Made by a program: the position numbers and the translations under genes. A stretch of DNA of 64,000 nt from positions 355,310-419,309 of the forward strand of contig CAITGV010000001.1 of assembly GCA_903892035.1 (NCBI GenBank). Reading direction: 5' to 3'. The notes under the pieces are model-generated. The model did not search any database. It saw only the letters and a list, made by a program, of their open reading frames with translations, and was not told the DNA's origin. Source of the stretch: an uncultured bacterium. GTDB taxonomy: Bacteria > Patescibacteriota > Minisyncoccia > Phycocordibacterales > UBA9973. Position 1 is the stretch's first letter. Each line of letters opens with the position of its first letter. Of the stretch, positions 1 to 64,000 are shown piece after piece.

Positions 1-69
1 TCCAAATATGAAGACAAAGATGAAAATAAATATTATGGTGAAGACTAATATGTATGATAAAATAAATTT

Positions 70-420
70 ATGGTAAATTCTATTCAAAAATTATTTCATA
101 CGGATCGTTGGTGGGGGAAGACAATTCTTACTGCATTTGCTTATACATTATATTGGGGCGTTTTTTATGGAAGTTGGTTTTTAATTCCTTATAATTTTTT
201 TTATGATAGAAATATCATAATAAATCCATATTTATTTATAGGAGTTTTTGCTTTAATAATACCAGCTATCAGTTTTTTAATTCCAAAATTTTTTAAAAAA
301 GTATTTACAATAAATTATACTTTTCTTTACTGTATGCATGTTTTTCTGATCCTATTATCGCTTATTCTTTTTGTTTATGTTGGTTTAAATTTGGCCTTTA
401 GTCACTTTTCCATCGGTTAA
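70..420 (+). CDS. hypothetical integral membrane protein
   Basis: Long ORF with several hydrophobic helices. No recognisable motif. Confidence 0.3.
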   Translation: MVNSIQKLFHTDRWWGKTILTAFAYTLYWGVFYGSWFLIPYNFFYDRNIIINPYLFIGVFALIIPAISFLIPKFFKKVFTINYTFLYCMHVFLILLSLILFVYVGLNLAFSHFSIG

Positions 421-471
421 ACTATCTACTTTAGTTGAGTAGAGTGGACAGAAGGGTGGTATAATGTAGGT

Positions 472-903
472 ATGAACAATTCATACAATTGGTATTCGAC
501 TTTGATAAGGCCATCGTGGTCGCCACCCCCTTGGCTTTTTGGTCCGGTGTGGACCGTGCTCTATATAATGATAGCAATATCATTTGGAAAAGTTTTTATG
601 ATGCTTTCACAAAAGCAAATTCCTTTTGTCGTCGCTCTGCCTTTTATTTTAAATTTAATTTTCAACTTTTCCTTTACGTACTTTCAATTTGTTTTGAAAA
701 ACAACCTCCTCGCTGCGATCGACATACTTCTCATACTCGGTACTCTCATCTGGGCTATGATTGTTTTGTATTCCGTCGCACAAAAACTTATAAGTACAGG
801 AGGGGAGAATATTTTTTGGACTGTATATTTAATTATTCCGTACCTCCTCTGGGTTTCTTTCGCGACCGTGCTTCAGCTCACAATTACATTTTTAAATAAA
901 TAA
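472..903 (+). CDS. tspO: TspO/MBR (tryptophan-rich sensory protein) family membrane protein
   Basis: N-terminal signature W..L.RPSWSPP.W.FGPVWTVLY. About 143 aa with five predicted helices, typical of TspO. Confidence 0.7.
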   Translation: MNNSYNWYSTLIRPSWSPPPWLFGPVWTVLYIMIAISFGKVFMMLSQKQIPFVVALPFILNLIFNFSFTYFQFVLKNNLLAAIDILLILGTLIWAMIVLYSVAQKLISTGGENIFWTVYLIIPYLLWVSFATVLQLTITFLNK

Positions 904-1029
904 AAAATAGCAATCGTTTACTTTACCCATTCGCAATAAGGGAAGGGGTTTTTAAACTTGACTTTAAGTAAAAAATATATTACAATGTGGCCGGTAAAAA
1001 ATGTATATTAACAAAAAAAATAAAATAAA

Positions 1030-2094
1030 ATGGAAGAAAAAACGAAAAAAACCGTAACAGTAAACACTACTCGGGTTAGAGAACTAAGTTCCGATTTAAA
1101 ATCGCCGGTAGAAATCGCAAAGAAACTGCATATCTCGCCCGATATGCTAACACCTTTATTCAAAAAAGGTGTGACGAAGTTTGTTTTCAGGCAAAAATCC
1201 TACATGAGCGTAAAAGAGGTTTGTGAATATTTAAAAATTCCAAATCTAAATGAGCCTTATGTTGGCATCAATGAAATCGCCGAGTACCTAAGTAAAAAGA
1301 GGTATGAGGTAATCGAGTTGGTGAAATCGGACATCCCAATTAGATTTTTTCAGTCTGAAGAAGGAAAGGGAAATAAGATTTTTTTCTTAAAGTCTCAATT
1401 CATTGAAGATGTTGAAAAATTTGGAGGCAAGGACGTATCACTTTCTTCATTTGAACCAAAGATTTTTTCTTTAGAGAGAAATAGGGGTGTTGTTGAATCA
1501 AACCTCGAAAGCTTATTTAATGGCGGAGAAATCGACGAGCGCTCTTACAAAATTTTTTCAGCTTTCGTTTTGGATTTCAGAGAAAAAAATGACATTTCAG
1601 CTGAATTTAACCTGACGAAGGAGTCCATTCGCCAGACTATCAAAAAAGTTTATAGTCTTTTGGATAATTTAAGCAACAATATGCTTTCTTATCTAAAAGA
1701 TTATAGAAAAGTGAATGATGAAAACGAAAAGCTTGTAGCAGAAAATCGCAAGCTTAAGGGTCGCATTGTTTCATTGGAGCATAATGAAAAGAAATTAGAG
1801 AAAACGATAATTTCTTTAAAAAATGTTCTAGTGAATGCCGGCAAAGAAGCTCAAGATCTTGCCGATGGGGTAATTGATGTAAAAGTCCCCACAGACACAA
1901 TTGAGTACCTGCACGAGAAAAAAGAAATTTCCTATGGTCTATATAATCGCCTTAAAATAAATAATATTCCTAATTTAGATATTTTGTGTACTTACACAAA
2001 AATCAAATTAATGAAAATTGAAAATTTCGGCATTATAAAACTTAAGGAAGTTACCAAGCTTCTCAAGAAGCATGGTAAAAAATTAAAGTCTTAG
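1030..2094 (+). CDS. hypothetical protein with repeated HTH-like segments and a coiled-coil
   Basis: 354-aa ORF with three short HTH-like stretches and a heptad-rich region (ENEKLVAENRKLKGRIVSLEHNEKKLEK). A terminator follows. Confidence 0.4.
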   Translation: MEEKTKKTVTVNTTRVRELSSDLKSPVEIAKKLHISPDMLTPLFKKGVTKFVFRQKSYMSVKEVCEYLKIPNLNEPYVGINEIAEYLSKKRYEVIELVKSDIPIRFFQSEEGKGNKIFFLKSQFIEDVEKFGGKDVSLSSFEPKIFSLERNRGVVESNLESLFNGGEIDERSYKIFSAFVLDFREKNDISAEFNLTKESIRQTIKKVYSLLDNLSNNMLSYLKDYRKVNDENEKLVAENRKLKGRIVSLEHNEKKLEKTIISLKNVLVNAGKEAQDLADGVIDVKVPTDTIEYLHEKKEISYGLYNRLKINNIPNLDILCTYTKIKLMKIENFGIIKLKEVTKLLKKHGKKLKS

Positions 2095-2103
2095 TATTTA
2101 GAA

Positions 2104-2136
2104 AGCAGCTGGATGATCTCCAGCTGTCTTTTTTTG
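2104..2136 (+). terminator. rho-independent terminator
   Basis: Hairpin agcagctggatgatctccagctgtc followed by a T7 run, immediately after the stop at 2094. Confidence 0.7.
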
Positions 2137-2152
2137 CCTAAAATTAAAACCT

Positions 2153-2193
2153 TGCCCCGCAAGGCCGGATGCAGGAAGAGGCCTTGCGGGGTT
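2153..2193. repeat. GC-rich hairpin CCCCGCAAGG...CCTTGCGGGG (copy 1)
   Basis: A 12-bp stem with a 13-nt loop. A second related copy lies at 2417-2440. Confidence 0.6.
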
Positions 2194-2416
2194 GTTTGTG
2201 GTAGGAAAATTAAAATCATTCTCTATTCTATTACTCATATCTAGGAGGGCGCTACTTCCAAGGTGTCGGGGAAACGAAAAAAGAGCCAATTAAGAACGAA
2301 TACTGGGAGTGCCCGAAGTGCTATCGGGGGAAATAAGGAAGTTTCCCCAGCTTTTAATATCAAAATGCAAATTAAAAGTAAATGCTTTTACTTTTAATTT
2401 GGTGTCCCAAGAGTTG

Positions 2417-2440
2417 CCCCGCAAGGAGTACCTTGCGGGG
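2417..2440. repeat. GC-rich hairpin CCCCGCAAGG-agta-CCTTGCGGGG (copy 2)
   Basis: A 10-bp perfect stem with the same arms as the 2153 copy. Confidence 0.6.
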
Positions 2441-2673
2441 CTTGGCAGGCGGGGCAGATGGCAAAAGATCCAGATTTTAAAAATCCTTCCGGCGGGCATT
2501 AAAAACCAAAACCCCGAATTTTTAAGCTTGGAAAATGGGGCAAAATGTGGGAGACAAGTTATCCCCATTGACTGTGAACGGTAGTTTACAGTATACTTAG
2601 ACTGTAGTCGTTAAAATAATATTATAATAATCTTAAGTATTTGTAGTAAAAATTTGCTACAATAAATAAACAC

Positions 2674-3597
2674 ATGAAAACACCACTTAACTATACAGGC
2701 AATAAGTCACGATTAATGGATCAATTTAAAAATCATTTTCCAAAAGATGTTAACGTGTTTGTTGATTTATTTTGTGGTGGTGCAACTGTCGGTTTGAGTG
2801 TAGATGCAAAAAAGGTTATTTTTATAGATAACAATATTAATGTAATTAATCTACTAAAGCATCTATCAAAATATAATTTTGATACACTACTACTCAGATT
2901 AGAAACATTGGTGGAAAAATATGGTCTATCTTACTCAGCTAAGCATGGTTATAAAAAATACAAAAAACTATCCGGAGAGACTGATAATAACGGATTTAAG
3001 GAATATAATACATTGGGTTATTACAAACTACGCTCAGATTACAACTCAGTAAAAGATAAGTCTTCCAAAGAAGCGTGCGACCTCCTCTATCTTTTGGTTG
3101 TCTATGCTTTCAATAACGATATGCGTTTCAATAGAAGTGGGGAATTTAACCTACCTATTGGCAAGACTGATTTAAATAAAAATAATATAGAGAAACTAAA
3201 ACAGTATATTGATAGAGTTAAAAAGATAGATTGTGATTTTATATGTGGTGATTTCAGAGAGGAAAATATAAAAAAGATTTTAATGGATGCAGATTTTATT
3301 TATGCTGATCCACCTTATCTGATAGGTAATGCTGTTTATAATGAAACAAGTAACTGGACAGAACAAACAGAACAGGAACTTATCGATTTATTAGAGTTGT
3401 TGAATAAAAGCAAAAAGAGGTTTGCAGTTTCAAATGTTTTAGATAAAGTCGGGGCATCAAATAAACCACTGTCTGATTGGTTGTTTAATCGAAACGATCT
3501 TCATATAGTTGACATTGATTACCACTATAGGGGTGCCAGTTATAATAAAATCAATAGAGCCGCAAGAGAAAGAGAAGTATTGATAAAAAATTTCTAA
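2674..3597 (+). CDS. D12-class N6-adenine DNA methyltransferase (Dam-like)
   Basis: N-terminal NYTGNKSRL and FVDLFCGGATVG (AdoMet-binding motif I), and a DPPY catalytic motif (ADPPYL). This order is typical of MethyltransfD12 family enzymes. Confidence 0.8.
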   Translation: MKTPLNYTGNKSRLMDQFKNHFPKDVNVFVDLFCGGATVGLSVDAKKVIFIDNNINVINLLKHLSKYNFDTLLLRLETLVEKYGLSYSAKHGYKKYKKLSGETDNNGFKEYNTLGYYKLRSDYNSVKDKSSKEACDLLYLLVVYAFNNDMRFNRSGEFNLPIGKTDLNKNNIEKLKQYIDRVKKIDCDFICGDFREENIKKILMDADFIYADPPYLIGNAVYNETSNWTEQTEQELIDLLELLNKSKKRFAVSNVLDKVGASNKPLSDWLFNRNDLHIVDIDYHYRGASYNKINRAAREREVLIKNF

Positions 3598-3601
3598 TTG
3601 T

Positions 3602-4612
3602 ATGGACTTATTGATTGGGAATAGAAGATACACAGGAAGCAAAAAAGCTCTCCTTGAAGATATTTATACAAGTATCAGTCCTTACCCTAAAGGAAGGATT
3701 GTATTTGCTGACTTATTTGCTGGTACTGGAATAGTGTCTGCCTTCATGCTTGGGAAGGGAATGAGTGTTATTGTAAATGATTTTTTGCAGTCGAATTATA
3801 TAGCATATCAAGCTTGGTTTGGATGTGGAGATTATAGTAAAAAAAAACTTGAGCGGATTATTGCTGAATTTAACTCCCTAAATAGCAGTAAGCTAAAAGA
3901 AAATTATTTCTCTAAGATTTACGGCAATAAATACTTTTCTGTATCTGATGCTAAAAAAATAGGATATATAAGAGAAAAACTCGAAAAAATAAAACTTACA
4001 AAGCGTGAAAAAAGCATACTAGTAACTTCACTCATGTACGCAACCGACAAGATTGCTAATACTGTCGGACATTTTGAGCATTTTCTTTCAAAAAAACCTC
4101 AAGATAAGGGAGTTTTATTGAAATTACCACATATTGAGCCATTTATTGGAAATGCAACAATATACAAAATGGATGCTAATAAACTTGCACGTGAGATTAC
4201 TTGTGATATTGCGTATATTGACCCGCCCTATAATGCTCGCCAGTATGTAAATTTTTACCACGTTCTGGAAAACTTAGTGCAGTGGGATAAACCAACTGAG
4301 TTTGAAGGAACTTCAATGAAGTTTAAAAGAAATCATTTAAAAAGTGATTACTCAAAGTCAAAAGCACCTATGGTTTTCAAAGATCTAATTGATAATTTAC
4401 AAGCAAAGTTAATTGTGGTATCGTATAATAACACTTACTCCGCAAAGAGTAGTGCCTCTAATAATAAAATATCTGAATCCCAGTTATTAGATATTCTTTC
4501 GTCTAAAGGTAAAGTCACGGTTAGCGAAATCAAACACAGGTCTTTTAATAGCGGTAAAACAGACTTCAAGGATCATAAAGAAATCTTATATATCTGTAAA
4601 ACAAATTTATGA
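3602..4612 (+). CDS. second D12-class N6-adenine DNA methyltransferase
   Basis: RYTGSKKAL, FADLFAGTG and DPPYNAR motifs. Lies immediately downstream of the first MTase and overlaps the next ORF by 4 nt (ATGA). Confidence 0.75.
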   Translation: MDLLIGNRRYTGSKKALLEDIYTSISPYPKGRIVFADLFAGTGIVSAFMLGKGMSVIVNDFLQSNYIAYQAWFGCGDYSKKKLERIIAEFNSLNSSKLKENYFSKIYGNKYFSVSDAKKIGYIREKLEKIKLTKREKSILVTSLMYATDKIANTVGHFEHFLSKKPQDKGVLLKLPHIEPFIGNATIYKMDANKLAREITCDIAYIDPPYNARQYVNFYHVLENLVQWDKPTEFEGTSMKFKRNHLKSDYSKSKAPMVFKDLIDNLQAKLIVVSYNNTYSAKSSASNNKISESQLLDILSSKGKVTVSEIKHRSFNSGKTDFKDHKEILYICKTNL

Positions 4613-6015
4613 GTTTATTACAAACATATATAGAAAGAAATAAAAATCATGAGTGGTTTGCTAAATATTTTTCTTTAGGAAAAGGTAGTAGTGGTCGTTT
4701 GTTTGAGTATACTAACACTAATTTTAGAGAGCAAAAATCTTTTTTTGAGCAATTTAAAAAATTTGAAAAGATTGAAGATAAAGAAAGGAAAGACTGGGGA
4801 TTAGTTGAATCTAGTGGACAAGAAAAAGATAAGCAGAGAGTTGTAAATATGCTTGCCTCGAAGCTTTTTATGAGGGAGTTAAAAGGCGCAAGAAGGTCTA
4901 AAAATTTTATTTTTCATAAGACCAAAAAAGGTGCAATATACCACAAGTTTTTAAGTGAAAATTTCTCCGAACCAGAAAAGTGGTTTCTAAATTACCTATT
5001 TTTATTGGATGGTCATTATACAAACGAGGAGAGATATATAATCAAAAGAACCAATTTACTTCATCAGAAAATGTCGGCGGTTATTTTAAATACAGAAGCA
5101 TTAATAAGAAAAATAGAAGAAGTTATTGATAAGTCATACAATAAATATGAGTTGATAAAAAAAGATTTTTTCTACCTTAGTTCTTTTTACGATGACGCAG
5201 AATTTTTAGAACTATATTTACATTCAAATGATTTAGAAAAAAAAGAATTGCATGACTATATAAGTAAAAATTTAAAAGAAAAAAATGATGCATGTTGTAT
5301 ATCTAAAAAATATAAACCCAAGAGTAATTTTAATGCGGGTACTTTTATCGATGAAAGTAAGGTATTTTACTTCACTCTTATTTTAGAACAAGTAAAAAAT
5401 AATAATATAAGCAATGTGGTAACTCAATTATTGAGAAAGTATACTTTTATATATAAAAAAACAAATGTCAAAAAAGTCAAAAGTTTTATTGACGAAAAGT
5501 TTGCATTGGATATTTTTTATGCAGTATTTGTTAACGTTCTTGATATAAAAGAAGAACTAACAGAGGAAACTCGCGTAGCAGTAGAGGGGATGGAACTAGA
5601 AGAAGTCGGTCCTCAGAATTATATAGATGATACTACAATTGAAGGAAGGAGGATAACAAAACAATTATTTACACTTAAGAAAAAAAGAGCAAGAGAAATT
5701 GCTAATTATAAGTGTTCTCTAGAGAAACTGAATAATTGTAGATATTTCACTAATAAAGTAAGCAATAAGCCATATATTGAGGTTAATCATCTTATACCGC
5801 AAGAATTTAGGAATGAATTTTCTAATTCAATTGAGGTTTTTGCTAATTATACTGCCATATGTCCTCACTGCCACGCAATGTTACATAAGGCGGTAGATAA
5901 TGAAAGAAAACCATTAATAAATTATTTATACAATGAGAGATCAGCCAAATTAGAAGCCATGGGCATAGGTGTTGAATTAAAAACACTGTATGAATTTTAT
6001 AGAATTAATATTTAA
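4609..6015 (+). CDS. HNH-nuclease domain protein, putative restriction endonuclease of the R-M system
   Basis: C-terminal HNH motif (NHLIP...N...CPHCHAMLH). Translationally coupled to the upstream MTases. The roughly 380-aa N-terminal region has no recognisable motif. Confidence 0.55.
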   Translation: MSLLQTYIERNKNHEWFAKYFSLGKGSSGRLFEYTNTNFREQKSFFEQFKKFEKIEDKERKDWGLVESSGQEKDKQRVVNMLASKLFMRELKGARRSKNFIFHKTKKGAIYHKFLSENFSEPEKWFLNYLFLLDGHYTNEERYIIKRTNLLHQKMSAVILNTEALIRKIEEVIDKSYNKYELIKKDFFYLSSFYDDAEFLELYLHSNDLEKKELHDYISKNLKEKNDACCISKKYKPKSNFNAGTFIDESKVFYFTLILEQVKNNNISNVVTQLLRKYTFIYKKTNVKKVKSFIDEKFALDIFYAVFVNVLDIKEELTEETRVAVEGMELEEVGPQNYIDDTTIEGRRITKQLFTLKKKRAREIANYKCSLEKLNNCRYFTNKVSNKPYIEVNHLIPQEFRNEFSNSIEVFANYTAICPHCHAMLHKAVDNERKPLINYLYNERSAKLEAMGIGVELKTLYEFYRINI

Positions 6016-6124
6016 AAGAAAATAAAACTTATAAATAGAAGAAGACTCCAACTAGGAATATGGGTCAATGTGTGTTATTGTTTTAATATATAAAACCTAT
6101 TATTATTTTAACTATTTAAGCATT

Positions 6125-7822
6125 ATGGAATTAATTAAAAGTTCGTCAAGAAGAAATGTAGATAATTTGTTTAATTCTTCTACAGAAATTTATAAAATAC
6201 CTGATTATCAAAGAGATTATAAATGGACAACCGACGAAGCTGAACAATTTTTAGAAGATTTCTCAAATGCTGATTTTTTTGAACCACAGTACTTGGGAGT
6301 TATTGTAACAAATTCGTCACAAACTAAGTATCGAACGTTTGACGAAATTGAAGTTATTGATGGACAACAAAGACTAACTACATTATTTTTAATATTTTTA
6401 GCAATAAGAAAATTTGCCAAAGATAACAATAATGATTCTTTGGTTATAACCTTAGATCAAAAATTAATATCACACGAAGAACTGCATCAGATTTATAAAA
6501 TTAAAACTCATAAATATTTACAAGATTTTTTTGATGCTGCATTTAATTATAAAAGTGGCTCGGCGCTTAAAGGAAAAACCGTCAAAAAAGTATATGAAGC
6601 AATTTATAATTACATTTCAACATATATAAAACCTGATCGTTTGAAAGATTTTTATTTAGCAGTTATAAAATCGGAGTTCGTTTACATTGAAATAGGGAAT
6701 GCTTCTCCTTTTGAAATTTTTGAGCGAATGAATTACCGCGGTATGGATCTGGCAGTATCTGATTTATTAAAGAATAAATTATTTTTACAGGCACACAAGA
6801 CTGACGATTTAGAAAATATGAAAGAGCATTGGGATAAAATAATAGATGACGCAGGAAGGGTCACTGACAACATAAATAAACTTAGTTTTTCTGCCTTAAT
6901 TCGCTATTTCTATATTTCAAGATTTGGATACATAACAGAAAAAAAATTATATGGTAAATTAGTTGATCAATATAATACACATTATAAGGATAATTTAAAT
7001 ATATTTATTGAAGATTTTGAATCGGTAATTAAATTGCTCTTAATATTATCAAAAAAAAGAAATGAATTATCTTCTGAGGAAATTAAGAGTCTACCAGGTA
7101 GAAATTCTGAGAGAGGTTATTTAAGAACGATATTATCCCTGAAGACTTTTGGAGTTATTCAACCATATTCGCTACTTCTTTCGTTGTTTGCAAAAGAACG
7201 TAATTTAGATTTAAGAAATTGGTTAAATAGAATTGAAGTGTTTCATTTTGTCTATTCATATATTTCGAATGGTCCCGCCCGTGAATTTGAGAAGAAATAT
7301 TCTGAAACTGCAAAAAATGTATTTAATGCAGAGTCAGATAATGACGTTCAAGCTGAATTGAATAACTTTGTTAATGATTTAGGTATTCTGATAAATAAGA
7401 CCACGACAAAGGAAAAATTTATTAGTGATGTTTCGTCTAAGTTGGTTTACGGTTCGGACAGTGATGCAATCAAATTTTTTTATGAATATATCGAAGAAGA
7501 ATATTTTGGAAGAAATCTACAGGGAATTACATTTATAAATAATCCGCAAATTTCGTTAGACCATATTTGTCCTCAAAATGAAAAAGAAGACCATAGTTTA
7601 GGCAATTTAATTGTTTTAGAAACTGATATTAATCAACAACTTCAAGATGCTAGCTATAAAATAAAAAAGGAAAAGATTCTTTCTGGTAGTGGAATTAGTA
7701 TTACAAAAGAACTATTTAATAAATATGATAATTGGGGGGAAGATCAAATTAATGATTGGGGTAAGTATATTGCTTCTATTTTTTGGGACGAAATCGTTAT
7801 TAAGTATTTTAATCTAAGGTAA
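6125..7822 (+). CDS. DUF262/DUF1524 (GmrSD-like) type IV restriction-type nuclease
   Basis: N-terminal ParB/DUF262 motifs (IPDYQRDYKW, IDGQQRLTT) and C-terminal DUF1524 His-Me finger (LDHICPQ...GNLIVLE). The in-frame ORF begins at 6068, but the likely start is the Met at 6125 (MELIKSS). Confidence 0.7.
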   Translation: MELIKSSSRRNVDNLFNSSTEIYKIPDYQRDYKWTTDEAEQFLEDFSNADFFEPQYLGVIVTNSSQTKYRTFDEIEVIDGQQRLTTLFLIFLAIRKFAKDNNNDSLVITLDQKLISHEELHQIYKIKTHKYLQDFFDAAFNYKSGSALKGKTVKKVYEAIYNYISTYIKPDRLKDFYLAVIKSEFVYIEIGNASPFEIFERMNYRGMDLAVSDLLKNKLFLQAHKTDDLENMKEHWDKIIDDAGRVTDNINKLSFSALIRYFYISRFGYITEKKLYGKLVDQYNTHYKDNLNIFIEDFESVIKLLLILSKKRNELSSEEIKSLPGRNSERGYLRTILSLKTFGVIQPYSLLLSLFAKERNLDLRNWLNRIEVFHFVYSYISNGPAREFEKKYSETAKNVFNAESDNDVQAELNNFVNDLGILINKTTTKEKFISDVSSKLVYGSDSDAIKFFYEYIEEEYFGRNLQGITFINNPQISLDHICPQNEKEDHSLGNLIVLETDINQQLQDASYKIKKEKILSGSGISITKELFNKYDNWGEDQINDWGKYIASIFWDEIVIKYFNLR

Positions 7823-7934
7823 TTTAACTGCGTTAATTCCTAAATCTGTAGGTTTTTAAAAAAGACTAATGGACTAATGGGGTCAGGTACCATTATTTTC
7901 AAATTGAATTACTTAACCTGATATAATACCCCCC

Positions 7935-8276
7935 ATGTCAACCAAACAAAGCACGATAGACTATATTTTGGATCAGTTGGTGGATAGGAGCCGGGTTTCG
8001 GCGCGGAAGATGTTTGGCGAGTATGCGCTTTATTGTGATGGTAGGGTTGTGGCTTTGGTGTGCGATGATACATTGTTTGTGAAGATTACGGAGGAGGGCA
8101 AGGATTTTGTCGGCAAGCATTACAAAGAAGGCTTTGCGTACAAGGGCGCCAAAGCATCAATGGTGATAGACGAAGACCGTATCGAGGACCGAGAGTGGTT
8201 GGGGGAGTTGATCCGCATCACCGCTTTGCATGTGCCACTGCCGAAAGTGAAAAATAAATCTAAAAAAAGGAATTAA
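7935..8276 (+). CDS. TfoX N-terminal domain protein
   Basis: Similarity pattern to the TfoX/Sxy N domain (YAL..DGRVVALVCDDTLFVK). Local GC is much higher than the flanks. Confidence 0.5.
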   Translation: MSTKQSTIDYILDQLVDRSRVSARKMFGEYALYCDGRVVALVCDDTLFVKITEEGKDFVGKHYKEGFAYKGAKASMVIDEDRIEDREWLGELIRITALHVPLPKVKNKSKKRN

Positions 8277-8298
8277 AGTCCTGTGATAGAATATATTT

Positions 8299-8664
8299 AT
8301 GTACCTAAACCCTCTAACTGAAGAAGAGAAAAGAGTTCTAATTGATAAAGGCACGGAGATGCCTTTTGCGGGTGAGTATGTGAACAATACTGCTCATGGG
8401 GTGTATGTGTGTCGGCAATGTGGTGCACCTTTGTATAATTCGAAAGACAAATTTGAAAGTACGTGTGGATGGCCGAGTTTTGATCAAGAAATTCCTGGTG
8501 CAATAAAGCGGGCTTCATATATTGATCCGAGATTTGGCCAAGAAATAACTTGTGCAAGTTGTGGTGGGCACCTAGGGCATATATTTGAAGGGGAAATGCT
8601 GACCGATAAGAACATTCGTCATTGCGTGAATTCAATTTCGTTTAAATTCATTGAGGGGAAATAG
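8299..8664 (+). CDS. msrB: peptide-methionine (R)-S-oxide reductase MsrB
   Basis: GWPSF motif and CxxC...CGGHLGHIF zinc/catalytic signature. Confidence 0.85.
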   Translation: MYLNPLTEEEKRVLIDKGTEMPFAGEYVNNTAHGVYVCRQCGAPLYNSKDKFESTCGWPSFDQEIPGAIKRASYIDPRFGQEITCASCGGHLGHIFEGEMLTDKNIRHCVNSISFKFIEGK

Positions 8665-8698
8665 GAACTAATATTTTTTGATTAATTCAGGACTGTTT

Positions 8699-9814
8699 TT
8701 ATATTTTTTTCCTTCTTAATATAAAAAAATAGTAAAGAATTGCAATAATAATAATAGTTATTTGACCAGGGTAGCGAGTGCTTAAAGTATACGGTAAAGC
8801 AATGAATGCGAGTGACTTGCTCGGGCGCTTGCTTTCTCTATAAGCTATAATTTTTTTCATTTGTTCTTCATTTTTAGCTTTTACTGTAGCGAGTTCTTCT
8901 GGGCTTAGTTGAACTGATTCGCCATTTTTATCGTATTTAAATTCTGGTAATATTGGAAACATGGCTTTTTCAGCTTGAAAATCTTTAAGGAAAGTGGATT
9001 CAGATTTATTTTCGATGGGTTGTATTGCAAGTCTAAGTGGTAAACCCAAGAACATTGTTGCGTATGAGATCGGAGGTACGTAAGACAATAATAAGATAAT
9101 AAGAACTATTGGAATATAGTAAGGGTATTTTTTTCTTTTATTTGCTTGCTGGATTATAGTATTTTTTTTAAATTTAATTTTTCTAACTATAAAGATAAAG
9201 AAAATAATAAGTGCAATAATAAAACCAAAAACTATCATTTGATTATATATATAGCCAAGTGATAAAGAGTCTGCAAATGCTCCTTGTTTGAGAGTTCCTT
9301 TGAAGGGAACAACCTCCTTGATATTTTTTCCTGTAAAATATTTACCAGTTCCTATTTCTGTGTAAAATGGTGGGTGTGTATCAAAAAGCTTCATCCCGCT
9401 CATTGGCCCAGGTAACAGTAGTTGTGGTAAAAAATATTCTTTCTTTACCTGAACAATACTGTCTTTTGGTAATATCGTTTGTTGTTGTCCAACAGAACCG
9501 AGTTTGTAATCTCTATCTAATTGTATTTGTCCCGTAGCTGAATTTACACCTGAACTCGCGGTGTTAATGAATAAAAAAATTGTAATTACAAAAAAAGCTA
9601 TTGTTGCGCATAGTATAATTATCCATTTTTTATTCGACGTGTTATTTATCGGCTCTGGCACGATTATATTTTCTGGGATAATTTCAGAAAATGCTTCTTC
9701 TATATCTGCTTCGTTCCAGTTGCTTTGTTGTCTCAGTGTAGCTTTGATCTCATCTTTAGTTTTTCCTACAGCAAGTGAGTTTTTAATATAATCAACAAAT
9801 TCTTTTGTAATCAT
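8699..9814 (-). CDS. hypothetical membrane protein
   Basis: 371-aa ORF with a soluble N-terminal region followed by TM helices. No motif recognised. Confidence 0.4.
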   Translation of the reverse strand: MITKEFVDYIKNSLAVGKTKDEIKATLRQQSNWNEADIEEAFSEIIPENIIVPEPINNTSNKKWIIILCATIAFFVITIFLFINTASSGVNSATGQIQLDRDYKLGSVGQQQTILPKDSIVQVKKEYFLPQLLLPGPMSGMKLFDTHPPFYTEIGTGKYFTGKNIKEVVPFKGTLKQGAFADSLSLGYIYNQMIVFGFIIALIIFFIFIVRKIKFKKNTIIQQANKRKKYPYYIPIVLIILLLSYVPPISYATMFLGLPLRLAIQPIENKSESTFLKDFQAEKAMFPILPEFKYDKNGESVQLSPEELATVKAKNEEQMKKIIAYRESKRPSKSLAFIALPYTLSTRYPGQITIIIIAILYYFFILRRKKI

Positions 9815-9939
9815 TTTTTAAGTATATTATTTAAGACAAATAAATACAAATTTTGCACTTGATGTGTCGAAAATAAAACAGAACATCTTTAATTAAAAAA
9901 AGATTTCGTATTCAAGAATATAATTGTTATACTGCAATT

Positions 9940-10290
9940 ATGGAATATTGGATCAAGAGACTTTCTCATCCACTCCGAGGACTGAAATATGCCTTTACTC
10001 GCGATTTTGCTATTCAGTTTGAAACAATAGTTTTTGGAATTATTGGTTTACCACTCGTGTATTTTTTATTCAAACTTTCAGCCAAAGAATTACTTCTACT
10101 TATATTTTGTTGGTTTTTTATTGTTGTTACTGAAATTCAAAATTCGTCTATTGAAATAGCTCTTACCAAACTTCACCCAGAGAACGATGAGGCGATTGGA
10201 CGAAGCAAAGACCTTGCTTCGGCAGCTGTCGTGTGGGCATTTATATTCGGACTCATTTGTTTATTGTTTGTAATAAGTGGAAAAATTTAA
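9940..10290 (+). CDS. dgkA: diacylglycerol kinase family protein
   Basis: About 116 aa with three TM helices and a DgkA-like pattern (E..NS.IE, DLASAAVVWAF). Confidence 0.6.
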   Translation: MEYWIKRLSHPLRGLKYAFTRDFAIQFETIVFGIIGLPLVYFLFKLSAKELLLLIFCWFFIVVTEIQNSSIEIALTKLHPENDEAIGRSKDLASAAVVWAFIFGLICLLFVISGKI

Positions 10291-10325
10291 AAAAGTAGAA
10301 ATGCAAACAAGAGTTAGTTATCCAC

Positions 10326-10359
10326 AAATATCTTGTGAACATATGTTCACAAGATATTT
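10326..10359. promoter_or_regulatory. LexA box (perfect Cheo box GAACATATGTTC inside a 34-nt perfect palindrome)
   Basis: aaatatcttgtgaacatatgttcacaagatattt, lying 22 nt upstream of the ATG of the RhuM/Doc gene. Confidence 0.65.
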
Positions 10360-10380
10360 GTTTGGTGGTAAAATTAAAGT

Positions 10381-11379
10381 ATGAAAAAGAAAATCGTAGA
10401 AAAAAAGAATAATAAAAATGGTTTGGTAATCTATCAGGCAAAATCTGGAGCAATTGAGCTCCGGGGAGATATTAGTAAGGAGACTATTTGGGCGACACAA
10501 GCTCAAATTATAAAGTTATTTGGAATTGACCAATCTGTTGTGTCTAGACACATTAAAAATGTCTTTAAAGATAAGGAAATTGACCTAAGAAGCAATATGC
10601 AAAAAATGCATATTGCAAATTCAGACAAACCAGTGATTCTGTATTCATTAGATGTTATTCTTGCCGTTGGATATCGCACAAATTCAAAAACTGCTATTGA
10701 TTTTCGAAGATGGGCCACAAAGACTCTTAAAGAATATCTTGTTCAGGGATATGTTGTAAATGAAAAGCGTCTGCTTGAAGCCAAAGAGAATTTCAATAAA
10801 TTACAAAATACGATTGCATTTCTTAATGAAAAATCACACAAGGAATTACTTTCTGGGCAAGGTAAAGAGATTTTGGATTTGCTTGGTTCGTATGCCAAGA
10901 CACTCACATTGCTCGATGAGTATGATAGAGGCGAGCTCAGTTCCGCAAAAGGCACAAAAGGTAAATTTGTTATTTCATATGAACATTGTTTGGAAGTAAT
11001 TATCGAAGTCAGGAATGAACTTGCAAACAAAGGAGAAGCGAGTGAGCTTTTTGGTTGTGAGCGAGATGGTTCGTTTGGGGGAATTATCAAAGGGCTTTAT
11101 CAAACATTTGGTGGAAAGGAGTTATATTCAACTCTTGAAATAAAAGCTGCACATATCTTGTATTTGATTATAAAAGATCATCCTTTTTCTGATGGGAACA
11201 AAAGAATGGGTTCATTTCTCTTTGTGTATTTCTTAGACAAAAACAATGCTCTATATCGTGAACATGGTGAGAAGAAAATTAATGACAATGCGCTCGCTTC
11301 GCTCGCGCTTCTAATTGCCGAAAGCGATCCTAATGAAAAAGATCAAATGATTGCACTTATTACACAATTGTTGAAGTAA
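10381..11379 (+). CDS. RhuM-family / Fic-Doc domain protein (Doc-type motif HPFSDGNKR)
   Basis: The C-terminal motif HPFSDGNKR matches the Doc-subfamily signature Hx[FY]x[DN]GNKR. The N-terminal region resembles RhuM-like proteins. Confidence 0.6.
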   Translation: MKKKIVEKKNNKNGLVIYQAKSGAIELRGDISKETIWATQAQIIKLFGIDQSVVSRHIKNVFKDKEIDLRSNMQKMHIANSDKPVILYSLDVILAVGYRTNSKTAIDFRRWATKTLKEYLVQGYVVNEKRLLEAKENFNKLQNTIAFLNEKSHKELLSGQGKEILDLLGSYAKTLTLLDEYDRGELSSAKGTKGKFVISYEHCLEVIIEVRNELANKGEASELFGCERDGSFGGIIKGLYQTFGGKELYSTLEIKAAHILYLIIKDHPFSDGNKRMGSFLFVYFLDKNNALYREHGEKKINDNALASLALLIAESDPNEKDQMIALITQLLK

Positions 11380-11408
11380 TATTAACATCTAAATTAAAAA
11401 TTATATTT

Positions 11409-11900
11409 ATGAGTACTAAAAAAACATATTTGGCAGGAGGGTGTTTCTGGGGATTGGAAGAATTGATGCGAAGTCAGCCTGGGGTGAAAAATATTATCGC
11501 TGGTTACGCTGGTGGGACGAATGAAAATCCAACTTACGAAAATCATCCAGGTCATGCGGAAGCATTAGAGATTGAATACGATACAGAAGTCACAAGCTTT
11601 TGGAAACTTTTGGATTTCTTTTTTCAGATTCACAATCCAACGACAAAGAATCAACAGGGGAATGATATTGGTGATTCGTATCGAAGCGCGATTTTTTATC
11701 AAAACGATGAAGAATTGCAAAAAGCAAAGGATTTTATAAAAATCGTCAACGATTCAAAGCGTTGGGATGCTCCAGTGGTCACGACACTTGAGCCTTTTAC
11801 AAAGTTTTGGCCAGCAGAAGACTATCATCAAGACTATTTGCAAAGGAATCCTGGTGGCTACACCTGCCACGCAATTTATTTCGATAGTTATTTGGATTAA
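11409..11900 (+). CDS. msrA: peptide-methionine (S)-S-oxide reductase MsrA
   Basis: GCFWG active-site motif near the N-terminus, followed by the typical MsrA core. Confidence 0.85.
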   Translation: MSTKKTYLAGGCFWGLEELMRSQPGVKNIIAGYAGGTNENPTYENHPGHAEALEIEYDTEVTSFWKLLDFFFQIHNPTTKNQQGNDIGDSYRSAIFYQNDEELQKAKDFIKIVNDSKRWDAPVVTTLEPFTKFWPAEDYHQDYLQRNPGGYTCHAIYFDSYLD

Positions 11901-11943
11901 ATATTTCCGAAAATAAAATCACAAATTGTGATAATATCAGCTC

Positions 11944-12288
11944 ATGAGAGTCTGGGATATACATCCGAAACATTTGTGTAGAAAGCATTTGCTCGCCGAA
12001 CATCGTGAGCTTCATGGGCTTTGGAATATTTTGACGAAACATGGCGGAGTGGGTGGATATTCGAGACACCCAGAGACTTTGCGTTGGGTGGGCAAGACTC
12101 GTGCATTATATTTGCGTCACGAAATGCTCGTGCAAGAATTTATACGTCGTGGATACAAGCATCATACTCCACTTGATAAAAAGTTGGCAAAAGGTTCTGC
12201 GAATCAGAGTGTGTTTATAAACACCGCTCGTGAACAAAAAGAAATTTTGAAAAATAAAATGTGCGAATGTTTACTAGATATGCACTAA
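11944..12288 (+). CDS. pyrimidine-dimer DNA glycosylase-like protein (Pyr_excise-like)
   Basis: N-terminal MR.WDIHPK.L....LLAEHRELH pattern resembling the endonuclease V/denV-like family. Assigned by motif resemblance only. Confidence 0.4.
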   Translation: MRVWDIHPKHLCRKHLLAEHRELHGLWNILTKHGGVGGYSRHPETLRWVGKTRALYLRHEMLVQEFIRRGYKHHTPLDKKLAKGSANQSVFINTAREQKEILKNKMCECLLDMH

Positions 12289-12332
12289 GTGTTATCTTTT
12301 TATTAAATTCAAATTAAGTGTAGAATGGGTGA

Positions 12333-12557
12333 ATGACAGAACAAAAAAACAATCCACTACACGGAGTGACACTCGAATTTATTTTGAAATTTCTTGTGGA
12401 ACAATATGGCTTCGAGGAATTGGGGGAGAGGATAAGAATAAATTGTTTCGTGAGTGACCCGAGTATAAATTCTAGTTTGAAATTTCTACGCAAAACTCCT
12501 TGGGCACGCAAAAAGGTGGAGGATTTGTATTTGTATACTAAAAGAAAAATTGGTTAA
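12333..12557 (+). CDS. DUF2132 (VF530-like) small protein
   Basis: LHGVTLE.IL..LVE.YG.EELG pattern typical of DUF2132. Confidence 0.45.
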
Positions 12558-12850
12558 GATTTCTTTAGAAATTCTGTTCGGAGAACAATGCCTTTCATTC
12601 CATTGATATTGCATTCGATCTGTTCTTCATTGTCTGTAAGGTGAATATTTTTTGCTTTCGCACCTCTTTTGATTACCGTCGAGCTACCTTTCAATTTTAA
12701 ATCTTTTATGACTATGACAGTGTCACCATCGGCTAAAATAGTGCCATTGCTATCTCTTGTAATTACTTTTTCGTCTTCTTCATTTTCATTGTTCATAAGT
12801 GGATTATATACTATATAGGGAAATAGGAGTAGGGTGATATAAAAAATCAT
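12554..12850 (-). CDS. PhnA-like protein (C-terminal domain type)
   Basis: DSNGT.LADGDTV.VIKDLK.KGSS..IKRG.K.KNI.L pattern of the PhnA C-terminal domain. Confidence 0.55.
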
Positions 12851-12880
12851 ATCAATTTATAAAGTTTTCCACATATTGTT

Positions 12881-12910
12881 TTGACTGTGAACGACTGTTC
12901 ACGTTATAAT
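12881..12910 (+). promoter_or_regulatory. promoter with embedded LexA box (TTGACT-GTGAACGACTGTTCAC-TATAAT)
   Basis: -35 TTGACT at 12881-12886, GAAC-N4-GTTC at 12889-12900, -10 TATAAT at 12905-12910. Lies 7 nt before the ORF at 12917. Confidence 0.6.
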
Positions 12911-12916
12911 ATTTGA

Positions 12917-14026
12917 ATGACAAATATTTTTTCTAGAAATTTGTTTGGAATTTTTTTAATAATAATATTAACAATTATTTTTCCAACACAGAGTTTCGCT
13001 TCATATCATTTTTCAAATTTTCGTGGACGTCCACCGATTCATGTTTATAAAACTACCGGCAGTATTCCGATGGGTATGACACCAGCGATGATAAAAAATA
13101 TTTATATTTTACCCGCAAGTGGCGGACAGGGAACTATCGCTATCGTTGGTGCATACGATGATACAAGTATTGAAAAAGATTTGGTAGATTTTAGTAAGAC
13201 TTTTAATTTAACATCGTGTACTGTTTCAAATGGTTGTTTTGAAAAACATAAAATGTCTTCAAAAATAAAAGCTGATAGCAATTGGGCTCTTGAGACAACT
13301 CTCGATGTAGAGTGGGCTCACGCGATAGCACCACAGGCAAAAATCTTACTAGTCGAAGCGGTGACGCCATCGGGAGCTAACCTTTTGAATGCAGTAGATT
13401 ATGCATCAAAAAGAAATGATGTATCGGCAATATCGATGAGCTGGGGCGGAAGTGAATTTCCAGAAGAAGTAAATTTGGATCCACATTTTAAAAGTATTTC
13501 TGGTGCGAAGTATTTTGCTTCGTCGGGAGACAATGGCACGGGGGCGTCGTGGCCAGCTTCATCACCAGATGTTATTGCTGTCGGAGGTACGACACTTGTT
13601 TTAAATAGTAATGGAAATGTTTCAAAAGAAATTGCATGGTCTGGATCGGGTGGTGGCATATCTCAATATGAAAAAGCTCCAACGTATCAAAAAGATTATT
13701 CAATTTCAAAAAGTGGCGGCATGCGCGCAATTCCAGATGTGGCGTACGACGCAGATCCGAAATCTGGCTTTCCAATAATTCGTGGTGGGGTGTGGCGTAC
13801 TGTTGGTGGCACTTCAGCCGGTGCCCCACAATGGGCAGCAATTTCCACTCTTGGTTCGGGTGCAAGTAATGATAATTTTTATTCCGACAAAGCTGGTTCA
13901 AATAGTAGTTCTTATTTTCGTGATATTACAAGTGGAGCAAATGGCGATTGTGGCTACGTGTGCAATGCTCGTAAACATTATGATTTTGTGACAGGACTAG
14001 GGACTCCAAAGACTGTAAACTTTTAG
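12917..14026 (+). CDS. secreted S53/S8-like serine peptidase
   Basis: N-terminal signal/TM segment and a GGTSAGAP motif around the catalytic Ser (sedolisin/subtilisin-like). Confidence 0.5.
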   Translation: MTNIFSRNLFGIFLIIILTIIFPTQSFASYHFSNFRGRPPIHVYKTTGSIPMGMTPAMIKNIYILPASGGQGTIAIVGAYDDTSIEKDLVDFSKTFNLTSCTVSNGCFEKHKMSSKIKADSNWALETTLDVEWAHAIAPQAKILLVEAVTPSGANLLNAVDYASKRNDVSAISMSWGGSEFPEEVNLDPHFKSISGAKYFASSGDNGTGASWPASSPDVIAVGGTTLVLNSNGNVSKEIAWSGSGGGISQYEKAPTYQKDYSISKSGGMRAIPDVAYDADPKSGFPIIRGGVWRTVGGTSAGAPQWAAISTLGSGASNDNFYSDKAGSNSSSYFRDITSGANGDCGYVCNARKHYDFVTGLGTPKTVNF

Positions 14027-14219
14027 AGATAGCAAAATTTTGGTAGAAAAGATTTTATTAAAAAATCACGAATGGAAATCTTATTCAGCAAAGCGATTAC
14101 GTGGATCACAAATGGCAGAAAATTTAAAAATCTTGGAAGCAGAATATGATCAAATCTTAAAAAACAAATAAAAAAGGAATGCCACTAGTGCATCCCTTCT
14201 TTCTTTTTTTTGAGGAAGA

Positions 14220-14393
14220 CTATTTTTTTTCGTCTGGCTCAATTTCTTTTTTTTCGAAAAGTTCCTCGTGAGAGGTCTCTTCGTGGTTGATGATGACAAT
14301 TGCATCACCTGCCCTAACAGATACTGTTACAGTTCCATTAGGTTCTTTTGTGAAGTTGATACCCTGAGGGATCATTTTAATTTGTACTGACAT
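14220..14393 (-). CDS. small hypothetical protein (57 aa)
   Basis: An ORF not in the supplied track because it is under 60 aa (MSVQIKMIPQGINFTKEPNGTVTV...). Followed on its strand by an A/T-flanked hairpin at 14170-14215. Confidence 0.25.
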   Translation of the reverse strand: MSVQIKMIPQGINFTKEPNGTVTVSVRAGDAIVIINHEETSHEELFEKKEIEPDEKK

Positions 14394-14481
14394 ATTTTTT
14401 TTATTTAATTGTGAGCTAGTATTATAGCATTTTAAATATATAAAGTCAAGAAAAGCGGTGATGTGCTAAATAAGCTATAAT

Positions 14482-14883
14482 TTGCAAATGAAATTCAGAT
14501 GGAAGAGGGTTGTATTTCGAATACGAGTGAAGGGACCAAAAAAATTGTTGGGGCATTTGAGAGTGAAGGATTACAGGGAAAACAAGGAGGCCGCGCGAGG
14601 GAGGGCCCTCGCGCGGCTTTCGCATTTCAATCAATTTTACAATCTAAAAGTTGGCAAGGTTTTCATTCGTAATCAAAAGTCACGATGGGGAAGTTGCTCA
14701 AGCAAAGGCAATTTGAATTTCAATTATAAAATTGCAATGCTTCCGAGCGAACTTTCGGACTACATCATAGTCCACGAACTTTGCCACCTCGCACAAATGA
14801 ATCACTCAAAAAATTTCTGGTCCCTAGTAGAACAACAAATTCCAAATTACAAAAATCTCCGCGCTGAACTTAAGAAATATTGA
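14482..14883 (+). CDS. DUF45/YgjP-like zinc metallohydrolase, N-terminally short or truncated
   Basis: The C-terminal half of the DUF45 family, including an HExxH motif (HELCHL) and the RWGSCS segment. The usual roughly 100-aa N-terminal part is missing. Confidence 0.5.
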   Translation: MQMKFRWKRVVFRIRVKGPKKLLGHLRVKDYRENKEAARGRALARLSHFNQFYNLKVGKVFIRNQKSRWGSCSSKGNLNFNYKIAMLPSELSDYIIVHELCHLAQMNHSKNFWSLVEQQIPNYKNLRAELKKY

Positions 14884-14887
14884 TCAC

Positions 14888-14917
14888 TTGCATTGTGAAC
14901 AATCGTTCACGTATAAT
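14888..14917 (+). promoter_or_regulatory. promoter with embedded LexA box upstream of dinB
   Basis: -35 TTGCAT, GAACAATCGTTC at 14897-14908, -10 TATAAT at 14912-14917. Confidence 0.65.
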
Positions 14918-14923
14918 GTAGGA

Positions 14924-16180
14924 ATGAATGAAGAGGGAATAGAGAAAAAGCAAAAAGAGAGAATATTTTTTCATATGGATGGTGATGCATTTTTTGTCGG
15001 TGTAGAAATAGCTAAGAATCCAAAATTGAAAGGCTTGCCCGTGGTGACCGGAGAAGAGCGGGGAATTGTCTCTGCACTTTCGTATGAAGCCAAAGCGCTC
15101 GGCATCACACGAGGAATGCCAGTTTTTCGTCTAAAAAAAGAATTTCCAAATGTAATAATTCTTGCCGGAGATTATAAATCATACGCAGAGTATTCGAGTA
15201 GGATGTTTGAAATAGTTCGTCGATATGCGGATGATGTAGAAGAGTACAGCATCGATGAATGTTTTGCCGACCTCACAGGGCTTGATTCGACTTTGTATAT
15301 GAGCTATTTGCAAATTGCACAGAGAATAAAAAAAGAAGTAAATAGTGAACTTGGACTTTCTGTTTCAGTCGGTCTTGCACCGACAAAAGTTCTCGCTAAG
15401 GTTGCTTCGAAATGGGTCAAGCCTGATGGGTTGACGGAAATACGAAAAGAAAATGCCCCAAATTTTTTGTCGAAAACGCCAATAGAAAAAATTTGGGGCC
15501 TTGGTCTGCAAACTTCAACTTTCTTAAAAATAAAAAAAGTTTTTACAGCATTGGATTTTATAAATAAAGATTTGTCTTGGGTGAAAAGAAATTTATCTGC
15601 TCCATATGAGACTATATGGTACGAACTTCGGGGGATTAGGATAATGAGCATTAATCCAGAGCTGAAAATAATTTATTCATCAATACAAAAGACGCGAAGT
15701 TTCCACCCCTCGACAAACGAGAAAAATTTTCTTTTCTCTGAACTCTCAAAACATATTGAAGATGCGTGTAGAAAGGCTCGCCACTACCACCTTGTGCCAA
15801 AAAAAATTTCATTTTTTCTTAAAACAACAAATTTTAAATTCATAACTTTTTCACAAAAAATTTTAATACCAGCAAATTCTCCTGAAGATTATATTTCACT
15901 CGCATATGTGTGGCTCAAAAATTTAGAAAAAACAAAAACACTTTACCGCACGACCGGTGTGACCTTGCACGACTTAGCGTACGATACATTTACGCAAGCA
16001 GATTTATTTGGTCACGGAGAAAAAATTGATAAATTGAAAATAATACACAAACAAATTGATAAATTGGAAAATAAACTTGGTAAAAGATTTGTGCATCTAG
16101 GTTCAAGCCACAAATCACTTTCACGCGAAATGCTTGGCACTGAGCCAGACGAAATAGATCGAAATTTATTATTTTTATAA
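14924..16180 (+). CDS. dinB: DNA polymerase IV (Y-family)
   Basis: Signature FFHMDGDAFFVGVE near the N-terminus, plus SIDECFADLTG. Length and order fit DinB. The start is uncertain: the ORF begins at 14888 with TTG, and the first ATG is at 14924. Confidence 0.8.
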   Translation: MNEEGIEKKQKERIFFHMDGDAFFVGVEIAKNPKLKGLPVVTGEERGIVSALSYEAKALGITRGMPVFRLKKEFPNVIILAGDYKSYAEYSSRMFEIVRRYADDVEEYSIDECFADLTGLDSTLYMSYLQIAQRIKKEVNSELGLSVSVGLAPTKVLAKVASKWVKPDGLTEIRKENAPNFLSKTPIEKIWGLGLQTSTFLKIKKVFTALDFINKDLSWVKRNLSAPYETIWYELRGIRIMSINPELKIIYSSIQKTRSFHPSTNEKNFLFSELSKHIEDACRKARHYHLVPKKISFFLKTTNFKFITFSQKILIPANSPEDYISLAYVWLKNLEKTKTLYRTTGVTLHDLAYDTFTQADLFGHGEKIDKLKIIHKQIDKLENKLGKRFVHLGSSHKSLSREMLGTEPDEIDRNLLFL

Positions 16181-16324
16181 AACAGGTTCTCCGCGAATGA
16201 TTCTTACCAGTATCATAATTATGGCAAGAACCAAAAGAATGTGAATTAGTCCACCAAGGGTAAAAGCTGTCACCATTCCTAAAAGCCAAAGAGTTATTAA
16301 AATGAGTGCAATTGTGAATAACAT
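16175..16324 (-). CDS. Lmo0937-family small membrane protein (49 aa)
   Basis: MLFTIALILITLWLLGMVTAFTLGGLIHILLVLAIIMILVRIIRGEPVL matches the known WLLG...GGLIH.LLV small-protein family. Not in the ORF track because it is under 60 aa. Confidence 0.45.
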   Translation of the reverse strand: MLFTIALILITLWLLGMVTAFTLGGLIHILLVLAIIMILVRIIRGEPVL

Positions 16325-16421
16325 AGATATTTATAATTAAGTTAATAATATTACTTACAATATAAATGCCGTAAGATAACTAAATATATTACAAAATAAA
16401 TAGTTATCCACAGTATTTTTC

Positions 16422-16450
16422 TTGACTGTGAACATGCGTTCACATATAAT
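16422..16450 (+). promoter_or_regulatory. promoter with embedded LexA box upstream of the lexA operon
   Basis: -35 TTGACT at 16422-16427, GAACATGCGTTC at 16430-16441, -10 TATAAT at 16445-16450. Confidence 0.7.
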
Positions 16451-16488
16451 AGAAAGGTAAGAGATTAAAAGTTTAATTATTAAAATAT

Positions 16489-16683
16489 ATGTCAAAAGAT
16501 CAATATATAGTCGCCCTTGAGCGCGAACTCACAAAGCTCAACAAACAAATTGATTTAAAAATAATTCGAGGGGAGAATTATTCATTCGAATCTCGCAAGC
16601 ACAAAATGCTAAAAGAGATTTCAAAGAAATATAAAAAGCCCACTTTCTTTGCACATATATTTCCAATGATGTTAAAATACTAA
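16489..16683 (+). CDS. small hypothetical protein co-transcribed with lexA
   Basis: 64-aa ORF between the LexA-box promoter and lexA. Its stop lies 1 nt from the lexA start. Confidence 0.35.
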   Translation: MSKDQYIVALERELTKLNKQIDLKIIRGENYSFESRKHKMLKEISKKYKKPTFFAHIFPMMLKY

Positions 16684-16684
16684 T

Positions 16685-17251
16685 ATGAAAAACGAATACC
16701 AAAATAAAATTGAAAACTTCCATTCGCGACAGAAAAGAATGCCTACGTACTCCGAAATGATGAAGCTCTTTGGTTTCAAATCTAAAAATGCAGTTTACAG
16801 GGTAGTTGAGAAGCTTATGGATGCAGGGCTAGTGGCAAAAGACCACCTTGGTCGCCTGGTGCCAACAAAAAGTTTTGGAGAGATTCCTATGCTCGGTTCT
16901 GTGACTGCGGGATTCCCAGCAACAGTCGAAGAAGAGCGACATGAGACGATGAATATCGACGATTATCTTGTTGAAAAAAAGGATTCTACATATATGCTTG
17001 AAGTTGATGGTGACTCTATGATCGATGCTCATATTGAAGATGGAGATATGGTCCTAGTCGAACGCACAGACAAAGCCAAAGATGGGCAGATAGTCATAGC
17101 ATATATCGATGGGGAATTTACAATGAAATATTTCCGTAAAAATGCTGACGACGTCTGGCTTGAACCTGCAAATAAAAAATATAAAAACATTTACCCAAAG
17201 CATGACCTTCAGATCACTGCGGTGGTAAAGGCTGTCATACGCAAATACTAG
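16685..17251 (+). CDS. lexA: LexA repressor (S24 peptidase)
   Basis: N-terminal wHTH, an Ala-Gly cleavage site (VTAGFP), and the Ser and Lys catalytic residues in VDGDSM...K context. Confidence 0.85.
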   Translation: MKNEYQNKIENFHSRQKRMPTYSEMMKLFGFKSKNAVYRVVEKLMDAGLVAKDHLGRLVPTKSFGEIPMLGSVTAGFPATVEEERHETMNIDDYLVEKKDSTYMLEVDGDSMIDAHIEDGDMVLVERTDKAKDGQIVIAYIDGEFTMKYFRKNADDVWLEPANKKYKNIYPKHDLQITAVVKAVIRKY

Positions 17252-17335
17252 TCTATTGACAAAAAATCTCCTACATGCTATGGTGTGTGGGATATTTTTT
17301 GTATGTAATTTAATAAACCCAAAATTTTAGAAACT

Positions 17336-17668
17336 ATGGCTAATGAATTAATGTTTAGAAACACCGGGCTTGATTTGCGTCACGTCCATTTTCTTTTTAT
17401 GATTGCCTTTGAGCAAGAAATGTCTCAGAAATGGCAATTTAAAAGAAGGGAAATCAAAAAAGTGAATGCATTTAATTTAAATGTGAGTTCATTTTGTTTT
17501 AATTTTATAACTAATTGTGACATTCAAGTTGAAGGAACTATTACAGTTCTTGAGGATGATGCAATGTTGCGCTACACAGTGCGTGAAAGTACTGTAAGTC
17601 TAGTTATAAATTTAGAACTTTCTGAAATTTTGTCTGAACTGGAAAATCGAGTTCGTGAAATATTTTAG
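17336..17668 (+). CDS. hypothetical protein
   Basis: 110-aa ORF preceded by a TTGACA-17-TATGGT promoter-like site at 17258-17286. Confidence 0.25.
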   Translation: MANELMFRNTGLDLRHVHFLFMIAFEQEMSQKWQFKRREIKKVNAFNLNVSSFCFNFITNCDIQVEGTITVLEDDAMLRYTVRESTVSLVINLELSEILSELENRVREIF

Positions 17669-17758
17669 AAATCAAAAATTTAAAAAATGTCCTTACTGGC
17701 TAGCGTTGGTAAGGATTATTTTTTTGCTTGAAATACAGCTTTAAAAACCTACTATTTC

Positions 17759-20700
17759 ATGCTATTATCAGAAAATATGGAAGAGAATTCAGACAATAAA
17801 TCACAAATAGCAAAACGCGAAGAAAAGATTTTGGCATATTGGCAAGAGAACAATACTTTCAGAAAAAGTTTGGAAAAAGAGGCGCCAAAAGGGAATTACG
17901 TTTTTTATGATGGACCACCTTTTGCGACAGGTTTACCACACTACGGGCACATACTCGGAAGTACTGCTAAGGACGTGATTGGTCGCTATCAGACGATGCA
18001 GGGTTTTAAGGTGCCAAGAAAATGGGGTTGGGATTGTCACGGCCTGCCGATCGAGCACATTATAGAAAAAGAATTAAAAATTTCTGGACATAAAGAAATT
18101 GAAGAATACGGAATTGAAAAATTTACAGAATATGCGCGAAGTAAAGTTTTGACCTATGTGCATGATTGGAAGAGGACAGTAGACCGCATCGGGCGCTGGG
18201 TGGATTTTGATAATGGTTACAAGACAATGGACAACACTTTCATCGAAAGTGTATGGTGGGCACTTGGAGAGCTTAATAAAAAAAGTTTGGTATATGAAGG
18301 TGTGCGAGTACTTGCTTACTGTCCACGTTGCGAGACACCAATAGCAAATTCGGAAATTGCAATGGACAATAGTTATAAAGACATTACAGATATTTCTGTA
18401 TTTGTGAAGTTTCCTTTGATTGAAGATCCAAATACATATTTGGTAGCCTGGACTACAACGCCTTGGTCACTTCCTGGTGATACTGCTCTTGCTGTAAACA
18501 AAGAAATAAAATATATAAAAATTTTACACGAAGGTGCGTACTATGTTATTGCAAAAGAGCGAGCACCTTTTGTTCCGGTACTCAAGGATATTGCTCTAGT
18601 AGAAGGGGAAAATTATGAAGAAGTAAATGTCGAAGATTTGATTGGTAAATCATACATACCACCTTTTAAGTATTATGAAAATACTGAAATGCCAAATAAA
18701 GAAAATATTTGGAAGATTTGGCATGCGGACTTTGTCACGATAGATGCAGGTACGGGCATTGCGCACGAAGCTCCAGCTTTTGGAGAAGAAGATATGGATC
18801 TAGCAAAAAAGAATAATATTCCATTTATTAATCATGTAACTGTGGATGGAAAATTTGCATCAGAAGTTCTTGATTTTGCTGGTGAAAAAATAAAACCAAA
18901 AGAAGATCACCAAAGTGGTGATGTACTCATAATCAAATATTTGGCAAAAGCTGGAACTCTTTTTGCAAAAGAAAAAATAATTCACTCATACCCGCACTGT
19001 TATCGTTGTGAGACACCACTTTTCTACTATGCTCTTCCATCGTGGTTTGTAAATGTGCAGAAAGTAAAAAATAAAATGCTTGAAAATGCCAAAGAAATGA
19101 ATTGGATTCCAGGGCATTTAAAAGAAGGGCGTTTTCAAAATATTATGGAAAATGCTCCAGATTGGAACATTTCCCGCAATCGCTACTGGGCGAGTCCTTT
19201 GCCTATTTGGAAATCAGAATCAGGTAAGCTTTTATTTGTATCGAGTGTAGAAGATTTGAAAAATAAAACAAAAAAATCTGGAAATAAATATTTTATAATG
19301 CGCCACGGAGAATCAACTCATAATACAGAAGGAATTTGTAGTTCTGTGGTAGATTACCCGCATCATCTTACAGAAGAAGGGAAGAAAATCGTTGGTGAAA
19401 ATGCAGAATTATTAAAAACAAAAAATATTACAACAATATATTGTTCACCTTACGTTCGTACAAAAGAAACCGCTGAAATAGTAGCAAATACAATTGGTTT
19501 TGATAAAACAAAAATAATTTACGATGAAAGAATTGAAGAATTTAAATTTGGGGATTTCAATATGAAGCCCATGAAAGAATATTTGAAATGGAGAGAAAAA
19601 GTGGGTAATACAGTCAATCTCTGTCCTCCAAATGGTGAAAGTGTTGTTGATTCACGTCATCGTTTTTCTAAATTTTATTATGATATTGATGAAAAACTTA
19701 CAAATCAAAATGTTCTTGTTATTTCTCACGGTATAGCACTTGAGGTTATGGAAGGAATTGATAATGGTTATAGTGATGAAATTATGTGGAAAAATTGGAA
19801 AATGAACAGCGTTGCGCCGGGGCATTTTAAAGAATTTAATTTCACACCATTGCCACATAATAAAAATTTTGAACTTGATTTACATAGACCATATATAGAC
19901 AACATTGTTTTGACCGATGGTGCAGAAGAGTATCATCGTGTGCCTGAAGTTATGGACTGTTGGTTTGAGTCAGGCTCAATGCCTTTTGCGCAAGACCACT
20001 ATCCCTTCGACTTCGCTCAGGGTAAACCCTTTGAAGGTGTTGATTGGAAAAAATTAAATTTCCCAGCAGGTTTTGTTGCAGAATACATAGCGCAGACACG
20101 TACATGGTTTTACTATTCACATACACTTTCGACTATGCTTTTTGATCACGCACCATTTAAAAATGTCGTAACGACAGGAACACTGCTCGCTTCCGATGGA
20201 CAGAAAATGTCGAAGTCGAAAGGAAATTATCCTGACCCATGGATTATCTTTAATAAATTTGGAGTTGATCCGCTACGTTTTTATTTGATGTCATCACCTT
20301 TGATGAAAGGCGAGGATACAAATTTTATGGAAAAAAGTGTTCAAGATATTTCAAGTAAAATTATTTCTCGCATGGACAACGTTGTGGCGTTTTATGAATT
20401 GTATAGAGATAATGAATTAGAGAATAAATTGGTAAATTCAAAGAATGTCCTCGATATTTGGATTCTTGCTCGACTCGAGCAGTGTGTGAGTGAAGTGACG
20501 GCTGGAATGGAGGCGTACGATATGGCTCTAGCTTCAAGACCTTTTGAATTATTTATCGAAGATCTTTCGACTTGGTATTTGCGTCGTTCACGTGAACGCA
20601 TAAAAGACGGTGATGCGGGAGCAAAAGCTACACTATATTTTGTATTGAAAACAGTGGCGACAATTATCGCACCGCTGACGCCATTTCTCGCTGAAGATAT

Positions 20701-21223
20701 TTGGCAAAAATTGAAATTGGATAATGACCCAGAAAGTGTTCATCTAACAACTTGGCCACTAGGAAGGACCGTCCTTGCTAGTGATGTGGTTAAAGAAATG
20801 CAAAATACTCGAGATTTAGTTTCGCTTGGACTTCAGGCAAGACAAAAAACTGGAATTCCAGTTCGACAACCTCTACAGAAGTTGAAAGTTAAAAGTATAA
20901 AGTTGAACGAAGATTACATCGAATTAATTAAAGAGGAATTAAACGTAAAAGAAGTTGTAGAAGATATAAAAATAGAAAATACTGTTGAACTCGATACTGA
21001 AATTACTCCAGAACTAAAACGAGAAGGGGACTATCGTGAGCTTGTGCGAGCTGTGCAAGAGCTACGAAAAAATTCTGGACTCACTCCGAGTGACATAATA
21101 GTTCTCACGATGCCTCTAAATACAAAAGAAATTGTCGCAGGTTTTGAAGACGATATGAAAAAAACAGTACTCGCAACTGAAATTCTATTTGAAGGTGAAG
21201 AAATGAAAGTTGTGGTAAAATAG
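17759..21223 (+). CDS. ileS: isoleucyl-tRNA synthetase (type 2) with inserted histidine-phosphatase domain
   Basis: PPFATGLPHYGH (HIGH region), WTTTPWSLP and KMSKSKGN motifs. An RHG histidine-phosphatase-like segment (MRHGESTHN ... VISHGIA) is inserted between WNISRNRYW and DLHRPYID. Confidence 0.85.
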   Translation: MLLSENMEENSDNKSQIAKREEKILAYWQENNTFRKSLEKEAPKGNYVFYDGPPFATGLPHYGHILGSTAKDVIGRYQTMQGFKVPRKWGWDCHGLPIEHIIEKELKISGHKEIEEYGIEKFTEYARSKVLTYVHDWKRTVDRIGRWVDFDNGYKTMDNTFIESVWWALGELNKKSLVYEGVRVLAYCPRCETPIANSEIAMDNSYKDITDISVFVKFPLIEDPNTYLVAWTTTPWSLPGDTALAVNKEIKYIKILHEGAYYVIAKERAPFVPVLKDIALVEGENYEEVNVEDLIGKSYIPPFKYYENTEMPNKENIWKIWHADFVTIDAGTGIAHEAPAFGEEDMDLAKKNNIPFINHVTVDGKFASEVLDFAGEKIKPKEDHQSGDVLIIKYLAKAGTLFAKEKIIHSYPHCYRCETPLFYYALPSWFVNVQKVKNKMLENAKEMNWIPGHLKEGRFQNIMENAPDWNISRNRYWASPLPIWKSESGKLLFVSSVEDLKNKTKKSGNKYFIMRHGESTHNTEGICSSVVDYPHHLTEEGKKIVGENAELLKTKNITTIYCSPYVRTKETAEIVANTIGFDKTKIIYDERIEEFKFGDFNMKPMKEYLKWREKVGNTVNLCPPNGESVVDSRHRFSKFYYDIDEKLTNQNVLVISHGIALEVMEGIDNGYSDEIMWKNWKMNSVAPGHFKEFNFTPLPHNKNFELDLHRPYIDNIVLTDGAEEYHRVPEVMDCWFESGSMPFAQDHYPFDFAQGKPFEGVDWKKLNFPAGFVAEYIAQTRTWFYYSHTLSTMLFDHAPFKNVVTTGTLLASDGQKMSKSKGNYPDPWIIFNKFGVDPLRFYLMSSPLMKGEDTNFMEKSVQDISSKIISRMDNVVAFYELYRDNELENKLVNSKNVLDIWILARLEQCVSEVTAGMEAYDMALASRPFELFIEDLSTWYLRRSRERIKDGDAGAKATLYFVLKTVATIIAPLTPFLAEDIWQKLKLDNDPESVHLTTWPLGRTVLASDVVKEMQNTRDLVSLGLQARQKTGIPVRQPLQKLKVKSIKLNEDYIELIKEELNVKEVVEDIKIENTVELDTEITPELKREGDYRELVRAVQELRKNSGLTPSDIIVLTMPLNTKEIVAGFEDDMKKTVLATEILFEGEEMKVVVK

Positions 21224-21227
21224 ATGG

Positions 21228-21785
21228 ATGAAAAAAGTCTATTTAATTCATGGGTATGGAGGTGAGCCGAATGGCGGATGGCGACCTTGGTTAATGGGTA
21301 AATTAGCAAAAAAAGATATTTGGGCATGTGCACTAGCAATGCCAATGTCAGATGAACCCAAAAAAGATGAATGGATTGCAGAAATGAAACGTGTAATTGG
21401 TAAGCCAAATGAAGATATTTTTTTAGTTGGACATTCGCTTGGTGTTTCTGCAATATTAAATTATTTACAAAGTTTAGATAGTGAAGTTGTTGGCGGTGCT
21501 ATTTTGGTTTCAGGTCCAATTCATGTATTAGGTGATGATAAATATAGAGCAATAGATCATTTCATGAATAAGGATTTTAATTTTGAATATATTAAAAATG
21601 TATGTAAAAATTTTTGTGTTATACACGGAGATAATGATGTCACTGTTCCATTTAGCCATGCCGTAGAATTGTCTAATAATTTAAACTGTCAATTAATTAC
21701 CATTAAAAATGGGGGTCATTTAAATGGTTCTTCTGGTTGGTATGAACTTCCAGAAGCTTATGAAACTATTTTAAAAATGCTGTAA
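21228..21785 (+). CDS. alpha/beta hydrolase (YdeN/RBBP9-like serine hydrolase)
   Basis: GHSLG nucleophile elbow, with a downstream Asp and His. About 185 aa. Confidence 0.55.
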   Translation: MKKVYLIHGYGGEPNGGWRPWLMGKLAKKDIWACALAMPMSDEPKKDEWIAEMKRVIGKPNEDIFLVGHSLGVSAILNYLQSLDSEVVGGAILVSGPIHVLGDDKYRAIDHFMNKDFNFEYIKNVCKNFCVIHGDNDVTVPFSHAVELSNNLNCQLITIKNGGHLNGSSGWYELPEAYETILKML

Positions 21786-21794
21786 TTGCATTTT

Positions 21795-21830
21795 CCCCTC
21801 TCCTTTCAGGAGAGGGGTGGGGGTGAGGTT
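21795..21830. repeat. GC-rich palindromic intergenic element (family copy)
   Basis: CCCCTCTCCtttcaGGAGAGGGG followed by TGGGGGTGAGGTT. Confidence 0.6.
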
Positions 21831-21848
21831 TTGTAGTATAATAGGTAG

Positions 21849-22493
21849 ATGAAAATCACAAAATATGGACATTGTTGTTTTGTTGCAGAGCCGAAAGAAG
21901 GTGTATTTATTATGACTGACCCGGGGGCACCTGATTATTCGGGACTAAAAAATTATCCTGAAAATATTTCTGCTATCTTGATTACACACGAACATGCAGA
22001 TCATTTACACATTGAATCACTTCAGGAAATATTGAAAAATAATCCAAATGCAATTGTTATTACAAACAGTGCAGTAGGGAAGTTGCTCGACGAGGCTTCG
22101 ATTAAATATATAAAAGTTGAGGAAGGAGAAAATTATGAATTGATGGGCGTGCAAATTTCAGGTTTTGGAAATAGACATGCTGAAATTTATGATGAATTTG
22201 GGCAAGTGCAAAATACAGGATTTATGATAGACAAACTTTGCTACCCCGGTGATTCTTTTAATTTCCCAGATAAAGAAGTAGATATTTTGGCTTTACCTGT
22301 CGCAGGACCTTGGATGAAAATAAGAGATGCTATCGATTATGCAAAAAAAATAAAACCACGAATTGTTTTTCCTGTGCATGATGCAATGTTAAAAGATTTT
22401 GCAACATTCTTGTACACAATACCAGCTTATTTTTTAAAGAGTGATGATATTGTATTTAAAAAGTTAGAAATTGGAAAAGAAGAAATTTTGTAA
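21849..22493 (+). CDS. MBL-fold metallo-hydrolase
   Basis: HEHADH motif (HxHxDH) and downstream His and Asp. Confidence 0.7.
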   Translation: MKITKYGHCCFVAEPKEGVFIMTDPGAPDYSGLKNYPENISAILITHEHADHLHIESLQEILKNNPNAIVITNSAVGKLLDEASIKYIKVEEGENYELMGVQISGFGNRHAEIYDEFGQVQNTGFMIDKLCYPGDSFNFPDKEVDILALPVAGPWMKIRDAIDYAKKIKPRIVFPVHDAMLKDFATFLYTIPAYFLKSDDIVFKKLEIGKEEIL

Positions 22494-23080
22494 TGTCACA
22501 TCATATTTACCATACGAATGCCATAATAATTGGAAGTAAACCTCAAGGTGAGGCAAATAAAATTTTAAGTATTTATACCCGAGAGCTTGGACTCGTGAAT
22601 GCTACCGTGCAAGGTATACGATACGAAAAATCAAAATTACGTTTTGCTCTGCAAGATTTTTCTCTTGCACAAGTGGACCTAGTGCGAGGTAGGGAAGTTT
22701 GGCGAGTTACTTCAGCTACTACTCAAAACCTCTTTCCATTTATAAGAAAAGATAGTGAAGCACTTTTAATTTTTGCACGTTTGGCAAAATTAATTGAAAG
22801 ACTTATGCCAGGTGAGACAGCTCATGAGAAAATTTTTGATGATATTTTGCAAGGATTAAGTTTGCTTGATAATGAAATAGTAGAAAAAGAAACGATAGAG
22901 GCAATAGAACTCTACCTCGTATTGCGTATTGTATATGAACTTGGTTATGTTGGTGATAGTGAAATAATCAATGAACATCTTGGTGGTAATTTTGATCCAA
23001 ATAATGCAAGTGTTCTACTTTCAAAAAAACGTTCAATAGTGCTTGCCATAAACACTGCACTAAGTGAAAGTCACTTGTAG
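22493..23080 (+). CDS. recO: DNA repair protein RecO (short form)
   Basis: N-terminal OB-fold pattern as in RecO (IIGSKPQGEANKILSIYTRELGLV...LRFALQDFSL). Assigned by pattern only. Confidence 0.45.
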   Translation: MSHHIYHTNAIIIGSKPQGEANKILSIYTRELGLVNATVQGIRYEKSKLRFALQDFSLAQVDLVRGREVWRVTSATTQNLFPFIRKDSEALLIFARLAKLIERLMPGETAHEKIFDDILQGLSLLDNEIVEKETIEAIELYLVLRIVYELGYVGDSEIINEHLGGNFDPNNASVLLSKKRSIVLAINTALSESHL

Positions 23081-23099
23081 TTATGGTATAATTATTACC

Positions 23100-25019
23100 A
23101 TGTTGGAGGATGGAGATAAATTAAATAAAATCGAAGACTTAAATAGACGTCTATATGCAAAAAACCAAGACGTTATAAAAAAACGTCGCATAGGTGTATT
23201 GCACCAAGTTAGTCACGATGTAAATTCAAATTTTTCAGAACAAAAAATAGAAGAAATGCCAAAAAAACAAAAAATTTTAAATAATACATCAATGTTTAAA
23301 AAGTTTTTTATTTCGTCACTTGTATTTTTTGGTGTAGCAATACTTTTTGCATTGTTAATGTTTTTTAGAGGTGGCAATACAGTTTCAAATCAAAATATTG
23401 AAATAAACATTTTAGGAAATTCATTTACAGCAGGGGGTGAAGACTTGCCACTTCAGGTTGAAATTGTAAATAAAAATTCCGTTGCACTTCAGTACGCAGA
23501 TTTGTTGATTACTTATCCAAAAAATTCTGCAAGTAGCGCAGAGGACGTTGTACGCGTAAGGCAGTCTGTGGGTGATATTCCCGCTGGGGGTTCTGCACAT
23601 CAAGACGCAAAAGTTGTACTTTTTGGCGAGCAAGGTTCTACAAAAACTATCACTGCAACTCTTGAGTATCGTATTTCCGGATCAAATGCAGTCTTTGTTA
23701 CAGACAAGACCTACGATGTAAGTATAAATTCTTCCCCAGTCGCGCTCACTGTCGACTCACCAAGCGAACTTGTAGCAAACCAGCCAATTACATTTAAAAT
23801 TAAAGCAATATTAAATACAACAAGACCTGCAGATAAAATGTTGATGTCTGTGGACTACCCGCCAGGTTTTCAATTTACTTCAGCAGATCCAAAGCCTTCG
23901 TATGGAAATAATGTTTGGACACTAGGTGACCTAGTACAAGGATTAGAAAAGGATGTCACAGTTACAGGCACGATGTATGCTTCTGCAAAAGAGCAAAAAT
24001 CATTTCATGTATATATAGGAACAGAAGACACAAATGATCAAACAAAAATTGGCATTGTGTACAATTCTCTTCTAAATACGATTACAATGAGCGAGCCATT
24101 TCTCGACGCTAGGCTTTTGATAAATGGACAAGATAAAACAGAATTTACTGCTGATAATACTCGCAAAATTTCTGGTGAAATCCGCTGGGCAAACAATTTG
24201 CCGACACGTATTACTGATGCAGAAATTCATTTGAAGTTTTCTGGAAATGCATTTACTGAAAGTGGCCTAGATCCACGCGGAGGTTTTTATAATTCCATGA
24301 CAAAAGAAATTGTTTGGGATAAAAATAGTGTTTCGCAATTTGCTGCACTTGAGCCAGGACAAAGTGGTTCGCTTACATTTTTATTCAATTCTTCTTCACT
24401 TGTAAGTCAAGGGACGACAATCGATTCACCTCAAATAGTTTTATCTGTTTCCGTTAAAGGCAAAGAGCCTACCACTGGCACCGATGTAAAAGAAATTACA
24501 AGTTCTGATCAAAAAGTTGTAAAAATAAATTCTAATTTTCAACTTGCAGCAAAAGGTTTATATTATTCTGGAGCTTTTCAAAATACAGGTTCTATTCCAC
24601 CAAAAGCTGAAAATGAAACTACATATACTATAGTCTGGGATATTACAAATTCTGCGAACTCAGTGACAGACGGCGAAGCACGTGCGACACTTCCACCATA
24701 TGTGACTTGGAAAAATAAAATTTCACCAACCACAGAAGATCTTTCATACAATACATCTACAAATGAAGTTGTATGGAAAATAGGTTCTGTTTCAAAAGGC
24801 GTAGGATTTTCAAGTGCAGGACGGGAAGTTTCTTTTCAAGTAAGCATTACTCCTTCTACGAGCCAAATCGGTTCGATACCAATGCTTGTTTCAAATATTG
24901 CTCTCACTGGAACCGATACTTATACAACTAGTACTATTTCGGATAGTTATCCATCGCTAAATACTAGTCTATTAAATGATCCAAATTTCCCAATTGGGGG
25001 AGACAGGGTTGTGCAGTAG
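23100..25019 (+). CDS. hypothetical membrane-anchored large extracellular protein
   Basis: An N-terminal TM helix (FFISSLVFFGVAILFALLMFF) followed by a long beta-rich region. The start could be 23064 or 23100. Confidence 0.45.
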   Translation: MLEDGDKLNKIEDLNRRLYAKNQDVIKKRRIGVLHQVSHDVNSNFSEQKIEEMPKKQKILNNTSMFKKFFISSLVFFGVAILFALLMFFRGGNTVSNQNIEINILGNSFTAGGEDLPLQVEIVNKNSVALQYADLLITYPKNSASSAEDVVRVRQSVGDIPAGGSAHQDAKVVLFGEQGSTKTITATLEYRISGSNAVFVTDKTYDVSINSSPVALTVDSPSELVANQPITFKIKAILNTTRPADKMLMSVDYPPGFQFTSADPKPSYGNNVWTLGDLVQGLEKDVTVTGTMYASAKEQKSFHVYIGTEDTNDQTKIGIVYNSLLNTITMSEPFLDARLLINGQDKTEFTADNTRKISGEIRWANNLPTRITDAEIHLKFSGNAFTESGLDPRGGFYNSMTKEIVWDKNSVSQFAALEPGQSGSLTFLFNSSSLVSQGTTIDSPQIVLSVSVKGKEPTTGTDVKEITSSDQKVVKINSNFQLAAKGLYYSGAFQNTGSIPPKAENETTYTIVWDITNSANSVTDGEARATLPPYVTWKNKISPTTEDLSYNTSTNEVVWKIGSVSKGVGFSSAGREVSFQVSITPSTSQIGSIPMLVSNIALTGTDTYTTSTISDSYPSLNTSLLNDPNFPIGGDRVVQ

Positions 25020-25051
25020 CGAATTTCTCTATAAGAGTGTAGTATAGAAAT

Positions 25052-26359
25052 ATGGCTCAAAATGAACAAAATAATGATTTAATGGAGAAAATAGTTTCGC
25101 TTTGTAAGCGTCGTGGTTTCATATACCAGGGTTCAGAAATATATGGGGGATTGGCGGGGACTTTTGACTATGCTCATTACGGTTTGGCTTTGAAAAATAA
25201 CATAAAAAATTCTTGGTGGAAAAAGTTTGTTGATAGTAGAAGAGACATGTATGGTATCGATGCTTCGATAATTATGAATAGTAAAGTTTGGGAAGCATCA
25301 GGACACGTTGCAGGATTTTCTGATCCACTTGTGGAATGTACAAAATGCAAACGCCGTTTTCGTGAAGATACACTTAAAGAAAAAGGTAAATGTGATGATT
25401 GTGGTTCACCTGTTGGCATGCCACGACAATTCAATATGATGTTTGCTACGCAAATTGGAGCTATGGAAGACTCTTCGACTACAGTATATTTGCGACCAGA
25501 AACTGCACAAGGAATATTTGTAAATTTCAAAAATACAGTCGATTCTTTTCATCCAAAACTTCCTTTCGGTATAGCACAAATTGGTAAAGCTTTTCGAAAT
25601 GAAATTACTCCACGTGATTTTATTTTTCGTGTACGTGAATTTGAACAAATGGAAATTGAATATTTTGTCAGAGAAAATGATTGGCATAAATATTTTGAAT
25701 ATTTCAAAGATGAAATGCTTGAATGGATGGAATCTGTCGGTATCGATATGAATAAAGTACACGAACTTGAAGTTGAAATAGGGGATTTGGCTCACTATTC
25801 AAAGAGAACTATGGATTTTGAATTTGAATATCCTTTTGGTAAAAAAGAACTTTTTGGCCTTGCATATAGACAAGACTTTGATTTAAAAAATCATGGCCTT
25901 GAATATCAAGATGAGGAAAATGGTGGAAAACTCACACCGCATGTTATTGAGCCAACTTTTGGAGTAGATCGAGCGGTTCTCGCTGTACTTTTGTCTGCGT
26001 ACAATGAAGAAGATCCCGAAAGACCATTTCTAAAACTTAAACCAAACATTGCTCCTGTGATTTGTGCTGTGTCTCCACTTTTGAAAAATAAACCTGAGCT
26101 TGTTGAAAAAGCTGAGATGGTTTTTGGAATGTTAAAAGCAGAGTTTGGACGTGTCGCATACGATGACAATGGAAACATCGGTAAGCGCTACCGTCGCCAA
26201 GACGAAATTGGTACACCATATTGTATAGTTGTAGACTTTGATACTCTAGGAGAGAATCCAGATCTACTCGATACTGTTACAATCCGCGACCGAGACACTG
26301 GCAACCAAGAACGTGTAAAAATTTCAGATTTGATTTCAAAAATTAAGGAACAGATGTAA
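25052..26359 (+). CDS. glyQS: glycyl-tRNA synthetase (dimeric, class II)
   Basis: N-terminal RRGFIYQGSEIYGG...F.DP and class II motifs, typical of GlyRS alpha2. Confidence 0.85.
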   Translation: MAQNEQNNDLMEKIVSLCKRRGFIYQGSEIYGGLAGTFDYAHYGLALKNNIKNSWWKKFVDSRRDMYGIDASIIMNSKVWEASGHVAGFSDPLVECTKCKRRFREDTLKEKGKCDDCGSPVGMPRQFNMMFATQIGAMEDSSTTVYLRPETAQGIFVNFKNTVDSFHPKLPFGIAQIGKAFRNEITPRDFIFRVREFEQMEIEYFVRENDWHKYFEYFKDEMLEWMESVGIDMNKVHELEVEIGDLAHYSKRTMDFEFEYPFGKKELFGLAYRQDFDLKNHGLEYQDEENGGKLTPHVIEPTFGVDRAVLAVLLSAYNEEDPERPFLKLKPNIAPVICAVSPLLKNKPELVEKAEMVFGMLKAEFGRVAYDDNGNIGKRYRRQDEIGTPYCIVVDFDTLGENPDLLDTVTIRDRDTGNQERVKISDLISKIKEQM

Positions 26360-26360
26360 T

Positions 26361-26792
26361 ATGAAAAAAGGAATTGATTATATTGCAGTTGGAGTTTCTT
26401 ATTTTTGTCATGATGGAAATGGTAAGTATTTGATGAACAAAAGAAGTACAAACTGTCGTGATGAGCATGGCAGGTGGGACATTGGTGGAGGGGGTATCGA
26501 TTTTGATGACACCATAGAAGAAACCTTACGCAAAGAACTAAAAGAAGAATACTGCGTGGAGAACATTGAATATGAATTTCTCGGGCATAAAGATGTTTTT
26601 CGAGAACAGGATGGTAGTAAAACACATTGGATACAATTTTTCTTTAGAGTAAAAGTTGACCCAAAAGAAGTGAAAAATGGTGAACCCCATAAGTTTGATG
26701 AAATAGGGTGGTTTAGTTTAGATAATTTACCTACACCCCTCCACTCTCAAATACTGGCTCAAGTTGATTTATTTAAAGACAAACTAAAATAA
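26361..26792 (+). CDS. NUDIX hydrolase
   Basis: Loose Nudix box GGGIDFDDTIEETLRKELKEE. Confidence 0.45.
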   Translation: MKKGIDYIAVGVSYFCHDGNGKYLMNKRSTNCRDEHGRWDIGGGGIDFDDTIEETLRKELKEEYCVENIEYEFLGHKDVFREQDGSKTHWIQFFFRVKVDPKEVKNGEPHKFDEIGWFSLDNLPTPLHSQILAQVDLFKDKLK

Positions 26793-26793
26793 T

Positions 26794-28062
26794 ATGAAAT
26801 ATACAAAAACAATATTAAAAAATGGACTGAGGGTGATTACGGTTCCAATGAAGGATAACCCGACAGTGACAGTACTAGTGCTTGTAGAAACAGGAAGTAA
26901 ATATGAGACAAAAGAAAAAAATGGTATTTCTCACTTTTTGGAACATATGTGTTTCAAAGGTACGACAAAGCGCCCAAGTGCGCAGGCGATATCTAGTGAG
27001 CTTGATGGACTAGGAAGTAGTTACAATGCTTTCACAAGTCAGGAATATACAGGGTACTATGCAAAAAGTAGCGCAAATCATTTCAAGAAAATTTTTGATG
27101 TTGTTTCTGATGTATATTTAAATTCAACATTTCCTGCAACTGAAATAGAAAAAGAAAAAGGCGTGATAGTGGAAGAAATAAATATGTATGAAGATATGCC
27201 ACACCGTCACGTGCATGATTTATTTACTTCACTACTTTATGGTGATACTCCAGCAGGGTGGAATATTGCAGGAACAAGGGAAAATGTAAGAGCAATGACT
27301 CGGGAAGATTTTGTGTCGTATCACACAAATAATTATGTACCAAAAGCTACAACTGTAATCATTGCAGGGAAGGTGAGTGAAAAAGAAGCTTTAGCTGAAG
27401 CTAAAAAAGTTTTTGATAAATTACCAAATAAAAAGAAAAATAAAAAAATTAAAACAGTAGAAAAACAAAACAAACCTGAGGTTCTTGTAAGTTATAAAAA
27501 AACTGATCAGACACATTTGGTATTAGGTTTTCGCACTACAGATTTATATGATAAAAGAAATTCTGCTCTCACAGTACTGTCGACAATACTTGCTGGTGGA
27601 ATGAGCTCAAGACTTTTCATTAAATTACGTGAAGATCTCGGTGTTGCGTATTATGTGCGTGCTTCAAACGATACTTCTACGGATTCTGGTTTTCTTTCAA
27701 TTTCTGCCGGTGTATCAAATGACAGGGTAGAAGAAGTAATCAAAGAAATTTTGCTTGAGTGTAAACGTTTGACTACAGAACTTGTGGGGAAAAATGAATT
27801 GGAAAAAGTTAAAGAATATCTAATAGGAAATATGAAACTTGAACTCGAGTCTTCAGATGCTTGGGCAAGCTATTTCGGAGGGCAAGATATAGTACATAAA
27901 AAAATCCAAAAACCTGAGGAAATTGAAGCTAAAATAAGAAAAGTTACAGCAAAGGAAGTACAAAAAATTGCTAAGAGTTTCTTTGTAAATCAAGGATTAA
28001 ATCTCTGCCTTATAGGACCATTTGAGAAAAAAGAGAATTTCATAAAAATTTTAAAAGTGTAA
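26794..28062 (+). CDS. M16 family (pitrilysin-like) zinc peptidase
   Basis: HxxEH inverted zinc motif (HFLEH) near the N-terminus. About 420 aa. Confidence 0.75.
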   Translation: MKYTKTILKNGLRVITVPMKDNPTVTVLVLVETGSKYETKEKNGISHFLEHMCFKGTTKRPSAQAISSELDGLGSSYNAFTSQEYTGYYAKSSANHFKKIFDVVSDVYLNSTFPATEIEKEKGVIVEEINMYEDMPHRHVHDLFTSLLYGDTPAGWNIAGTRENVRAMTREDFVSYHTNNYVPKATTVIIAGKVSEKEALAEAKKVFDKLPNKKKNKKIKTVEKQNKPEVLVSYKKTDQTHLVLGFRTTDLYDKRNSALTVLSTILAGGMSSRLFIKLREDLGVAYYVRASNDTSTDSGFLSISAGVSNDRVEEVIKEILLECKRLTTELVGKNELEKVKEYLIGNMKLELESSDAWASYFGGQDIVHKKIQKPEEIEAKIRKVTAKEVQKIAKSFFVNQGLNLCLIGPFEKKENFIKILKV

Positions 28063-28100
28063 TTTTGTGCAACTGGGCATAAAAGTGTTATTATTGGCAT

Positions 28101-29165
28101 ATGGCAGAAAATAAGCATACTACTGTTTCAATTAGCTCCGGAAGTATAGTGAGAGTAATACTATTTGGTATTTTGCTTTTTTTATTGTACTACCTTAGAA
28201 GTTTATTGCTTGTTTTACTTACCTCTGTCGTCCTCGCATCTTTTGTAAATGCGGCAGTTGAGAAAATTCATAAATATTTTAAATATCGAACTCTAGTTGT
28301 TGTTTTAATTTATCTTTTAACATTGGGAATTTTGACTGGTTTCTTTTATTTAGTCATACCAATTTTTATTGAAGAGATTTCAAATCTTATTTCTCTTTTG
28401 ATTCAATACGTCCCAGCAAGTCAGCTTCACAAGCTCGATGGGACTGCAATAGGGAATGCCACAAATGCAGTAAGCACACTTTCAAAATCTGGTGCACTTA
28501 CTCAAATATTTTCAAGTACAAAAAATTTCTTCACTGCTGTTTCTGGTGGACTTTTCCAATCCCTTTCAGTTGCTTTTGGGGGCATAATAAACTTTATGCT
28601 AACTATGATAATCTCATTTTATCTTTCTATAAACAGAAGTGGTCTTGAAGATTTCTTACGAATTATTACACCAGATGCAAAAGAAGATTATATTATTTCT
28701 TTATGGCAAAGAATTGAAAGAAAAATTGCTCTATGGGTAAAGGGCCAGCTTCTTTTGGGTCTTATGGTTGGAGTATTAATATATTTTGGACTTTTGATTT
28801 TAGGAATTCAATATGCTGTTATACTTGCTTTGACTGCGGCATTTTTTGAACTTTTCCCACTAGGTTTGATACTTGCTGTGGTCCCAGCACTTGCTTTCGC
28901 TTATGTAAATGGTGGTTTTACTTCAGTACTAACTGTGGGAGTATTTTATTTTGTCGTTCAACAATTTGAGGCATATTTTATTCAACCACTCGTGGTAAAA
29001 AGAATCGTTGGAGTTTCTCCTCTTGTTGTTATTCTTTCAGTATTGATCGGTGCTGAGGTTGCTGGTTTCTGGGGACTGATTCTTGCTGTGCCAATTGCTA
29101 TCGGAGTACTTGAGTTTACTGGAGATATTGAAAAGAAAAAAATATTTGCTAAAAATGCAAACTAG
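28101..29165 (+). CDS. AI-2E family transporter-like membrane protein
   Basis: About 350 aa with 7-8 TM helices in the typical AI-2E/UPF0118 arrangement. Confidence 0.45.
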   Translation: MAENKHTTVSISSGSIVRVILFGILLFLLYYLRSLLLVLLTSVVLASFVNAAVEKIHKYFKYRTLVVVLIYLLTLGILTGFFYLVIPIFIEEISNLISLLIQYVPASQLHKLDGTAIGNATNAVSTLSKSGALTQIFSSTKNFFTAVSGGLFQSLSVAFGGIINFMLTMIISFYLSINRSGLEDFLRIITPDAKEDYIISLWQRIERKIALWVKGQLLLGLMVGVLIYFGLLILGIQYAVILALTAAFFELFPLGLILAVVPALAFAYVNGGFTSVLTVGVFYFVVQQFEAYFIQPLVVKRIVGVSPLVVILSVLIGAEVAGFWGLILAVPIAIGVLEFTGDIEKKKIFAKNAN

Positions 29166-29170
29166 TATTT

Positions 29171-30730
29171 ATGGATAAAAATTTTTATATTACGACCACA
29201 CTCCCATACGTGAACTCATCACCACATATTGGTTTTGCGATGGAGATTATTCGCGCTGATGTATTTGCTAGGCATATGGAGTCTTTAGGCTATTCTGTAT
29301 TTTTCAATACTGGTACAGATGAACACGGTCAAAAGATTTGGACAAAGGCACAAGAAGAGGGGAAAGATACTCAAGGATATGTCGATGAATTTGCAGAAAA
29401 ATTTAAAAATTTAAAAGATTTACTAGATATTTCACCCAATATTCATTTTACTCGCACTACTGACAAACATCATATCTCGTCGGCTCAGGCTTTTTGGAAA
29501 ATTGTTGAGAAAAATGGTTATATTTATAAAAAAAATTATCAGACAAAATATTGTGTTGGCTGCGAATTGGAGAAAACTGACTCCGAACTTGTAAATGGCG
29601 AGTGCCCAGTACACCCGGGCAAACCTGTAGAATTGCGCGATGAAGAAAATTATTTCTTTAAATTTTCTGCTTTTCAAGAAAAACTTTTAGCATACTACAA
29701 TGCAAATCCAGATTTTGTTGTACCAAGTTTTCGTTTTAATGAAATTCGAAGTTTCGTAGAGCGAGGACTTGAAGATTTTTCAATTTCTAGACTTGCAGAA
29801 AAAATGTCTTGGGGTACACCAGTTCCGCACGATGAAGAACACGTGATGTATGTTTGGTTTGATGCTTTGGTAAATTATATTTCATGTTTAGGTTGGCCAA
29901 AAAATATTGAAGACTTTGAAAAATATTGGGTAAATGGCACACCGACACAGTATTGCGGGAAGGATAATTTACGTCAGCAATCTGCAATGTGGCAAGCGAT
30001 GCTTTTGGCTGCCGAGCTTCCAATGTCGAAAAGAATAATTGTAAATGGTTTTATAAATGTGGGTGGACAAAAAATGTCAAAAAGTATTGGTAATATTGTA
30101 AATCCATATGATGTAGTGGCAGAGTATGGAAAAGAAGCACTACGATATTACGTAACACGTGAGCTCAATACTTTTGAGGATAGTGACTATACTGCAGAAA
30201 AATTTAAAGAAAGTTACAATGCGGGGCTTGCAAATGGTTTAGGTAATTTGGTTTCTCGGGTTTTAAAAATGTCTACTACATATTTTAATGGGGAAGTTGC
30301 AGAGATTGTTCCTGGGGGATTACCCATGAAAAATACTTTTCCTGAAGCTGGTGGAAGTGTTGAGATTGAAGGTTGGCCACTTTCATATTATATAGAACAA
30401 AATATTACACCAAAATATAATAAAGGTTTTGAAACTTTTGATTTAAGAGAATCAATGGATGCAGTTTGGGATTTAGTAGCTACGCTCGATAAATACGTGA
30501 CCGATTATGAGCCATATAAACTTATAAAAATTGATGCAGAAAAAACAAAAGCTGTGATTTGGACCCTGCTTTATGGCATTTCAGAAATTTCAAAAATGCT
30601 TACACCATTTATGCCAGAAACTTCTGATAAAATAAAAAATCTCCTCGGTGCAACTTACGAAAATAATGGTGAAAGTATTTCATTTAAAACTGGAGTACTC
30701 GAGAAGCCATTGTTTATGAGGAAAGATTAA
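29171..30730 (+). CDS. metG: methionyl-tRNA synthetase
   Basis: Class I aaRS N-terminus (PYVNSSPHIGFA), a zinc-knuckle CVGC...ECPVH, and KMSKSIGN. Confidence 0.85.
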   Translation: MDKNFYITTTLPYVNSSPHIGFAMEIIRADVFARHMESLGYSVFFNTGTDEHGQKIWTKAQEEGKDTQGYVDEFAEKFKNLKDLLDISPNIHFTRTTDKHHISSAQAFWKIVEKNGYIYKKNYQTKYCVGCELEKTDSELVNGECPVHPGKPVELRDEENYFFKFSAFQEKLLAYYNANPDFVVPSFRFNEIRSFVERGLEDFSISRLAEKMSWGTPVPHDEEHVMYVWFDALVNYISCLGWPKNIEDFEKYWVNGTPTQYCGKDNLRQQSAMWQAMLLAAELPMSKRIIVNGFINVGGQKMSKSIGNIVNPYDVVAEYGKEALRYYVTRELNTFEDSDYTAEKFKESYNAGLANGLGNLVSRVLKMSTTYFNGEVAEIVPGGLPMKNTFPEAGGSVEIEGWPLSYYIEQNITPKYNKGFETFDLRESMDAVWDLVATLDKYVTDYEPYKLIKIDAEKTKAVIWTLLYGISEISKMLTPFMPETSDKIKNLLGATYENNGESISFKTGVLEKPLFMRKD

Positions 30731-30769
30731 GAACCTCTCCCCAGCCCCTCTCCTTGTTAAGGAGAGGGG
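30731..30769. repeat. GC-rich palindromic intergenic element (inverted orientation)
   Basis: GAACCTCTCCCC + CCCCTCTCCttgttaaGGAGAGGGG. Confidence 0.6.
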
Positions 30770-30794
30770 AAAGAAGCTGACATTTTAGATTTCA

Positions 30795-31142
30795 ATGACA
30801 ATTCTTTACAACCAATCCAAGAATTTACCCAAGAGACTTTTACTTAGAAAAAATCAAACTCCAGAAGAAATACTTTTATGGGAAAGGTTGCGAAGAGGAC
30901 AGCTTGGTTGTAAATTCAAAAGGCAATATTCTGTTGGTCCATATGTTTTGGATTTTTATGCACCAATAAAAAAGTTGGCAATTGAAATCGATGGTTTTCA
31001 GCACATTAAAGAAAAAGAATATGATGATCAAAGAACCGGTTACCTAAGAGTATTGGGTATAAAAGTCCTTCGCTTTTGGAATAACGAAGTAGGTGATAAT
31101 ATAGATAATGTTATCAACAAGATAATTAGTAAGCTGGATTGA
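30795..31142 (+). CDS. DUF559 (Vsr-like endonuclease fold) domain protein
   Basis: Characteristic DUF559 pattern (LW..LR......FKRQ...G.YVLDFY.P...AIEIDG..H). Confidence 0.65.
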   Translation: MTILYNQSKNLPKRLLLRKNQTPEEILLWERLRRGQLGCKFKRQYSVGPYVLDFYAPIKKLAIEIDGFQHIKEKEYDDQRTGYLRVLGIKVLRFWNNEVGDNIDNVINKIISKLD

Positions 31143-31150
31143 GCCCTTTA

Positions 31151-31193
31151 CCCTCTCCTTAATAAGGAGAGGGATAGGGAGAGGTTCTTAATT
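31151..31193. repeat. GC-rich palindromic intergenic element
   Basis: CCCTCTCCttaataaGGAGAGGG + ATAGGGAGAGGTTCTTAATT. Confidence 0.6.
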
Positions 31194-32057
31194 GTGTTTA
31201 TGACCCCAGATTTTATAGACATACATTCACATACGAATTTTAAAGCCTTCAATGAAGACGTGGAGGAAGTGACTATGCGTACGCTTGCGCAAAAGACTTG
31301 GATTATAAACGTCGGCACCCAGCGTGATACTTCAAAAAGAGCAGTAGAGCTCGCAGAGAAATACAAAGAAGGTGTTTACGCTATTATTGGTCTGCACCCT
31401 ATACATACTGGAGCATCGTATCACGATGAAAAAGAATTGGGCGAAGGAGGAGTAGAGTTTACTTCTCGCGGAGAAGTTTTTGATAAAGAATATTATTGTA
31501 ATTTAGGTAAAAGTGAAAAAGTTGTAGCAATTGGCGAGTGTGGTCTCGACTATTATCGTCTTGACCCTGAAACTATCGACAAACAAAAAGCGGCCTTTGT
31601 TGCGCAAATTGGTGCAGCAAATTATTTAAATAAACCATTGATGTTGCATATTAGAAATCCCTCGAAAGAATCTGGTAGTACTTTGTCTGCATATAAAGAT
31701 GCATTAGAAATTTTAAAATTATATGCAAAAGTAAAAGGGGATGTACATTTTTTTGCAGGCAACTGGGAAGAAGCAAAAGGTTTTCTTGATTTTGGTTTTA
31801 CTCTTTCATTTACTGGAGTTATCACATTTGCTCGAGATTATGATGAAGTAATTCGAAATACTCCACTTGAAATGATAATGTCTGAGACAGATAGCCCATA
31901 TGTCACCCCAAAGCCACATAGAGGAAAGCGCAATGAACCACTATATGTTTCTGAGGTAGTAAAAAAAATTGCCGAAATAAAGGGTATACCCCTAGAAGAG
32001 GTGAAGACTCAGCTTGTAAAAAATGCCCTAAGGGTCTTTTTTGGCCAGCCGAGCTAG
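31194..32057 (+). CDS. TatD-family metal-dependent hydrolase
   Basis: DIHSH and GECGLDYYR motifs. Confidence 0.75.
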   Translation: MFMTPDFIDIHSHTNFKAFNEDVEEVTMRTLAQKTWIINVGTQRDTSKRAVELAEKYKEGVYAIIGLHPIHTGASYHDEKELGEGGVEFTSRGEVFDKEYYCNLGKSEKVVAIGECGLDYYRLDPETIDKQKAAFVAQIGAANYLNKPLMLHIRNPSKESGSTLSAYKDALEILKLYAKVKGDVHFFAGNWEEAKGFLDFGFTLSFTGVITFARDYDEVIRNTPLEMIMSETDSPYVTPKPHRGKRNEPLYVSEVVKKIAEIKGIPLEEVKTQLVKNALRVFFGQPS

Positions 32058-32060
32058 GGC

Positions 32061-32603
32061 TTGCCTTTTTATAAGGTTTCTGCTACTATGGGACCTATGT
32101 CTAAAGAGGTAGAAAATCTAAATACAGAGGAGGAAATCCTAGGAACAGAGCCAAAAGTATATGAAATATCATTTCTTTTTGTTCCAACTATTACTGAGGA
32201 AAACATCAGCGCAGAATTTATTGTCCTAAAATCTCTACTTGAGACAAATGGTGCAACTTTCATTTCAGAAGATTTTCCAAAGCTTATTAACCTTGCTTAT
32301 ACAATGAGCAAAGTTATTACAAATAAAAAAACAAGATTCGAAACAGCATATTTTGGATGGATAAAGTTTGAAATATTACCAGAAAAAATTGCAGAGATGA
32401 AGACTATTCTTGAAAGAAATGACAAGATTATCCGTTTCCTTACAGTCCGCACTATTCGCGAAAGTACACTTGCTTCAAAGAGAGTATTTACAGAAGGTGG
32501 TTCACGCCGAAAATTCGAAGCTAAAAATGCTGAGCCAAAAGAAGAAGTAAACAAAGAGACAATTGATCAAGAAATCGACGCATTAGTATCAATACCTGCA
32601 TAA
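32061..32603 (+). CDS. rpsF: ribosomal protein bS6 with N- and C-terminal extensions
   Basis: YEISFLFVP...L.RFLTVR pattern, and its position directly upstream of ssb and rpsR. Confidence 0.6.
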   Translation: MPFYKVSATMGPMSKEVENLNTEEEILGTEPKVYEISFLFVPTITEENISAEFIVLKSLLETNGATFISEDFPKLINLAYTMSKVITNKKTRFETAYFGWIKFEILPEKIAEMKTILERNDKIIRFLTVRTIRESTLASKRVFTEGGSRRKFEAKNAEPKEEVNKETIDQEIDALVSIPA

Positions 32604-32608
32604 ATATT

Positions 32609-33064
32609 ATGTATTTAAATAAAGCTATAATCATTGGAAACCTTACTCGCGACCCAGATCTAAAGTCGCTTCCATCTGGTATCAAGGTTACAAGTTTTAG
32701 TATTGCTACAAATCGCACATGGAAAGATAAAAATGGTGCAAAGCAAGATGCAACAGAATTTCACAATATAGTTGCTTTTGGAAAACAAGCTGAGCTCATC
32801 GCTCAATATATGAAGAAGGGAAGTTCAATTTACGTCGAAGGAAGAATGCAGACACGAAGTTGGGATGACAAGGCTACTGGCGAAAAGAAATACCGCACAG
32901 AAATCATCCTCGAAGCATTCCAATTTGGTCCACGAACAACACCAGGGGGAGGATCATATAGTGGAGGAGAGCCAAAGGCCGACAATCACAAAGAGTCATC
33001 GCCAGAAGTCGACACGATTCAATACCCAGAAGAAGAGAGCAACCCAGAAGATATACCTTTTTAA
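32609..33064 (+). CDS. ssb: single-stranded DNA-binding protein
   Basis: OB-fold SSB N-terminus (NKAIIIGNLTRDPDL...F.IAT) and an acidic C-terminal tail (EEESNPEDIPF). Confidence 0.85.
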   Translation: MYLNKAIIIGNLTRDPDLKSLPSGIKVTSFSIATNRTWKDKNGAKQDATEFHNIVAFGKQAELIAQYMKKGSSIYVEGRMQTRSWDDKATGEKKYRTEIILEAFQFGPRTTPGGGSYSGGEPKADNHKESSPEVDTIQYPEEESNPEDIPF

Positions 33065-33094
33065 AAATCATTATTATCAATTTCAATTTAAATT

Positions 33095-33295
33095 ATGAAG
33101 CAAGATTACTTTTCATCAAATAACATAAAGCACATCGATTTTAAGGATACAGAAATCCTAAAGCGTTTTCTAAGTCCAGCAGGAAAGATGATGGCTCGTA
33201 AACGTTCTGGTGTCACAGCAAAGAACCAGCGTAAACTTTCAATGGCTATAAAGCGCGCTCGTTTTATGGGCCTACTTCCATTCATCGCAAAATAA
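33095..33295 (+). CDS. rpsR: ribosomal protein bS18
   Basis: FLSPAGKMMARKRSGVTAKNQRKL..AIKRARFMGLLPF pattern. Confidence 0.8.
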   Translation: MKQDYFSSNNIKHIDFKDTEILKRFLSPAGKMMARKRSGVTAKNQRKLSMAIKRARFMGLLPFIAK

Positions 33296-33304
33296 ATTTT
33301 ACTG

Positions 33305-33339
33305 TAAAAAATCCCCTTCGAATCTCGAAGGGGATTTTT
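33305..33339. terminator. bidirectional rho-independent terminator
   Basis: aaaaaatccccttcgaatctcgaaggggatttttt between rpsR and the convergent gene. Confidence 0.8.
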
Positions 33340-33355
33340 TCTTTACTTTTTGAAG

Positions 33356-34282
33356 TTATGCAAGATCATCAAAAGATTTCTTTGCATCATCCTCAAACTT
33401 TTTTGCTCTTTCGTATATTGGGTGTATCACTTCCAATAATTTTTCAAAAGAAAATAAAACATCCACAGAAGTCATTTTGCCTATTCCTGCTTCAGTACAC
33501 CCACGCTTTGTGGCCACTTTTCTAACATATTCTTCGATTGTTTCAAAAGTGATTTCACCTTTTTGGCTCAACAGTGCGAGGATTGTGCTCAGTAGAGTTT
33601 CAGCCGAATGTTCAAGTGAAAATTCGTAATCGTAGCCCAATACCTCAGTAAAGACTTTCGCCTTGTTTTCAATGTAAGCATTTAACATGGGATGTCCACT
33701 CTTTTCGACCTTTTCAAGCCATTTGCGGAAACTCCAGATACTTTTACTTGCTTCATACATCAACAAAAGTGCTTGCGCGTCTACACCGCATCCTGATCCG
33801 ACACTTACAATCAATTTAGGAACTTCGGTTGGACTTACCGTCGTAACTTTTCCCAATCTTCCCATCAACTCTTTAATTTTTTCATTTCCTCGGGTCATGT
33901 AAACTAAACCTTTCCCGTACTCCACATTGACATTCATAGTACCAATGCGTATGTTTTTAGGACTAATTCCCAAGAATCTAGAAAGGTCAGAAATATTAGA
34001 GCCTGAAGCAAAGGAAGTTAAATTTTCAATTTTAGTTTCCTTTAAGCGTTTGAGCTGTGGACCAATACCAGATGGCGTGACCATAAGGATTGCATGTTTT
34101 GCCTCCTTTACTTGCATGATGTCTTTTGATACGAGGACACCAAGTTTTTCAAAGACTGAGAGATTTGAATTTTCTCTGCCGATGACGATAATTTTTTCAG
34201 ATTCCATGCCTGAGGCCAAGAAACCTTTTACGGTAGCTAGTGTAAGCTTGCCGTTTCCGATAATTGCGATTGTTTTACTCAT
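33356..34282 (-). CDS. NAD(P)-binding Rossmann-fold oxidoreductase (ProC-like)
   Basis: N-terminal IAIIGNGKL glycine-rich loop. About 308 aa. Family assignment is uncertain. Confidence 0.35.
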   Translation of the reverse strand: MSKTIAIIGNGKLTLATVKGFLASGMESEKIIVIGRENSNLSVFEKLGVLVSKDIMQVKEAKHAILMVTPSGIGPQLKRLKETKIENLTSFASGSNISDLSRFLGISPKNIRIGTMNVNVEYGKGLVYMTRGNEKIKELMGRLGKVTTVSPTEVPKLIVSVGSGCGVDAQALLLMYEASKSIWSFRKWLEKVEKSGHPMLNAYIENKAKVFTEVLGYDYEFSLEHSAETLLSTILALLSQKGEITFETIEEYVRKVATKRGCTEAGIGKMTSVDVLFSFEKLLEVIHPIYERAKKFEDDAKKSFDDLA

Positions 34283-34518
34283 TTTAATTTATTTTATTGT
34301 TTAACATTTATTTAATTTTTAAAGAATTTACACAAAAAGAAACCAGCTTTTGAGAAGCTGGTTTCTAAGGTCAAACAATTAAGATTTAGAAAGTATTTTT
34401 AAACGCAAAAACCAGCCACCCAAATTTTGAGCGGAGGTACCGGGCTGTTGTTCAATTTTGTTTTTGCGTAATATTTCATTACTTTTTAAGTATAGCAGTG
34501 GGGGACTTAATGTCAAAC

Positions 34519-35091
34519 TTATGCTCTTTCTACGTATTCACCTGTTTCGGTATTGACTATAATTTTCTCTCCGACATTTATAAACATTGGTACGTTTACT
34601 GTAGCGCCATTCTCGAGTACGGCAATTTTATTACTTCCAGATGCTGTGGCACCTTTGATAGCTGGGGGAGCGTCTTTGACGGTGAGAGTCATTTTGATAG
34701 GAAGCTTTACATTTATGATTATTTCTTCATCATCATTGTCCCACACGAGTGCTGTGACGATTTCATTTGGTATTAAAAATTTTACAGCATGACCCATCAA
34801 TTTTTCATCGAGTTTAAATCGATTTGCTGGATCTTTTGGATCACAAAACCAATATTCTCCGCGACTTTCATAAAGAAATTTTGTATCTCTTTTTTCTAGA
34901 TTAGGCTCCTCGATAGAGTCTGTGGTGCGAAATGTCTCATTGTAGGTGCGACCACTAACCAAGCTTTTCAATTTAACTTGGTTTTGAGGCTTTCTTTGCT
35001 GTGTGCGAGCCACGTGGCTTTCGAGCACAGTGCAAGGTTCATCATTAAATATAATAATTTTTCCTTCTCGAACTTCGCTATATTCTAACAT
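34519..35091 (-). CDS. efp: elongation factor P
   Basis: KGATASGSNK...VNVPMFINVGEKIIVNTETGEYVER, with the three OB/KOW-like domain order. Confidence 0.85.
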   Translation of the reverse strand: MLEYSEVREGKIIIFNDEPCTVLESHVARTQQRKPQNQVKLKSLVSGRTYNETFRTTDSIEEPNLEKRDTKFLYESRGEYWFCDPKDPANRFKLDEKLMGHAVKFLIPNEIVTALVWDNDDEEIIINVKLPIKMTLTVKDAPPAIKGATASGSNKIAVLENGATVNVPMFINVGEKIIVNTETGEYVERA

Positions 35092-35248
35092 CTCTCGATT
35101 CTACCCGAAATTGGGTATTTTTTCAAGCCCCCGTAAAATTGTTTACAATCACGGGACATGCTTGACGTTTGGCGTCAGTATGCGAGAATTACAAAAGAAT
35201 AGTAGCTTTCTGATAATAAAATAAAAATTAACCAAAACTTATATTAAG

Positions 35249-35716
35249 ATGAAAAAAAGACCAAATTATGATCTACTACACCTTTTAACTTGGGTAGTAG
35301 CTGTGCTGGCAACTGTAACTATTGTTGTCGACTATCTCTTTAATGCAAGAGCAGACATGATATATTATTTTCATGTTGCAATTGTGTGTTTAACTTCTAT
35401 ACAACTTTGTTATAATTTTGCCTTTGTTTATCTCAGAAGGCTAAACTTATCACAATTACTTTTTTGGATTTTTCTCGGATTTTTAACAACATCAATTGCA
35501 ATGAAATTCTGTGATGACATTATTGGTAATGTTGAAGTCAAACTTCAACATATAATCAGTTTTTGTTTGCCAGTATTTATTTCAATGTGTGCATATTGTT
35601 ACTCTTACCGAAAAAGGATTTCAAAAAAATTTTGGGAGTGGTTAAACGATAGTACTTTTTGGGAGAATTACAATGCTCTTCCTAAGGGTTGTCCGATACC
35701 GTACATTTACTATTAA
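35249..35716 (+). CDS. hypothetical membrane protein
   Basis: 155-aa ORF with 4-5 TM helices. Confidence 0.35.
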   Translation: MKKRPNYDLLHLLTWVVAVLATVTIVVDYLFNARADMIYYFHVAIVCLTSIQLCYNFAFVYLRRLNLSQLLFWIFLGFLTTSIAMKFCDDIIGNVEVKLQHIISFCLPVFISMCAYCYSYRKRISKKFWEWLNDSTFWENYNALPKGCPIPYIYY

Positions 35717-35788
35717 TAAAAAAGAAAACGAGCGGATTGTTATTACAACAATCCGCTCGTCTCTCGTTTTGGTAAGTATTTTGTATTT

Positions 35789-35833
35789 CCCCCTCTCATT
35801 CATAAGGAGAGGGGTCAGGGGAGAGGTTCTTAG
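35789..35833. repeat. GC-rich palindromic intergenic element
   Basis: CCCCCTCTCattcataaGGAGAGGGG + TCAGGGGAGAGGTTCTTAG. Confidence 0.6.
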
Positions 35834-35855
35834 TTTTCCGAAGGCGGAGAGGGTT

Positions 35856-36902
35856 TTATTCCCCAGCGCTTGATGTTTGAATTTCTCCAAAGCGCGCACG
35901 GACTTGTTTTTCAAGTTCCTTTGCAACTTTTGTATTTTCGCGTAGCCACACTCGAGTCGCATCATAACCGCGACCCATAGGAATTTTTTCATTATCTTTA
36001 TCACGATATGAATACGAAGCACCAGATTTTTCTACGATGCCAAGTTTTTCTCCAAGAGCCATCAGTTCACCTTCGTGAGAAATTCCTTCACCGTAAATAA
36101 TATCGAATTCTGTTTGTTTGAAAGGGGAGGCAACTTTATTTTTCACAACCTTTACGCGTGTACGCCCACCGACAACTTCTTCACCTTTTTTAATTTGCGC
36201 AATGCGACGAATGTCGAGACGTATTGATGTGTAAAATTTCAAAGCTTTTCCACCTGGAGTAGTTTCAGGGTTTCCAAACATCACACCAATTTGCATTCTG
36301 ATTTGATTTATAAATATAACAATAGTTTTTGAGCGAGCGACAATAGCTGTGAGTTTTCGAAGCGCTTGCGACATAAGGCGAGCTTGTTTACCCATGTGCT
36401 GCTGGCCCATATCGCCCTCAATTTCGTCTTTTGGAGTAAGTGCTGCGACAGAGTCGATGACAACGACGTCGATTTTTCCAGAGCGTACCAAAGACTCTGT
36501 AATTTCAAGACCTTGTTCTCCAGTGTCTGGTTGGGCGATGAGAAGGTCGTTAATATTCACGCCGAGGTTCTTTGCATATGTTGGGTCCATTGCGTGCTCT
36601 GCGTCGATATATGCGCATACGCCACCTTTCTTTTGAGCCTCAGCGACTATATGTAGAGCGAGTGTGGTTTTTCCAGATGATTCTGGTCCAAAGATTTCAA
36701 TAATGCGTCCTCTTGGTACTCCACCGACTCCGAGAGCCATATCGAGACCCAAAGATCCAGTAGGCACGACATCTATATCGACTTTTGGAGCGTCACCAAG
36801 TTTCATTATTGCTCCTTCTCCAAATTTTGTTTGAATCGACTTAATTGTATCTTCAATCTCTGCACCCATTTCCTTTTTTGCTTTTTCTTTTTTCTTTATC
36901 AT
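35856..36902 (-). CDS. recA: recombinase RecA
   Basis: Walker [10 protein letters not shown] and the highly conserved RecA core ([17 protein letters not shown]..., IDAEHA). Confidence 0.9.
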
Positions 36903-36937
36903 ATATTGTGTAAGAAAAAATTGTTTTAGATTTTTAT

Positions 36938-36971
36938 GCGTGTCGGAGCCCCCGTAGAGAGGGTAAAGCGC
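36938..36971 (-). promoter_or_regulatory. conserved GC-rich 33-nt upstream motif (recA copy)
   Basis: On the recA strand it reads GCGCTTTACCCTCTCTACGGGGGCTCCGACACGC. A near-identical copy lies upstream of rplL at 49809-49846 in the same orientation relative to the gene. Confidence 0.45.
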
Positions 36972-37005
36972 TAAAAATGTAAAATAATTTTTTCTGTAAC
37001 GTTAT

Positions 37006-37365
37006 TTACGTATTACTCTTATAATAGACCCTATAATTTTTTTCAATTTGCCTTCCAAACGAATCTTCGCTATGGATGTTTACTATATTGTATCCAGGAA
37101 TTAAAACCAATGATTCATTGAACTGACTCGCACCATTAAATGAAATTGCTCGACCATCGATAGCAAACAATTTCATTTTTTTTGCTGTACCTGTGATATT
37201 TACAATAGGGGAGTTGAAAACTTGTCCATCAAAGATGCCACTAATTTTTATATTTGAACCAAAAAGTGCATCTTTCATTTTAAAATAAGTATAAGTACCT
37301 GCAACTATGAAAAGTACAATTAATGCTCCGATATTTATTTTTGTTTTAAAATCATGTTTTGTCAT
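37006..37365 (-). CDS. hypothetical membrane-anchored protein
   Basis: The ORF track starts at 37437 inside a repeat element. The likely start is the Met at 37365 (MTKHDFKTKINIGALIVLFIV), which precedes a TM helix. Confidence 0.4.
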   Translation of the reverse strand: MTKHDFKTKINIGALIVLFIVAGTYTYFKMKDALFGSNIKISGIFDGQVFNSPIVNITGTAKKMKLFAIDGRAISFNGASQFNESLVLIPGYNIVNIHSEDSFGRQIEKNYRVYYKSNT

Positions 37366-37377
37366 TTTTGTATTCCT

Positions 37378-37418
37378 CCCTCTCCTTAATAAGGAGAGGG
37401 TCAGGGAGAGGTTCTTAT
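37378..37418. repeat. GC-rich palindromic intergenic element
   Basis: CCCTCTCCttaataaGGAGAGGG + TCAGGGAGAGGTTCTTAT. Confidence 0.6.
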
Positions 37419-39643
37419 ATTGTATCACTCTCCGCATGATCCATTGGTCGTTCCATCACTTCTCTTGGTTTTGCTCCGTCACCGGGGCCGACTACTCCAC
37501 GCTCTTCCAACATATCGATAAGTCTTGCAGCTCGAGCGTAACCAACTTTCAATTTTCTTTGTAAATATGAAGTCGAGGCTTTTCCAGCTTCTATCACGAC
37601 CATTCTAGCTTCTTCATACATATCATCGTCATCACTATCGCTGTCCACCATTGATTCAAATATAGATTTGTCTGGGCTCATTGTGCCAGTGAGTGTAATT
37701 TCGTCTGGAACTTCATCCTGGTAGCTCTTCACCAAGTATTTTACCACCTTTTTGACTTCTTCTTCAGAAATAAAAGCAGACTGAAGGCGCTCTGGTTGAG
37801 ACATTTCTCCTGACATATAAAGCATATCTCCAGCTCCAAGAAGTTTTTCCGCTCCTCCCTGGTCAAGAATTGTACGTGAGTCTATTTGTGAAGATACTTG
37901 TAGAGCAATGCGAGCAGGAATATTTGCTTTGATGAGTCCTGTAATGACGTTTACACTTGGGCGCTGTGTGGAAAGAATAAGGTGAATACCGACAGCACGA
38001 GACATTTGTGCGAGGCGGACGATAGCGCTTTCGAGTTCACGTGGGTAGCTTTGCATAATATCTGCCAACTCATCGATGATGACTACAATAAACGGCATTT
38101 TTTCTGCTTCTGCACCAGTGTCTTCACCTTTTTTGTTTTTTTGATTTTTACCAAGGACATTTGCATGATAGCTCTCGATATCACGCACAGACTCTGATTC
38201 GAGAATGTCATATCTGCGATCCATTTCTTTTGCAGCCCACTTGAGTGCAAGGATAGCTTTCTTTGGATCTGTGATGACAGGTGTAAGCAAGTGGGGGATT
38301 TTATTGTAAAGCGTAAGTTCCACACGTTTCGGGTCCACCATTATAAAACGCATTTCTTCTGGACCATTTCTATATAGTAATGAAGTGATGAGAGCGTGAA
38401 TGGTTACAGATTTTCCAGAACCAGTTGCTCCTGCGATAAGTAGGTGAGGCATCTTTCCCATATTTCCAAAAAATGATTTTCCAGAAATTCCTTTTCCGAG
38501 TGCCATGAGCAAAGGTTTTCCTCCATTTTGAAATTTATCATCCGAAAGAAGTGTTGCGAGGCCGACTGTGGACTTTACTCTGTTTGGAATTTCAATACCG
38601 ACGAGTGATTTGCCAGGGATAGGGGCTTCGATACGAATAGGGTGAGCAGCGAGTGCGAGTGCGAGGTCGTTTTGAAGTCCTACGATTCGTGAGAGTTTCA
38701 TTCCTTCCGCAGGTTTTAGAGCATAGCGAGTGACGGTAGGCCCAATTGTAATTTCATCCATTTCGACAAGAATACCGAAGTTTTGAAGTGTGCGACGAAT
38801 GATATTTGCATTGGCTTTAATATCGCCGACATTTGGTTTACCTTTGTCTTCTTCGAGAAGTGAAAGTGGTGGTGGAACGTAAGCAGAATTTTTCTTTGGA
38901 TTTGCTTTTACAACAAAATCATCATCACTTTCCTCCCCTCCTTTTTGAGGAGGGGATTGAGGGGTGGTGGTTTCCTCAGATTCACCTACCTCTTCCTCTT
39001 TATAATCACCACCCCCTGCCCCCTCCTCGTCAAGAAGGGGGTTCTCGTCATCATCTCCAATTTCTTTTCCATGTTCAAAAAACATATTCTTAAAGAAATT
39101 GAAAATCTTTTTAAACATTGGAACAAGGTTTGGTCGTGCATCAAAAATTATTATAAAAGAAATGATGAGTAGTCCACCTAGGAAAAGTATTCCTGCATAA
39201 TTTCCAAAAAGTTTTGTAAAAGGATAGCTTGCGATGGATCCTACATAACCACCCGACATATCGCTAGAAATATTGAAAAGTCCAAGTGTTGAAGTTAGAA
39301 ATAAAAGTCCACCGATGGTGTGCGTGAGTGCGATATTTGGTCTTTGTTCTTTTGCAAAAGATATACCAAAAAGAATACAAAGAATTGGTAGAAATAAATA
39401 TCCATAACCAAATAGTGAGCTAAAAAGTGTGTGGAAAAAATTCCCAGCAGGTCCTGCAATATTGAGCCCAGCAAGAATAAAAAAAAGTGCAAGAACAAAT
39501 GCTACAACTGCTAGAACTCCGTGCCTAGTTTCATCAGAAATTTTTGAACTTGTATTTGATTTTTTTGCCACTTCTTTTTTTTCCTTTTTATCAACCTTTT
39601 TAATTATTTTTTCAGTATCAGATTTTACTTTTTTTACAGCCAT
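37415..39643 (-). CDS. ftsK: DNA translocase FtsK/SpoIIIE
   Basis: N-terminal TM helices, Walker A GATGSGKS, and the FtsK alpha/beta/gamma order. The likely start is MAVKKVK at 39643; the longer track ORF runs into a repeat element. Confidence 0.85.
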   Translation of the reverse strand: MAVKKVKSDTEKIIKKVDKKEKKEVAKKSNTSSKISDETRHGVLAVVAFVLALFFILAGLNIAGPAGNFFHTLFSSLFGYGYLFLPILCILFGISFAKEQRPNIALTHTIGGLLFLTSTLGLFNISSDMSGGYVGSIASYPFTKLFGNYAGILFLGGLLIISFIIIFDARPNLVPMFKKIFNFFKNMFFEHGKEIGDDDENPLLDEEGAGGGDYKEEEVGESEETTTPQSPPQKGGEESDDDFVVKANPKKNSAYVPPPLSLLEEDKGKPNVGDIKANANIIRRTLQNFGILVEMDEITIGPTVTRYALKPAEGMKLSRIVGLQNDLALALAAHPIRIEAPIPGKSLVGIEIPNRVKSTVGLATLLSDDKFQNGGKPLLMALGKGISGKSFFGNMGKMPHLLIAGATGSGKSVTIHALITSLLYRNGPEEMRFIMVDPKRVELTLYNKIPHLLTPVITDPKKAILALKWAAKEMDRRYDILESESVRDIESYHANVLGKNQKNKKGEDTGAEAEKMPFIVVIIDELADIMQSYPRELESAIVRLAQMSRAVGIHLILSTQRPSVNVITGLIKANIPARIALQVSSQIDSRTILDQGGAEKLLGAGDMLYMSGEMSQPERLQSAFISEEEVKKVVKYLVKSYQDEVPDEITLTGTMSPDKSIFESMVDSDSDDDDMYEEARMVVIEAGKASTSYLQRKLKVGYARAARLIDMLEERGVVGPGDGAKPREVMERPMDHAESDTI

Positions 39644-39678
39644 ATATGCGGATATTATAGCATATTGATTTTGAATTT

Positions 39679-39727
39679 CCCCCTCCCATTTATAAGGGGA
39701 GGGGTTGGGGAGAGGTGAATTAAGAAC
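39679..39727. repeat. GC-rich palindromic intergenic element (variant)
   Basis: CCCCCTCCCatttataaGGGGAGGGG + TTGGGGAGAGGTGAATTAAGAACC. Confidence 0.6.
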
Positions 39728-39911
39728 CCATCCTAAATCCTTCCCAAAGGGAAGGACAAAAAATCCGCCCTGCCCCGTGATGCGTACTCGCATTTTACGG
39801 GGTTGCAATTATTTCTCTGTCCGTTATATAATGGACAAACGAAATACATAAAAACTCCAAAATTTTTACCAAAAAGACACGCAGAATTTTAAAAGACAAG
39901 CTTAGAGACAT

Positions 39912-40739
39912 ATGGAAAATATCAATAATACAAAGGAATATTCAAAGGACATGCATTCTGCTAATGCAGGAGAAGAACAAGCAGAAAGTGCTTTCGTGGT
40001 ACTCTCAAAAAAGACCGATAAATTGGTCACAGCTTTGTATATGGTCACAGACTGTATGGAGTTTGCAGAACCAGTAAGAACTAAACTTCGTGCAGTGGGG
40101 GCGGACCTTGTTTCTGGTGTAAAACATGCAGAATATCGCAATGCCATAAATAAGCATTTCCTTTTCGAAGAGCTCGAAGGAAGTGTCTCCGAAGTGCTTT
40201 CTTTTTTAGAAATTGCATCATCTGTGGGGCTCATTTCAAGCATGAATGGAGCAATTCTTTCTAAAGAATTTAGTAGTCTTTCTGACGCTATCAAACATCA
40301 TAAAAATCAAAATAAAAATGGCCGATTCAAAGATCCAAATTTCGAAGGAAAATCATTATCAAGTTTTCTTTTGGGTGAAAAAGATTTCGGTGTGCCAGTA
40401 GCGCTCACAAGTCCTATAGATAAAGACACAGACGATAAAGGACAGTTGTCCTTTAGAAAAGATATACAGAAAAAGGACGCAATTATTCCTAGCGCTAGAC
40501 CCATAGAAAACTCTAAAGGACACGTATCAAGGACAACAGAAATAGCATTAAGAATATCAAGACGTAATGATATTTTGAAACTTATAAAGGACAGCAAAGA
40601 AGTTACCATAAAGGACATTTCAAAAGTTATTATTGGTTGCTCAGAAAAGACCATTCAGCGTGAACTTACGTCTTTAATATCAGAAGGAGTTATAAAAAAA
40701 GTTGGTGAAAAACGCTGGAGTAGGTATTCGATCAAATAG
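39912..40739 (+). CDS. hypothetical protein with C-terminal winged-helix DNA-binding domain
   Basis: C-terminal KDISKVIIGCSEKTIQRELTSLISEGVIKKVG is HTH-like. The rest is not recognised. Confidence 0.4.
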   Translation: MENINNTKEYSKDMHSANAGEEQAESAFVVLSKKTDKLVTALYMVTDCMEFAEPVRTKLRAVGADLVSGVKHAEYRNAINKHFLFEELEGSVSEVLSFLEIASSVGLISSMNGAILSKEFSSLSDAIKHHKNQNKNGRFKDPNFEGKSLSSFLLGEKDFGVPVALTSPIDKDTDDKGQLSFRKDIQKKDAIIPSARPIENSKGHVSRTTEIALRISRRNDILKLIKDSKEVTIKDISKVIIGCSEKTIQRELTSLISEGVIKKVGEKRWSRYSIK

Positions 40740-40750
40740 ATTATATAAAA

Positions 40751-40835
40751 CCCTCACCTCAGTCCTCTCCCTTATCAAGGAGAGGAAGACTGCTTAGCTT
40801 TCGATGTTCCCCCTGATAAGGGGGATTGAGGGGGT
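40751..40835. repeat. two adjacent GC-rich palindromic elements
   Basis: CCTCTCCCttatcaaGGAGAGG and CCCCCtgataaGGGGG + ATTGAGGGGGTTG. Confidence 0.55.
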
Positions 40836-40893
40836 TGTATTTTTTTGTAATCTTCATACATTTCTTTCGTCTCTATTATTGTATCTCGCTTTT

Positions 40894-40934
40894 CTCCCCT
40901 CCCATTTATAAGGGGAGGGGTCGGGGGAGAGGTG
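40894..40934. repeat. GC-rich palindromic intergenic element (variant)
   Basis: CTCCCCTCCCatttataaGGGGAGGGG + TCGGGGGAGAGGTG. Confidence 0.6.
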
Positions 40935-41471
40935 CATTGCATTTTCACCCCAAAAATGCTACTATGTGGTGTGCTTTGTAAATCAATATTTGAGATTTAC
41001 AGGCATGCCTCGCACATTGCGAAAGCATTTGTGCAGGGGTTATCCACATTATAGTTTTGCGACTTCGGTTGCATATATACTATAATGTTTATATGTGTAA
41101 TGCCTGACGGATTTTTTTCCGTTTTGTCGTGCACATGTCCATGGAGTGATCATTGAAAATTAAATAAATTGTTTTCGTTAATAAAAAACAAAACAATATA
41201 TAGATTGATTTTTATATTTATTTTTCGCATTGCGATATGCGTAAAATTTTTATAATTATTATTCTCGTTTTCTTGATCAACGTTTATTTTGCAACTACCG
41301 AAATTGTTTTAAAAACCAATTTCGTTTAGTAACAAATTCGGGAGCGTTAATTAAGCTCCGGAATTTAAAATGCGCAACATATTAGTTTTGTCGAAATTAA
41401 TTAATAGCGCATAGATCCACAGTGTATGAATAATTTAATTTCGTACGCTCGACGGTCACATTAAAAAAAAT

Positions 41472-44400
41472 ATGTTAAAAACAAAAATTGCGAAAGCAAT
41501 TCTTGGATTTGTAGCAATGCTTATGTTGGTTGTTGGCTTTTCAGCTAATGCTTACACATTCACAGCTCCAAATCTAATGAAAGGTTCAACAGGCGAGGCT
41601 GTCAAACAGCTTCAAATGGTTTTGAACGCAACTCCTGCAACTCAAGTTGCTACATCGGGTGCTGGTTCTCCAGGAATGGAAACTATGTACTTCGGTGGTG
41701 CTACTAAAACTGCAGTGATGAAATACCAGACAGCTCATGGTCTTCCGTCAACAGGTCTTGTTGGTCCAATGACACGCGCTGTGTTAAATGGAACACAAGT
41801 AGTAGTACAAGGAAACTGTCCTACAGGATTCCACACAGTTACTCCTGTTGCTCCAACATTCGCAGCATGTGCTGCAGACGTTGCAAATCAATCAGGTCCT
41901 GTAACAGTAGCTATGGCTTCAGATAGCCCAGCTTCAGGTTCTGTTGTTTCTCCATCAACTGGTGCTGTATTTGCTAAATACACATTTACAGGTAATGGCA
42001 CAGTTACTTCAATGAGTTTCAAGAGAACAGGTATTTCTTCAAATACTTCTCTCACAAACATCTATCTTTATGATGGGGCAACTCGTTTGACAGATGGATT
42101 TTCATTGAATTCTGACAATACAGCAACATTTGCTAATATCAGTGGTCTATTTACAGTTTCAGGCACACGAACAATTTCAGTGGTTGCTGATGTAACAGGC
42201 TCTGATTACAGTATTGGTCTAGATCTTACAAGTATCACTTCAGGTGGCGTAGTTTCACCTGTTAGTGTTGTAGGAAATGTTCAATATGTTGCAGTAGTTT
42301 CAAACCCAGCTACAGTAGACTTTGGAACTGTAACACCTACAGGTGGTTCAATTGACCCAGCTCATGATGTTGTAGTATTCAATAGTAATGTAAACGTTGG
42401 TACACGTGATGTTACTCTTACACGTTTGGCGATGCGTCAAATTGGTTCAGTTAACACAAGTGATATTGCTAACTTCCGTCTTATGATTGATGGTACAACA
42501 GTATCAACTGTTGCTACTATGGACATGAACGGTTATGTAACATTTGCTCTTGCTACACCAAAAGTTCTTACAACAGGAACACGTGTGTTTAAAGTTCTTG
42601 CAGATGTTAATGCTGGATCATCACGAACATTCCAATTCTCAATCCGTAACAAGACAGATATTGGTATAATGGATACACAATACAATGCAGGAGTTGCTGC
42701 AACATTTAATTCAAGCAACTTCCCAGCAAGTTCAGTAGCTGCAACTTCAATCAATTCTGGCTCAGTCACAGTACAAAAAGCTTCTGATTCAACGTCAGGA
42801 AATGTTACTTTGAATGGCCACGATGTTGTTCTTGCTCGTTACAGTTTGACAACATACGGTGAATCTCTAAAGATTGAAACAATCTTGGCTGGATTTACTT
42901 CTTCAAACGGTAGTGTTGGTTCACTTCGAAATGGCCGTATTATGATAAACGGTTCTCAAGTTGGTTCAACAGCTACACTTTTGAAAGTAGGTTCTGGTGG
43001 AACTTCGTTCACAACAAATTACACACTTGCAGCTGGTCAACCTGCTACTCTTGAAATTCGTGCAGATTTGTACGACAACGATGGAACAAATGATCTTGCT
43101 ATAAGTGATACAGTAACTGGCCGATTGATGGTTCCAGGTTCTGCGAACACACAACGTTTGTCATCACTTGGTTACATAACAGTCCCTGCTTCTTACTATG
43201 ATGGAAATGCTTTGAGTGTCCAATCTGCTGCATCTTTGACAATGGCAAAGACTTCAACATATAGTGCACAAACAACAGCTGTTCCTCAAACTCAGTCATA
43301 CAAGGTTGCTTCTTACTCTTTGAGTGGAAACAATGTTGAAGACGTAAATCTTGATACAGTTTCAGTAGATTTCACTGCTGTTTCTGGAACAACATTTACA
43401 TCAGCTGATCTTACAGATGTAACTCTAAAGATTGACGGTACAGTTATAGGTTCACCAAAATCAACAGTAACTGCAACTGGTAATTCTTACTCAATCACAA
43501 AAGTTCTTCCAAAGAATGGAACAATGAATATTGAACTATGGGCAACTATTGGTTCAACAATCACTGCAACTAATTCGATTAAGGCAACTACGACAGTTTC
43601 TGGTGTTGGTGCTTCATCTTCAGTAGCTTCTTCAACAGGAGCAGTTGATGGTCAAGTAATAACAGCAAACTCCGGTTCAATTACAGCTACAACTGATGCT
43701 TCACGACCTGATGCATCTATGAATGATGATTCTGGTACAAAGACAATGGCTGCATTTAAATTTGCTGCCGTTACAGATTCTTACACAGTTACAGATCTTA
43801 CATTTACAGTTGCTGATGTAACTACTGTTTCTCAAATGAGTCTATATGATGGAACAACTCTTATTGCTCAAAAGACTGCAGCAGGAACAACAACCTTCAG
43901 CGGTATTTCATGGCCAATTCCAGCTGGTACATCAAAGATTCTTACAGTTAAATTGGATCTTGGTACAGTTGGTGTAGGTAATGGTTCAACTGGTGCTTCA
44001 ACACTTGTTACATTGACTTCAGGTCTTGCAACAAATGGTGCTGGTACAAATGCTGCGATTACACAGAGTAATCCTGCAGGTACTGCACAATACACATTCA
44101 AGGCTATTCCTACTCTAACAACAGTTACACTTCCTACTACATCACTTGTAGCTGGAACAAATACTCTTGCTAAGTTCTCAGTAAATACAAATGGTACTGG
44201 AACAGTAGGATGGAACAGAATCGTATTAAACGTAACAAAGACTGATCATCCAACTCTATCAACATTCACACTTTGGAATGCTGATTCGAATACTCAAATT
44301 GCCGGTACATTTATAGTACATGACACTGCAAACGTAGCTTCTTGTATTGCAACTGACGGTAGTGGAGATACTTGCCGCCTAGGATTTGTTCCTGGAACAG

Positions 44401-44693
44401 AACAACAAGTTTCTGGTTCAGTAAACTATGTTCTTAAGGCAACAGTTGGAGGTGCTCTTGCAACAGCAGACTATGTAAGTACAACTATCCCATCAAACAC
44501 TGCGTCATTTGTGGCTTCAAACACATATTCGACAATTGCGGGTAGTCCATCAACATACACAAACTATGGAACAACTCCATCATTTGTATGGTCTGATGTT
44601 TCAGCTGCTAGTCACGATACTACAACATCTGACTGGTCAACTGATTACCTAGTTCGCTCATTGCCACTTGATTCACAAACTCTTACAAAATAA
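41472..44693 (+). CDS. large secreted surface protein with N-terminal peptidoglycan-binding domain
   Basis: Signal peptide, a PG_binding_1-like segment (GSTGEAVKQLQ...MKYQTAHGLPSTGLVGPMT), then roughly 900 aa of Thr/Ser/Val/Gly-rich beta-type repeats. GC is higher than in neighbouring genes. Confidence 0.6.
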   Translation: MLKTKIAKAILGFVAMLMLVVGFSANAYTFTAPNLMKGSTGEAVKQLQMVLNATPATQVATSGAGSPGMETMYFGGATKTAVMKYQTAHGLPSTGLVGPMTRAVLNGTQVVVQGNCPTGFHTVTPVAPTFAACAADVANQSGPVTVAMASDSPASGSVVSPSTGAVFAKYTFTGNGTVTSMSFKRTGISSNTSLTNIYLYDGATRLTDGFSLNSDNTATFANISGLFTVSGTRTISVVADVTGSDYSIGLDLTSITSGGVVSPVSVVGNVQYVAVVSNPATVDFGTVTPTGGSIDPAHDVVVFNSNVNVGTRDVTLTRLAMRQIGSVNTSDIANFRLMIDGTTVSTVATMDMNGYVTFALATPKVLTTGTRVFKVLADVNAGSSRTFQFSIRNKTDIGIMDTQYNAGVAATFNSSNFPASSVAATSINSGSVTVQKASDSTSGNVTLNGHDVVLARYSLTTYGESLKIETILAGFTSSNGSVGSLRNGRIMINGSQVGSTATLLKVGSGGTSFTTNYTLAAGQPATLEIRADLYDNDGTNDLAISDTVTGRLMVPGSANTQRLSSLGYITVPASYYDGNALSVQSAASLTMAKTSTYSAQTTAVPQTQSYKVASYSLSGNNVEDVNLDTVSVDFTAVSGTTFTSADLTDVTLKIDGTVIGSPKSTVTATGNSYSITKVLPKNGTMNIELWATIGSTITATNSIKATTTVSGVGASSSVASSTGAVDGQVITANSGSITATTDASRPDASMNDDSGTKTMAAFKFAAVTDSYTVTDLTFTVADVTTVSQMSLYDGTTLIAQKTAAGTTTFSGISWPIPAGTSKILTVKLDLGTVGVGNGSTGASTLVTLTSGLATNGAGTNAAITQSNPAGTAQYTFKAIPTLTTVTLPTTSLVAGTNTLAKFSVNTNGTGTVGWNRIVLNVTKTDHPTLSTFTLWNADSNTQIAGTFIVHDTANVASCIATDGSGDTCRLGFVPGTEQQVSGSVNYVLKATVGGALATADYVSTTIPSNTASFVASNTYSTIAGSPSTYTNYGTTPSFVWSDVSAASHDTTTSDWSTDYLVRSLPLDSQTLTK

Positions 44694-44717
44694 TAGTTTA
44701 GGCTTCATGTAGTAATA

Positions 44718-44796
44718 GTTTCTCGATTCTTAAAATTGAAAGTCTGGTTGACTTAAATCACCAACAAAAAAGCACCCTTCACCGGGTGCTTTTTTG
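44718..44796 (+). repeat. cassette-boundary direct repeat DR1 plus terminator hairpin
   Basis: AGTTTCTCGATTCttaaaatTGAAAGTCTGGTtGACTtAAATCACCAACAAAAAAGC, then hairpin gcacccttcaccgggtgc and a T-run. Copies also at 46827 and 47478. Confidence 0.65.
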
Positions 44797-44822
44797 CTTG
44801 CCAAAAATTAAAATACCCTCGT

Positions 44823-44841
44823 GTTGAAGTTTGACTTCAAC
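44823..44841. repeat. REP-like hairpin GTTGAAGTTTGACTTCAAC
   Basis: 7-bp stem and 5-nt loop. Further copies at 44860-44876, 45068-45085 (inside the RAYT ORF) and an inverted copy at 45610-45628. Confidence 0.6.
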
Positions 44842-44897
44842 AAAAAGTAATTAAAAACTGTTGAAGTTTGACTTCAGTGGTGATAATATTTATGTAT

Positions 44898-45608
44898 ATG
44901 AGAAAAGAACAATTTGGTGTTGACTCTATAATTCATGTTTATAATCGTGGAAATAGAAAACAAAAAATAGTAATAGATGATAATGATCGGTGGCATTTTT
45001 TACAGATACTTTTTTATTTTAATGACGAATTTTCTCCAGTGAATCCATTCCGCACACTAAGGGAACTGTTGAAGTTTGACTTCAGCAGTAAACTTATCTG
45101 GCCAGATGAATGGCCAGAAAGAAATAAACTTGTAAATATTGTAGGTTTTTCATTGAAAGATAATCATTTTCATTTAATTATTCAGGAAATTAAAGAAGGA
45201 GGAACAACAAAATTTATGAGGAAGTTTGGTACTGGAATGACAAATTATTTTAATACAAAATATAAAGAAAGAGGAAAACTTTTTCAGGGTTCATATAAAG
45301 CAAGATTGGTTGATACAGATAATTATTTAAAATATTTAAGTGTATATGTTCAAGTAAAAAATGTTATTGAAATGTATTCGGGTGGGTTAGAAAATGCAAT
45401 TTTAAATTTTGATCATGCTTATCAATTTGCAATAGATTATAAATACGGAAGTCTTGGTTCACAAATTTTACAAAATCTTGAAACAGATAAAATTCTTGAT
45501 AATCACATACTGGTTGATCTTTTTAAAAGTGGAGAGTATAAAAAATTTTCAAAAGAATGTTTAACATTTGTAATTTTTGATGAAAAAAAATCTCAACTTG
45601 TATATTAG
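44898..45608 (+). CDS. REP-associated tyrosine transposase (IS200-like Y1 HUH)
   Basis: N-terminal HVYNRGNRKQKIV, HUH motif HFHLIIQ, and the catalytic Tyr region GKLFQGSYKARLVDTDNYLKYL. Flanked by inverted REP hairpins. The track ORF starts at TTG 44868 inside a REP. Confidence 0.6.
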   Translation: MRKEQFGVDSIIHVYNRGNRKQKIVIDDNDRWHFLQILFYFNDEFSPVNPFRTLRELLKFDFSSKLIWPDEWPERNKLVNIVGFSLKDNHFHLIIQEIKEGGTTKFMRKFGTGMTNYFNTKYKERGKLFQGSYKARLVDTDNYLKYLSVYVQVKNVIEMYSGGLENAILNFDHAYQFAIDYKYGSLGSQILQNLETDKILDNHILVDLFKSGEYKKFSKECLTFVIFDEKKSQLVY

Positions 45609-45609
45609 T

Positions 45610-45628
45610 TGTTGAAGTCAAACTTCAA
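45610..45628. repeat. REP-like hairpin, inverted copy (GTTGAAGTCAAACTTCAAC)
   Basis: Exact reverse complement of the 44823 element, lying immediately after the RAYT stop. Confidence 0.6.
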
Positions 45629-45639
45629 CGGAAACTTCA

Positions 45640-45739
45640 ACAGAATACATATGTCCGCCTATGGGGAAATGCATGCGGTTTTCGGTAGAAAACCGCATGC
45701 GTAGTTTACCAGTTTGTATTACGTTGATATAATTAATCA
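45640..45739 (+). ncRNA. conserved structured leader upstream of MazF-like gene (copy 1)
   Basis: Contains hairpin GCATGCGGTTTTC-ggtag-AAAACCGCATGC (45671-45700) and the palindromic gttgatataattaatcaa just before the ATG. A paralogous copy lies at 46237-46351. Confidence 0.45.
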
Positions 45740-46123
45740 ATGAAAGATTTTGATAATTGGAACAAAGAAAAACAATATATAAATAACTTAAATCACCACC
45801 CCTACTGTGCTATTCGAGAAATATGGTGGTGTTCATTGGGAGTAAATGTGGGTGTTGAGATTGATGGAAAAAATGGAAAATTTGAAAGACCAGTTCTAAT
45901 TTTGAAATATTTAAATAAAGACATGGTATTAGTAATACCACTTACAACAAAAAATAAAAATGATAAAAATCATATTCAAATTGAAATGGAAGATAGGGTT
46001 TCTTTTGCAAAGATTTCCCAATCTAGAGTTATTAGCACGAAGAGACTTTTAAGAAAGATAGATATGTTGCCAGAGGGGGAATTTGTGGAGGTCAAGAAAA
46101 AATTTATAGAATTTCTTTCATAA
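45740..46123 (+). CDS. MazF/PemK-like toxin-fold protein
   Basis: REIWWCSLGVNVGVE..GK....RPVLILK....MVLVIPLTTK pattern of the PemK/MazF family, with a 25-aa N-terminal extension. Confidence 0.6.
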   Translation: MKDFDNWNKEKQYINNLNHHPYCAIREIWWCSLGVNVGVEIDGKNGKFERPVLILKYLNKDMVLVIPLTTKNKNDKNHIQIEMEDRVSFAKISQSRVISTKRLLRKIDMLPEGEFVEVKKKFIEFLS

Positions 46124-46136
46124 ACATCGAAACCCC

Positions 46137-46160
46137 CTTGCGGGGGTTTCTCGGAGGCCG
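46137..46160 (+). terminator. terminator hairpin after MazF-like gene 1
   Basis: gaaacccccttgcgggggtttc immediately after the stop. Confidence 0.55.
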
Positions 46161-46236
46161 AAGCCGTCAATACATATATAATATATTTTTTAAATTAATT
46201 GTCAACTGTTTAAAATCCGCACAAGTCAGGCTTGTG

Positions 46237-46351
46237 CGAAGGAAAATACATATGTCCGACCTATGGGGGAACTGCGTGCGGTTTTCGGTAGAAAACCGCA
46301 CGCTGGATTATTTATTTTTGTAAATTATCATAGTGTTGATATAATTAATCA
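46237..46351 (+). ncRNA. conserved structured leader upstream of MazF-like gene (copy 2)
   Basis: Same hairpin as copy 1 with an A>G / T>C compensatory pair (GCGTGCGG...CCGCACGC, 46274-46303), plus an upstream hairpin CGCACAAGtcaggCTTGTGCG (46208-46228). Confidence 0.45.
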
Positions 46352-46738
46352 ATGAAGGATTATATTAACTGGAATAAAAAGAAAATTCAAATTGACGAAA
46401 TAAAAAACAGACCATTTTTTCACGAAAGAGAAATTTGGTTTTGTCATCTGGGTGTTAATGTTGGGTTTGAGCAAGATGGTTCAAATGATGAATTTTTAAG
46501 ACCTGTTGTTATTGTGCGGAAGTTTAATAACAGTATATTTTTGGCAGTTCCACTAACTCGAACAAATAAGAAGAATCAATTTTATTTTCAGTTTATTTTT
46601 AATGAAAATGAAAAAAGTACAGCTATTTTATCTCAGATCAAGCTTATTGATGGTAGACGATTAAGTTATAAAATTGGTGATATTTCAGAAATAGATTTTA
46701 TTGAACTAAAGAAAAAACTCAAGGCTTTGATACCTTGA
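46352..46738 (+). CDS. MazF/PemK-like toxin-fold protein (paralog)
   Basis: REIWFCHLGVNVGFE..GS....RPVVIVR....IFLAVPLTRT. Paralogous to 45740..46123, including the N-terminal extension MKD.(D/I)NWNK. Confidence 0.6.
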   Translation: MKDYINWNKKKIQIDEIKNRPFFHEREIWFCHLGVNVGFEQDGSNDEFLRPVVIVRKFNNSIFLAVPLTRTNKKNQFYFQFIFNENEKSTAILSQIKLIDGRRLSYKIGDISEIDFIELKKKLKALIP

Positions 46739-46826
46739 GTTTTTTCCATTTATACCTCCACCAAAGGTGGAGTCGGGCCGAGGCCATTTGTATTTACACT
46801 TTATCAAATAGCAAAGATAAAGTCAA

Positions 46827-46900
46827 AGTTTCTCGATTCTAAATCGAAAGTCTGGTCGACTCAAATCACCAACAAAAAAGCGGTAGGCAAGACCTACCGC
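46827..46900 (+). repeat. cassette-boundary direct repeat DR2 plus terminator hairpin
   Basis: AGTTTCTCGATTCTAAATCGAAAGTCTGGTCGACTCAAATCACCAACAAAAAAGC, then hairpin gcggtaggcaagacctaccgc. Confidence 0.65.
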
Positions 46901-46965
46901 TAAAATCCGCACAAGTCAGACTTGTGCGAAAGGAAAATACATATGTTCGACCTATGAGGAATTGC
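46901..46965 (+). repeat. truncated third copy of the MazF leader
   Basis: aaaatccgCACAAGtcagaCTTGTGcgaaaggaaaatacatatgttcgacctatgagg matches the start of leader copy 2, then diverges into the relB/relE cassette. Confidence 0.5.
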
Positions 46966-46997
46966 GTAATATCTATTTTGTGTGGTATAGTAATGAT

Positions 46998-47219
46998 ATG
47001 AATACGTTGATAAAAAAAATCAATATTGGAACCCTCGAGGATAAACCTGTGGTTATGATGTCTGCAGATATTTGGGAAAAAATGCAAGCAAAATTTCTTG
47101 AAATGCAGGAGGATTTAGAAATGTATACTTCTAAGACATACAAGAAGAGTATTACTCGCGCAAGAAATTCTAAGAAATTTTTTACTAGTTCTGAAGCACG
47201 TAAAAAACTAGGTTTATAA
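46998..47219 (+). CDS. antitoxin (RelB/DinJ- or Phd-like) of RelE/ParE pair
   Basis: Small acidic/basic protein immediately upstream of the RelE-like gene, separated by 3 nt. The start could also be 46962. Confidence 0.45.
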   Translation: MNTLIKKINIGTLEDKPVVMMSADIWEKMQAKFLEMQEDLEMYTSKTYKKSITRARNSKKFFTSSEARKKLGL

Positions 47220-47222
47220 TAT

Positions 47223-47477
47223 ATGCGTTATCTTATTACCGAAGAAGGTATAAGAACTTTGTTGCAATTGCCAAAGTCTGTGCAAAGAAAAATTCTAGAT
47301 AAATTAGATTATATTTTTGAAACCGAAAACCCGTTTACATACTCAAAAAAATTAAATCATTTTGAATATGGAGATTATCGAATGAGAATAGGGGACTATC
47401 GTGCATCGTTTGATTTAAAAAATAATACGGCATATTTTTTAAAGTTTGGACATCGCAAAGATTTTTATAAGAAATAA
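47223..47477 (+). CDS. RelE/ParE-family toxin
   Basis: C-terminal YRMRIGDYRASFDLKNNTAYFLKFGHRKDFY, typical of the RelE/ParE fold (R..DYR...F, GHRKD.Y). Confidence 0.65.
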   Translation: MRYLITEEGIRTLLQLPKSVQRKILDKLDYIFETENPFTYSKKLNHFEYGDYRMRIGDYRASFDLKNNTAYFLKFGHRKDFYKK

Positions 47478-47562
47478 AGTTTCTCGATTCAAAATCGAAA
47501 GTCTGGTCGACTCAAATCACCAACAAAAAAGCACTCCGACCTAGGTCGGAGTGCTTTTTTTT
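47478..47562 (+). repeat. cassette-boundary direct repeat DR3 plus terminator hairpin
   Basis: AGTTTCTCGATTCAAAATCGAAAGTCTGGTCGACTCAAATCACCAACAAAAAAGC, then hairpin gcactccgacctaggtcggagtgc and a T8 run. Confidence 0.65.
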
Positions 47563-47636
47563 GTGTAATATTTTTGATTAAAATACGGCTTTAGTTTTAT
47601 AGGTCAAATTTATTATCAATTTAATTATTTAAATTT

Positions 47637-48143
47637 ATGGGACAAAAAACTACAAATAGAACAGCATGGGCGATTATTGTTGTAGCAATTTTGGCAGTAG
47701 GGGCGTATTTGATATTTAATAAGTCAGCTGTAAATCCAGTAGCGACAGATAGTATTTCAGACAATACAAACACAGTAGCTGATACTATCACAAATCCAAC
47801 CAATGAACCTGAATCTGTGCAGGATACATCGGGGCAGACAGGTGGTGTTGCGCCAGTGACTCTATCTTATGCAAATGCTTTGATAAAGTATGCAGACAGA
47901 AGGATCCAACTTAATGCAACTTGCCAAGCATATCCGTACAATGTTACATACAAAGACAATACAGGTATTATGATATACAACAGGTCTCCAAATACTCGCA
48001 CAGTGAAGGTGGGAACGACATTTACTATAAAACCTTGGGGATTTAGGATAGTTGTTCTTCCTGATATATATCTAAAATCAAAGACTATTTTGGTAGATTG
48101 TGACAAAATGCAAAACGTAGCGACGATATTGGTCCAAGAGTAG
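47637..48143 (+). CDS. hypothetical membrane-anchored protein
   Basis: N-terminal TM helix (AWAIIVVAILAVGAYLIF), then a Thr-rich linker and a C-terminal domain. Confidence 0.4.
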   Translation: MGQKTTNRTAWAIIVVAILAVGAYLIFNKSAVNPVATDSISDNTNTVADTITNPTNEPESVQDTSGQTGGVAPVTLSYANALIKYADRRIQLNATCQAYPYNVTYKDNTGIMIYNRSPNTRTVKVGTTFTIKPWGFRIVVLPDIYLKSKTILVDCDKMQNVATILVQE

Positions 48144-48244
48144 TGTAATGGTTTTACTCAGTCTACTGCTTATCTATGTAAGTCTAAATTAACAAAAGGT
48201 CGAAATTATAATGTTTCTCTTATTAAATTAAAATTAAAAATTAT

Positions 48245-48898
48245 ATGAACAAAATTTCAAAGTTTACAAATCGTTTTATGAAAATAGCAGGAATTTCAAT
48301 TGCAGCTCTTGCTCTTGTAATTCTCCCAGGTATTTCTCGTGCAGATACTCTTACTCGCAATCTTTCAGTTGGATCTACGGGTACTGAAGTTTCATCACTC
48401 CAAACATTTCTAGCAACTGACGCTACAATTTATCCACAGGGTTTAGTTACAGGATACTTTGGTTTCCTTACAAAATCAGCAGTATCAAACTTTCAAAGTA
48501 AAAATAGCCTAACTGCAGATGGAATCGTGGGACCAATGTCACGTAGTGTTATAAATCAACAAATGATAAATGGTATGGGTGGAAATTCTCAAGCCCCAAT
48601 GATTTCAGATGTAATTATAAACACAACTAACTCTGGTGCAATGGTAAACTGGACTACAAACGAAGGTGCAAAAGGAGTTGTTTATTACAGTACAAGTCCA
48701 CTTTCAACTTATGAACACGAAAATTCAGTAGACATAAGTGGCAGTACAGCAATGACTGATTCAAGTCTACGCACAACACAAAATATTTCAGTACAAAATT
48801 TGCAATCAAATACAACTTATTACTACATGATCTATACTACTGATCAAGCAGGAAATGTAAGTGTAACAATCCCAGCAACTTTCCACACTTCAAATTAA
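48245..48898 (+). CDS. secreted protein with peptidoglycan-binding domain
   Basis: Signal peptide, then a PG_binding_1-like segment (GSTGTEVSSLQTFL...GYFGFLTKSAVSNFQSKNSLTADGIVGPMS) paralogous to the N-terminus of the 41472 protein. Confidence 0.5.
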   Translation: MNKISKFTNRFMKIAGISIAALALVILPGISRADTLTRNLSVGSTGTEVSSLQTFLATDATIYPQGLVTGYFGFLTKSAVSNFQSKNSLTADGIVGPMSRSVINQQMINGMGGNSQAPMISDVIINTTNSGAMVNWTTNEGAKGVVYYSTSPLSTYEHENSVDISGSTAMTDSSLRTTQNISVQNLQSNTTYYYMIYTTDQAGNVSVTIPATFHTSN

Positions 48899-48957
48899 GT
48901 AAGTAGTGGTATTAAAAACCGTCACGACTTTGGTCGCGGCGGTTTTTATATTATAAT

Positions 48958-49107
48958 ATGAGGATGTACACAAAGCACTTTTTGAAAATTCTTGTCGGTT
49001 TTGTAGGGCTACTTTTACTTGGAATTATTGGCCTTTTTCTCATAAACAGTTACGACCCAAACAATACTGGTAATCCTGTGAACCCAGTAAATCTCAAGGC
49101 GAAATAA
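48958..49107 (+). CDS. small hydrophobic protein (49 aa)
   Basis: MRMYTKHFLKILVGFVGLLLLGIIGLFLINSYDPNNTGNPVNPVNLKAK. Under 60 aa, so not in the track. Lies after a terminator-like hairpin at 48915-48948. Confidence 0.25.
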   Translation: MRMYTKHFLKILVGFVGLLLLGIIGLFLINSYDPNNTGNPVNPVNLKAK

Positions 49108-49109
49108 GT

Positions 49110-49276
49110 TGACTTTTGTATTTTATCGTGTAATATATCAATATACGCTGTAGACAGCAGGTATCCCGAGCGTTAGTCGAGGGAACAAATCCTGCCGAGG
49201 TTACTCAAAAATCATTTTTGATTTTGATACATCTGACCGCGTAGGTCGATTTTTTATTTTTATATTAAAAAATATT
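49110..49276 (+). promoter_or_regulatory. rplJ promoter and ribosomal protein L10 leader-type 5' UTR
   Basis: TTGACT-17-TAATAT at 49110-49138, then a roughly 140-nt GC-containing untranslated leader before rplJ. This is the usual position of the L10 autoregulatory leader. Confidence 0.45.
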
Positions 49277-49768
49277 ATGGCTCTTACAAAAGCAAAAAAA
49301 GTTGAACTAGTAGGCGAGCTTGATACTGCAATCAAAGGTGCAAATTCTTTGGTTTTTGTTTCATTTGATCGCTTGTCAGTTGCAGATGCAAACAGTCTCC
49401 GTAAAGATCTCCGTGGAGAATCTGTCGGTTATAAAGTTGCAAAAAAGACTTTGATGAAACGTGCTCTTGATGCTGGAAAGTTTGTTGGTGTAATGCCCGA
49501 ACTTCCAGGAGAAATTGCTCTTGCTTACGGCACAGATGCAATCGCGCCTGCACGCGGAGTATACAACTTTCAAATGACACACAAAGACAATATAAAAATT
49601 GTCGGTGGAGTTTTTGAAGGAAAATATATGAACGCAGAAGAGATGATGGGAATTGCAACAATTCCTCCACTACAAGTTTTGCGTGGTATGTTTGTCAACG
49701 TTATCAATTCTCCAATTCAAGGTTTGGTGCTTGCACTAAATGCTGTTGCCGAGAAGAAAAGTGCTTAA
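49277..49768 (+). CDS. rplJ: ribosomal protein uL10
   Basis: Conserved uL10 N-terminus and its position upstream of rplL. Confidence 0.85.
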   Translation: MALTKAKKVELVGELDTAIKGANSLVFVSFDRLSVADANSLRKDLRGESVGYKVAKKTLMKRALDAGKFVGVMPELPGEIALAYGTDAIAPARGVYNFQMTHKDNIKIVGGVFEGKYMNAEEMMGIATIPPLQVLRGMFVNVINSPIQGLVLALNAVAEKKSA

Positions 49769-49808
49769 TTATTAATTTTGTTATTACGCAACAATTATTT
49801 TTTTACTC

Positions 49809-49846
49809 GCGCTTAACCCTCTCTACGGGGGCTCCGACGCGACTCG
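49809..49846 (+). promoter_or_regulatory. conserved GC-rich upstream motif (rplL copy)
   Basis: GCGCTTAACCCTCTCTACGGGGGCTCCGACGCGACTCG. Near-identical to the motif upstream of recA at 36938-36971. Confidence 0.45.
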
Positions 49847-49876
49847 TAAAAAAGTAATTGTTGCTCATAGAAATTT

Positions 49877-50269
49877 ATGGAAGAAACAAATGTAAATGTA
49901 GAAGTTCCAGCAAAGTTCAAGGCAATCGTTGATGCAGTAGAATCAATGTCAGTTCTTGATTTGCACGAATTGGTTAAATTATTAGAAAAGAAATTTGGCG
50001 TTTCTGCTGCAGCAGTTGCTGTAGCTGGTCCTGCTGCAGGTCCTGCTGTTGAAGAAAAAGATTCTTTCACAGTAGTTTTGGCTGGTGCAGGTGAACAAAA
50101 AATTGCAGTTATGAAAGTTGTCAAAGAAGCTCTAGGTCTTGGTCTTAAAGAGGCAAAGGACTTAGTAGATGGTGCTCCTTCAACACTTAAAGACGGTTTG
50201 AAGAAAGCAGAAGCTGACGAACTTAAGAAAAAGCTTGAAGAAGCTGGTGCAAAAGTCGAGCTTAAGTAA
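49877..50269 (+). CDS. rplL: ribosomal protein bL12 (L7/L12)
   Basis: Ala-rich hinge and C-terminal [22 protein letters not shown]...EAGAKVELK. Confidence 0.85.
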
Positions 50270-50313
50270 GCGAGATACTGAGCTTGTCGAAGTATAGATT
50301 TTACTCAATAGCA

Positions 50314-50343
50314 AAAAACACCCCTTTTGGGGTGTTTTTTGCT
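50314..50343 (+). terminator. rho-independent terminator
   Basis: aaaaaacaccccttttggggtgttttttgc after rplL. Confidence 0.8.
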
Positions 50344-50354
50344 ATAATGCAGAA

Positions 50355-51959
50355 ATGAAAAAAATAGCATTATTGTCAGTTTATAATAAAGAGGGAATTG
50401 TGGATTTTGCACACGAGCTAGTGGCCCTAGGTTGGGAAATAATTTCTTCCGGAGGAACTTCAAAAGCTCTTGTTGATGCAGGAATTTCTGTGACAGATGT
50501 TTCAGATATTACTGGAATGAAAGCAATATTAAGCCACAGAGTAGTGACACTTCACCCAAAAATTCACGGTGGACTTTTGGCTTTAAATACTCCAGAGCAT
50601 TTAGCAGAACTTGAGAAATATGAAATTCCTTGGATTGATATGGTTTGTTGTGATCTGTATCCATTAGCAGAAGAAATTGAAAAAGTAAATTCTACACGTG
50701 AATCAGTAATTGAAAAAACAGATATGGGAGGACCTGCAATGACGCGCTCAAGTGCAAAGGGTGGAAGAATTACAATTTGTGATCCAGCTGATCGACCACT
50801 CGTGATTGATTGGCTAAAAGCAGGTGAACCAGATCGTGAAATTTTTATACAGAATCTTTCAGCAAAAGCTGAATATATAATTTCAAAATATATATTCACT
50901 TCTGCGAAATATTTAAGTAAAGGTACGTACGAAGGATTTATTGGTGAGAAAATTGCAGAATGTAAATATGGAGAAAATGCATACCAGACACCAGCTGGAG
51001 TTTATTCGGTAAATAACTGTGACCCACTTTCTGTAGAAAATTTTAAATTAATTTCAGGTACGGCTCCTTCATACAATAATTATTGTGACCTAGATAGGAT
51101 GCTCACAACCATTACGCATATCGCCGGAGGGTACGATGTGAACTATGGGAAAGTTCCGAAAATTGCAATTGCTGTAAAACATGGAAATGCTTGCGGTGCG
51201 GCGGTCGGAGAAAATGAAAAAGAAGTTTTGGAAAAAATGATAATGGGAGATCCTCGAGCAATTTTTGGTGGACTTGTGATGACAAATTTTCCAATAGACG
51301 AAGGTCATGCAGAGAGTTTGCTTTCGTACAATATGCCAGAAGGGGTTCGAAGAATTCTCGACGGAATTATTGCACCAGATTTTGCTGAAAGTGCGATTGC
51401 AGTATTAAAAAGAAAAGGTGACAAATGTCGTTTTCTTGCAAATGAAGCTCTATTAAATTTAACAAAAAATTCTCTCGACAAGACACCACGTTTCCGTTAT
51501 GTGCGTGGAGGATTTTTTATGCAACCAAATTATTCTTATCTTTTAGATTTGAAACAAACAGAACTTGCAAAACATGGAAGTGCGACAGAGGCGCAAGAGC
51601 GCGATATGATTTTATCTTCAGCAATTGGTCACACTTCAAATTCAAATACTATTGCCTTGGTTCGCGAAGGACAGCTCATAGGTAACGGTGTCGGACAGCA
51701 AGACCGAGTCGGAGCTTGCGGACTTGCTATATCGAGAGCAGTTGGTGCAGGTCACAATACTCAGGGAGCAGTGGCGTACAGTGATTCTTTTTTCCCATTT
51801 CCAGATGCACCAGAAGTCCTAATAAAAAATGGTATTTCAGCAATATTTTCTACAAGTGGTTCGGTCAATGATGTGAAAGCTATCGACGTTTGCGCAAAGG
51901 CAAATGTGCCACTTTACCTCATTCCTGACACTTTGGGAAGGGGCTTTTTTGGTCATTAA
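50355..51959 (+). CDS. purH: bifunctional AICAR transformylase / IMP cyclohydrolase
   Basis: N-terminal MGS-like domain (ALLSVYNKEGIVDFA..L...G.EIISSGGT) followed by the AICARFT domain. About 530 aa. Confidence 0.8.
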   Translation: MKKIALLSVYNKEGIVDFAHELVALGWEIISSGGTSKALVDAGISVTDVSDITGMKAILSHRVVTLHPKIHGGLLALNTPEHLAELEKYEIPWIDMVCCDLYPLAEEIEKVNSTRESVIEKTDMGGPAMTRSSAKGGRITICDPADRPLVIDWLKAGEPDREIFIQNLSAKAEYIISKYIFTSAKYLSKGTYEGFIGEKIAECKYGENAYQTPAGVYSVNNCDPLSVENFKLISGTAPSYNNYCDLDRMLTTITHIAGGYDVNYGKVPKIAIAVKHGNACGAAVGENEKEVLEKMIMGDPRAIFGGLVMTNFPIDEGHAESLLSYNMPEGVRRILDGIIAPDFAESAIAVLKRKGDKCRFLANEALLNLTKNSLDKTPRFRYVRGGFFMQPNYSYLLDLKQTELAKHGSATEAQERDMILSSAIGHTSNSNTIALVREGQLIGNGVGQQDRVGACGLAISRAVGAGHNTQGAVAYSDSFFPFPDAPEVLIKNGISAIFSTSGSVNDVKAIDVCAKANVPLYLIPDTLGRGFFGH

Positions 51960-51979
51960 TTTAGTGCTATAATACCCCC

Positions 51980-52573
51980 ATGGAAACACTCGGAAAACTA
52001 TTCGGCGGCACGGGACAAGTCAAAATAATGCGACTTTTTTTACTTAATCCTGAGGCGCCTTTTACTACAAAAGAAGTGGCATATAGAAGCAAGGTTACAA
52101 TTTCTCTAGCCCGCAAAGAGATAAACGGTTTGATTGGCGCAAAATTTTTGAAAAAGAAAAGTGGTGCAAAATCTGTAACATTTATTTTAAATCCCACTTT
52201 CCCATATTTAGTACAAATGCGCAGTCTTTTGATTGATGCAAATATTTTGAAAGGTGATGAAATTGCTCGAAGATTTAAAAATGCTGGAAGAATAAAACTC
52301 CTCGTTATTTCTGGAATATTTATAAAAGATCCTGAAAGTCGTGTAGATATTTTGATAGTAGGAGAGAATCTTATCAAAAGTAAAATCGACAATGCAGTAC
52401 GACTTCTTGAATCTGAAATTGGAAAAGAACTTTCTTATGCGACATTTGAAACTCCTGACTTTTTGTATCGTTTAAGTATGTACGACAAGCTTGTTTGCGA
52501 CATACTAGACTTTCCTCATGAGCGTGTTATAGAGGGTATAAAGTTATCCACATACGCCTTAAAAAAAAGCTAG
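51980..52573 (+). CDS. hypothetical protein with N-terminal winged-helix-like region
   Basis: 197-aa ORF. No motif recognised. Confidence 0.3.
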   Translation: METLGKLFGGTGQVKIMRLFLLNPEAPFTTKEVAYRSKVTISLARKEINGLIGAKFLKKKSGAKSVTFILNPTFPYLVQMRSLLIDANILKGDEIARRFKNAGRIKLLVISGIFIKDPESRVDILIVGENLIKSKIDNAVRLLESEIGKELSYATFETPDFLYRLSMYDKLVCDILDFPHERVIEGIKLSTYALKKS

Positions 52574-52655
52574 AAATTGGTATAATAGATACAGTACTTT
52601 GGAAGGTCGAACTTTAAGGGTATCAATTATCAGTAATTATTAATATTCAATATAT

Positions 52656-53345
52656 ATGTTGATTCAACAATGGGGTGATGTCTTTACAGCTTCTCTCCAA
52701 AATCTTTGGTTCGGATTTATTGGCTTTATGCCAAGTTTGCTCCTAGCCATTATTATTTTCTTGCTAGGTTGGTTCGTAGGGTCGATCATTGGTGAGGCTA
52801 TCAATAAAGCAATCACTGCTCTCAAGGTAGACAATCTTGCAGCAAGCATTGGAGCAGAAAAGTTTTTTGCTCGCGCTGGAATGAAGCTTTCAATCGGTGG
52901 TTTTATCGGAGGTTTGGTAAAGTGGTTTTTAGTAATCGCTTTCCTTATTCCATCTCTTGAGCTTTTGAAGATGACTTACGTAACAGAATTTTTGCAAGGT
53001 GTTGTACTTTCATACCTTCCACACGTAATTGCTGCAGCATTAGTTCTAATCGTTGCAACTCTTGTTGCTGACACAATGGCTAAAATCATTGCTGGTTCTG
53101 CAAAGGGTGCAAATCTAAAAGGCGCAGACTTTTTGGGTACAATGACACGTTGGGCAATTTGGATTACAGCTTTTGTAATCGCTCTTGATCAACTTTCAAT
53201 TGGTGCTCAATACGTCAATATCATTTTCGAAGGTCTAGTGGCAATGCTTGTTATTGCTGGAGGTCTTGCTTTTGGTCTTGGTGGAAAAGATGCTGCATCT
53301 CGCACTATCGAAAAAATCAAATCAGATATCGGTCACGGAAACTAA
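52656..53345 (+). CDS. hypothetical integral membrane protein
   Basis: 229 aa with 5-6 TM helices. Confidence 0.4.
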   Translation: MLIQQWGDVFTASLQNLWFGFIGFMPSLLLAIIIFLLGWFVGSIIGEAINKAITALKVDNLAASIGAEKFFARAGMKLSIGGFIGGLVKWFLVIAFLIPSLELLKMTYVTEFLQGVVLSYLPHVIAAALVLIVATLVADTMAKIIAGSAKGANLKGADFLGTMTRWAIWITAFVIALDQLSIGAQYVNIIFEGLVAMLVIAGGLAFGLGGKDAASRTIEKIKSDIGHGN

Positions 53346-53368
53346 ATATTCAATATTTAAATTTCACC

Positions 53369-53403
53369 AAAAAGCCCTCCGACCTAGGTCAGAGGGCTTT
53401 TTG
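53369..53403 (+). terminator. rho-independent terminator (CCGACCTAGGTC-loop family)
   Basis: aaaaagccctccgacctaggtcagagggctttttg. Related hairpins at 53829-53862 and 47531-47562. Confidence 0.8.
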
Positions 53404-53511
53404 TATGGAGCTCAAACCCATCCGCCCTTCGGGCACCTTCCCTTATCAGGGAAGGCAACTGCTGACGAGTTTTTGTTTTGCTTTAAAGGCAACGTTTGGT
53501 ATACTTTAACT

Positions 53512-53697
53512 ATGTTGAGTTCGCTTACAAACCTTAATGCATTGGGAGAAATAAGTAAAGATATCGGACAAATTTTTTTCGCCTCCGTTTTTCTTACAAG
53601 TATTACGGGTGGTAACGTGAACTATTTTACTGTTATTTTAGGACTTTTTTTATCAATTGGATTTTGGTCGGTTTACTTGATAACTAGAAAATATTAA
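53512..53697 (+). CDS. small hydrophobic protein (61 aa)
   Basis: MLSSLTNLNALGEISKDIGQIFFASVFLTSITGG.... This is the alternative in-frame start of the 53248 track ORF. Preceded by TATACT. Confidence 0.25.
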   Translation: MLSSLTNLNALGEISKDIGQIFFASVFLTSITGGNVNYFTVILGLFLSIGFWSVYLITRKY

Positions 53698-53828
53698 TAA
53701 TTAATTATGAATACAAATGTTATGATAAATATATATATATTGGGAGCCCTTCTTCTTATTGCGATTATACTTTTAATAATTGCGGGAAAGAAGACTCAAG
53801 GAAAATAAAGATGCTGTAATTTTCTGCA

Positions 53829-53862
53829 AAAGCCCTCCGATCTAGGTCGTGGGGCTTTTTGC
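53829..53862 (+). terminator. rho-independent terminator
   Basis: aaagccctccgatctaggtcgtggggcttttt. Confidence 0.7.
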
Positions 53863-53940
53863 ATGGCTGTAAGATTGGTGGTTTATATGCGTCTTAGTAT
53901 AGGTACAGTTATTATTAAGGTTTATTAATCATTAAATTAT

Positions 53941-54948
53941 ATGAAAAAATTAAGTATCGGTTTTTTAATAGCATCTTTCCTTTTTATGGGATTTGGTGCT
54001 CAGTATGCAAGTGCAGGTTTTACAAAAGTATCTTTGCCACCGCAAATAATACATTCACAACCAACTCCAAATTGGTTTTATTCCACTATTAATTCCGCGT
54101 ATGGAAATCAAAATACGACATCAAATAATAGTCATTATGTTATTGCAAAATATTTAATTACAAACGCCGCGTCAGAACCAGTGCGTCTGACAAATTTGAA
54201 ACTTGATGCAACCTTGGTTGGAGTCAATGCAACAAACTTTACAAATGTTACATTCTACAATCCAGGTGCAAACTCAAACTACGCCGCTCCGTACAATCCT
54301 TCATCATTTCCATACAATGAAGCGATACCCGCAATTATTTTTGGATCACACGAAACTAAGCAAGTAGTAGTGTATGCTGATATTGGTGCAAATGTTTCCG
54401 GAAGTATTACTACAAATCTTACTCCTACTGGTATAGGTCAAAATACATTTACACTATTTACTCCACCATCTTCAACCGTTGGACAGACAATAACAATAAA
54501 TAATATGTTGGAATGTAATCCAACAGTTCAACAGATTGCACTACCAAATACTATCTTGTCCGTTGGTATCCTAACAACTTCAGAATATTTATTTACAAAT
54601 CCAGTTGGGCATAATGATTGTAAATTAAGTAGCATTACAATTCGAAGAATGCCATCAATTCATACAACATTTTCAATAGGGGACTTGGTTGTTGTTGATC
54701 CATTAACAAATACAACCTTAATACAATCTCCGACAATTGGAAGTTATCAAACACTTAATTTTACAACTCCGTGGATAATTCATGGTGGTACAGATGTAGG
54801 ATTATTTGTAAAAACAAGATTTAATGGCACTCCTCAAATTGGAGACACCTTCCCGAGTTACTTTTCAGCAGTTAATATGACGGATGCATCTACTGCAATA
54901 ACAGTAAATCCAATATTACCTGTAACCTGGCAAACACTTAACTTTTAA
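53941..54948 (+). CDS. hypothetical secreted protein
   Basis: N-terminal signal peptide (MKKLSIGFLIASFLFMGFGAQYASA). Asn/Thr-rich. Confidence 0.4.
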   Translation: MKKLSIGFLIASFLFMGFGAQYASAGFTKVSLPPQIIHSQPTPNWFYSTINSAYGNQNTTSNNSHYVIAKYLITNAASEPVRLTNLKLDATLVGVNATNFTNVTFYNPGANSNYAAPYNPSSFPYNEAIPAIIFGSHETKQVVVYADIGANVSGSITTNLTPTGIGQNTFTLFTPPSSTVGQTITINNMLECNPTVQQIALPNTILSVGILTTSEYLFTNPVGHNDCKLSSITIRRMPSIHTTFSIGDLVVVDPLTNTTLIQSPTIGSYQTLNFTTPWIIHGGTDVGLFVKTRFNGTPQIGDTFPSYFSAVNMTDASTAITVNPILPVTWQTLNF

Positions 54949-54971
54949 AAAATAGTAAATTGTTTTAATAC

Positions 54972-54998
54972 AAAAAGCCCCAGAAAAGGGGCTTTTTG
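54972..54998 (+). terminator. rho-independent terminator
   Basis: aaaaagccccagaaaaggggctttttg. Confidence 0.8.
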
Positions 54999-55060
54999 TA
55001 TGGGTATTTGGCTTTTCCACAGGGTATGCCCAGAACCCCATTTGAGGGGTATTTAGGGGC

Positions 55061-55192
55061 TTGACTTTAATTTTGGCTTCGTATATACTAGCCACTACAG
55101 ATATGAATAACAAAAAGCAAACAAATCTATCGTGAGGCGGTGAAATAAACGTTTAGTTTGTTTTACCCGCCGAGAGGCGGTTTTCTTTTTTT
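55061..55192 (+). ncRNA. candidate small RNA or rRNA-operon leader (consensus promoter to terminator, about 97 nt)
   Basis: Perfect TTGACT-17-TATACT at 55061-55089 and a terminator hairpin cccgccgagaggcgg + T-run at 55166-55192. No ORF longer than 10 codons in between. Confidence 0.3.
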
Positions 55193-55396
55193 CAGAACGA
55201 TCATTCATTAATAAATAAATCCTGTTGCACACAAAAATTATTTCTTCCAAAGTAAGAATTTATTTTTTATTTTGGTGGGTCTTTGAGCCGTGTGTAAACA
55301 GAACCTCGAAGTTTTTATTTTTTTCGCCAAGCGGTTGGTATCAGAGAAATAAAAACTTCGAAAAACGAAAATTGTGATTTTTAAATTTCCTAATAG

Positions 55397-58850
<3,454 letters not shown>

Positions 58851-58963
58851 AAATTTGAAAATCACACTCATTATTTATATAATGAGCAAAAATATTCGTT
58901 GAGGAAATTAAAATCCTCTTTTGTTTCTTCCCATAATCGTGGGAAGTTAGTATTCAGTTTTAT

Positions 58964-59073
58964 GTTTTGGTGGTTTAACGCTAGGGTCACACCTTTTCCC
59001 ATTCCGAACAGAGAAGTTAAGCCTAGTAGTGGCGATGATAGTCTTTTAGGCAAAAGTAGCTAGCCGCCAGAAC
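58964..59073 (+). rRNA. rrf: 5S ribosomal RNA
   Basis: ...CCCATTCCGAACAGAGAAGTTAAGCC... with helix I pairing TGGTGG/CCGCCA. About 110 nt, lying about 110 nt after the 23S. Confidence 0.8.
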
Positions 59074-59101
59074 ATAGTACTGAATTAAAATCTAAAATAT
59101 A

Positions 59102-59126
59102 GCCAGACAAAAAATCTGGTTTTTTG
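59102..59126 (+). terminator. rho-independent terminator after rRNA operon
   Basis: ccagacaaaaaatctggtttttt. Confidence 0.7.
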
Positions 59127-59146
59127 TGTTATCTAAAATTAATATA

Positions 59147-59184
59147 CCACCCCCCTGACCCCCTCCTAATTTAGGAGGGGGTTT
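59147..59184. repeat. GC-rich palindromic intergenic element (variant)
   Basis: CCACCCCCCTGACCCCCTCCtaatttaGGAGGGGG. Confidence 0.55.
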
Positions 59185-59222
59185 ACTGTGCATTAATTAA
59201 AAATAGTTGTATAATTAATTTT

Positions 59223-59378
59223 ATGCAAACATCAAAATTTGATCGAGTGGTAAAAACTTTATTTTTAAGTTTGATGGTCATTGGACTAGCCGCGGGTATT
59301 TTGCGTGGTATGCAAGTACAAAATCAAATTCAAGCGAATACAATTTCTGCAAATCAAAATGTAAATTTGAGTAAATAA
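59223..59378 (+). CDS. small membrane protein (51 aa)
   Basis: MQTSKFDRVVKTLFLSLMVIGLAAGILRGMQ.... Under 60 aa, so not in the track. Confidence 0.25.
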   Translation: MQTSKFDRVVKTLFLSLMVIGLAAGILRGMQVQNQIQANTISANQNVNLSK

Positions 59379-59404
59379 AACTTTATTAACTAATTTAAAA
59401 TCAT

Positions 59405-60016
59405 ATGCAAAATAATTCAAAAATAAATACAGCATTGTTATCAATTATCATCGTTCTTCTTTTGGTCGGAATATATTTAATGGTTACAAAAAAAGAAACT
59501 CCAAATGAGTTGGGACAAGTTACCCCAGGTCCGCAACTAAATACAACAGATAATACACAGAATACTCAAAACAACACTCCGCCAGTTACACCACCAGAAA
59601 ATAATAACCCAGTTGTGCCAGCGGGTTGGTCTATGGTTTCAGAAAACGGAATGAGTGCTACTATACCTGCAGGATATTCTCATAATACAGAATTTGCTCG
59701 AGCTGCAGGATTTAATGCTGTTACACTTAATATAGGCTCTGGCAATAAACTCGTTGTCAGTATTTACAAATGGAACAATCAAGTACTTTTTAATGAATCT
59801 GTACCACAAGGAGTATCGAGCGACTATACACTAATAAATAATAACTATCAGATAAGTGGACTAACTGGGAAATATTATCAAAGAAGCACAGCAATTGGTG
59901 GAGGGAATTTAATTGTTGTACCTTCAAAATTAGTTGTTATTGATATTCAGCCAGCTTCATTTATAGGTGTTCCTCAGGCAATTATTGATCAAATTGTGGC
60001 TTCTATCAAACTCTAG
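59405..60016 (+). CDS. hypothetical membrane-anchored protein
   Basis: N-terminal TM helix (ALLSIIIVLLLVGIYLMV) followed by a Pro/Thr/Asn-rich linker. Confidence 0.4.
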   Translation: MQNNSKINTALLSIIIVLLLVGIYLMVTKKETPNELGQVTPGPQLNTTDNTQNTQNNTPPVTPPENNNPVVPAGWSMVSENGMSATIPAGYSHNTEFARAAGFNAVTLNIGSGNKLVVSIYKWNNQVLFNESVPQGVSSDYTLINNNYQISGLTGKYYQRSTAIGGGNLIVVPSKLVVIDIQPASFIGVPQAIIDQIVASIKL

Positions 60017-60053
60017 TTTTCCGACTGAGCTTATTTTTGCTATGATATAGTAT

Positions 60054-60842
60054 ATGGCACTTACGTGGGCGGGGAAGAGACAATTGACGGTAATGGGAAT
60101 AATTTTTGGAGCAATTTTGATTGTGGCTTCTTTTTATATTATTCCAGCTGTGACAAAAGCACCGACGTGCTCTGACGGTGTGCAAAATGGTACAGAGACA
60201 GGGGTAGACTGTGGAGGAAAATGTCCGACTTTTTGTGCATTTGAAGTGACAAAGCCAATAGTGCTTTGGTCACAAGCATTTCCAGTTTCCGATACAGTTT
60301 ACAATTTGGCTGCTTATGTAGAAAATCAAAATACAAATGCTGCAGTAAATTCTATTTCATATAATTTTAAAATTTATGATTCAAATTATGTATTTATTGC
60401 CGAGCATGCAGGTAGTGCTTTTATTCCACCAAAAGGAAATTTTGTAATTTTTGATGCAGGAGTATATGTAGGAAATAGAATTCCAGTTCATACAAAATTT
60501 GAATTTACATCTTCTCCAAATTGGTTGAAAGTCTCGCAAGCGACTATGGACAAGATTCCAGTTCTAACTGTTTCAGACCAAGATCTGACAAACGTAGGGA
60601 CAATTCCTACACTTGTGGCAAAAGTTTCAAATCATTCAGTATATACAGTAAATGACGTTGCCGTAGTAGCCATCCTGTCAGGTGATGATGGAAATGCAAT
60701 TGGTGTTTCTCAAACTACGATTGATACATTGAATGCAAATGATTCAAAACAAATATTTTTTACTTGGCCAAAAGCTTTAAATGGCGTCGTGAAAAAAATT
60801 GATATAATTCCAAAATTCGATTATTCATCGATAAAATTCTAA
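60054..60842 (+). CDS. hypothetical membrane-anchored protein with Cys-rich module
   Basis: N-terminal TM helix, then CSDGVQNGTETGVDCGGKCPTFC. Confidence 0.4.
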   Translation: MALTWAGKRQLTVMGIIFGAILIVASFYIIPAVTKAPTCSDGVQNGTETGVDCGGKCPTFCAFEVTKPIVLWSQAFPVSDTVYNLAAYVENQNTNAAVNSISYNFKIYDSNYVFIAEHAGSAFIPPKGNFVIFDAGVYVGNRIPVHTKFEFTSSPNWLKVSQATMDKIPVLTVSDQDLTNVGTIPTLVAKVSNHSVYTVNDVAVVAILSGDDGNAIGVSQTTIDTLNANDSKQIFFTWPKALNGVVKKIDIIPKFDYSSIKF

Positions 60843-61970
60843 ATGTTTGTAAATATTTCAAAAAAAATAGATTGGCTTTTGCTTTTATTTTTGGCGCCAA
60901 TCCTTTCCGCAGGGCTTGTCACAATGAAGTCTTTTCAATCGACAGGGGACACACATTTTTTTACTAGACAATTGGTTTGGATTTTAATTTGTTTTGGTGT
61001 TTTTTTTGTATGTTCCGTAATGGATTTTCGTTTTCTAAAAAGAAGATATGTTTTACCTACAATTTATCTAATTTGTTCTGGACTTTTAGTTTTGGTTTTT
61101 ATTGCTGGCCACACGGCAAATGGCGCAAAAAGCTGGTTTTCTATAGCTGGAATTGCTTTTCAGCCTTCGGATATAATGAAATTGGTTTTAGTAATAATGC
61201 TTTCAAAATATTTTTCTCGCCGTCATGTGGAAATTGCAAATTTTAAACATATTATAATTTCAGGTGTATATGCACTCATACCTTTCGGCTTAATTTTAAT
61301 TGAACCAGACTTTGGTTCTGCTATAATTATATTTTTTGTGTGGCTTGGAATGATACTTTTTTCCGGTATTTCAAAAAAACATTTATTAATTGTTTTTGCT
61401 GTTGGGGCTAGTGCATTTTTAGTTCTCTGGAGTTTTGTTTTTCATCCTTACCAAAAAGAAAGAATTTCAAATTTCCTAAATCCAATGTCGGACATTCACG
61501 GTACGGGTTACAATTCATATCAGGCAACGATTGCTGTCGGGTCAGGAAAATTGTTAGGTAAAGGAGTTGGTTTTGGTACCCAGTCACGTTTACAATTTTT
61601 ACCTGAATATCAGACTGACTTTATTTTTGCAGCTTATGCAGAAGAATGGGGTTTTGTTGGTGTTTTACTACTTTTTGTTTTTTTCGGCTTATTTTTATGG
61701 CGAATACTATTCAATGCAATGCACGGAGCAACAAACTTTGAAATACTTTTTGGTGTTGGACTTGCAGTCTTGTTTATGAGTCACGTAATTGTTAATGTAG
61801 GTATGGTTATTGGGCTGTTGCCGGTGACAGGAGTCACCTTGCCTTTTATGAGCTATGGAGGGTCACATTTATTAACAGAATTTGTCGGACTTGGAATTTT
61901 AATGAGCATGCGTAGATATGCCAGAGCGACGCACCGTGACAATATGCGCAATGAATTTTTAGGAATATAA
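60843..61970 (+). CDS. ftsW: SEDS-family peptidoglycan glycosyltransferase FtsW/RodA
   Basis: About 10 TM helices and conserved SEDS blocks (GAKSWF.IAGI.FQPSD..KL, LPEYQTDFIF, LPFMSYGGS). Confidence 0.8.
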   Translation: MFVNISKKIDWLLLLFLAPILSAGLVTMKSFQSTGDTHFFTRQLVWILICFGVFFVCSVMDFRFLKRRYVLPTIYLICSGLLVLVFIAGHTANGAKSWFSIAGIAFQPSDIMKLVLVIMLSKYFSRRHVEIANFKHIIISGVYALIPFGLILIEPDFGSAIIIFFVWLGMILFSGISKKHLLIVFAVGASAFLVLWSFVFHPYQKERISNFLNPMSDIHGTGYNSYQATIAVGSGKLLGKGVGFGTQSRLQFLPEYQTDFIFAAYAEEWGFVGVLLLFVFFGLFLWRILFNAMHGATNFEILFGVGLAVLFMSHVIVNVGMVIGLLPVTGVTLPFMSYGGSHLLTEFVGLGILMSMRRYARATHRDNMRNEFLGI

Positions 61971-61974
61971 TTTT

Positions 61975-62814
61975 ATGCAAGAAACAAATATTATCAATGG
62001 TAGAAAAATGAGAGATGCTATTTTAGCAGACCTGAAACTTGAGGTGGCAGAATTATCTTTTCAGCCTTGCTTTGTGGATGTACTAGTTGGTTCCGATGGA
62101 CCTTCTGCTCAATACGTTGGAATGAAAAATAGAATAGCAGAAAGTATTGGTATAAAAACTGTTCATGCAGCTTATCCAGAAAATATTTCAACTGACGACT
62201 TAATTTTAGAAATAGAAAAATTAAGCAAGCTTCCACATATGTGTGGGCTTATTGTTCAACTTCCGCTTCCAGCATCAATCGATACAAAAAAAGTTTTAGA
62301 CGCAATACCTCCACATATAGATGTCGATGCGACAGGGGAGGAAAATAGCCTACTTTTTTATGAAGGAAAATACAGATTTTTATTTCCGACTGCTGCAGCA
62401 ATTATTGAAATTCTCGATTCTACTGGTGTCGCGCTCAATGGAAAAAAGATTGTTGTAATTGGTCAGGGGAAACTTGTCGGAACTCCTGTTACTTTTTTGC
62501 TAAAATCTCGAGGACTTCATGTCGAAACTGTAGTAAAAGAAACAATAAATAAAGATGAAATAATAAAAAATGCTGATGTGATAATCACCGCAGTTGGAAA
62601 AGCAAAATTAATTATGGGTGAAATGATTAAAAAAGGAGTAATAATAATTGATGCTGGTACTTCTGAATCAAAAGGAGGAATTGCAGGTGATGTAGATTTC
62701 GAAACTGTAAATTGTATTGCTGGGTATTTATCTCCTGTACCGGGTGGGGTAGGGCCGATGACTGTGGCAGTACTTATGAAGAATGTAGTTTTATCAGCTA
62801 AACGTATCACTTAA
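61975..62814 (+). CDS. folD: bifunctional methylenetetrahydrofolate dehydrogenase/cyclohydrolase
   Basis: INGRKM...VGSDGPSAQYVGMK, VVIGQGKLVGTPV, SPVPGGVGPMTVAVLMKN. Confidence 0.85.
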   Translation: MQETNIINGRKMRDAILADLKLEVAELSFQPCFVDVLVGSDGPSAQYVGMKNRIAESIGIKTVHAAYPENISTDDLILEIEKLSKLPHMCGLIVQLPLPASIDTKKVLDAIPPHIDVDATGEENSLLFYEGKYRFLFPTAAAIIEILDSTGVALNGKKIVVIGQGKLVGTPVTFLLKSRGLHVETVVKETINKDEIIKNADVIITAVGKAKLIMGEMIKKGVIIIDAGTSESKGGIAGDVDFETVNCIAGYLSPVPGGVGPMTVAVLMKNVVLSAKRIT

Positions 62815-62834
62815 TAGTTGGACTACTGGGCTCA

Positions 62835-63389
62835 TTGAGTAGTCCAACTATTAAGTACAACATATTTATGAATATTTCAATATTTCACTTTTTAAATAAT
62901 TTAACAGTTAATAATAGTTTTTTTTCTAATTTGGCAATTTTTATTGCTACGACTTTTGGTATTTTGGTTTTAATCTTTACTTTTATATTTTTTGTATATA
63001 AAAAAGATGTTCGGGCATTATTTTTAGTTTTCGGCACCACAGCTACTGCATGGATTGTCACAAAAATTTTAAAAACAATTTTTCATATGCCAAGACCATT
63101 TATAAATTTGACCGATATGCATGCATTTATAATGTCCGGTGGTTATGATTCTTTTCCCTCAAATCATGCGACCGTTTTTACGGCTCTTGCTGTAGCAACT
63201 TTCTTTTTTTATAAACGTTTTGGTTTTTTATTAATGTTTTTTGCCTTACTTATAGGACTTAGTAGGGTAGTAGTAGGGGTGCATTTTCCGACTGACATAT
63301 TGGCTGGATTTTTAGTGGGTTTTGGGGTAGCTTATTTTGTCCACCGATGGAGGAATCTTATACTTGCGAAAATGCCTAAAAACCTATAG
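62835..63389 (+). CDS. PAP2-family phosphatase (undecaprenyl-diphosphatase-like)
   Basis: PAP2 motifs KxxxxxxRP (KTIFHMPRP), PSNH (SFPSNHAT), SRVVVGVHFPTD. Confidence 0.7.
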   Translation: MSSPTIKYNIFMNISIFHFLNNLTVNNSFFSNLAIFIATTFGILVLIFTFIFFVYKKDVRALFLVFGTTATAWIVTKILKTIFHMPRPFINLTDMHAFIMSGGYDSFPSNHATVFTALAVATFFFYKRFGFLLMFFALLIGLSRVVVGVHFPTDILAGFLVGFGVAYFVHRWRNLILAKMPKNL

Positions 63390-63402
63390 AATGCTTCCCA
63401 TA

Positions 63403-64000
63403 TGTGGAAAACAAGAATAACAGCATTACTTATATTATTGATAGGCGTCGGAGTCGCTTATTTCGTTTATTCATCTGAGCCAAAGCTCAATAAGACACCT
63501 CATCACGTAAAGACCCCAGCGATGTTTACTCATTCGCCTTTTCGTCTAGGTCTTGACCTTTCTGGTGGAAGTCACCTTATTTACCAAGCAGATGTGTCCA
63601 AACTTTCATCTTCACAGGTGAAGGATTCAATGTCCGCACTTCGCGATGTTATCGAACGCCGAGTGAACTTGTTTGGAGTATCAGAACCAGTTGTACAAGT
63701 AGAGGACAGTGGTTTTATTTCTGGAAATATTGGTGAAAGACTTATTGTTGATTTGCCAGGAGTTACAGATGTAAATAAAGCTGTGACAATGATTGGTCAG
63801 ACTCCACTTCTCGAATTCAAAACAGAAAATCCAAATCCAGATAAAAATGCTGTTCAAAATGCAACTGTTGGAAAAGATGGAAAAGTTGTCATTGATGCAA
63901 ATAGTTTTTATGCAAATAAATATATTGCTACCGACCTTACTGGTCGCTATCTCGATCACGCTGCTTTGGAATTCAATCAAAATACAGGTGAGCCTATCGT
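63403..64000 (+). CDS. secD: protein translocase subunit SecD (5' partial, continues beyond window)
   Basis: N-terminal TM helix, then LGLDLSGGSHLIYQAD and GQTPLLEFK motifs of the SecD periplasmic domain. No stop codon within the window. Confidence 0.7.

What the first reader, a model, noticed from the sequence alone, without database searches (positions are those of the whole stretch)
17759..21223. Isoleucyl-tRNA synthetase carrying an inserted histidine-phosphatase domain
The IleRS core motifs (PPFATGLPHYGH, WTTTPWSLP, KMSKSKGN) are intact. Between the conserved WNISRNRYWASPLPIW and DLHRPYID...PEVMDCWFESGSMP blocks there is an inserted segment of about 190 aa (nt about 19270-19860). It begins ...KYFIMRHGESTHN and later contains VLVISHGIA, which are the RHG catalytic-His motif and the second His motif of the histidine phosphatase (phosphoglycerate-mutase-like) superfamily. 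Ordinary IleRS has only about 50-70 aa at this position. An enzymatically plausible phosphatase domain fused inside an essential aaRS is a highly unusual architecture. It could add a second catalytic activity, for example nucleotide or aminoacyl-adenylate hydrolysis.
Basis: partly seen in the sequence, partly recalled or inferred. Interest (0 to 1): 0.8.

Follow-up and report, generated by a model that had tools for sequence, protein, structure and literature searches.

The report
Isoleucyl-tRNA synthetase with built-in phosphatase
This essential protein-synthesis enzyme from an uncultivated ultra-small bacterium really does carry a complete, apparently active phosphatase inside it, and in related bacteria the same phosphatase is a separate gene placed directly in front of the synthetase gene, so the two enzymes appear to be long-standing partners whose shared job is unknown.

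Summary
Confirmed. ORF 17759-21223 (+), 1154 aa, is a type-2 isoleucyl-tRNA synthetase (passes the ileS equivalog cutoff). A complete 196-aa branch-1 histidine phosphatase (Pfam His_Phos_1, E 3e-27; aa 505-700, nt 19271-19858) is nested in its CP3 subdomain, where yeast-type IleRS has about 7 residues. It is not an assembly artefact: the exact protein lies on six contigs, and all 120 closest relatives (Patescibacteria/Paceibacteria) share the architecture. The catalytic residues R515, H516, R567 and H657 are invariant and E594 is nearly so, although the insert is only about 40% identical between relatives (cores 70-74%). New here: the insert's closest free-standing relatives are about 195-aa phosphatases encoded immediately upstream of an insert-less ileS in 30 of 39 species-level genomes, usually with overlapping or near-overlapping stop and start. 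Histidine phosphatases are also nested in two other IleRS loops, and independently at the homologous CP3 site of ValRS in Gracilibacteria/Peregrinibacteria (1-4 copies). So this is a recurrent synthetase-phosphatase partnership in candidate-phyla bacteria. I found no paper describing it. The substrate is unknown. It is not a phosphoglycerate mutase, CobC, PspA or SixA equivalog. Aminoacyl-adenylate hydrolysis is chemically unlikely. A nucleotide-type phosphomonoester is my low-confidence lead.

The parts
17759..21223 (+). ileS ORF, 1154 aa: type-2 (eukaryote-like) isoleucyl-tRNA synthetase with a nested histidine phosphatase
   Evidence: ORF. TIGR00392 813.8 bits, above the 621.4 cutoff. Pfam architecture. 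Best structural matches are type-2 IleRS 8c8w/8c8v, yeast 8wnd and C. albicans 6ldk.
17939..17950 (+). HIGH signature (HYGH, aa 61-64) of the class I catalytic site
   Evidence: Position. H61, Y62, G63 and H64 are invariant in 120 homologs.
18449..18793 (+). CP1 editing-domain signatures: Thr-rich WTTTPWSLP (aa 231-239) and GTGIAHEAPAFGEED (aa 331-345)
   Evidence: Positions. W231, T232-234, P235, W236, G331, T332, H336, D345 are invariant. Weak Pfam tRNA-synt_1_2 hit at 312-362. That these motifs mark the editing site is from established knowledge of class Ia synthetases.
19154..19210 (+). CP2-CP3 linker APDWNISRNRYWASPLPIW (aa 466-484). The equivalent yeast segment lines the tRNA CCA-end / reveromycin pocket
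   Evidence: Position. Aligned to ARDWNISRNRYWGTPIPLW of 6ldk. Role of the ScIleRS 453-465 linker from PMC7955072.
19211..19270 (+). N-terminal half of CP3 (aa 485-504: beta-hairpin plus helix SVEDLKNK)
   Evidence: Aligned to CaIleRS 481-497. CaIleRS CP3 is residues 473-534 (PMC7191050). Secondary structure.
19271..19858 (+). Nested branch-1 histidine phosphatase domain (aa 505-700), PhoE/PspA/CobC-like
   Evidence: Pfam PF00300 E 3.3e-27. AF2 pLDDT 91-97 in the full-length model; alone, pLDDT 89.7 and pTM 0.88. Foldseek: PspA 4ij6 TM 0.81, PhoE 1ebb TM 0.81, CobC 6nru TM 0.78. Aligns end to end with free-standing ~195-aa phosphatases.
19301..19309 (+). RHG motif: R515, nucleophile H516, G517
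   Evidence: Invariant in 120/120 close homologs. R and H are 100% conserved in all 191 IleRS-embedded and 104 short or standalone copies examined.
19457..19459 (+). R567, second phosphate-binding Arg (SPYVRTKETA)
   Evidence: Invariant. Aligns with the corresponding Arg of PhoE 1ebb.
19538..19540 (+). E594, acid/base Glu (DERIEEF)
   Evidence: E in 119/120 close homologs; E or D in essentially all IleRS-linked copies. Aligns with the 'RLREI' Glu of PhoE.
19727..19729 (+). H657, second catalytic His (VISHG)
   Evidence: Invariant.
19859..19942 (+). Conserved exit linker (…PLPHNKNFE) and C-terminal half of CP3 (LDLHRPYID…, to aa 728)
   Evidence: F695, P699, H700, N701, L706 are at least 90% conserved; D707, H709, R710, P711, D714 are invariant. 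Aligned to CaIleRS 505-525.
20078..20113 (+). Variant of the class-I GxDQ ribose-binding motif: AEYIAQTRTWFY instead of AEG[ILV]DQTRGWFY
   Evidence: Shared by 118/120 close homologs. Not correlated with the phosphatase.
20204..20218 (+). KMSKS signature (aa 816-820)
   Evidence: Position. K816, K819, S820 invariant.
20453..21202 (+). Anticodon-binding domain (Pfam aa 899-1041) and C-terminal DUF5915 tRNA-binding region (aa 1039-1148)
21228..21785 (+). Downstream PF06821 Ser_hydrolase gene (185 aa), 4 nt after the ileS stop. A possible second partner, but the link is weak
   Evidence: Pfam E 1.7e-24. The same family is embedded in IleRS P0278. Not conserved next to ileS in L001-L003 or the GTDB loci.

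Best explanation
This is a genuine bifunctional protein. A type-2 IleRS carries a complete ~196-aa branch-1 histidine phosphatase (PhoE/PspA/CobC-like) nested in its peripheral CP3 subdomain. The domain belongs to a family of free-standing ~195-aa phosphatases that in sister Patescibacteria are encoded immediately upstream of ileS and are usually translationally coupled to it. In this lineage the partner sits inside the synthetase. Shown: the fold, the full catalytic set (R515, H516, R567, E594, H657) under strong purifying selection, the operon and insertion relationship, and recurrence at other loops and in ValRS. Inferred: the domain is an active phosphomonoesterase. H516 attacks a terminal phosphoryl group to form phospho-His, R515/R567/H657 bind the phosphate, and E594 protonates the leaving group. 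The domain is anchored about 35 residues after the CP2-CP3 linker that lines the CCA/ATP pocket. It would therefore act on a phosphomonoester connected with aminoacylation while IleRS keeps charging tRNA-Ile. My leading substrate guess (about 30%, pure inference) is a nucleotide-type monoester. That could be a 2'/3'-phosphorylated or pyrophosphorylated tRNA 3' end, or an adenine nucleotide that would otherwise block or be released from the synthetic site. The non-conserved cap region suggests the rest of the substrate is positioned by the synthetase rather than by the phosphatase.
For: Identity and integrity: Pfam and NCBIfam hits. AF2 pLDDT 91-97 for the insert in context and 89.7 alone. Foldseek TM 0.78-0.81 to PspA, PhoE and CobC. 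Selection: R515, H516, G517, S563, R567 and H657 are invariant and D589, R591, E594 are at least 90% conserved in 120 homologs. The insert is only 40% identical against 70-74% for the cores, and its length varies by only 11 residues. R-H-R-H is 100% conserved in 191 embedded and 104 short or standalone copies. Not an artefact: six contigs carry the exact protein, and 120/120 top homologs have PF00133 plus PF00300. Partnership: the best non-IleRS hits among 1.84 billion representatives are ~190-200-aa standalone proteins that align end to end. These lie directly upstream of an insert-less gene that passes the ileS cutoff in L008-10, L011, L013 and L014, and beside one in L012. The same holds in 30 of 39 GTDB species loci, with a stop-to-start gap of -4 to +21 nt in 21 of the 30. 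Embedded and adjacent forms were never seen together in one locus. Recurrence: two other IleRS loops carry His_Phos (P0214, P0220, P0278). 70/120 ValRS relatives carry 1-3 or more copies, mainly at the homologous CP3 site, and these are apparently independent acquisitions. Position: the insert lies inside CP3, whose upstream linker lines the tRNA-CCA pocket. Nucleotide flavour (weak): CYTH, NUDIX and HD_3 genes are wedged between hisPhos and ileS in some genomes, and NUDIX/dUTPase/kinase genes lie upstream in L001. The top NCBIfam phosphatase hit is the nucleotide-like alpha-ribazole phosphatase. Precedent that tRNA 3' ends are pyrophosphorylated in a tRNA-specific way: PMC11559606.
Against: No activity or substrate has been tested. 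I could not obtain model coordinates or PAE, so whether H516 faces the synthetic site is unknown. CP3 is a variable peripheral subdomain that may simply tolerate insertions. The same synthetases in related lineages also carry in-frame GNAT, Ser_hydrolase, IS200-like transposase, DUF559 and HU domains, which argues for a generally insertion-tolerant scaffold. The embedded domain is acidic (median pI 5.6), which is not what a stand-alone RNA-binding module would look like. Conserved gene order in small genomes does not prove mechanistic coupling. One standalone relative (P0160) and five distant GTDB members are not next to ileS. Why IleRS and ValRS specifically, rather than all synthetases, is unexplained. 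No histidine phosphatase is known to me that acts on RNA 3' ends.
Confidence: 0.62

Rival explanations
1. Hitch-hiking housekeeping phosphatase. The domain is an ordinary metabolic phosphatase whose substrate has nothing to do with aminoacylation. Its gene happened to lie upstream of ileS in a conserved housekeeping cluster. It was later captured into permissive CP loops of an essential, steadily expressed protein, which guarantees expression in a minimal genome.
For: CP3 is variable and peripheral. Class Ia synthetases of these lineages also host unrelated in-frame domains: GNAT, Ser_hydrolase, Y1 transposase, DUF559, HU. The argS-ileS-recO-aaRS gene order is broadly conserved, so adjacency may be historical. 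The fold is closest to small-molecule phosphatases that have a cap. The cap region is not conserved, which could equally mean broad specificity.
Against: Overlapping or near-overlapping stop and start in 21/30 species loci. Adjacency is kept across two very divergent IleRS types. There are repeated independent insertions: three IleRS loops, and independently ValRS at the homologous CP3 site, in up to 3-4 copies. Embedded and adjacent forms have complementary distributions. This is more association than chance capture of one of many housekeeping genes would predict.
Confidence: 0.25
2. Cis-acting protein phosphatase. The domain keeps IleRS (or ValRS) free of inhibitory Ser/Thr/His phosphorylation, for example by HipA/HipT-like toxin kinases that inactivate synthetases at the ATP-binding loop.
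For: Toxin kinases that phosphorylate and inactivate GluRS and TrpRS are established (PMC6581861, PMC8262856). The superfamily includes protein phosphatases such as SixA, and there is a weak SixA hit at aa 511-586. All three IleRS insertion sites flank the second half of the Rossmann fold, which carries KMSKS. A non-conserved cap fits a substrate presented by the host protein.
Against: SixA scores 37 bits against a 74.5 cutoff. No kinase known to me targets IleRS or ValRS, and none was seen in the loci examined. No PADLOC hit.
Confidence: 0.07
3. The domain hydrolyses (non-cognate) aminoacyl-adenylate as an extra pre-transfer editing site, or hydrolyses pyrophosphate to pull activation forward.
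For: Proximity in sequence to the linker lining the active-site pocket. Association with the two editing synthetases IleRS and ValRS.
Against: By established enzymology of branch-1 histidine phosphatases (not tested here), the Arg/Arg/His/Asn pocket binds a terminal PO3 group and transfers it to His. An acyl-adenylate phosphate is doubly substituted and should not fit. The CP1 editing motifs are intact, so no replacement is needed. I know of no branch-1 member that is a pyrophosphatase. PPi is produced by every synthetase, not only IleRS and ValRS.
Confidence: 0.04
4. Cofactor-dependent phosphoglycerate mutase or another already-named enzyme (CobC, PspA) that has been fused to IleRS.
For: The best PDB sequence hit is the short S. 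pombe PGM (1fzt, E 1e-8). The standalone partner's best NCBIfam hit is archaeal dPGM (92 bits).
Against: All equivalog cutoffs are missed by a wide margin: dPGM_arch 67 against 225, CobC 71 against 163, PspA 59 against 350, GpmB 55 against 261. In the 1fzt alignment the mutase substrate-binding residues (NERYYG Arg/Tyr, the RRSYD Arg pair, HGN Asn) are replaced by EEFKFG, GNTVN and HGI.
Confidence: 0.03
5. Catalytically silent module: a structural spacer or a phospho-ligand sensor that allosterically tunes IleRS.
For: Some ValRS copies have lost H657 (9/80) or E594 (26/80), so pseudo-phosphatase copies do exist in the wider phenomenon.
Against: In IleRS-linked copies every catalytic residue is retained in about 300 sequences despite ~40% overall identity. 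Pure ligand binding would not need the nucleophile, the acid/base and both Arg residues all together.
Confidence: 0.04
6. Assembly chimera or frameshift joining two genes.
For: None beyond the slightly lower GC of the insert (0.29-0.32 against 0.36-0.42 in the flanks).
Against: A single uninterrupted ORF. The exact protein is on six contigs up to 488 kb. 120/120 nearest homologs from NCBI, JGI, ENA and Logan assemblies have the same nested order, with an insert length of 221-232 aa between the flanking motifs. The IleRS C-terminal half continues in frame after the insert.
Confidence: 0.01

Closest known systems
Type-2 (eukaryote-like, mupirocin-insensitive type) isoleucyl-tRNA synthetases, e.g. 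Priestia megaterium IleRS2 (8c8u-w), S. cerevisiae (8wnd) and C. albicans (6ldk) IleRS
   Same: Overall architecture: Rossmann fold with HIGH and KMSKS, CP core, CP1 editing domain, CP2, CP3, anticodon-binding domain and the DUF5915-type C-terminal region. About 30% identity, Foldseek E 1e-65 to 1e-73. Passes TIGR00392.
   Different: About 196 extra residues forming a whole enzyme inside CP3, where those structures have a ~7-residue loop. The GxDQ motif reads EYIAQ. Far below the MupA/MupB exception cutoffs.
Compact branch-1 histidine phosphatases: Geobacillus PhoE/YhfR (1ebb, 1h2e), Hydrogenobacter PspA (4ij5/6), CobC alpha-ribazole phosphatase (6nru, 6e4b)
   Same: Fold (TM 0.78-0.81, rmsd 2.3-2.8 A), size (~200 aa), the RHG...R...E...H catalytic set, and presence of a cap region.
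   Different: Nested in another enzyme. 22-26% identity. Below every equivalog cutoff. Cap residues are not conserved within the family. Substrate unknown.
Free-standing 'MKLNNKYFxLRHG...GELRKLN' phosphatases of Ca. Staskawiczbacteria and other Patescibacteria (annotated only as 'histidine phosphatase family protein')
   Same: Closest standalone relatives of the insert (32-40% identity, end-to-end). Share the family-specific invariant Asn before strand 1. Genetically tied to ileS.
   Different: A separate polypeptide encoded upstream of an insert-less ileS. Basic (median pI 9.25) whereas embedded copies are acidic.
Bifunctional RNase H / CobC-like acid phosphatase (M. tuberculosis Rv2228c type; NCBIfam NF005567)
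   Same: A nucleic-acid enzyme covalently joined to a CobC/PhoE-like histidine phosphatase whose physiological logic is unclear. The insert hits this model at E 9e-16.
   Different: There the phosphatase is a C-terminal fusion, not nested. 58 bits against a 326 cutoff. The partner enzyme is different.
Other synthetases with extra catalytic modules: the CP1 editing domain of class Ia enzymes, and NCBIfam NF040702 'isoleucine--tRNA ligase, N-acetyltransferase domain-containing'
   Same: The principle of a second catalytic domain nested in or appended to the connective-peptide region of IleRS.
   Different: Different fold and chemistry (phosphoryl transfer rather than ester hydrolysis or acetylation). 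NF040702 scores 322 bits against a 1999 cutoff.

Membership tests
Isoleucyl-tRNA synthetase (class Ia; NCBIfam TIGR00392 equivalog) | Whole-protein score above the curated equivalog cutoff | tested here: met
   813.8 bits against a 621.4 cutoff. The next synthetase model, valS, scores 378.7 against 612.1.
Isoleucyl-tRNA synthetase (class Ia) | HIGH and KMSKS signature motifs of the Rossmann-fold active site | tested here: met
   HYGH aa 61-64 and KMSKS aa 816-820, invariant in the family.
Isoleucyl-tRNA synthetase (class Ia) | CP1 editing domain with the Thr-rich motif and the GTG..H..P..G..D motif | tested here: met
   WTTTPWSLP aa 231-239 and GTGIAHEAPAFGEED aa 331-345, with key residues invariant.
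Isoleucyl-tRNA synthetase (class Ia) | GxDQ ribose/amino-group binding motif (EG[ILV]DQTRGWF in type-2 IleRS) | tested here: not met
   Reads AEYIAQTRTWFY: Gly is replaced by Tyr and Asp by Ala, while Gln is kept. Shared by 118/120 close homologs. Whether this changes catalysis is unknown.
Isoleucyl-tRNA synthetase (class Ia) | Aminoacylation of tRNA-Ile, and being the only IleRS of the genome | not testable with these tools
   Only one IleRS-type ORF is in the 64-kb window. The rest of the genome is not available.
Type-2 IleRS | Closest sequence and structure relatives are eukaryote-like or IleRS2 enzymes; C-terminal DUF5915-type domain instead of the bacterial Zn-binding domain | tested here: met
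   Foldseek top hits are 8c8w, 8c8v, 8wnd and 6ldk, ahead of type-1 8c9e and 1qu2. PF19302 at aa 1039-1148.
Histidine phosphatase superfamily, branch 1 (Pfam PF00300) | Score above the Pfam gathering threshold | tested here: met
   95.9 bits against 21.7, E 3.3e-27, aa 512-664.
Histidine phosphatase superfamily, branch 1 | Catalytic core: RHG (Arg plus nucleophilic His), second Arg, acid/base Glu, second His | tested here: met
   R515-H516-G517, R567, E594 and H657 all present. Invariant or at least 99% conserved in 120 homologs, and 100% for R/H/R/H in about 300 IleRS-linked copies.
Histidine phosphatase superfamily, branch 1 | PGAM-like alpha/beta/alpha fold | tested here: met
   AF2 pLDDT 89.7, pTM 0.88. 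TM 0.78-0.81 to PspA, PhoE and CobC; 296 PDB chains at E <= 1e-3.
Histidine phosphatase superfamily, branch 1 | Phosphatase (or mutase) activity | not testable with these tools
   Requires an enzyme assay.
Cofactor-dependent phosphoglycerate mutase (dPGM) | Equivalog score, and the substrate-binding residues (Arg/Tyr of NERHYG, the Arg-Arg pair, Asn of HGN) | tested here: not met
   dPGM_arch 67 bits against 225; GpmB 55 against 261; PRK01295 36 against 316. In the 1fzt alignment those residues are replaced.
Alpha-ribazole phosphatase CobC (TIGR03162 / PRK15004) | Equivalog score | tested here: not met
   71.1 bits against 162.9, and 56.1 against 250.
PspA-type phosphoserine phosphatase (NF045917) | Equivalog score | tested here: not met
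   58.9 bits against 350, although it is the best structural match.
Phosphohistidine phosphatase SixA (TIGR00249) | Equivalog score; small cap-less domain | tested here: not met
   37.1 bits against 74.5, N-terminal half only. The model has a cap region, aa ~596-630.
Mupirocin-resistance IleRS MupA/MupB; GNAT-containing IleRS (NF040702) | Exception-model cutoffs | tested here: not met
   686 and 664 bits against 1900; 322 against 1999.
Known anti-phage defence proteins (PADLOC-DB) | Any model hit for the insert, its standalone partner, or the neighbouring genes | tested here: not met
   No hits at E <= 0.01.

The most novel reading that the evidence does not exclude
Class Ia synthetases of candidate-phyla bacteria have a previously unrecognised accessory activity. 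A dedicated histidine phosphatase, supplied in trans from a translationally coupled gene or nested in CP3, removes a phosphate (or pyrophosphate) from the tRNA 3' end or from a nucleotide occupying the synthetic site. This would couple repair or unblocking directly to aminoacylation, for example as a built-in countermeasure to tRNA-3'-pyrophosphorylating toxins. That would be a new step in aminoacyl-tRNA synthesis and a new substrate class for the histidine phosphatase superfamily.
Probability: 0.25. Interest if true: 0.9.

Novelty: new variant of a known kind. Interest (0 to 1): 0.7.

Why it matters
Aminoacyl-tRNA synthetases are among the best-studied enzymes. Extra catalytic domains in them, such as editing domains, have each revealed a new layer of translation quality control. 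Here an intact phosphatase is genetically locked to IleRS across a large part of the Patescibacteria, and convergently to ValRS in Gracilibacteria/Peregrinibacteria. It occurs either as a translationally coupled upstream gene or as a domain nested in the catalytic body. I found no paper that mentions it. If the phosphatase acts on something that passes through the synthetic site, it defines a new accessory reaction of aminoacylation in a radiation that makes up a large share of bacterial diversity and cannot be cultured. If it does not, the family is still an unusually clear natural series showing how an operon partner becomes an internal domain by insertion into connective-peptide loops. It also shows that metabolic reconstructions based on gene calls can miss enzymes hidden inside housekeeping proteins. 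The protein is small enough to express, and H516A gives a clean control, so the question can be tested directly.

Tried and rejected
(1) Mis-assembly or frameshift: rejected.
(2) dPGM, CobC, PspA or SixA identity: rejected on curated cutoffs and on the mutase substrate residues.
(3) Ser_hydrolase as a conserved second partner: the gene follows ileS only in this window's lineage. It is absent from L001-L003 and all GTDB loci, and is only 21% identical to the copy embedded in P0278. Kept as a side note only.
(4) The small ORF upstream of ileS (17336-17668) as a remnant of the standalone phosphatase or a conserved partner: there is no similarity between the upstream ORFs of the window, L001 and L002, and none to the phosphatase HMM.
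(5) A link between the degenerate GxDQ motif and the phosphatase: rejected. Insert-bearing and partner-adjacent IleRS occur with both canonical and variant motifs.
(6) A standalone phosphatase next to an insert-less valS: not seen in the single locus examined.
(7) Context of P0160 and of generic standalone hits (P0123): no synthetase nearby, uninformative.
(8) Scanning genomes with the 28-sequence alignment A2 failed for lack of a conserved stretch. It was redone with 8 closer sequences.
(9) PADLOC defence models: no hits.
(10) Literature: seven searches combining IleRS, ValRS or aaRS with histidine phosphatase, PGM, PF00300 or CPR names found no description.
(11) Orientation of the phosphatase pocket relative to the Ile-AMP site could not be measured, because model coordinates and PAE are not exposed by the tools.
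(12) The word-index search with the insert alone found only 20 hits because the insert diverges quickly. The exhaustive representative search was needed.

Full report
**1.

The window contains one uninterrupted ORF at 17759-21223 (+) encoding 1154 aa. Pfam reports the class I synthetase catalytic domain split into two stretches (E 2e-122). It also reports His_Phos_1 at aa 512-664 (E 3.3e-27, 95.9 bits against a 21.7 gathering score), Anticodon_1 and DUF5915. The NCBIfam ileS equivalog TIGR00392 scores 813.8 bits against a cutoff of 621.4, well ahead of valS and leuS. The extra segment spans aa ~505-700 (nt 19271-19858).

**2. Exactly where the insert sits**

Aligned to C. albicans IleRS (6ldk), the sequence matches up to '...VGSIQELRE' (residue 497) and resumes at 'TDIHRESID' (residue 505). 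About 7 residues there are replaced by about 200 here. CaIleRS residues 473-534 are the CP3 subdomain, a small peripheral module whose topology differs between IleRS types (PMC7191050). The insert is therefore nested inside CP3. The segment just upstream, APDWNISRNRYWASP, corresponds to the yeast CP2-CP3 linker 453-ARDWNVSRNRYWG-465. That linker lines the pocket occupied by reveromycin A, which is the binding site of the tRNA CCA end (PMC7955072). The host enzyme is a type-2 (eukaryote-like) IleRS. Foldseek ranks P. megaterium IleRS2, yeast and Candida IleRS (E 1e-65 to 1e-73, ~30% identity) above type-1 enzymes.

**3. The insert is a complete histidine phosphatase that looks active**

- In the full-length AlphaFold2 model (mean pLDDT 83.1) the insert is the most confident region, with pLDDT 91-97.
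- Modelled alone it gives pLDDT 89.7 and pTM 0.88.
- It superposes on compact capped small-molecule phosphatases: PspA 4ij6 (TM 0.81, rmsd 2.3 A), PhoE 1ebb (TM 0.81) and CobC 6nru (TM 0.78).
- The PhoE alignment pairs R515/H516 with the RHG motif, R567 with the second Arg, E594 with the acid/base Glu, and H657 with the second His.
- In 120 homologs, R515, H516, G517, S563, R567 and H657 are invariant, and D589, R591 and E594 are at least 90% conserved.
- Yet the insert is only 40% identical on average, against 70-74% for the synthetase cores. Its length between the flanking motifs varies only from 221 to 232 aa.
- Across every IleRS-linked copy I collected (120 + 71 embedded, 68 short, 36 standalone), the R-H-R-H tetrad is 100% conserved and E594 is E or D.

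This is the signature of selection on catalysis, not on a spacer. The domain is not one of the named enzymes. All equivalog cutoffs are missed by a wide margin: dPGM_arch 67 against 225, CobC 71 against 163, PspA 59 against 350, SixA 37 against 74.5. The mutase-specific substrate residues are also absent in the alignment to S. pombe PGM.

**4. Not an artefact, and not rare**

The exact protein occurs on six contigs up to 488 kb. All 120 best hits (59-66% identity, 1131-1219 aa) come from NCBI, JGI, ENA and Logan assemblies. They are named Patescibacteria, Paceibacterota, Pacebacteria, Nomurabacteria or Parcubacteria, and all carry PF00133 plus PF00300. Public annotation calls them only 'class I tRNA ligase family protein' or 'isoleucyl-tRNA synthetase'.

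**5. Where the domain came from: an operon partner of ileS**

I ran an exhaustive search of 1.84 billion representative proteins with the insert alone. It found 6250 relatives at E <= 1e-3, 532 at E <= 1e-10 and 15 at E <= 1e-30. Of the best 150, 84 are IleRS or IleRS fragments with the insert. The rest are fragments plus a coherent family of free-standing ~190-200-aa proteins ('MKLNNKYFxLRHG...GELRKLN') that align with the insert from end to end.

Their genomic context is striking:
- In L008-L010, L011, L013 and L014 the order is (argS)-phosphatase-ileS-(x)-recO, with an insert-less ileS of 955-984 aa.
- In L012 the two genes are neighbours in convergent orientation.
- A scan of one genome per GTDB species returned 39 loci, mostly Ca. 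Staskawiczbacteria and other Patescibacteria.
- In 30 of these an insert-less IleRS-type ORF of 930-1019 aa follows on the same strand. Four of the other nine are cut by the contig end.
- In 21 of the 30 the distance from the phosphatase stop to the ileS ATG is -4 to +21 nt.
- Six sampled downstream genes pass the ileS cutoff, at 670-921 bits.
- The pairing is kept across two very different IleRS types, 'FYDGPPFATG...HYGH' and 'FLDGPITANN...HHAWG/EMHKS'.
- No locus has both an adjacent and an embedded copy, and the window has no second copy.

The insert-bearing loci keep the same downstream synteny of ileS-(MBL)-recO-large DUF11/CLIPPER protein-class II synthetase-M16 peptidase. The simplest reading is that a long-standing two-gene partnership was converted, in this lineage, into a single polypeptide by insertion into CP3.

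**6. The phenomenon is wider than this gene**

Another IleRS lineage carries His_Phos domains in two further loops. One is after WFESGSMPYA, before the GxDQ motif. The other is after the KMSKS/stem-contact fold (P0214 and five near-identical proteins of 1419 aa). P0220 has three occupied sites, and P0278 has a PF06821 Ser_hydrolase at the second site plus His_Phos at the third.

P0145 is a ValRS with four copies. Among its 120 closest relatives (named Gracilibacteria or Peregrinibacteria), 70 carry one to three or more His_Phos domains. Most sit 27-30 residues after the WxISRQ motif, the position homologous to the CP3 site used here. The nearest neighbours of the ValRS domains are generic standalone phosphatases rather than the IleRS-linked family. 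This suggests an independent acquisition. Some ValRS copies have lost H657 or E594.

The same synthetases occasionally host other in-frame domains: GNAT, an IS200-like transposase, DUF559 and HU. So CP regions in these lineages are clearly permissive. Only the histidine phosphatase recurs at this scale.

**7. How it most likely works**

Shown: fold, catalytic residues, selection, genetic coupling, and position in CP3.

Inferred from the established mechanism of the superfamily: H516 attacks a terminal phosphoryl group to give phospho-His. R515, R567, H657 and usually N522 hold the phosphate. E594 protonates the leaving group, and water then releases phosphate. Because that pocket binds a terminal PO3 group, monoesters (or terminal anhydride or phosphoramidate groups) are the expected substrates.

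The cap region (aa ~596-625), which confers specificity in characterised members, is not conserved in this family. That fits either broad specificity or a substrate that is positioned by the synthetase.

Weak contextual hints point to nucleotides. CYTH, NUDIX and HD_3 genes are wedged between the phosphatase and ileS in some genomes, and NUDIX/dUTPase/nucleotide-kinase genes lie upstream in L001. The best phosphatase HMM is the nucleotide-like alpha-ribazole phosphatase.

My working model, at about 30% for the substrate level, is a tethered phosphomonoesterase that clears a nucleotide-type monoester at the synthetic site. The most interesting version is a 2'/3'-phosphorylated or pyrophosphorylated tRNA 3' end. 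Toxins that pyrophosphorylate tRNA CCA ends, some of them tRNA-specific, are documented (10.1101/2021.04.30.441581; PMC11559606).

The main rival, at about 25%, is that the phosphatase is an unrelated housekeeping enzyme riding on an insertion-tolerant essential gene. A cis-acting protein phosphatase that counters HipA/HipT-type kinases (PMC6581861) is a further possibility. However, the domain resembles capped small-molecule enzymes rather than SixA.

I could not obtain model coordinates, so the direction in which the phosphatase pocket faces is unknown.

**8. Novelty and verdict**

Seven full-text searches found no description of an IleRS or ValRS with a histidine phosphatase, nor of the gene pair. 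The sequences themselves are public and carry precomputed Pfam hits. The architecture is therefore 'in the databases' but, as far as I can tell, has not been noticed or studied.

I classify it as a new variant of a known kind: a synthetase with an additional catalytic module. What makes it unusual is the convergent recurrence and the operon-to-insertion history. Interest is 0.7. The finding is real, clean and directly testable, and an aaRS specialist would be surprised by it. Its function remains open, and a mundane hitch-hiking explanation is not excluded.

Noticed in passing
window 20078-20113 (aa 774-785): The class-I 'GxDQ' ribose/amino-group binding motif reads AEYIAQTRTWFY instead of AEG[ILV]DQTRGWFY (Gly to Tyr, Asp to Ala). 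118/120 close homologs share this. Other insert-bearing IleRS keep EGxDQ or EAxDQ, so it is a clade-specific active-site change not tied to the phosphatase.
   Followed up: partly
window 21228-21785: A PF06821 Ser_hydrolase gene (185 aa) starts 4 nt after the ileS stop. The same family is embedded inside IleRS P0278 (aa 562-734) together with a His_Phos domain. The two are only 21% identical, and the adjacency is not conserved in other loci. From memory and not verified here: a human member of this family, RBBP9, hydrolyses the valyl ester prodrug valacyclovir, which would make an aminoacyl-ester hydrolase plausible.
   Followed up: partly
L008, L014, L019-L024, L029-L032, L035, L037, L041, L043 (IleRS genes downstream of the standalone phosphatase): 16 of 32 partner-adjacent IleRS have very unusual signatures. 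The HIGH region reads 'GVHHAWG', KMSKS is replaced by 'EMHKS', and GxDQ by 'SFPGQ'. They still pass the ileS equivalog cutoff at 670-686 bits.
   Followed up: partly
P0249 (IleRS, 1066 aa, JGI); P0322, P0357, P0331 (ValRS relatives): Other whole domains are found in frame inside class Ia synthetases of these lineages. P0249 has an IS200-like Y1 transposase hit in the editing-domain region plus a C-terminal GNAT. ValRS relatives carry PF04480 (DUF559 endonuclease-like) and PF00216 (HU). This suggests a general route for in-frame domain capture.
   Followed up: no
P0145, P0301, P0305, P0326, P0332 and about 65 other ValRS from Gracilibacteria/Peregrinibacteria: ValRS carries 1-4 histidine phosphatase domains (proteins up to 1626 aa), mainly at the CP3-equivalent site and sometimes as tandem copies. 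Some copies have lost the second His (9/80) or the acid/base Glu (26/80).
   Followed up: partly
window 6068-17251: Where relatives have argS upstream of ileS, this window has what looks like an accessory island: GmrSD restriction enzyme (6068-7822), RhuM/Fic protein (10381-11379), DinB-type polymerase (14888-16180) and a LexA-like S24 peptidase (16685-17251).
   Followed up: no
L017, L019, L021, L022, L024, L025, L035 (between hisPhos and ileS): The short interval between the standalone phosphatase and ileS is a hotspot for inserted genes: CYTH, Fic, a PLP-dependent enzyme (twice), RHH plus YafQ/RelE toxin plus an HD_3 (YfbR-like) protein, NUDIX, and one unknown.
   Followed up: partly
window 19271-19858 versus the standalone family (A2): Embedded phosphatase domains are acidic (median pI 5.6 over 120 inserts; 6.5 here). 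The free-standing ileS-adjacent partners are basic (median pI 9.25). This is consistent with, but does not prove, an electrostatic interaction of the free form with the acidic IleRS (core pI 5.4) or with tRNA.
   Followed up: no
window 17336-17668: A 110-aa ORF between the LexA-like gene and ileS has no family hit and no similarity to the small ORFs at the same position in L001 and L002. It may not be a real gene.
   Followed up: yes

What the first reader, a model, noticed from the sequence alone, without database searches (positions are those of the whole stretch)
44716..47562. Cassette array delimited by three copies of a roughly 60-nt direct repeat plus terminator
The sequence AGTTTCTCGATTC.AAA..GAAAGTCTGGT.GACT.AAATCACCAACAAAAAAGC, followed by a variable GC hairpin and T-run, occurs at 44718, 46827 and 47478. 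The first copy sits right after the stop of a core surface-protein gene. The other two end the inserted blocks, which are REP-RAYT plus two MazF-like genes, then relB/relE. A truncated third copy of the MazF leader (46901-46965) is joined abruptly to the relBE cassette. The pattern looks like repeated site-specific or homology-driven insertion of toxin cassettes at one hotspot, each carrying a copy of the same attachment-like sequence. This is reminiscent of integron/attC or tandem genomic-island arrays, but no integrase is nearby.
Basis: seen in the sequence. Interest (0 to 1): 0.65.

Follow-up and report, generated by a model that had tools for sequence, protein, structure and literature searches.

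The report
Duplicated surface-gene 3'UTR flanks toxin cassettes
Three copies of the short RNA tail and terminator of a tiny bacterium's main surface-protein gene bracket small toxin-antitoxin gene blocks. This looks like repeated homology-driven insertion at a gene-gain hotspot, not a new integron-like system.

Summary
Three direct copies of a 57-nt sequence lie at 44717, 46825 and 47476, where none is expected by chance. They bracket REP-RAYT plus two MazF-like genes, then relBE.

The repeat is not a generic terminator and not an attC site. It is the 3'UTR element of the surface-protein gene of this Patescibacteria genome. Its 21-nt core sits, as a single copy, right after the homologous gene in four other genomes. 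One of them, L002, is an "empty site". Its first hairpin appears to be a degenerate form of a candidate 3'UTR pseudoknot found after this gene in 22 genomes; that motif shows strong covariation and is absent from Rfam.

None of the 43 ORFs of at least 150 aa in the window is an integrase. RecA, RecO and SSB are present.

Two parallels argue against a fixed att site. Another genome (L026) has triplicated its own, unrelated, surface-gene 3'UTR around small genes. The same relBE family elsewhere (L119-L124) is flanked by a 48-nt duplication of the gap gene start.

Best reading: homology-driven (Campbell-type or unequal-crossover) accretion at a conserved hotspot between the surface gene and rplJ. 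This mechanism is inferred, not shown. Interest is moderate.

The parts
41472..44693 (+). Surface-protein gene S (1073 aa; signal peptide plus PG_binding_1 N-terminus, beta-repeat body). It is the core gene whose 3'UTR is the source of the repeat.
   Evidence: 427 homologues in Patescibacteria; conserved synteny RecA-FtsK-HTH-S.
44717..44773 (+). Repeat copy 1 (R1), the native 3'UTR element. It consists of hairpin 1 (TCGATT/AATTGA with a G-U pair), hairpin 2 (TGGT-T-GA CTTAAA TC ACCA) and an A-tract.
   Evidence: The core GTCTGGTTGACTTAAATCACC is identical in L001 and L002 after the homologous gene.
44772..44795 (+). Terminator hairpin hp1 (GCACCC TTCACC GGGTGC) plus T6. The hairpin and the following GCTTGCCAA resemble the terminator region of L037 and L025.
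   Evidence: compared by eye and output.
44823..45629 (+). REP-RAYT unit. The Y1_Tnp transposase-like ORF (44895-45608) is flanked by inverted REP palindromes GTTGAAGTTTGACTTCAAC (44823-44841 and 45611-45629). Extra REP-like copies lie at 44860 and 45068. The unit is inserted into the first 'leader'.
   Evidence: (I4).
45638..45739 (+). Leader copy 1 (partial): the AATACATATGTCCG segment, hairpin B (45671-45700) and an extended -10 promoter whose TATAAT ends 6 nt before the ATG (leaderless layout).
   Evidence: (D4, D5, D8).
45740..46123 (+). mazF-1 (127 aa, PemK/MazF). No antitoxin ORF lies upstream.
   Evidence: It is 45% identical to mazF-2.
46124..46165 (+). 3' module of mazF-1: hairpin 46129-46150 followed by TCGGAGGCCGAAGCC.
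46211..46351 (+). Leader copy 2 (complete): TAAAATCC, hairpin A (46218-46238), the AATACATATGTCCGACCTATGGGG segment, hairpin B (46274-46303, terminator-like) and promoter TTGTAA-16-TATAAT.
46352..46738 (+). mazF-2 (128 aa, PemK/MazF). It is 84% identical to the single mazF in the same intergenic hotspot of relatives L085 and L086.
46739..46785 (+). 3' module of mazF-2: hairpin 46755-46772 plus GAGTCGGGCCGAGGCC. It is conserved after every homologue examined.
   Evidence: L085-L093.
46825..46881 (+). Repeat copy 2 (R2), the TCGACTC variant. Its left flank ATAGCAAAGAT..AAAG resembles the 3' end of relE.
46880..46900 (+). Hairpin hp2 (GCGGTAGG CAAGA CCTACCGC). It has no T-run on the + strand and joins the leader directly.
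46901..46965 (+). Leader copy 3 (5' part only: TAAAATCC, hairpin A, AATACATATGTTCG segment), joined to the relB promoter region.
   Evidence: (D9, D4).
46998..47219 (+). relB-like antitoxin (73 aa from the ATG at 46998; no Pfam match).
   Evidence: It is conserved as the partner of the toxin in L119-L131.
47223..47477 (+). relE/parE-like toxin (84 aa).
   Evidence: ParE_toxin, E = 0.0048, below cut-off; weak RelE3 and aRelE matches; homologues named RelE/ParE.
47476..47532 (+). Repeat copy 3 (R3). It starts inside the relE stop codon.
47531..47562 (+). Terminator hairpin hp3 (GCACTCCGACC TAGG TCGGAGTGC) plus T8.
   Evidence: (I2).
47637..48143 (+). p168, the conserved downstream neighbour. It is the first gene after the single repeat copy in the empty-site locus L002.

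Best explanation
The 57-nt repeat is the 3'UTR RNA element of the Patescibacteria surface-protein gene. It has two small hairpins and an A-tract that lead into the gene's intrinsic terminator. The space between this gene and p168/rplJ is a lineage-wide hotspot for small accessory genes such as RAYT, MazF and other toxin-antitoxin pairs.

In this genome three small units have accumulated there: mazF-1 (later hit by a REP-RAYT insertion), mazF-2 and relBE. They are stitched together by duplicated pieces of the locus' own intergenic sequence: the repeat with its hairpin, and the 'leader'.

The most likely way such duplicates arise is recombination that needs no dedicated integrase. A circularised or misaligned fragment from a related chromosome shares the 3'UTR module. 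It crosses over once with the resident copy (Campbell-type insertion or unequal crossing-over, RecA-dependent or by microhomology). That duplicates the shared segment on both sides of the insert. Later exchanges between the repeated linkers shuffle and replace cassette contents.

Copies 1 and 3 still look like working terminators. Copy 2 has lost its U-tract, so mazF-2 probably reads through into relBE.

Shown: the identity and origin of the repeat, the empty site, the hotspot, the absence of an integrase in the window, and the parallel cases. Inferred: the recombination mechanism and the order of events.
For: 1. Origin of the repeat. The core is found as a single copy directly after the homologous surface gene in L001, L002, L025 and L037. 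L025 and L037 carry a compensatory GGT/ACC to GAT/ATC change in hairpin 2.

2. The first hairpin shares the GTTTCTCGA and AAAATCGA segments of a candidate pseudoknot found 10-32 nt after the stop in 22 loci. In that pseudoknot 93% of cells pair, 10 of 12 pairs change on both sides, 0 of 500 shuffles reach the observed value, and slid controls give 21-44%.

3. Empty site and hotspot. L002 has S, one copy, then p168. RecA-FtsK-HTH-S-[variable]-L10-L12 is conserved. RAYT lies in the variable part of at least 14 loci and mazF in 4: L010, L085 and L086 between S and rplJ, and L031 downstream of S.

4. No tyrosine or serine recombinase among the 43 ORFs of at least 150 aa in the window. RecA, RecO and SSB are present.

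5. The process is independent of sequence. L026 has three copies (96% and 90%) of its own unrelated 106-nt surface-gene 3'UTR and terminator around small genes. There the homology extends through the whole intergenic region to the next start codon.

6. The same relBE family normally sits between dnaE and gap (L125-L131). In L119-L124 it is flanked by a 48-nt (92%) duplication of the gap start, leaving a truncated gap' upstream and an intact gap downstream. That is the product expected from a single crossover with a circular relBE-gap fragment.

7. Mosaic identities. R2 and R3 are 98% alike, against about 90% to R1. The leaders are 84-93% alike although mazF-1 and mazF-2 share only 45% of residues.

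8. Direct repeats of 40-320 nt downstream of the surface gene occur in L016, L026, L034, L039, L046, L049, L062, L066 and L075 among the 79 surface-gene loci fetched from species genomes.
Against: - 57 nt at about 90% identity is short for RecA-mediated exchange.
- The hairpins after the three copies differ completely. Homology therefore stops exactly at the foot of the hairpin (AAAAAAGC), a sharp boundary that a site-specific or structure-directed cut would also give.
- An 8-nt motif, TAAAAT[AC]C, sits at all four unit boundaries. These are 4 of the 7 plus-strand copies in the window. It could be a crossover core rather than just a -10 box (predicts one copy as a -10).
- The 21-nt core is 100% identical in genomes whose surface proteins are only 31-33% identical. 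Yet it is missing from the closest relatives at 65-69%. That patchy pattern would also suit a mobile module.
- Only 64 kb of the genome could be searched for recombinases.
- No circular intermediate or population variant was demonstrated. The L005 hybrid joins within a 22-nt repeat and may be an assembly artefact.
Confidence: 0.5

Rival explanations
1. Site-specific recombination. The repeat, or the TAAAAT[AC]C motif next to it, is an attachment site used by a recombinase encoded elsewhere. The array is then a series of tandem integrations whose integrase-bearing parts have been lost. The addictive toxin-antitoxin genes and their att copies remain (an integron- or IMEX-like logic).
For: - Sharp homology boundary at the foot of the terminator hairpin.
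- TAAAAT[AC]C at all four boundaries.
- An ultra-conserved 21-nt core shared by distant genomes but patchy among close ones.
- Many mazF and relE homologues lie on very short contigs, as expected if repeats flank them.
Against: - No integrase in 64 kb.
- No inverse core sites of attC type.
- No copy of the repeat or the leader in IMG/VR. Only surface-gene-linked single copies were found in the metagenome scan and none in the species genomes.
- mazF and relBE homologues in other genomes carry neither the repeat nor the leader.
- L026 and L119 show the same outcome with unrelated duplicated sequences.
Confidence: 0.2
2. Replication-based rearrangement in situ. Forks stall at the strong terminator hairpins of a very highly transcribed gene. 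Template switching or slippage copies DNA from elsewhere and re-enters upstream. This duplicates the 3'UTR segment without any exchange between chromosomes.
For: - Junctions lie at hairpin feet.
- The phenomenon is tied to the surface gene's terminator region rather than to a sequence.
- Local duplications are frequent downstream of this gene.
Against: - R2 and R3 carry two substitutions in a core that is otherwise invariant, and a different terminator hairpin. This suggests a different lineage of origin rather than a fresh local copy.
- The L119 structure, with diverged copies and an intact downstream gap with a donor-type upstream region, fits exchange with a related genome better.
- No tool here can separate this rival from the best explanation.
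Confidence: 0.15
3. The repeat is a generic terminator module used after many unrelated genes, or the tandem arrangement is a metagenome assembly artefact.
For: In some other Patescibacteria (L017, L049) one terminator hairpin recurs after several small genes. Short-read unitigs break at the repeats.
Against: - Only 3 copies in 64 kb, all at this locus.
- All outside hits follow the surface gene.
- Six contigs share the gene order.
- L004 and L005 span copy 1 and copy 2 junctions independently.
Confidence: 0.03

Closest known systems
Integron gene-cassette arrays (attC sites; chromosomal superintegrons rich in toxin-antitoxin cassettes)
   Same: An array of small units, several of them toxin-antitoxin genes with their own promoters. 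Units are separated by a conserved, hairpin-forming repeat of about 60-140 nt in direct orientation next to a fixed anchor point.
   Different: - No IntI.
- No R''/R' inverse core sites.
- The repeat is the host gene's own 3'UTR and is single-copy in other genomes.
- Its hairpins show RNA-type G-U and compensatory changes on the coding strand.
- One boundary (mazF-1/mazF-2) lacks the repeat.
Tandem genomic islands at tRNA/tmRNA genes (attL/attR duplicates of the 3' end of an RNA gene)
   Same: Each inserted block is bracketed by a duplicated 3' end of a conserved host transcription unit. There are three copies for two blocks.
   Different: Blocks are only 0.65 and 2.1 kb. There is no integrase or excisionase. 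The target is an mRNA 3'UTR rather than a stable RNA gene.
Complex class 1 integrons, in which a circle carrying ISCR1, a resistance gene and part of the 3'-CS integrates by homologous recombination and duplicates the 3'-CS (from my own knowledge of the literature)
   Same: Duplication of a resident conserved segment on both sides of newly acquired genes. It arises from a single homologous crossover with a circular intermediate. An HUH-family enzyme gene lies in the array.
   Different: The RAYT here is a Y1 REP-associated enzyme flanked by its own REPs. Nothing links it to the formation of the circles.
REP-RAYT (REPIN) systems
   Same: The first block contains a Y1_Tnp protein flanked by inverted 19-21-nt palindromes, and another REP copy lies 9 kb away.
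   Different: The REPs are unrelated to the 57-nt repeat. This unit is a passenger inside the array, not its cause.
Xer-dependent elements (IMEX, pdif modules)
   Same: Tandem small modules, often toxin-antitoxin, with no integrase of their own.
   Different: No 28-bp dif-like site with two 11-nt arms can be read in the repeat. There is no strand switch of genes in the window that would mark a terminus. I did not test this beyond reading the sequence.

Membership tests
Integron | Adjacent intI tyrosine recombinase gene with attI and Pc | tested here: not met
   All 43 ORFs of at least 150 aa in the 64-kb window were scanned against Pfam. None matched Phage_integrase or a resolvase. The rest of the genome was not available.
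Integron | attC: imperfect palindrome bounded by inverse core sites R'' (RYYYAAC) and R' (GTTRRRY) | tested here: not met
   Read. The sequence before the hairpin is CACCAAC, which does not fit RYYYAAC. After the hairpins come GCTTGCC, TAAAATC and GTGTAAT, with no GTTRRRY. The hairpins differ entirely between copies.
Intrinsic (Rho-independent) terminator | GC-rich hairpin directly followed by a U-tract on the transcribed strand | tested here: met
   Copies 1 and 3 have a hairpin plus T6 or T8, with fold z-scores of -5.8 and -6.5. The scanner missed them because the A-tract extends the stem. Copy 2 does not meet the criterion on the + strand; it is terminator-like only on the - strand.
Conserved 3'UTR RNA element of the surface-protein gene (candidate new motif) | Found at the same position after orthologous genes, with compensatory base changes | tested here: met
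   The core occurs after the S gene in L001, L002, L025 and L037, with one compensatory pair in hairpin 2. The upstream pseudoknot in 22 loci has 93% of cells paired and 10 of 12 covarying pairs. That alignment was hand-fitted, which favours the structure. The window copies keep helix 2 only. There is no Rfam family.
REP-RAYT | Y1 (HUH) transposase-like protein flanked by inverted REP palindromes, with further REPs in the genome | tested here: met
   Y1_Tnp scores 27.3 bits against a cut-off of 23. A perfect 21-nt inverted pair lies at 44823 and 45609 (I4). Another REP lies at 35531.
MazF/PemK type II toxin | PemK_toxin domain above threshold, with an upstream antitoxin gene | tested here: inconclusive
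   The domain criterion is met for both genes, at 52.5 and 40.5 bits against a cut-off of 23.1. No antitoxin ORF lies upstream of either. Some homologues have an overlapping 80-aa upstream gene and others do not.
RelBE/ParDE type II toxin-antitoxin | Small antitoxin gene immediately upstream of a RelE/ParE-fold toxin | tested here: inconclusive
   The gene pair has a 3-nt gap. The toxin matches ParE_toxin at 17.9 bits, below the cut-off of 23. It has weak matches to RelE3 and aRelE chains, and homologues are named RelE/ParE. The antitoxin has no family match.
Xer/dif module | 28-bp dif-like site at module boundaries | not tested
   I only read the sequence by eye and saw no dif-like site. The dif site of Patescibacteria is not known to me.

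The most novel reading that the evidence does not exclude
The surface gene's structured 3'UTR, or the TAAAAT[AC]C motif next to it, is the recombination site of an unrecognised cassette-capture system in Patescibacteria. Such a system would be a functional analogue of an integron. It would use a host mRNA tail as its anchor and an enzyme encoded elsewhere: a distant recombinase, the Y1 RAYT, or a reverse-transcriptase-based route. The patchy but 100% conserved 21-nt core would be explained by that system's mobility.
Probability: 0.1. Interest if true: 0.8.

Novelty: new variant of a known kind. Interest (0 to 1): 0.45.

Why it matters
Patescibacteria have tiny genomes and no genetics, so how they gain and lose accessory genes is largely unknown. 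This locus, together with L026 and L119-L124, suggests a simple and recurrent route. Small toxin-antitoxin and other genes are added next to the most highly expressed surface gene by crossovers that duplicate a piece of host sequence, without a dedicated integrase.

The work also exposes a candidate new RNA motif: a pseudoknot and a conserved hairpin in the 3'UTR of the main surface-protein gene across many Patescibacteria. That motif could matter for mRNA stability or termination of the cell's dominant transcript. It is directly testable by RNA-seq 3'-end mapping.

It does not reveal a new class of mobile element.

Tried and rejected
- Rfam, at gathering and permissive thresholds, on the window and six related loci. 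Only spurious terminator-like matches appeared.
- tRNA/tmRNA scan: none in the window. The repeat is therefore not a duplicated tRNA end.
- Species-genome scan for the core: 0 hits.
- IMG/VR scans for the core and for the leader: 0 hits. A scan for the mazF 3' module gave 25 loci that I did not examine, because a GC-rich 16-mer could match by chance.
- A generic pseudoknot finder was useless. Shuffled sequences scored almost as often as real ones. A sequence-anchored descriptor still gave about 0.9 hits per kb of background, although 26 of the 77 3'UTRs scanned were hit where I estimate about 4 by chance. I relied on the covariation count instead.
- A search for a complementary target of the hairpin-2 loop in the window found only the repeat copies themselves.
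- L005 as evidence of cassette-number variation was rejected as inconclusive. The join lies in a 22-nt identity and the contig end lies at a 24-nt repeat.
- An RNA duplex test between leader and mazF mRNA timed out.
- Literature searches for integrons or RNA motifs in Patescibacteria, and for similar cassette arrays, found nothing relevant.
- The dif/Xer and MITE readings were considered from the sequence and dropped. I saw no dif-like arms, no terminal inverted repeats and no short target duplications.

Full report
**The observation**

The window contains three direct copies of a 57-nt sequence at 44717-44773, 46825-46881 and 47476-47532. A 36-nt core pattern matches exactly these three places and nowhere else in 64 kb, against 0.00 expected in shuffles. 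Copies 2 and 3 differ at one base. Copy 1 is 89-90% identical to them in gapped alignment.

Copy 1 begins 23 nt after the stop of a 1073-aa protein with a signal peptide and a PG_binding_1 domain. Between copies 1 and 2 lie:
- a Y1_Tnp (RAYT) gene flanked by a perfect 21-nt inverted REP pair;
- two PemK/MazF genes.

Between copies 2 and 3 lie a small antitoxin-like gene and a weak RelE/ParE-like toxin. The truncated third 'leader' at 46901-46965 is 92-93% identical to the region upstream of mazF-2.

One detail of the finding is wrong. Copies 1 and 3 are followed by a GC hairpin and T6 or T8. The hairpin after copy 2 is joined directly to TAAAATCC and is terminator-like only on the opposite strand.

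The arrangement is present in six contigs from several assemblies. The junctions at copies 1 and 2 are spanned by independent contigs, so an assembly artefact is unlikely.

**What the repeat is**

No Rfam family and no tRNA or tmRNA matches it. A scan of one genome per species found nothing. The metagenome scan found two loci. In both, the 21-nt core GTCTGGTTGACTTAAATCACC, an A-tract and a terminator lie directly after the stop of a homologue of the same surface protein.

L002 continues with a homologue of the window's p168 (47637-48143).

I fetched 79 loci encoding relatives of the surface protein and read the DNA after each stop. Two more loci (L025, L037) carry the core with GAT...ATC in place of GGT...ACC, a compensatory change in the predicted hairpin 2.

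Many loci carry, 10-32 nt after the stop, a motif of the form NGTT-T-CTCGA-AACN'-TAAAA-TCGAG, or the CCTAA/TTAGG version. I aligned 22 of them by hand, using N-padding so that MAFFT left the columns alone. I then counted an H-type pseudoknot:
- 93% of cells pair;
- 10 of 12 pairs change on both sides (for example A-U 9, C-G 6, G-C 3, U-A 1 at one position);
- no shuffle in 500 reaches the observed values;
- slid registers give 21-44% pairing.

The alignment was fitted to the structure, which favours it. The G-U pairs point to RNA on the coding strand.

The window's three copies share the GTTTCTCGA...AAAATCGA part of this motif but have lost the 3' half of helix 1. What remains is a plain hairpin. 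In copy 1 the only stem difference is a G-C to G-U change, and the two differences in hairpin 2 fall in a bulge and the loop.

So the repeat is the 3'UTR element of the surface-protein gene. Copy 1, whose core, terminator hairpin and following GCTTGCCAA resemble L037 and L025, looks like the native one.

**The neighbourhood**

RecA-FtsK-HTH protein-surface gene-[variable]-L10-L12 is conserved across the fetched loci. The variable part holds p168 and p217 homologues. It holds RAYT genes in at least 14 loci, and MazF genes in L010, L085 and L086; L031 has one downstream of its surface gene. It also holds a beta-lactamase-like gene (L133), HicAB-like pairs and small coiled-coil proteins.

In relatives L085 and L086 a single mazF, 84% identical to mazF-2, sits in this space. 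There the surface gene's 3'UTR lacks the 57-nt repeat, and neither the repeat nor the leader flanks the mazF.

**Mechanism**

All 43 ORFs of at least 150 aa in the window were compared with Pfam. None is a tyrosine or serine recombinase. RecA, RecO, SSB, FtsK and the RAYT are the only DNA-transaction proteins. The repeat has no attC-type inverse cores. Neither the repeat nor the leader occurs in IMG/VR.

Two independent parallels weigh most.

First, in L026 the surface gene's own 3'UTR and terminator (106 nt, unrelated in sequence to the window's repeat) recurs twice downstream at 96% and 90%. The copies bracket a 162-aa and a 223-aa gene and precede a 107-aa gene and a HicAB-like pair. There the homology runs through the whole intergenic region up to the start codon.

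Second, homologues of this relBE pair normally lie between dnaE and gap (L125-L131). In L119-L124 the pair is flanked by a 48-nt, 92% direct duplication of the gap promoter-proximal coding start. A truncated gap' is left upstream and an intact gap downstream. The spacing is 649-650 nt, compared with 651 nt between copies 2 and 3 here. That is the product expected if a circularised relBE-gap fragment from a relative crossed over once with the resident gap.

Nucleotide homology between the window's relBE and L119 ends exactly at the relE stop codon, where copy 3 begins.

A fixed attachment site cannot explain three different duplicated sequences. A homology- or microhomology-based single crossover, or unequal crossing-over, explains all three.

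The mosaic pattern fits repeated exchange between repeated linkers:
- R2 and R3 are almost identical but distinct from R1.
- The leaders are 84-93% identical although the two MazF proteins share 45% of residues.
- A possible relE 3' remnant sits in front of R2 (I estimate about 2% by chance).

**What keeps the site-specific reading alive**

- Homology ends sharply at the foot of the terminator hairpin, and the three hairpins are unrelated.
- TAAAAT[AC]C marks all four unit boundaries, which are 4 of 7 plus-strand copies in the window. One of them is also a predicted -10 box.
- The 21-nt core is identical in genomes whose surface proteins are 31-33% identical, yet absent from the closest relatives at 65-69%.
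- 57 nt is short for RecA.
- Only 64 kb could be searched for enzymes.

I therefore put homology-driven accretion at about 0.5, a trans-acting site-specific system at 0.2, replication template-switching at 0.15, and artefact or generic terminator at 0.03.

**Comparison with known systems**

The array works somewhat like an integron or a tandem island at a tRNA gene: small units separated by a duplicated, structured, host-linked sequence. It fails the defining tests of an integron, having no IntI and no attC cores.

The closest mechanistic precedent I know is the duplication of the 3'-CS in complex class 1 integrons by homologous integration of a circle. That comparison rests on my own knowledge and was not tested here. 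The REP-RAYT unit is a bona fide member of its family but is a passenger. It interrupts the first leader copy.

**Verdict**

I class the finding as a new variant of a known kind of event. Its useful by-product is a candidate 3'UTR RNA motif for the main surface-protein gene of Patescibacteria.

Noticed in passing
L006-L009, L015, L020, L021, L024, L028, L029, L031, L034, L035, L042, L044, L045, L048-L050, L054, L074, L082: 10-32 nt after the surface-gene stop: Candidate new RNA motif: an H-type pseudoknot (NGTT/AACN' and CTCGA/TCGAG or CCTAA/TTAGG helices, A-rich linker) in the 3'UTR of the surface-protein gene, just before the terminator. It has strong covariation and no Rfam family.
   Followed up: partly
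L026 7302-7407, 8073-8178, 9120-9231: A second genome has triplicated its own, unrelated, surface-gene 3'UTR and terminator (and most of the intergenic region) around small coiled-coil, 223-aa and HicAB-like genes.
   Followed up: partly
L119 2390-2437 and 3039-3086 (same in L120-L124): Homologues of this relBE pair are flanked by a 48-nt direct duplication of the gap gene start. This leaves a 21-codon gap' fragment upstream. In L125-L131 relBE sits next to gap without the duplication.
   Followed up: partly
window 46755-46785 and 46129-46165; L085-L093 after each mazF: Every homologue of this MazF family is followed by a hairpin and the near-invariant GAGTCGGGCCGARGCC (a GGC-CGAR-GCC mini-hairpin), whatever the genomic context. 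Its function is unknown. The 25 IMG/VR loci with the 16-mer were not examined.
   Followed up: partly
window 45740-46123 and 46352-46738: Both MazF genes lack an upstream antitoxin ORF. Some close homologues (L091-L093) have an overlapping 80-aa upstream gene and others (L085, L089) have none.
   Followed up: partly
window 46189-46320: The 'leader' has a predicted promoter (-10 = TAAAAT at 46211), two palindromes sharing CCGCAC/GTGCGG, and a terminator-like hairpin B with a T-rich tail. It could be a small RNA gene or an operator region upstream of the antitoxin-less mazF. Hairpin A plus GAAGGAAA resembles the surface-gene 3'UTR hairpin of L133.
   Followed up: partly
window 45728-45742, 46340-46354, 46983-47000: The TATAAT or TATAGT boxes with an upstream TG end 6-9 nt before the ATG of mazF-1, mazF-2 and relB. 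These mRNAs are therefore probably leaderless. The same layout is seen in L026, L085 and L119.
   Followed up: no
window 45064-45085 (inside the RAYT ORF) and 44856-44877: A 22-nt stretch containing a REP-like half-site is repeated exactly upstream of and inside the RAYT coding sequence, where it encodes ELLKFDFS. Another full REP lies at 35531-35549.
   Followed up: no
window 41036-41048; L026 7500, 8275, 9350; L019, L034, L046 downstream of the surface gene: DnaA-box-like TTATCCACA sequences recur in the long upstream region of the surface gene and in the repeated linkers of other loci.
   Followed up: no
L016, L046, L059, L066, L072, L132: surface-gene 3'UTR: A different conserved 3'UTR hairpin with the loop (G)GTCGA(A/T)T precedes the terminator in Nomurabacteria-like loci and in the closest relative, L132. 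Copies 2 and 3 of the window repeat carry GGTCGA.
   Followed up: no
L014, L017, L043, L049, L059, L065, L066 and others: The terminator AAAAAACCACCC-loop-GGGTGGTTTTTT is nearly identical across many different Patescibacteria. It recurs after several small genes in L017 and L049.
   Followed up: no
window 55391-58850: The 23S rRNA match spans 3460 nt for a 2925-nt model, so the gene carries about 0.5 kb of inserted sequence.
   Followed up: no
window 1030-11379: A cluster of defence-type genes: two D12 adenine methyltransferases, a GmrSD-like endonuclease and a RhuM/Fic protein.
   Followed up: no
L005 (763 nt, sample ERZ18667851): This contig joins the mazF-1 promoter to mazF-2 within a 22-nt identity. 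It is either a one-mazF strain variant or an assembly chimera.
   Followed up: partly

What the first reader, a model, noticed from the sequence alone, without database searches (positions are those of the whole stretch)
45640..46760. Two paralogous MazF/PemK-like genes, each preceded by a conserved structured RNA leader, with no protein antitoxin
The genes at 45740..46123 and 46352..46738 encode paralogous proteins with a MazF/PemK-like core and a shared N-terminal extension. Neither has an upstream MazE/PemI-type ORF. Instead each is preceded by a conserved non-coding module of about 100 nt: tacatatgtccg(c/a)cctatgggg, a 13-bp hairpin, then gttgatataattaatcaATG. Between the two copies the hairpin differs by a compensatory pair (GCATGCGG...CCGCATGC versus GCGTGCGG...CCGCACGC), while the short ORFs across it are out of frame with each other. 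That argues for selection on RNA structure, not on a peptide. The arrangement could be an RNA antitoxin of a type III-like system (ToxN shares the MazF/Kid fold), or a cis-regulatory autoregulation element bound by the MazF-like protein. Copy 2 carries an additional upstream hairpin, CGCACAAGtcaggCTTGTGCG.
Basis: partly seen in the sequence, partly recalled or inferred. Interest (0 to 1): 0.7.

Follow-up and report, generated by a model that had tools for sequence, protein, structure and literature searches.

The report
MazF toxins paired with antisense sRNAs

Summary
The sequence facts are real. There are two MazF/PemK genes (45% identical), neither has an upstream antitoxin ORF, and both share a roughly 90%-identical upstream module with a 13-bp hairpin.

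That module is not a leader and is unlikely to be an antitoxin:
- It lies upstream of an extended -10 promoter that ends 6 nt before each ATG, so the mRNAs are probably leaderless.
- It is absent from about 90 homologous loci, including a syntenic ortholog of gene 2 at 84% identity.
- A partial third copy precedes an unrelated RelB/ParE-like pair.

The non-coding partner that is conserved lies downstream on the opposite strand. It has a sigma-70-type promoter at fixed spacing and would give an RNA of about 52 nt: 5'-AUUA-N, hairpin P1 (GGC-UUCG-GCC), linker UCCGA, then a GC-rich terminator hairpin that ends at the toxin's stop codon.

- A covariance model finds it antisense at the 3' end of the gene in 83 of 84 loci and nowhere else.
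- Covariation is strong (178 double-change cells against 51.5 in shuffles).
- No Rfam 15 family matches it.
- Gene 2 carries a distinct variant that is shared by its own subfamily.

The best reading is a solo MazF toxin with a convergent small-RNA antitoxin. It most resembles a type I system, possibly related to CjrA on Campylobacter pVir. Direct binding of the RNA to the protein is not excluded.

The parts
45740..46123 (+). MazF/PemK-family toxin gene, subfamily A (127 aa), with a conserved N-terminal helix extension
   Evidence: PF02452 E 6.6e-14. A family profile hits MazF/EndoA structures at E 1e-4. The AlphaFold2 model has pLDDT 80, and the 50 best Foldseek PDB matches listed are all MazF family (MazF, YdcE, MoxT). 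R50 is invariant and T69 nearly invariant in the family alignment; they align with the Arg and Thr that I recall as catalytic in MazF.
46120..46171 (-). Predicted antisense small RNA, type A, about 52 nt. 5' AUUGAC; P1 GGC-UUCG-GCC (46156-46165); linker UCCGA; P2 terminator hairpin (46129-46150); U-rich tail that abuts the stop codon at 46121-46123.
   Evidence: Covariance model R1 scores it 72.2 bits, E 1.3e-16. Minimum free energy -22.6 kcal/mol, z -3.05. A minus-strand terminator-like site is reported. The transcript ends are predicted, not measured.
46178..46205 (-). Promoter of small RNA A: TTGACA, 16 nt, TATTAT
   Evidence: Matches 11 of 12 consensus positions, the best promoter-like site in 44600-47700. 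The position is conserved: the -10 box ends 20-21 nt before CTCCGAG in 51 of 66 loci.
46352..46738 (+). MazF/PemK-family toxin gene, subfamily B (128 aa)
   Evidence: PF02452 E 3.4e-10. It has its own set of more than 1100 homologs, the 120 best at 57-84% identity.
46740..46791 (-). Predicted antisense small RNA, type B. 5' ACAAAU; P1 GGC-CUCG-GCC (46776-46785); linker CGA; P2 CUCCACC-UUU-GGUGGAG (46756-46772). It has no U-tract, so the 3' end is uncertain.
   Evidence: Weak hit to R1 (16.7 bits, E 0.24). The same architecture is conserved in subfamily-B loci L095 and L097-L099, with compensatory changes in P2. Minimum free energy -16.6 kcal/mol, z -2.0.
46798..46826 (-). Promoter of small RNA B: TTGACT, 17 nt, TAAAGT, with TG before the -10 box
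   Evidence: The spacing to P1 matches that in the other type-B loci.
45705..45733 (+). Promoter of toxin gene A (TTTACC, 17 nt, TATAAT, TG-extended). The -10 box ends 6 nt before the ATG, which implies a leaderless mRNA.
   Evidence: The leaderless start is inferred; the transcription start was not measured.
46318..46345 (+). Promoter of toxin gene B (TTGTAA, 16 nt, TATAAT, TG-extended). The -10 box ends 6 nt before the ATG.
45646..45700 (.). Upstream module, copy 1: box TACATATGTCCGCCTATGGGG plus the 13-bp palindromic hairpin at 45671-45700. It lies upstream of the -35 box.
   Evidence: No counterpart was found outside this genome.
46218..46303 (.). Upstream module, copy 2: hairpin CGCACAAGTCAGGCTTGTGCG (46218-46238), box (46247-46268), and the 13-bp hairpin (46274-46303), which is followed by a T-rich tail.
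   Evidence: The scan reports it as a plus-strand terminator-like site.
46908..46959 (.). Upstream module, copy 3 (partial): hairpin plus box only, in front of the RelB/ParE-like pair.
46998..47477 (+). Neighbouring two-gene cassette (73 aa and 84 aa). It looks like a RelB/Phd-type antitoxin with a ParE/RelE-type toxin, but the scores are weak.
   Evidence: PF05016 E 0.005, PF02604 E 0.17.
44823..45629 (+). IS200-like Y1 transposase gene of the REP-associated (RAYT) kind, ORF 44868-45608, flanked by perfectly inverted 21-nt hairpin sequences at 44823-44843 and 45609-45629.
   Evidence: PF01797 27.2 bits against a cut-off of 23. Inverted repeat I4 is 100% complementary. Further copies are listed.

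Best explanation
**What it is.** Each of the two genes encodes a solo MazF-fold endoribonuclease toxin. Its partner is not a protein and not the upstream module. The partner is a small RNA of about 50 nt encoded just downstream on the opposite strand.

**How the small RNA is made.** It has its own sigma-70-type promoter and is transcribed back toward the toxin gene. It folds into a 3-bp hairpin (P1) with a YUNR/UUCG-type loop, then a near-invariant 5-nt linker (UCCGA in type A), then a GC-rich hairpin (P2). In type A, P2 is an intrinsic terminator that ends at the toxin's stop codon.

**How it most likely works (inferred).** The RNA acts as the antitoxin. Most probably it pairs with the complementary 3' end of the toxin mRNA, which has no terminator of its own there and should read through the small-RNA gene. 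Pairing would lower the stability or expression of that mRNA, as in type I systems. A contribution from direct binding of the RNA to the toxin cannot be excluded.

**The toxin mRNA.** The toxin mRNAs are probably leaderless. They would start at the ATG from a TG-extended -10 promoter.

**The upstream module.** It is shared by three adjacent cassettes of a low-GC island next to a REP-associated (RAYT-like) transposase. Its 13-bp hairpin most plausibly insulates each promoter from read-through transcription, or serves as a symmetric operator.

**Shown.** The conserved element, its strand, its structure, its promoter, and its one-to-one linkage to the gene.

**Inferred.** That it is transcribed, that the protein is toxic, and that the RNA neutralises it.
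For: - **Linkage.** Model R1 finds the element in 83 of 84 homolog loci (86 hits in 405 kb). Every hit is antisense and lies at or within about 100 nt of the 3' end of the MazF-like gene, and there are none elsewhere. In the 64-kb window the only hits are the two gene ends.
- **Structure.** 94.8% of cells pair, against 70.9% in shuffles. There are 178 double-change cells against 51.5. 12 of 13 pairs show compensatory changes. No shuffle out of 500 reaches these values, and the slid controls collapse.
- **Strand.** In 66 distinct loci the best sigma-70 match reaches at least 10 of 12 in 43, against 2 of 66 in shuffled sequence. The -10 box ends 20-21 nt before CTCCGAG in 51 of 66. The U-rich tail and the GNRA-type P2 loops appear only when the minus strand is read.
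- **No protein partner.** No conserved upstream ORF exists. Upstream contexts are heterogeneous, including tRNA genes and the ends of housekeeping genes.
- **RNA type tracks protein clade.** Subfamily B (gene 2) has its own variant, GGCUUCGGCC-CGAC-stem, in all 5 loci examined. The P1 swap from GGC/GCC to GCC/GGC is confined to one or two protein clades.
- **The toxin looks active.** It has the MazF fold, and it keeps an Arg and a Thr/Ser that align with the MazF catalytic pair (the identity of that catalytic pair is from memory).
- **Precedent.** N-extended homologs on Helicobacter, Nitratiruptor and Campylobacter pVir plasmids show the same downstream antisense layout, with compensatory hairpin changes between L104 and L106. 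On pVir an antisense RNA, CjrA, is reported to be a type I antitoxin (PMC10470494, PMC7826846).
- **Against the upstream module.**
Against: - There are no expression data. The transcription start, the 3' end and even the existence of the small RNA are predictions.
- Toxicity of these proteins is untested.
- Pure antisense pairing does not explain why the unpaired parts (AUUA, UCCGA, GAU) and P1 are nearly invariant while the proteins fall to 45-50% identity. That pattern suggests recognition by a protein.
- Type B lacks a U-tract after P2, so its 3' end is unclear.
- The window's own type-B copy scores only E 0.24 with the type-A model.
- In one close homolog locus (L081) an HTH_3 gene lies directly upstream, so some members may also have a protein regulator.
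- I could not confirm that the pVir toxin CjpT is the MazF homolog, because the paper is not held.
Confidence: 0.6

Rival explanations
1. The same downstream small RNA is the antitoxin, but it works at the protein level, like a type III system. The structured RNA would bind the MazF-like dimer as a pseudo-substrate or inhibitor, through P1, the UCCGA linker, or both, and sequester it. Overlap with the toxin mRNA would be incidental.
For: - P1 and the single-stranded segments keep a near-invariant sequence across a family whose proteins are only 45-50% identical, while the P2 stem varies freely.
- RNA variants track protein clades: type A against type B, and the P1 swap.
- A second tandem copy of the small RNA lies further from the gene in L010, L038 and L064.
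- The family has an extra conserved N-terminal helix rich in Lys and Trp that could add an RNA-binding surface.
Against: - There is no repeat array and no sign of processing sites.
- The layout is that of convergent type I systems.
- The only experimentally described relative I could trace, CjrA, is called type I (PMC10470494).
- The loop variants UUCG, UUAG, UUUG and CUCG fit the YUNR loop that I recall from antisense RNAs.
- No binding data exist.
Confidence: 0.2
2. One reading: the conserved upstream module is transcribed, and it acts as an RNA antitoxin or as a cis-regulatory leader bound by the MazF-like protein.
For: - The three blocks are about 90% identical between the two copies although the proteins are only 45% identical.
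- The 13-bp hairpin has one compensatory pair and a strongly negative folding z-score (-3.5 and -4.8).
- Weak promoter-like sites (9 of 12) exist upstream of both copies.
Against: - The module lies upstream of the -35 box of a strong extended -10 promoter that sits 6 nt from the ATG.
- It is absent from every homologous locus examined, including the ortholog at 84% identity in the same genomic position.
- The core box has no match in the metagenome contigs, and the hairpin hits there are unrelated.
- A partial copy precedes a different toxin-antitoxin pair.
- One compensatory pair between two copies is also what a symmetric protein-binding site or a terminator would show.
Confidence: 0.05
3. 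The downstream element is not an antitoxin. It would be a conserved 3' structure or terminator with a convergent promoter that only tunes or blocks transcription, and the MazF-like protein would be a non-toxic housekeeping RNase of Patescibacteria that needs no antidote.
For: - The family is very widespread in reduced CPR genomes and often sits among housekeeping genes such as mreB, pheS/pheT and rplJ.
- No toxicity data exist.
- PADLOC gives no defence-system match.
Against: - The promoter points at the gene, with no ORF in between.
- A terminator alone does not need an invariant P1 hairpin and linker.
- The residues that align with the MazF catalytic pair are retained.
- Homologs ride on plasmids and prophages, as addiction or defence toxins typically do.
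- Paralogs co-occur with distinct RNA variants, as expected if cognate pairs are insulated from each other.
Confidence: 0.12

Closest known systems
CjrA/CjpT type I toxin-antitoxin system of Campylobacter jejuni 81-176 plasmid pVir (Shen et al. 2016, Mol Microbiol 101:909; known to me only through citations in PMC10470494 and PMC7826846)
   Same: - pVir carries an N-extended PemK/MazF homolog of this family with no adjacent annotated antitoxin gene.
- A GC-rich hairpin follows its stop codon, and an antisense TG-extended -10 promoter lies about 100 nt downstream.
- CjrA is described as an antisense small-RNA antitoxin on pVir.
- The stretch downstream of the pVir gene also occurs on small plasmids that lack the toxin. 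This fits the report of cjrA hits without a toxin (PMC7826846).
   Different: - I could not read the paper, so the identity of CjpT with the MazF homolog is unverified.
- Model R1 does not detect the Campylobacter RNA, so the RNAs share no detectable sequence with the CPR element.
- The protein is only about 30-35% identical.
Convergent type I systems of Gram-positive bacteria, such as bsrG/SR4, txpA/RatA and yonT/SR6 (from memory; yonT/SR6 also PMC5848175)
   Same: The toxin gene and the small-RNA gene face each other and overlap at their 3' ends. The small RNA has its own promoter downstream of the toxin gene.
   Different: - Those toxins are small hydrophobic peptides, and their RNAs are 100-220 nt and poorly conserved.
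- Here the toxin is a 127-aa MazF-fold RNase.
- Here the RNA is about 50 nt, and its sequence is conserved in 79 of the 80 species-level loci examined, nearly all Patescibacteria.
Type II MazEF/PemIK
   Same: The toxin is the same kind of protein: a Pfam PF02452 match, the MazF fold, and an Arg and a Thr/Ser that align with the MazF catalytic pair.
   Different: There is no MazE/PemI gene or any other conserved upstream ORF. The protein has an extra N-terminal helix. A conserved antisense RNA gene takes the place of a protein antitoxin gene.
Type III ToxIN/CptIN/TenpIN (PMC3401426, PMC5086642)
   Same: An endoribonuclease toxin is paired with a non-coding RNA and has no protein antitoxin. Direct inhibition of the protein by the RNA is not excluded here.
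   Different: - There are no tandem repeats.
- The RNA is downstream and on the opposite strand, not upstream on the same strand.
- The toxin is a MazF, not a ToxN/AbiQ-family protein.
Rfam 15 families, including the pemK RNA motif of Weinberg et al. 2017 (its existence in Rfam is from memory)
   Same: A structured RNA candidate associated with pemK-type genes.
   Different: No Rfam family matches the element. This holds at E up to 10 in the window and at E up to 0.1 in 12 loci. The only match on the element in those scans is a below-threshold one to Pseudomonas P9 (E 0.07).

Membership tests
MazF/PemK toxin superfamily (PF02452) | Sequence match to the family profile above the curated cut-off | tested here: met
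   52.5 and 40.5 bits against a cut-off of 23.1. The family profile hits MazF/EndoA PDB chains at E 1.3e-4.
MazF/PemK toxin superfamily (PF02452) | MazF/Kid SH3-like barrel fold | tested here: met
   The AlphaFold2 model has pLDDT 80.2 and pTM 0.76. The 50 best Foldseek PDB matches listed are all MazF family (MazF, YdcE, MoxT), with E down to 4e-7 and TM-scores of about 0.65-0.7.
MazF/PemK toxin superfamily (PF02452) | Catalytic Arg and Thr/Ser retained | tested here: met
   R50 is invariant and T69 nearly invariant in 30 sequences. They align with the RPV and T/S motifs of EndoA/MazF. Which residues are catalytic in MazF is from memory.
Type II MazEF/PemIK operon | Co-transcribed protein antitoxin gene next to the toxin gene | tested here: not met
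   No MazE/PemI-like ORF is present in the window. The upstream same-strand ORFs of 81 homologs form no cluster larger than 2.
Type III toxin-antitoxin (ToxIN, CptIN, TenpIN) | Antitoxin is an array of tandem direct repeats upstream of the toxin gene on the same strand | tested here: not met
   Tandem Repeats Finder reports only three trivial low-copy repeats in 44600-47700. The conserved RNA is single-copy, downstream and antisense.
Type III toxin-antitoxin (ToxIN, CptIN, TenpIN) | Toxin belongs to the ToxN/AbiQ, CptN or TenpN families | tested here: not met
   Pfam gives only PemK_toxin. The 50 best structural matches listed are all MazF family.
Type III toxin-antitoxin (ToxIN, CptIN, TenpIN) | The RNA binds and inhibits the toxin protein | not testable with these tools
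   This needs EMSA, co-purification or a rescue assay.
Type I toxin-antitoxin | Cis-encoded antisense RNA gene that overlaps the toxin transcription unit | tested here: met
   By prediction only. There is a conserved antisense promoter, and a terminator that ends at the stop codon. In some loci the ORF runs through the small-RNA gene.
Type I toxin-antitoxin | Small hydrophobic membrane peptide as the toxin (typical of the type, not universal) | tested here: not met
   The toxin is a soluble MazF-fold protein of 127-128 aa.
Type I toxin-antitoxin | RNA-RNA pairing controls translation or stability of the toxin mRNA | not testable with these tools
   This needs experiments.
Any Rfam 15 RNA family | Covariance-model match | tested here: not met
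   Nothing at the gathering threshold. Nothing meaningful at E up to 10 over 45500-47700, or at E up to 0.1 in 12 loci.
REP sequences with a REP-associated transposase (RAYT), considered for the upstream module and its hairpins | Y1 (HUH) transposase flanked by inverted hairpin repeats that also occur dispersed in the genome | tested here: inconclusive
   The transposase gives a weak hit (27.2 bits; NCBIfam REP_Tyr_transpos E 0.04). The flanking 21-nt hairpins are perfectly inverted. Only 5 copies occur in 64 kb. The module's own hairpins differ in stem sequence.

The most novel reading that the evidence does not exclude
A large clade of true MazF-fold toxins has replaced the protein antitoxin MazE with a roughly 50-nt structured RNA that binds and inhibits the toxin protein directly. 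This would be a hybrid of type I layout and type III mechanism. The clade comprises subfamilies A and B in Patescibacteria, with relatives in Campylobacterota and some Bacillota. The invariant P1-UCCGA segment, which contains CCUCC, the core of the anti-Shine-Dalgarno sequence, would act as a pseudo-substrate that mimics the toxin's natural RNA target. The toxin itself would be made from a leaderless mRNA.
Probability: 0.2. Interest if true: 0.85.

Novelty: new variant of a known kind. Interest (0 to 1): 0.62.

Why it matters
MazF is the textbook type II toxin, defined by its protein antitoxin MazE. If a whole clade of MazF toxins is instead controlled by a dedicated small RNA, the link between toxin family and antitoxin type is looser than current classifications assume. 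The scale is large: 473 confirmed loci among species-representative genomes, and about 930 and 1160 protein clusters (at 90% identity) for the two subfamilies.

It would also give Patescibacteria (CPR) a defined, conserved small-RNA family; I know of few others. The small-RNA gene has a recognisable promoter, a predicted start and a terminator, so it can be tested directly in E. coli.

Annotation pipelines now label these genes "type II toxin-antitoxin system PemK/MazF family toxin". That label is probably wrong about the type. The small RNA is not in Rfam, and none of the annotated records I looked at lists an RNA feature there.

Tried and rejected
- **Peptide antitoxin in the upstream module.** Rejected. 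The two copies differ by two 1-nt indels, so no frame is shared, and the module is absent elsewhere.
- **Type III repeat array.** None found.
- **Known RNA family.** Rfam gives nothing at the gathering threshold or at relaxed E-values.
- **Upstream module in other genomes.** blastn against 80 loci finds nothing. The exact core-box pattern has 0 hits in the metagenome contigs. The hairpin pattern has 8 hits, all in unrelated contexts.
- **Integron-like cassette array.** I considered this because of the repeated junctions (D1 repeat, hairpin, box). I did not pursue it. There is no integrase in view, the junction resembles an attC site only loosely (GTTGATA against the consensus GTTRRRY, from memory), and the ortholog locus explains the island more simply as an insertion.
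- **Known defence system.** PADLOC gives no hit.
- **Small-RNA core as a copy of part of the 23S or 5S rRNA genes in the window.** The only match within 3 mismatches is the element itself.
- **Identity of CjpT.** I tried to read Shen et al. 2016, but the paper is not held and no open paper describes CjpT.
- **Supplement of Weinberg et al. 2017, for the pemK motif.** Not held.
Full report
**1. The observation**

The two ORFs are at 45740-46123 and 46352-46738. Both match Pfam PemK_toxin above the curated cut-off, and they are 45% identical.

Their upstream regions align in three blocks of about 90% identity:
- a box, TACATATGTCCG(A)CCTATGGGG;
- a perfect 13-bp hairpin, at 45671-45700 and 46274-46303, which differs between the copies by one compensatory pair;
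- GTTGATATAATTAATCA directly before the ATG.

Shuffled sequence gives no such matches. Two single-base indels put every short ORF across the module in different frames in the two copies.

**2.

A third, partial copy lies in front of a different two-gene cassette at 46998-47477, which has weak RelB/ParE-like scores. This copy has the hairpin CGCACAAGTCAGACTTGTGCG and the box, but not the 13-bp hairpin.

In copy 1, the position of the extra hairpin is taken by GTTGAAGTCAAACTTCAAC. This is one of two perfectly inverted 21-nt sequences that flank an IS200-like Y1 transposase gene of the REP-associated (RAYT) kind at 44868-45608.

The whole stretch from 44.8 to 47.6 kb has lower G+C than its flanks (0.25-0.35 against 0.37-0.40). 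It is bracketed by three copies of a 57-nt direct repeat, each followed by a terminator hairpin.

**3. The module is not a 5' leader**

In both copies a TG-extended -10 box (TGaTATAAT) ends 6 nt before the ATG, and a -35-like hexamer lies 16-17 nt upstream of it. A transcript from this promoter would start at or next to the ATG. The 13-bp hairpin and the box lie upstream of the -35 box.

The same arrangement recurs in the family. Among 84 distinct homolog starts:
- a strong -10 hexamer ends exactly 6 nt before the ATG in 14, against 0-4 at every other spacing;
- 41 have a -10-like hexamer ending 5-9 nt before the ATG;
- only 6 have a Shine-Dalgarno-like core.

Leaderless expression is inferred, not measured.

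**4. The module is not conserved with the gene**

The family is large: 930 protein clusters for gene 1 and 473 confirmed loci among species-representative genomes, nearly all Patescibacteria.

- blastn of the three module copies against 80 such loci finds nothing. Their upstream regions are unrelated to one another: ends of housekeeping genes, tRNA genes, other ORFs.
- Close homologs of gene 1 at 71-74% identity have different upstream sequence.
- The best test is L095/L096. This is an 84%-identical ortholog of gene 2 in the same genomic position, between the large PG_binding_1 protein and rplJ. It has no trace of the module.
- The box has no exact match in the metagenome contigs. The hairpin pattern hits only eight unrelated sites.

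The module is a young, lineage-specific repeat shared by adjacent cassettes. The 13-bp hairpin of copy 2 is followed by a T-rich tail and scores as a terminator-like site. My best guess is that the hairpins shield each promoter from read-through transcription. A symmetric operator remains possible. One compensatory pair between two copies cannot tell these apart.

**5. What is conserved: a downstream antisense element**

Reading the close homolog loci showed that the sequence right after the stop codon is conserved, with compensatory changes.

Read on the strand opposite to the gene, the consensus runs as follows:
- TTGACA, about 17 nt, TATAAT or TATACT, about 6 nt;
- then A-UUA-N, GGC-UUCG-GCC, UCCGA;
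- then a GC-rich stem of 9-13 bp with GNRA-type loops;
- then GAU and a U-rich tail that ends at the complement of the stop codon.

In the window, copy A is:
- promoter 46205-46178 (11 of 12 consensus positions, the best promoter-like site in the region);
- predicted start at A46171;
- P1 at 46165-46156;
- P2 at 46150-46129;
- tail reaching the TAA at 46123-46121.

**6. Statistics for the element**

- *Structure.* In an alignment of 67 sequences (A3), RNAalifold predicts P1 and P2, and 12 of 13 pairs show double changes. 94.8% of cells pair, against 70.9% in shuffles. Double-change cells number 178 against 51.5. The covariation score is 0.579 against 0.158. No shuffle out of 500 reaches these values, and all slid registers collapse. 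The P1 swap (GGC/GCC to GCC/GGC, and UCC/GGA in Lactococcus) rests on only two or three independent events.
- *Promoter.* The promoter reaches at least 10 of 12 in 43 of 66 loci, against 2 of 66 in shuffled sequence. The -10 box ends 20-21 nt before CTCCGAG in 51 of 66.
- *Linkage.* A covariance model (R1) finds the element in 83 of 84 loci. Every hit is antisense and lies at or within about 100 nt of the 3' end of the gene, and none lies elsewhere in 405 kb. L010, L038 and L064 have a second tandem copy. In the 64-kb window the only hits are 46111-46181 (72 bits, E 1e-16) and 46735-46801 (16.7 bits, E 0.24).
- *Known families.* No Rfam 15 family matches the element.

**7. Gene 2 and its RNA**

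Gene 2 belongs to a separate subfamily, with 1163 clusters whose 120 best members are 57-84% identical to it. Its downstream element is a distinct variant:
- promoter 46826-46798;
- start at A46791;
- ACAAAU, GGC-CUCG-GCC, CGA;
- CUCCACC-UUU-GGUGGAG, GUA.

The same variant occurs in L095 and L097-L099: A(C/U)AAAUGGCUUCGGCC-CGAC-stem-GGUA, with compensatory changes in the stem. The two window genes therefore represent two old toxin lineages, each with its own RNA type. Paralog pairs in other genomes (L012, L029, L048, L051) likewise combine one canonical element with one divergent element.

**8. The protein**

A family profile reaches solved MazF/EndoA chains at E 1e-4. The AlphaFold2 model (pLDDT 80, pTM 0.76) has the MazF barrel plus an extra N-terminal helix at residues 4-16. 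The 50 best Foldseek matches listed in the PDB are all MazF family (MazF, YdcE, MoxT), with no ToxN or AbiQ among them. An Arg and a Thr/Ser that align with the MazF catalytic pair are conserved (the identity of that pair is from memory). No conserved upstream ORF exists in 81 loci. One close homolog locus has an HTH_3 gene directly upstream.

**9. Mechanism**

The shown facts are these: a MazF-fold gene with no protein partner, and a one-to-one linked, structured, promoter-bearing antisense element.

The inference is that the element is a small RNA of about 50 nt that serves as the antitoxin. Arguments for each mode of action:

| Mode | Arguments |
|---|---|
| Antisense (type I-like), favoured | The convergent 3'-overlap layout. 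The toxin gene has no plus-strand terminator, so its mRNA should read through and be fully complementary. In some loci the ORF runs through the small-RNA gene. All observed P1 loop variants (UUCG, UUAG, UUUG, CUCG) fit YUNR, the loop motif I recall from antisense RNAs, better than UNCG. |
| Direct protein binding (type III-like) | The near-invariance of AUUA, P1, UCCGA and GAU, which pairing alone does not require. RNA type tracks protein clade. |

I therefore give the general claim (small-RNA antitoxin) 0.6. Direct protein binding, as a separate rival, gets 0.2.

**10. Relatives outside Patescibacteria**

tblastn finds N-extended homologs on plasmids of Campylobacter, Helicobacter and Nitratiruptor and in Campylobacter CJIE4 prophages. 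Their downstream regions show the same layout. An antisense extended -10 box is followed by two or three hairpins that end at the stop codon, with compensatory changes between two Helicobacter plasmids. Model R1 does not detect these RNAs.

C. jejuni 81-176 pVir carries such a gene with no annotated neighbour antitoxin. An antisense small RNA, CjrA, is reported as a type I RNA antitoxin on that plasmid (PMC10470494, PMC7826846). The stretch just downstream of the pVir gene also occurs on small plasmids without the toxin. That matches the report of cjrA hits without a toxin. I could not read the original paper, so whether CjpT is this MazF homolog is unverified. I think it likely.

**11. Verdict**

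The real feature is a convergent small-RNA gene coupled to solo MazF toxins. It is conserved across Patescibacteria, absent from Rfam, and in the two records where I saw the annotation (L018, L054) was not among the listed features only by inference, since I did not fetch annotation for them; the annotated Campylobacterota and Lacticaseibacillus records I did fetch list no RNA feature downstream of the gene. I rate it a new variant of a known kind: type I-like control, with one probable experimental precedent in Campylobacter.

The main limits are the absence of any expression or toxicity data, and the rough E-values of the briefly calibrated model.

Noticed in passing
window 55391-58850: The 23S rRNA match spans 3460 nt against a model of 2925 positions, so the gene carries about 0.5 kb of insertion(s). 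A 5S gene follows at 58966-59072. No 16S gene and no tRNA gene lies anywhere in the 64 kb.
   Followed up: no
window 44823-45629, 35531-35549: An IS200-like Y1 transposase gene of the REP-associated (RAYT) kind is flanked by perfectly inverted 21-nt hairpin sequences. Further copies lie at 44860, at 45068 (inside the transposase ORF) and at 35531 (inside a membrane-protein ORF).
   Followed up: partly
window 44717-44773, 46825-46881, 47476-47532: A 57-nt direct repeat, each copy followed by a terminator hairpin, brackets and subdivides the low-GC island that holds the transposase and the three toxin cassettes. A relative (L095) has only the gene-2 ortholog at this site. The pattern looks like serial insertion at one site.
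   Followed up: partly
window 46998-47477: A two-gene cassette (73 aa and 84 aa) has only weak Phd/RelB and ParE/RelE Pfam scores. It shares the upstream hairpin and box with the MazF-like genes, and it also has a -10-like box (TATAGT) close to its ATG.
   Followed up: no
L010 2953-3029, L038 2959-3034, L064 2941-3011 (and L007): Some loci carry a second, tandem copy of the antisense small-RNA gene further downstream of the toxin gene.
   Followed up: no
L081 3771-4462 (protein P0004): In this close homolog the ORF has lost its stop codon and reads through the whole small-RNA gene, giving 153 aa. An HTH_3 (XRE-type) gene sits 14 nt upstream. It is the only locus seen with a plausible protein regulator.
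   Followed up: no
L102 1888-1986; plasmids NC_004997.1, NZ_CP084081.1, NZ_CP048773.1, NZ_OY754861.1: The roughly 100 nt just downstream of the pVir MazF-like gene, which is the predicted antisense RNA region, occurs at 93% identity on small Campylobacter plasmids that lack the toxin gene.
   Followed up: no
L054 2492-2941 (Lactococcus taiwanensis NBRC 109049): A cultured Bacillota species carries a family member (46% identity) with the canonical antisense element. Its P1 is changed to UCC-UUCG-GGA. It could serve as a tractable experimental host.
   Followed up: partly
window 49130-49265: A ribosomal protein L10 leader (RF00557) scores exactly at the gathering threshold (44.1 against 44), upstream of the expected rplJ position.
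   Followed up: no
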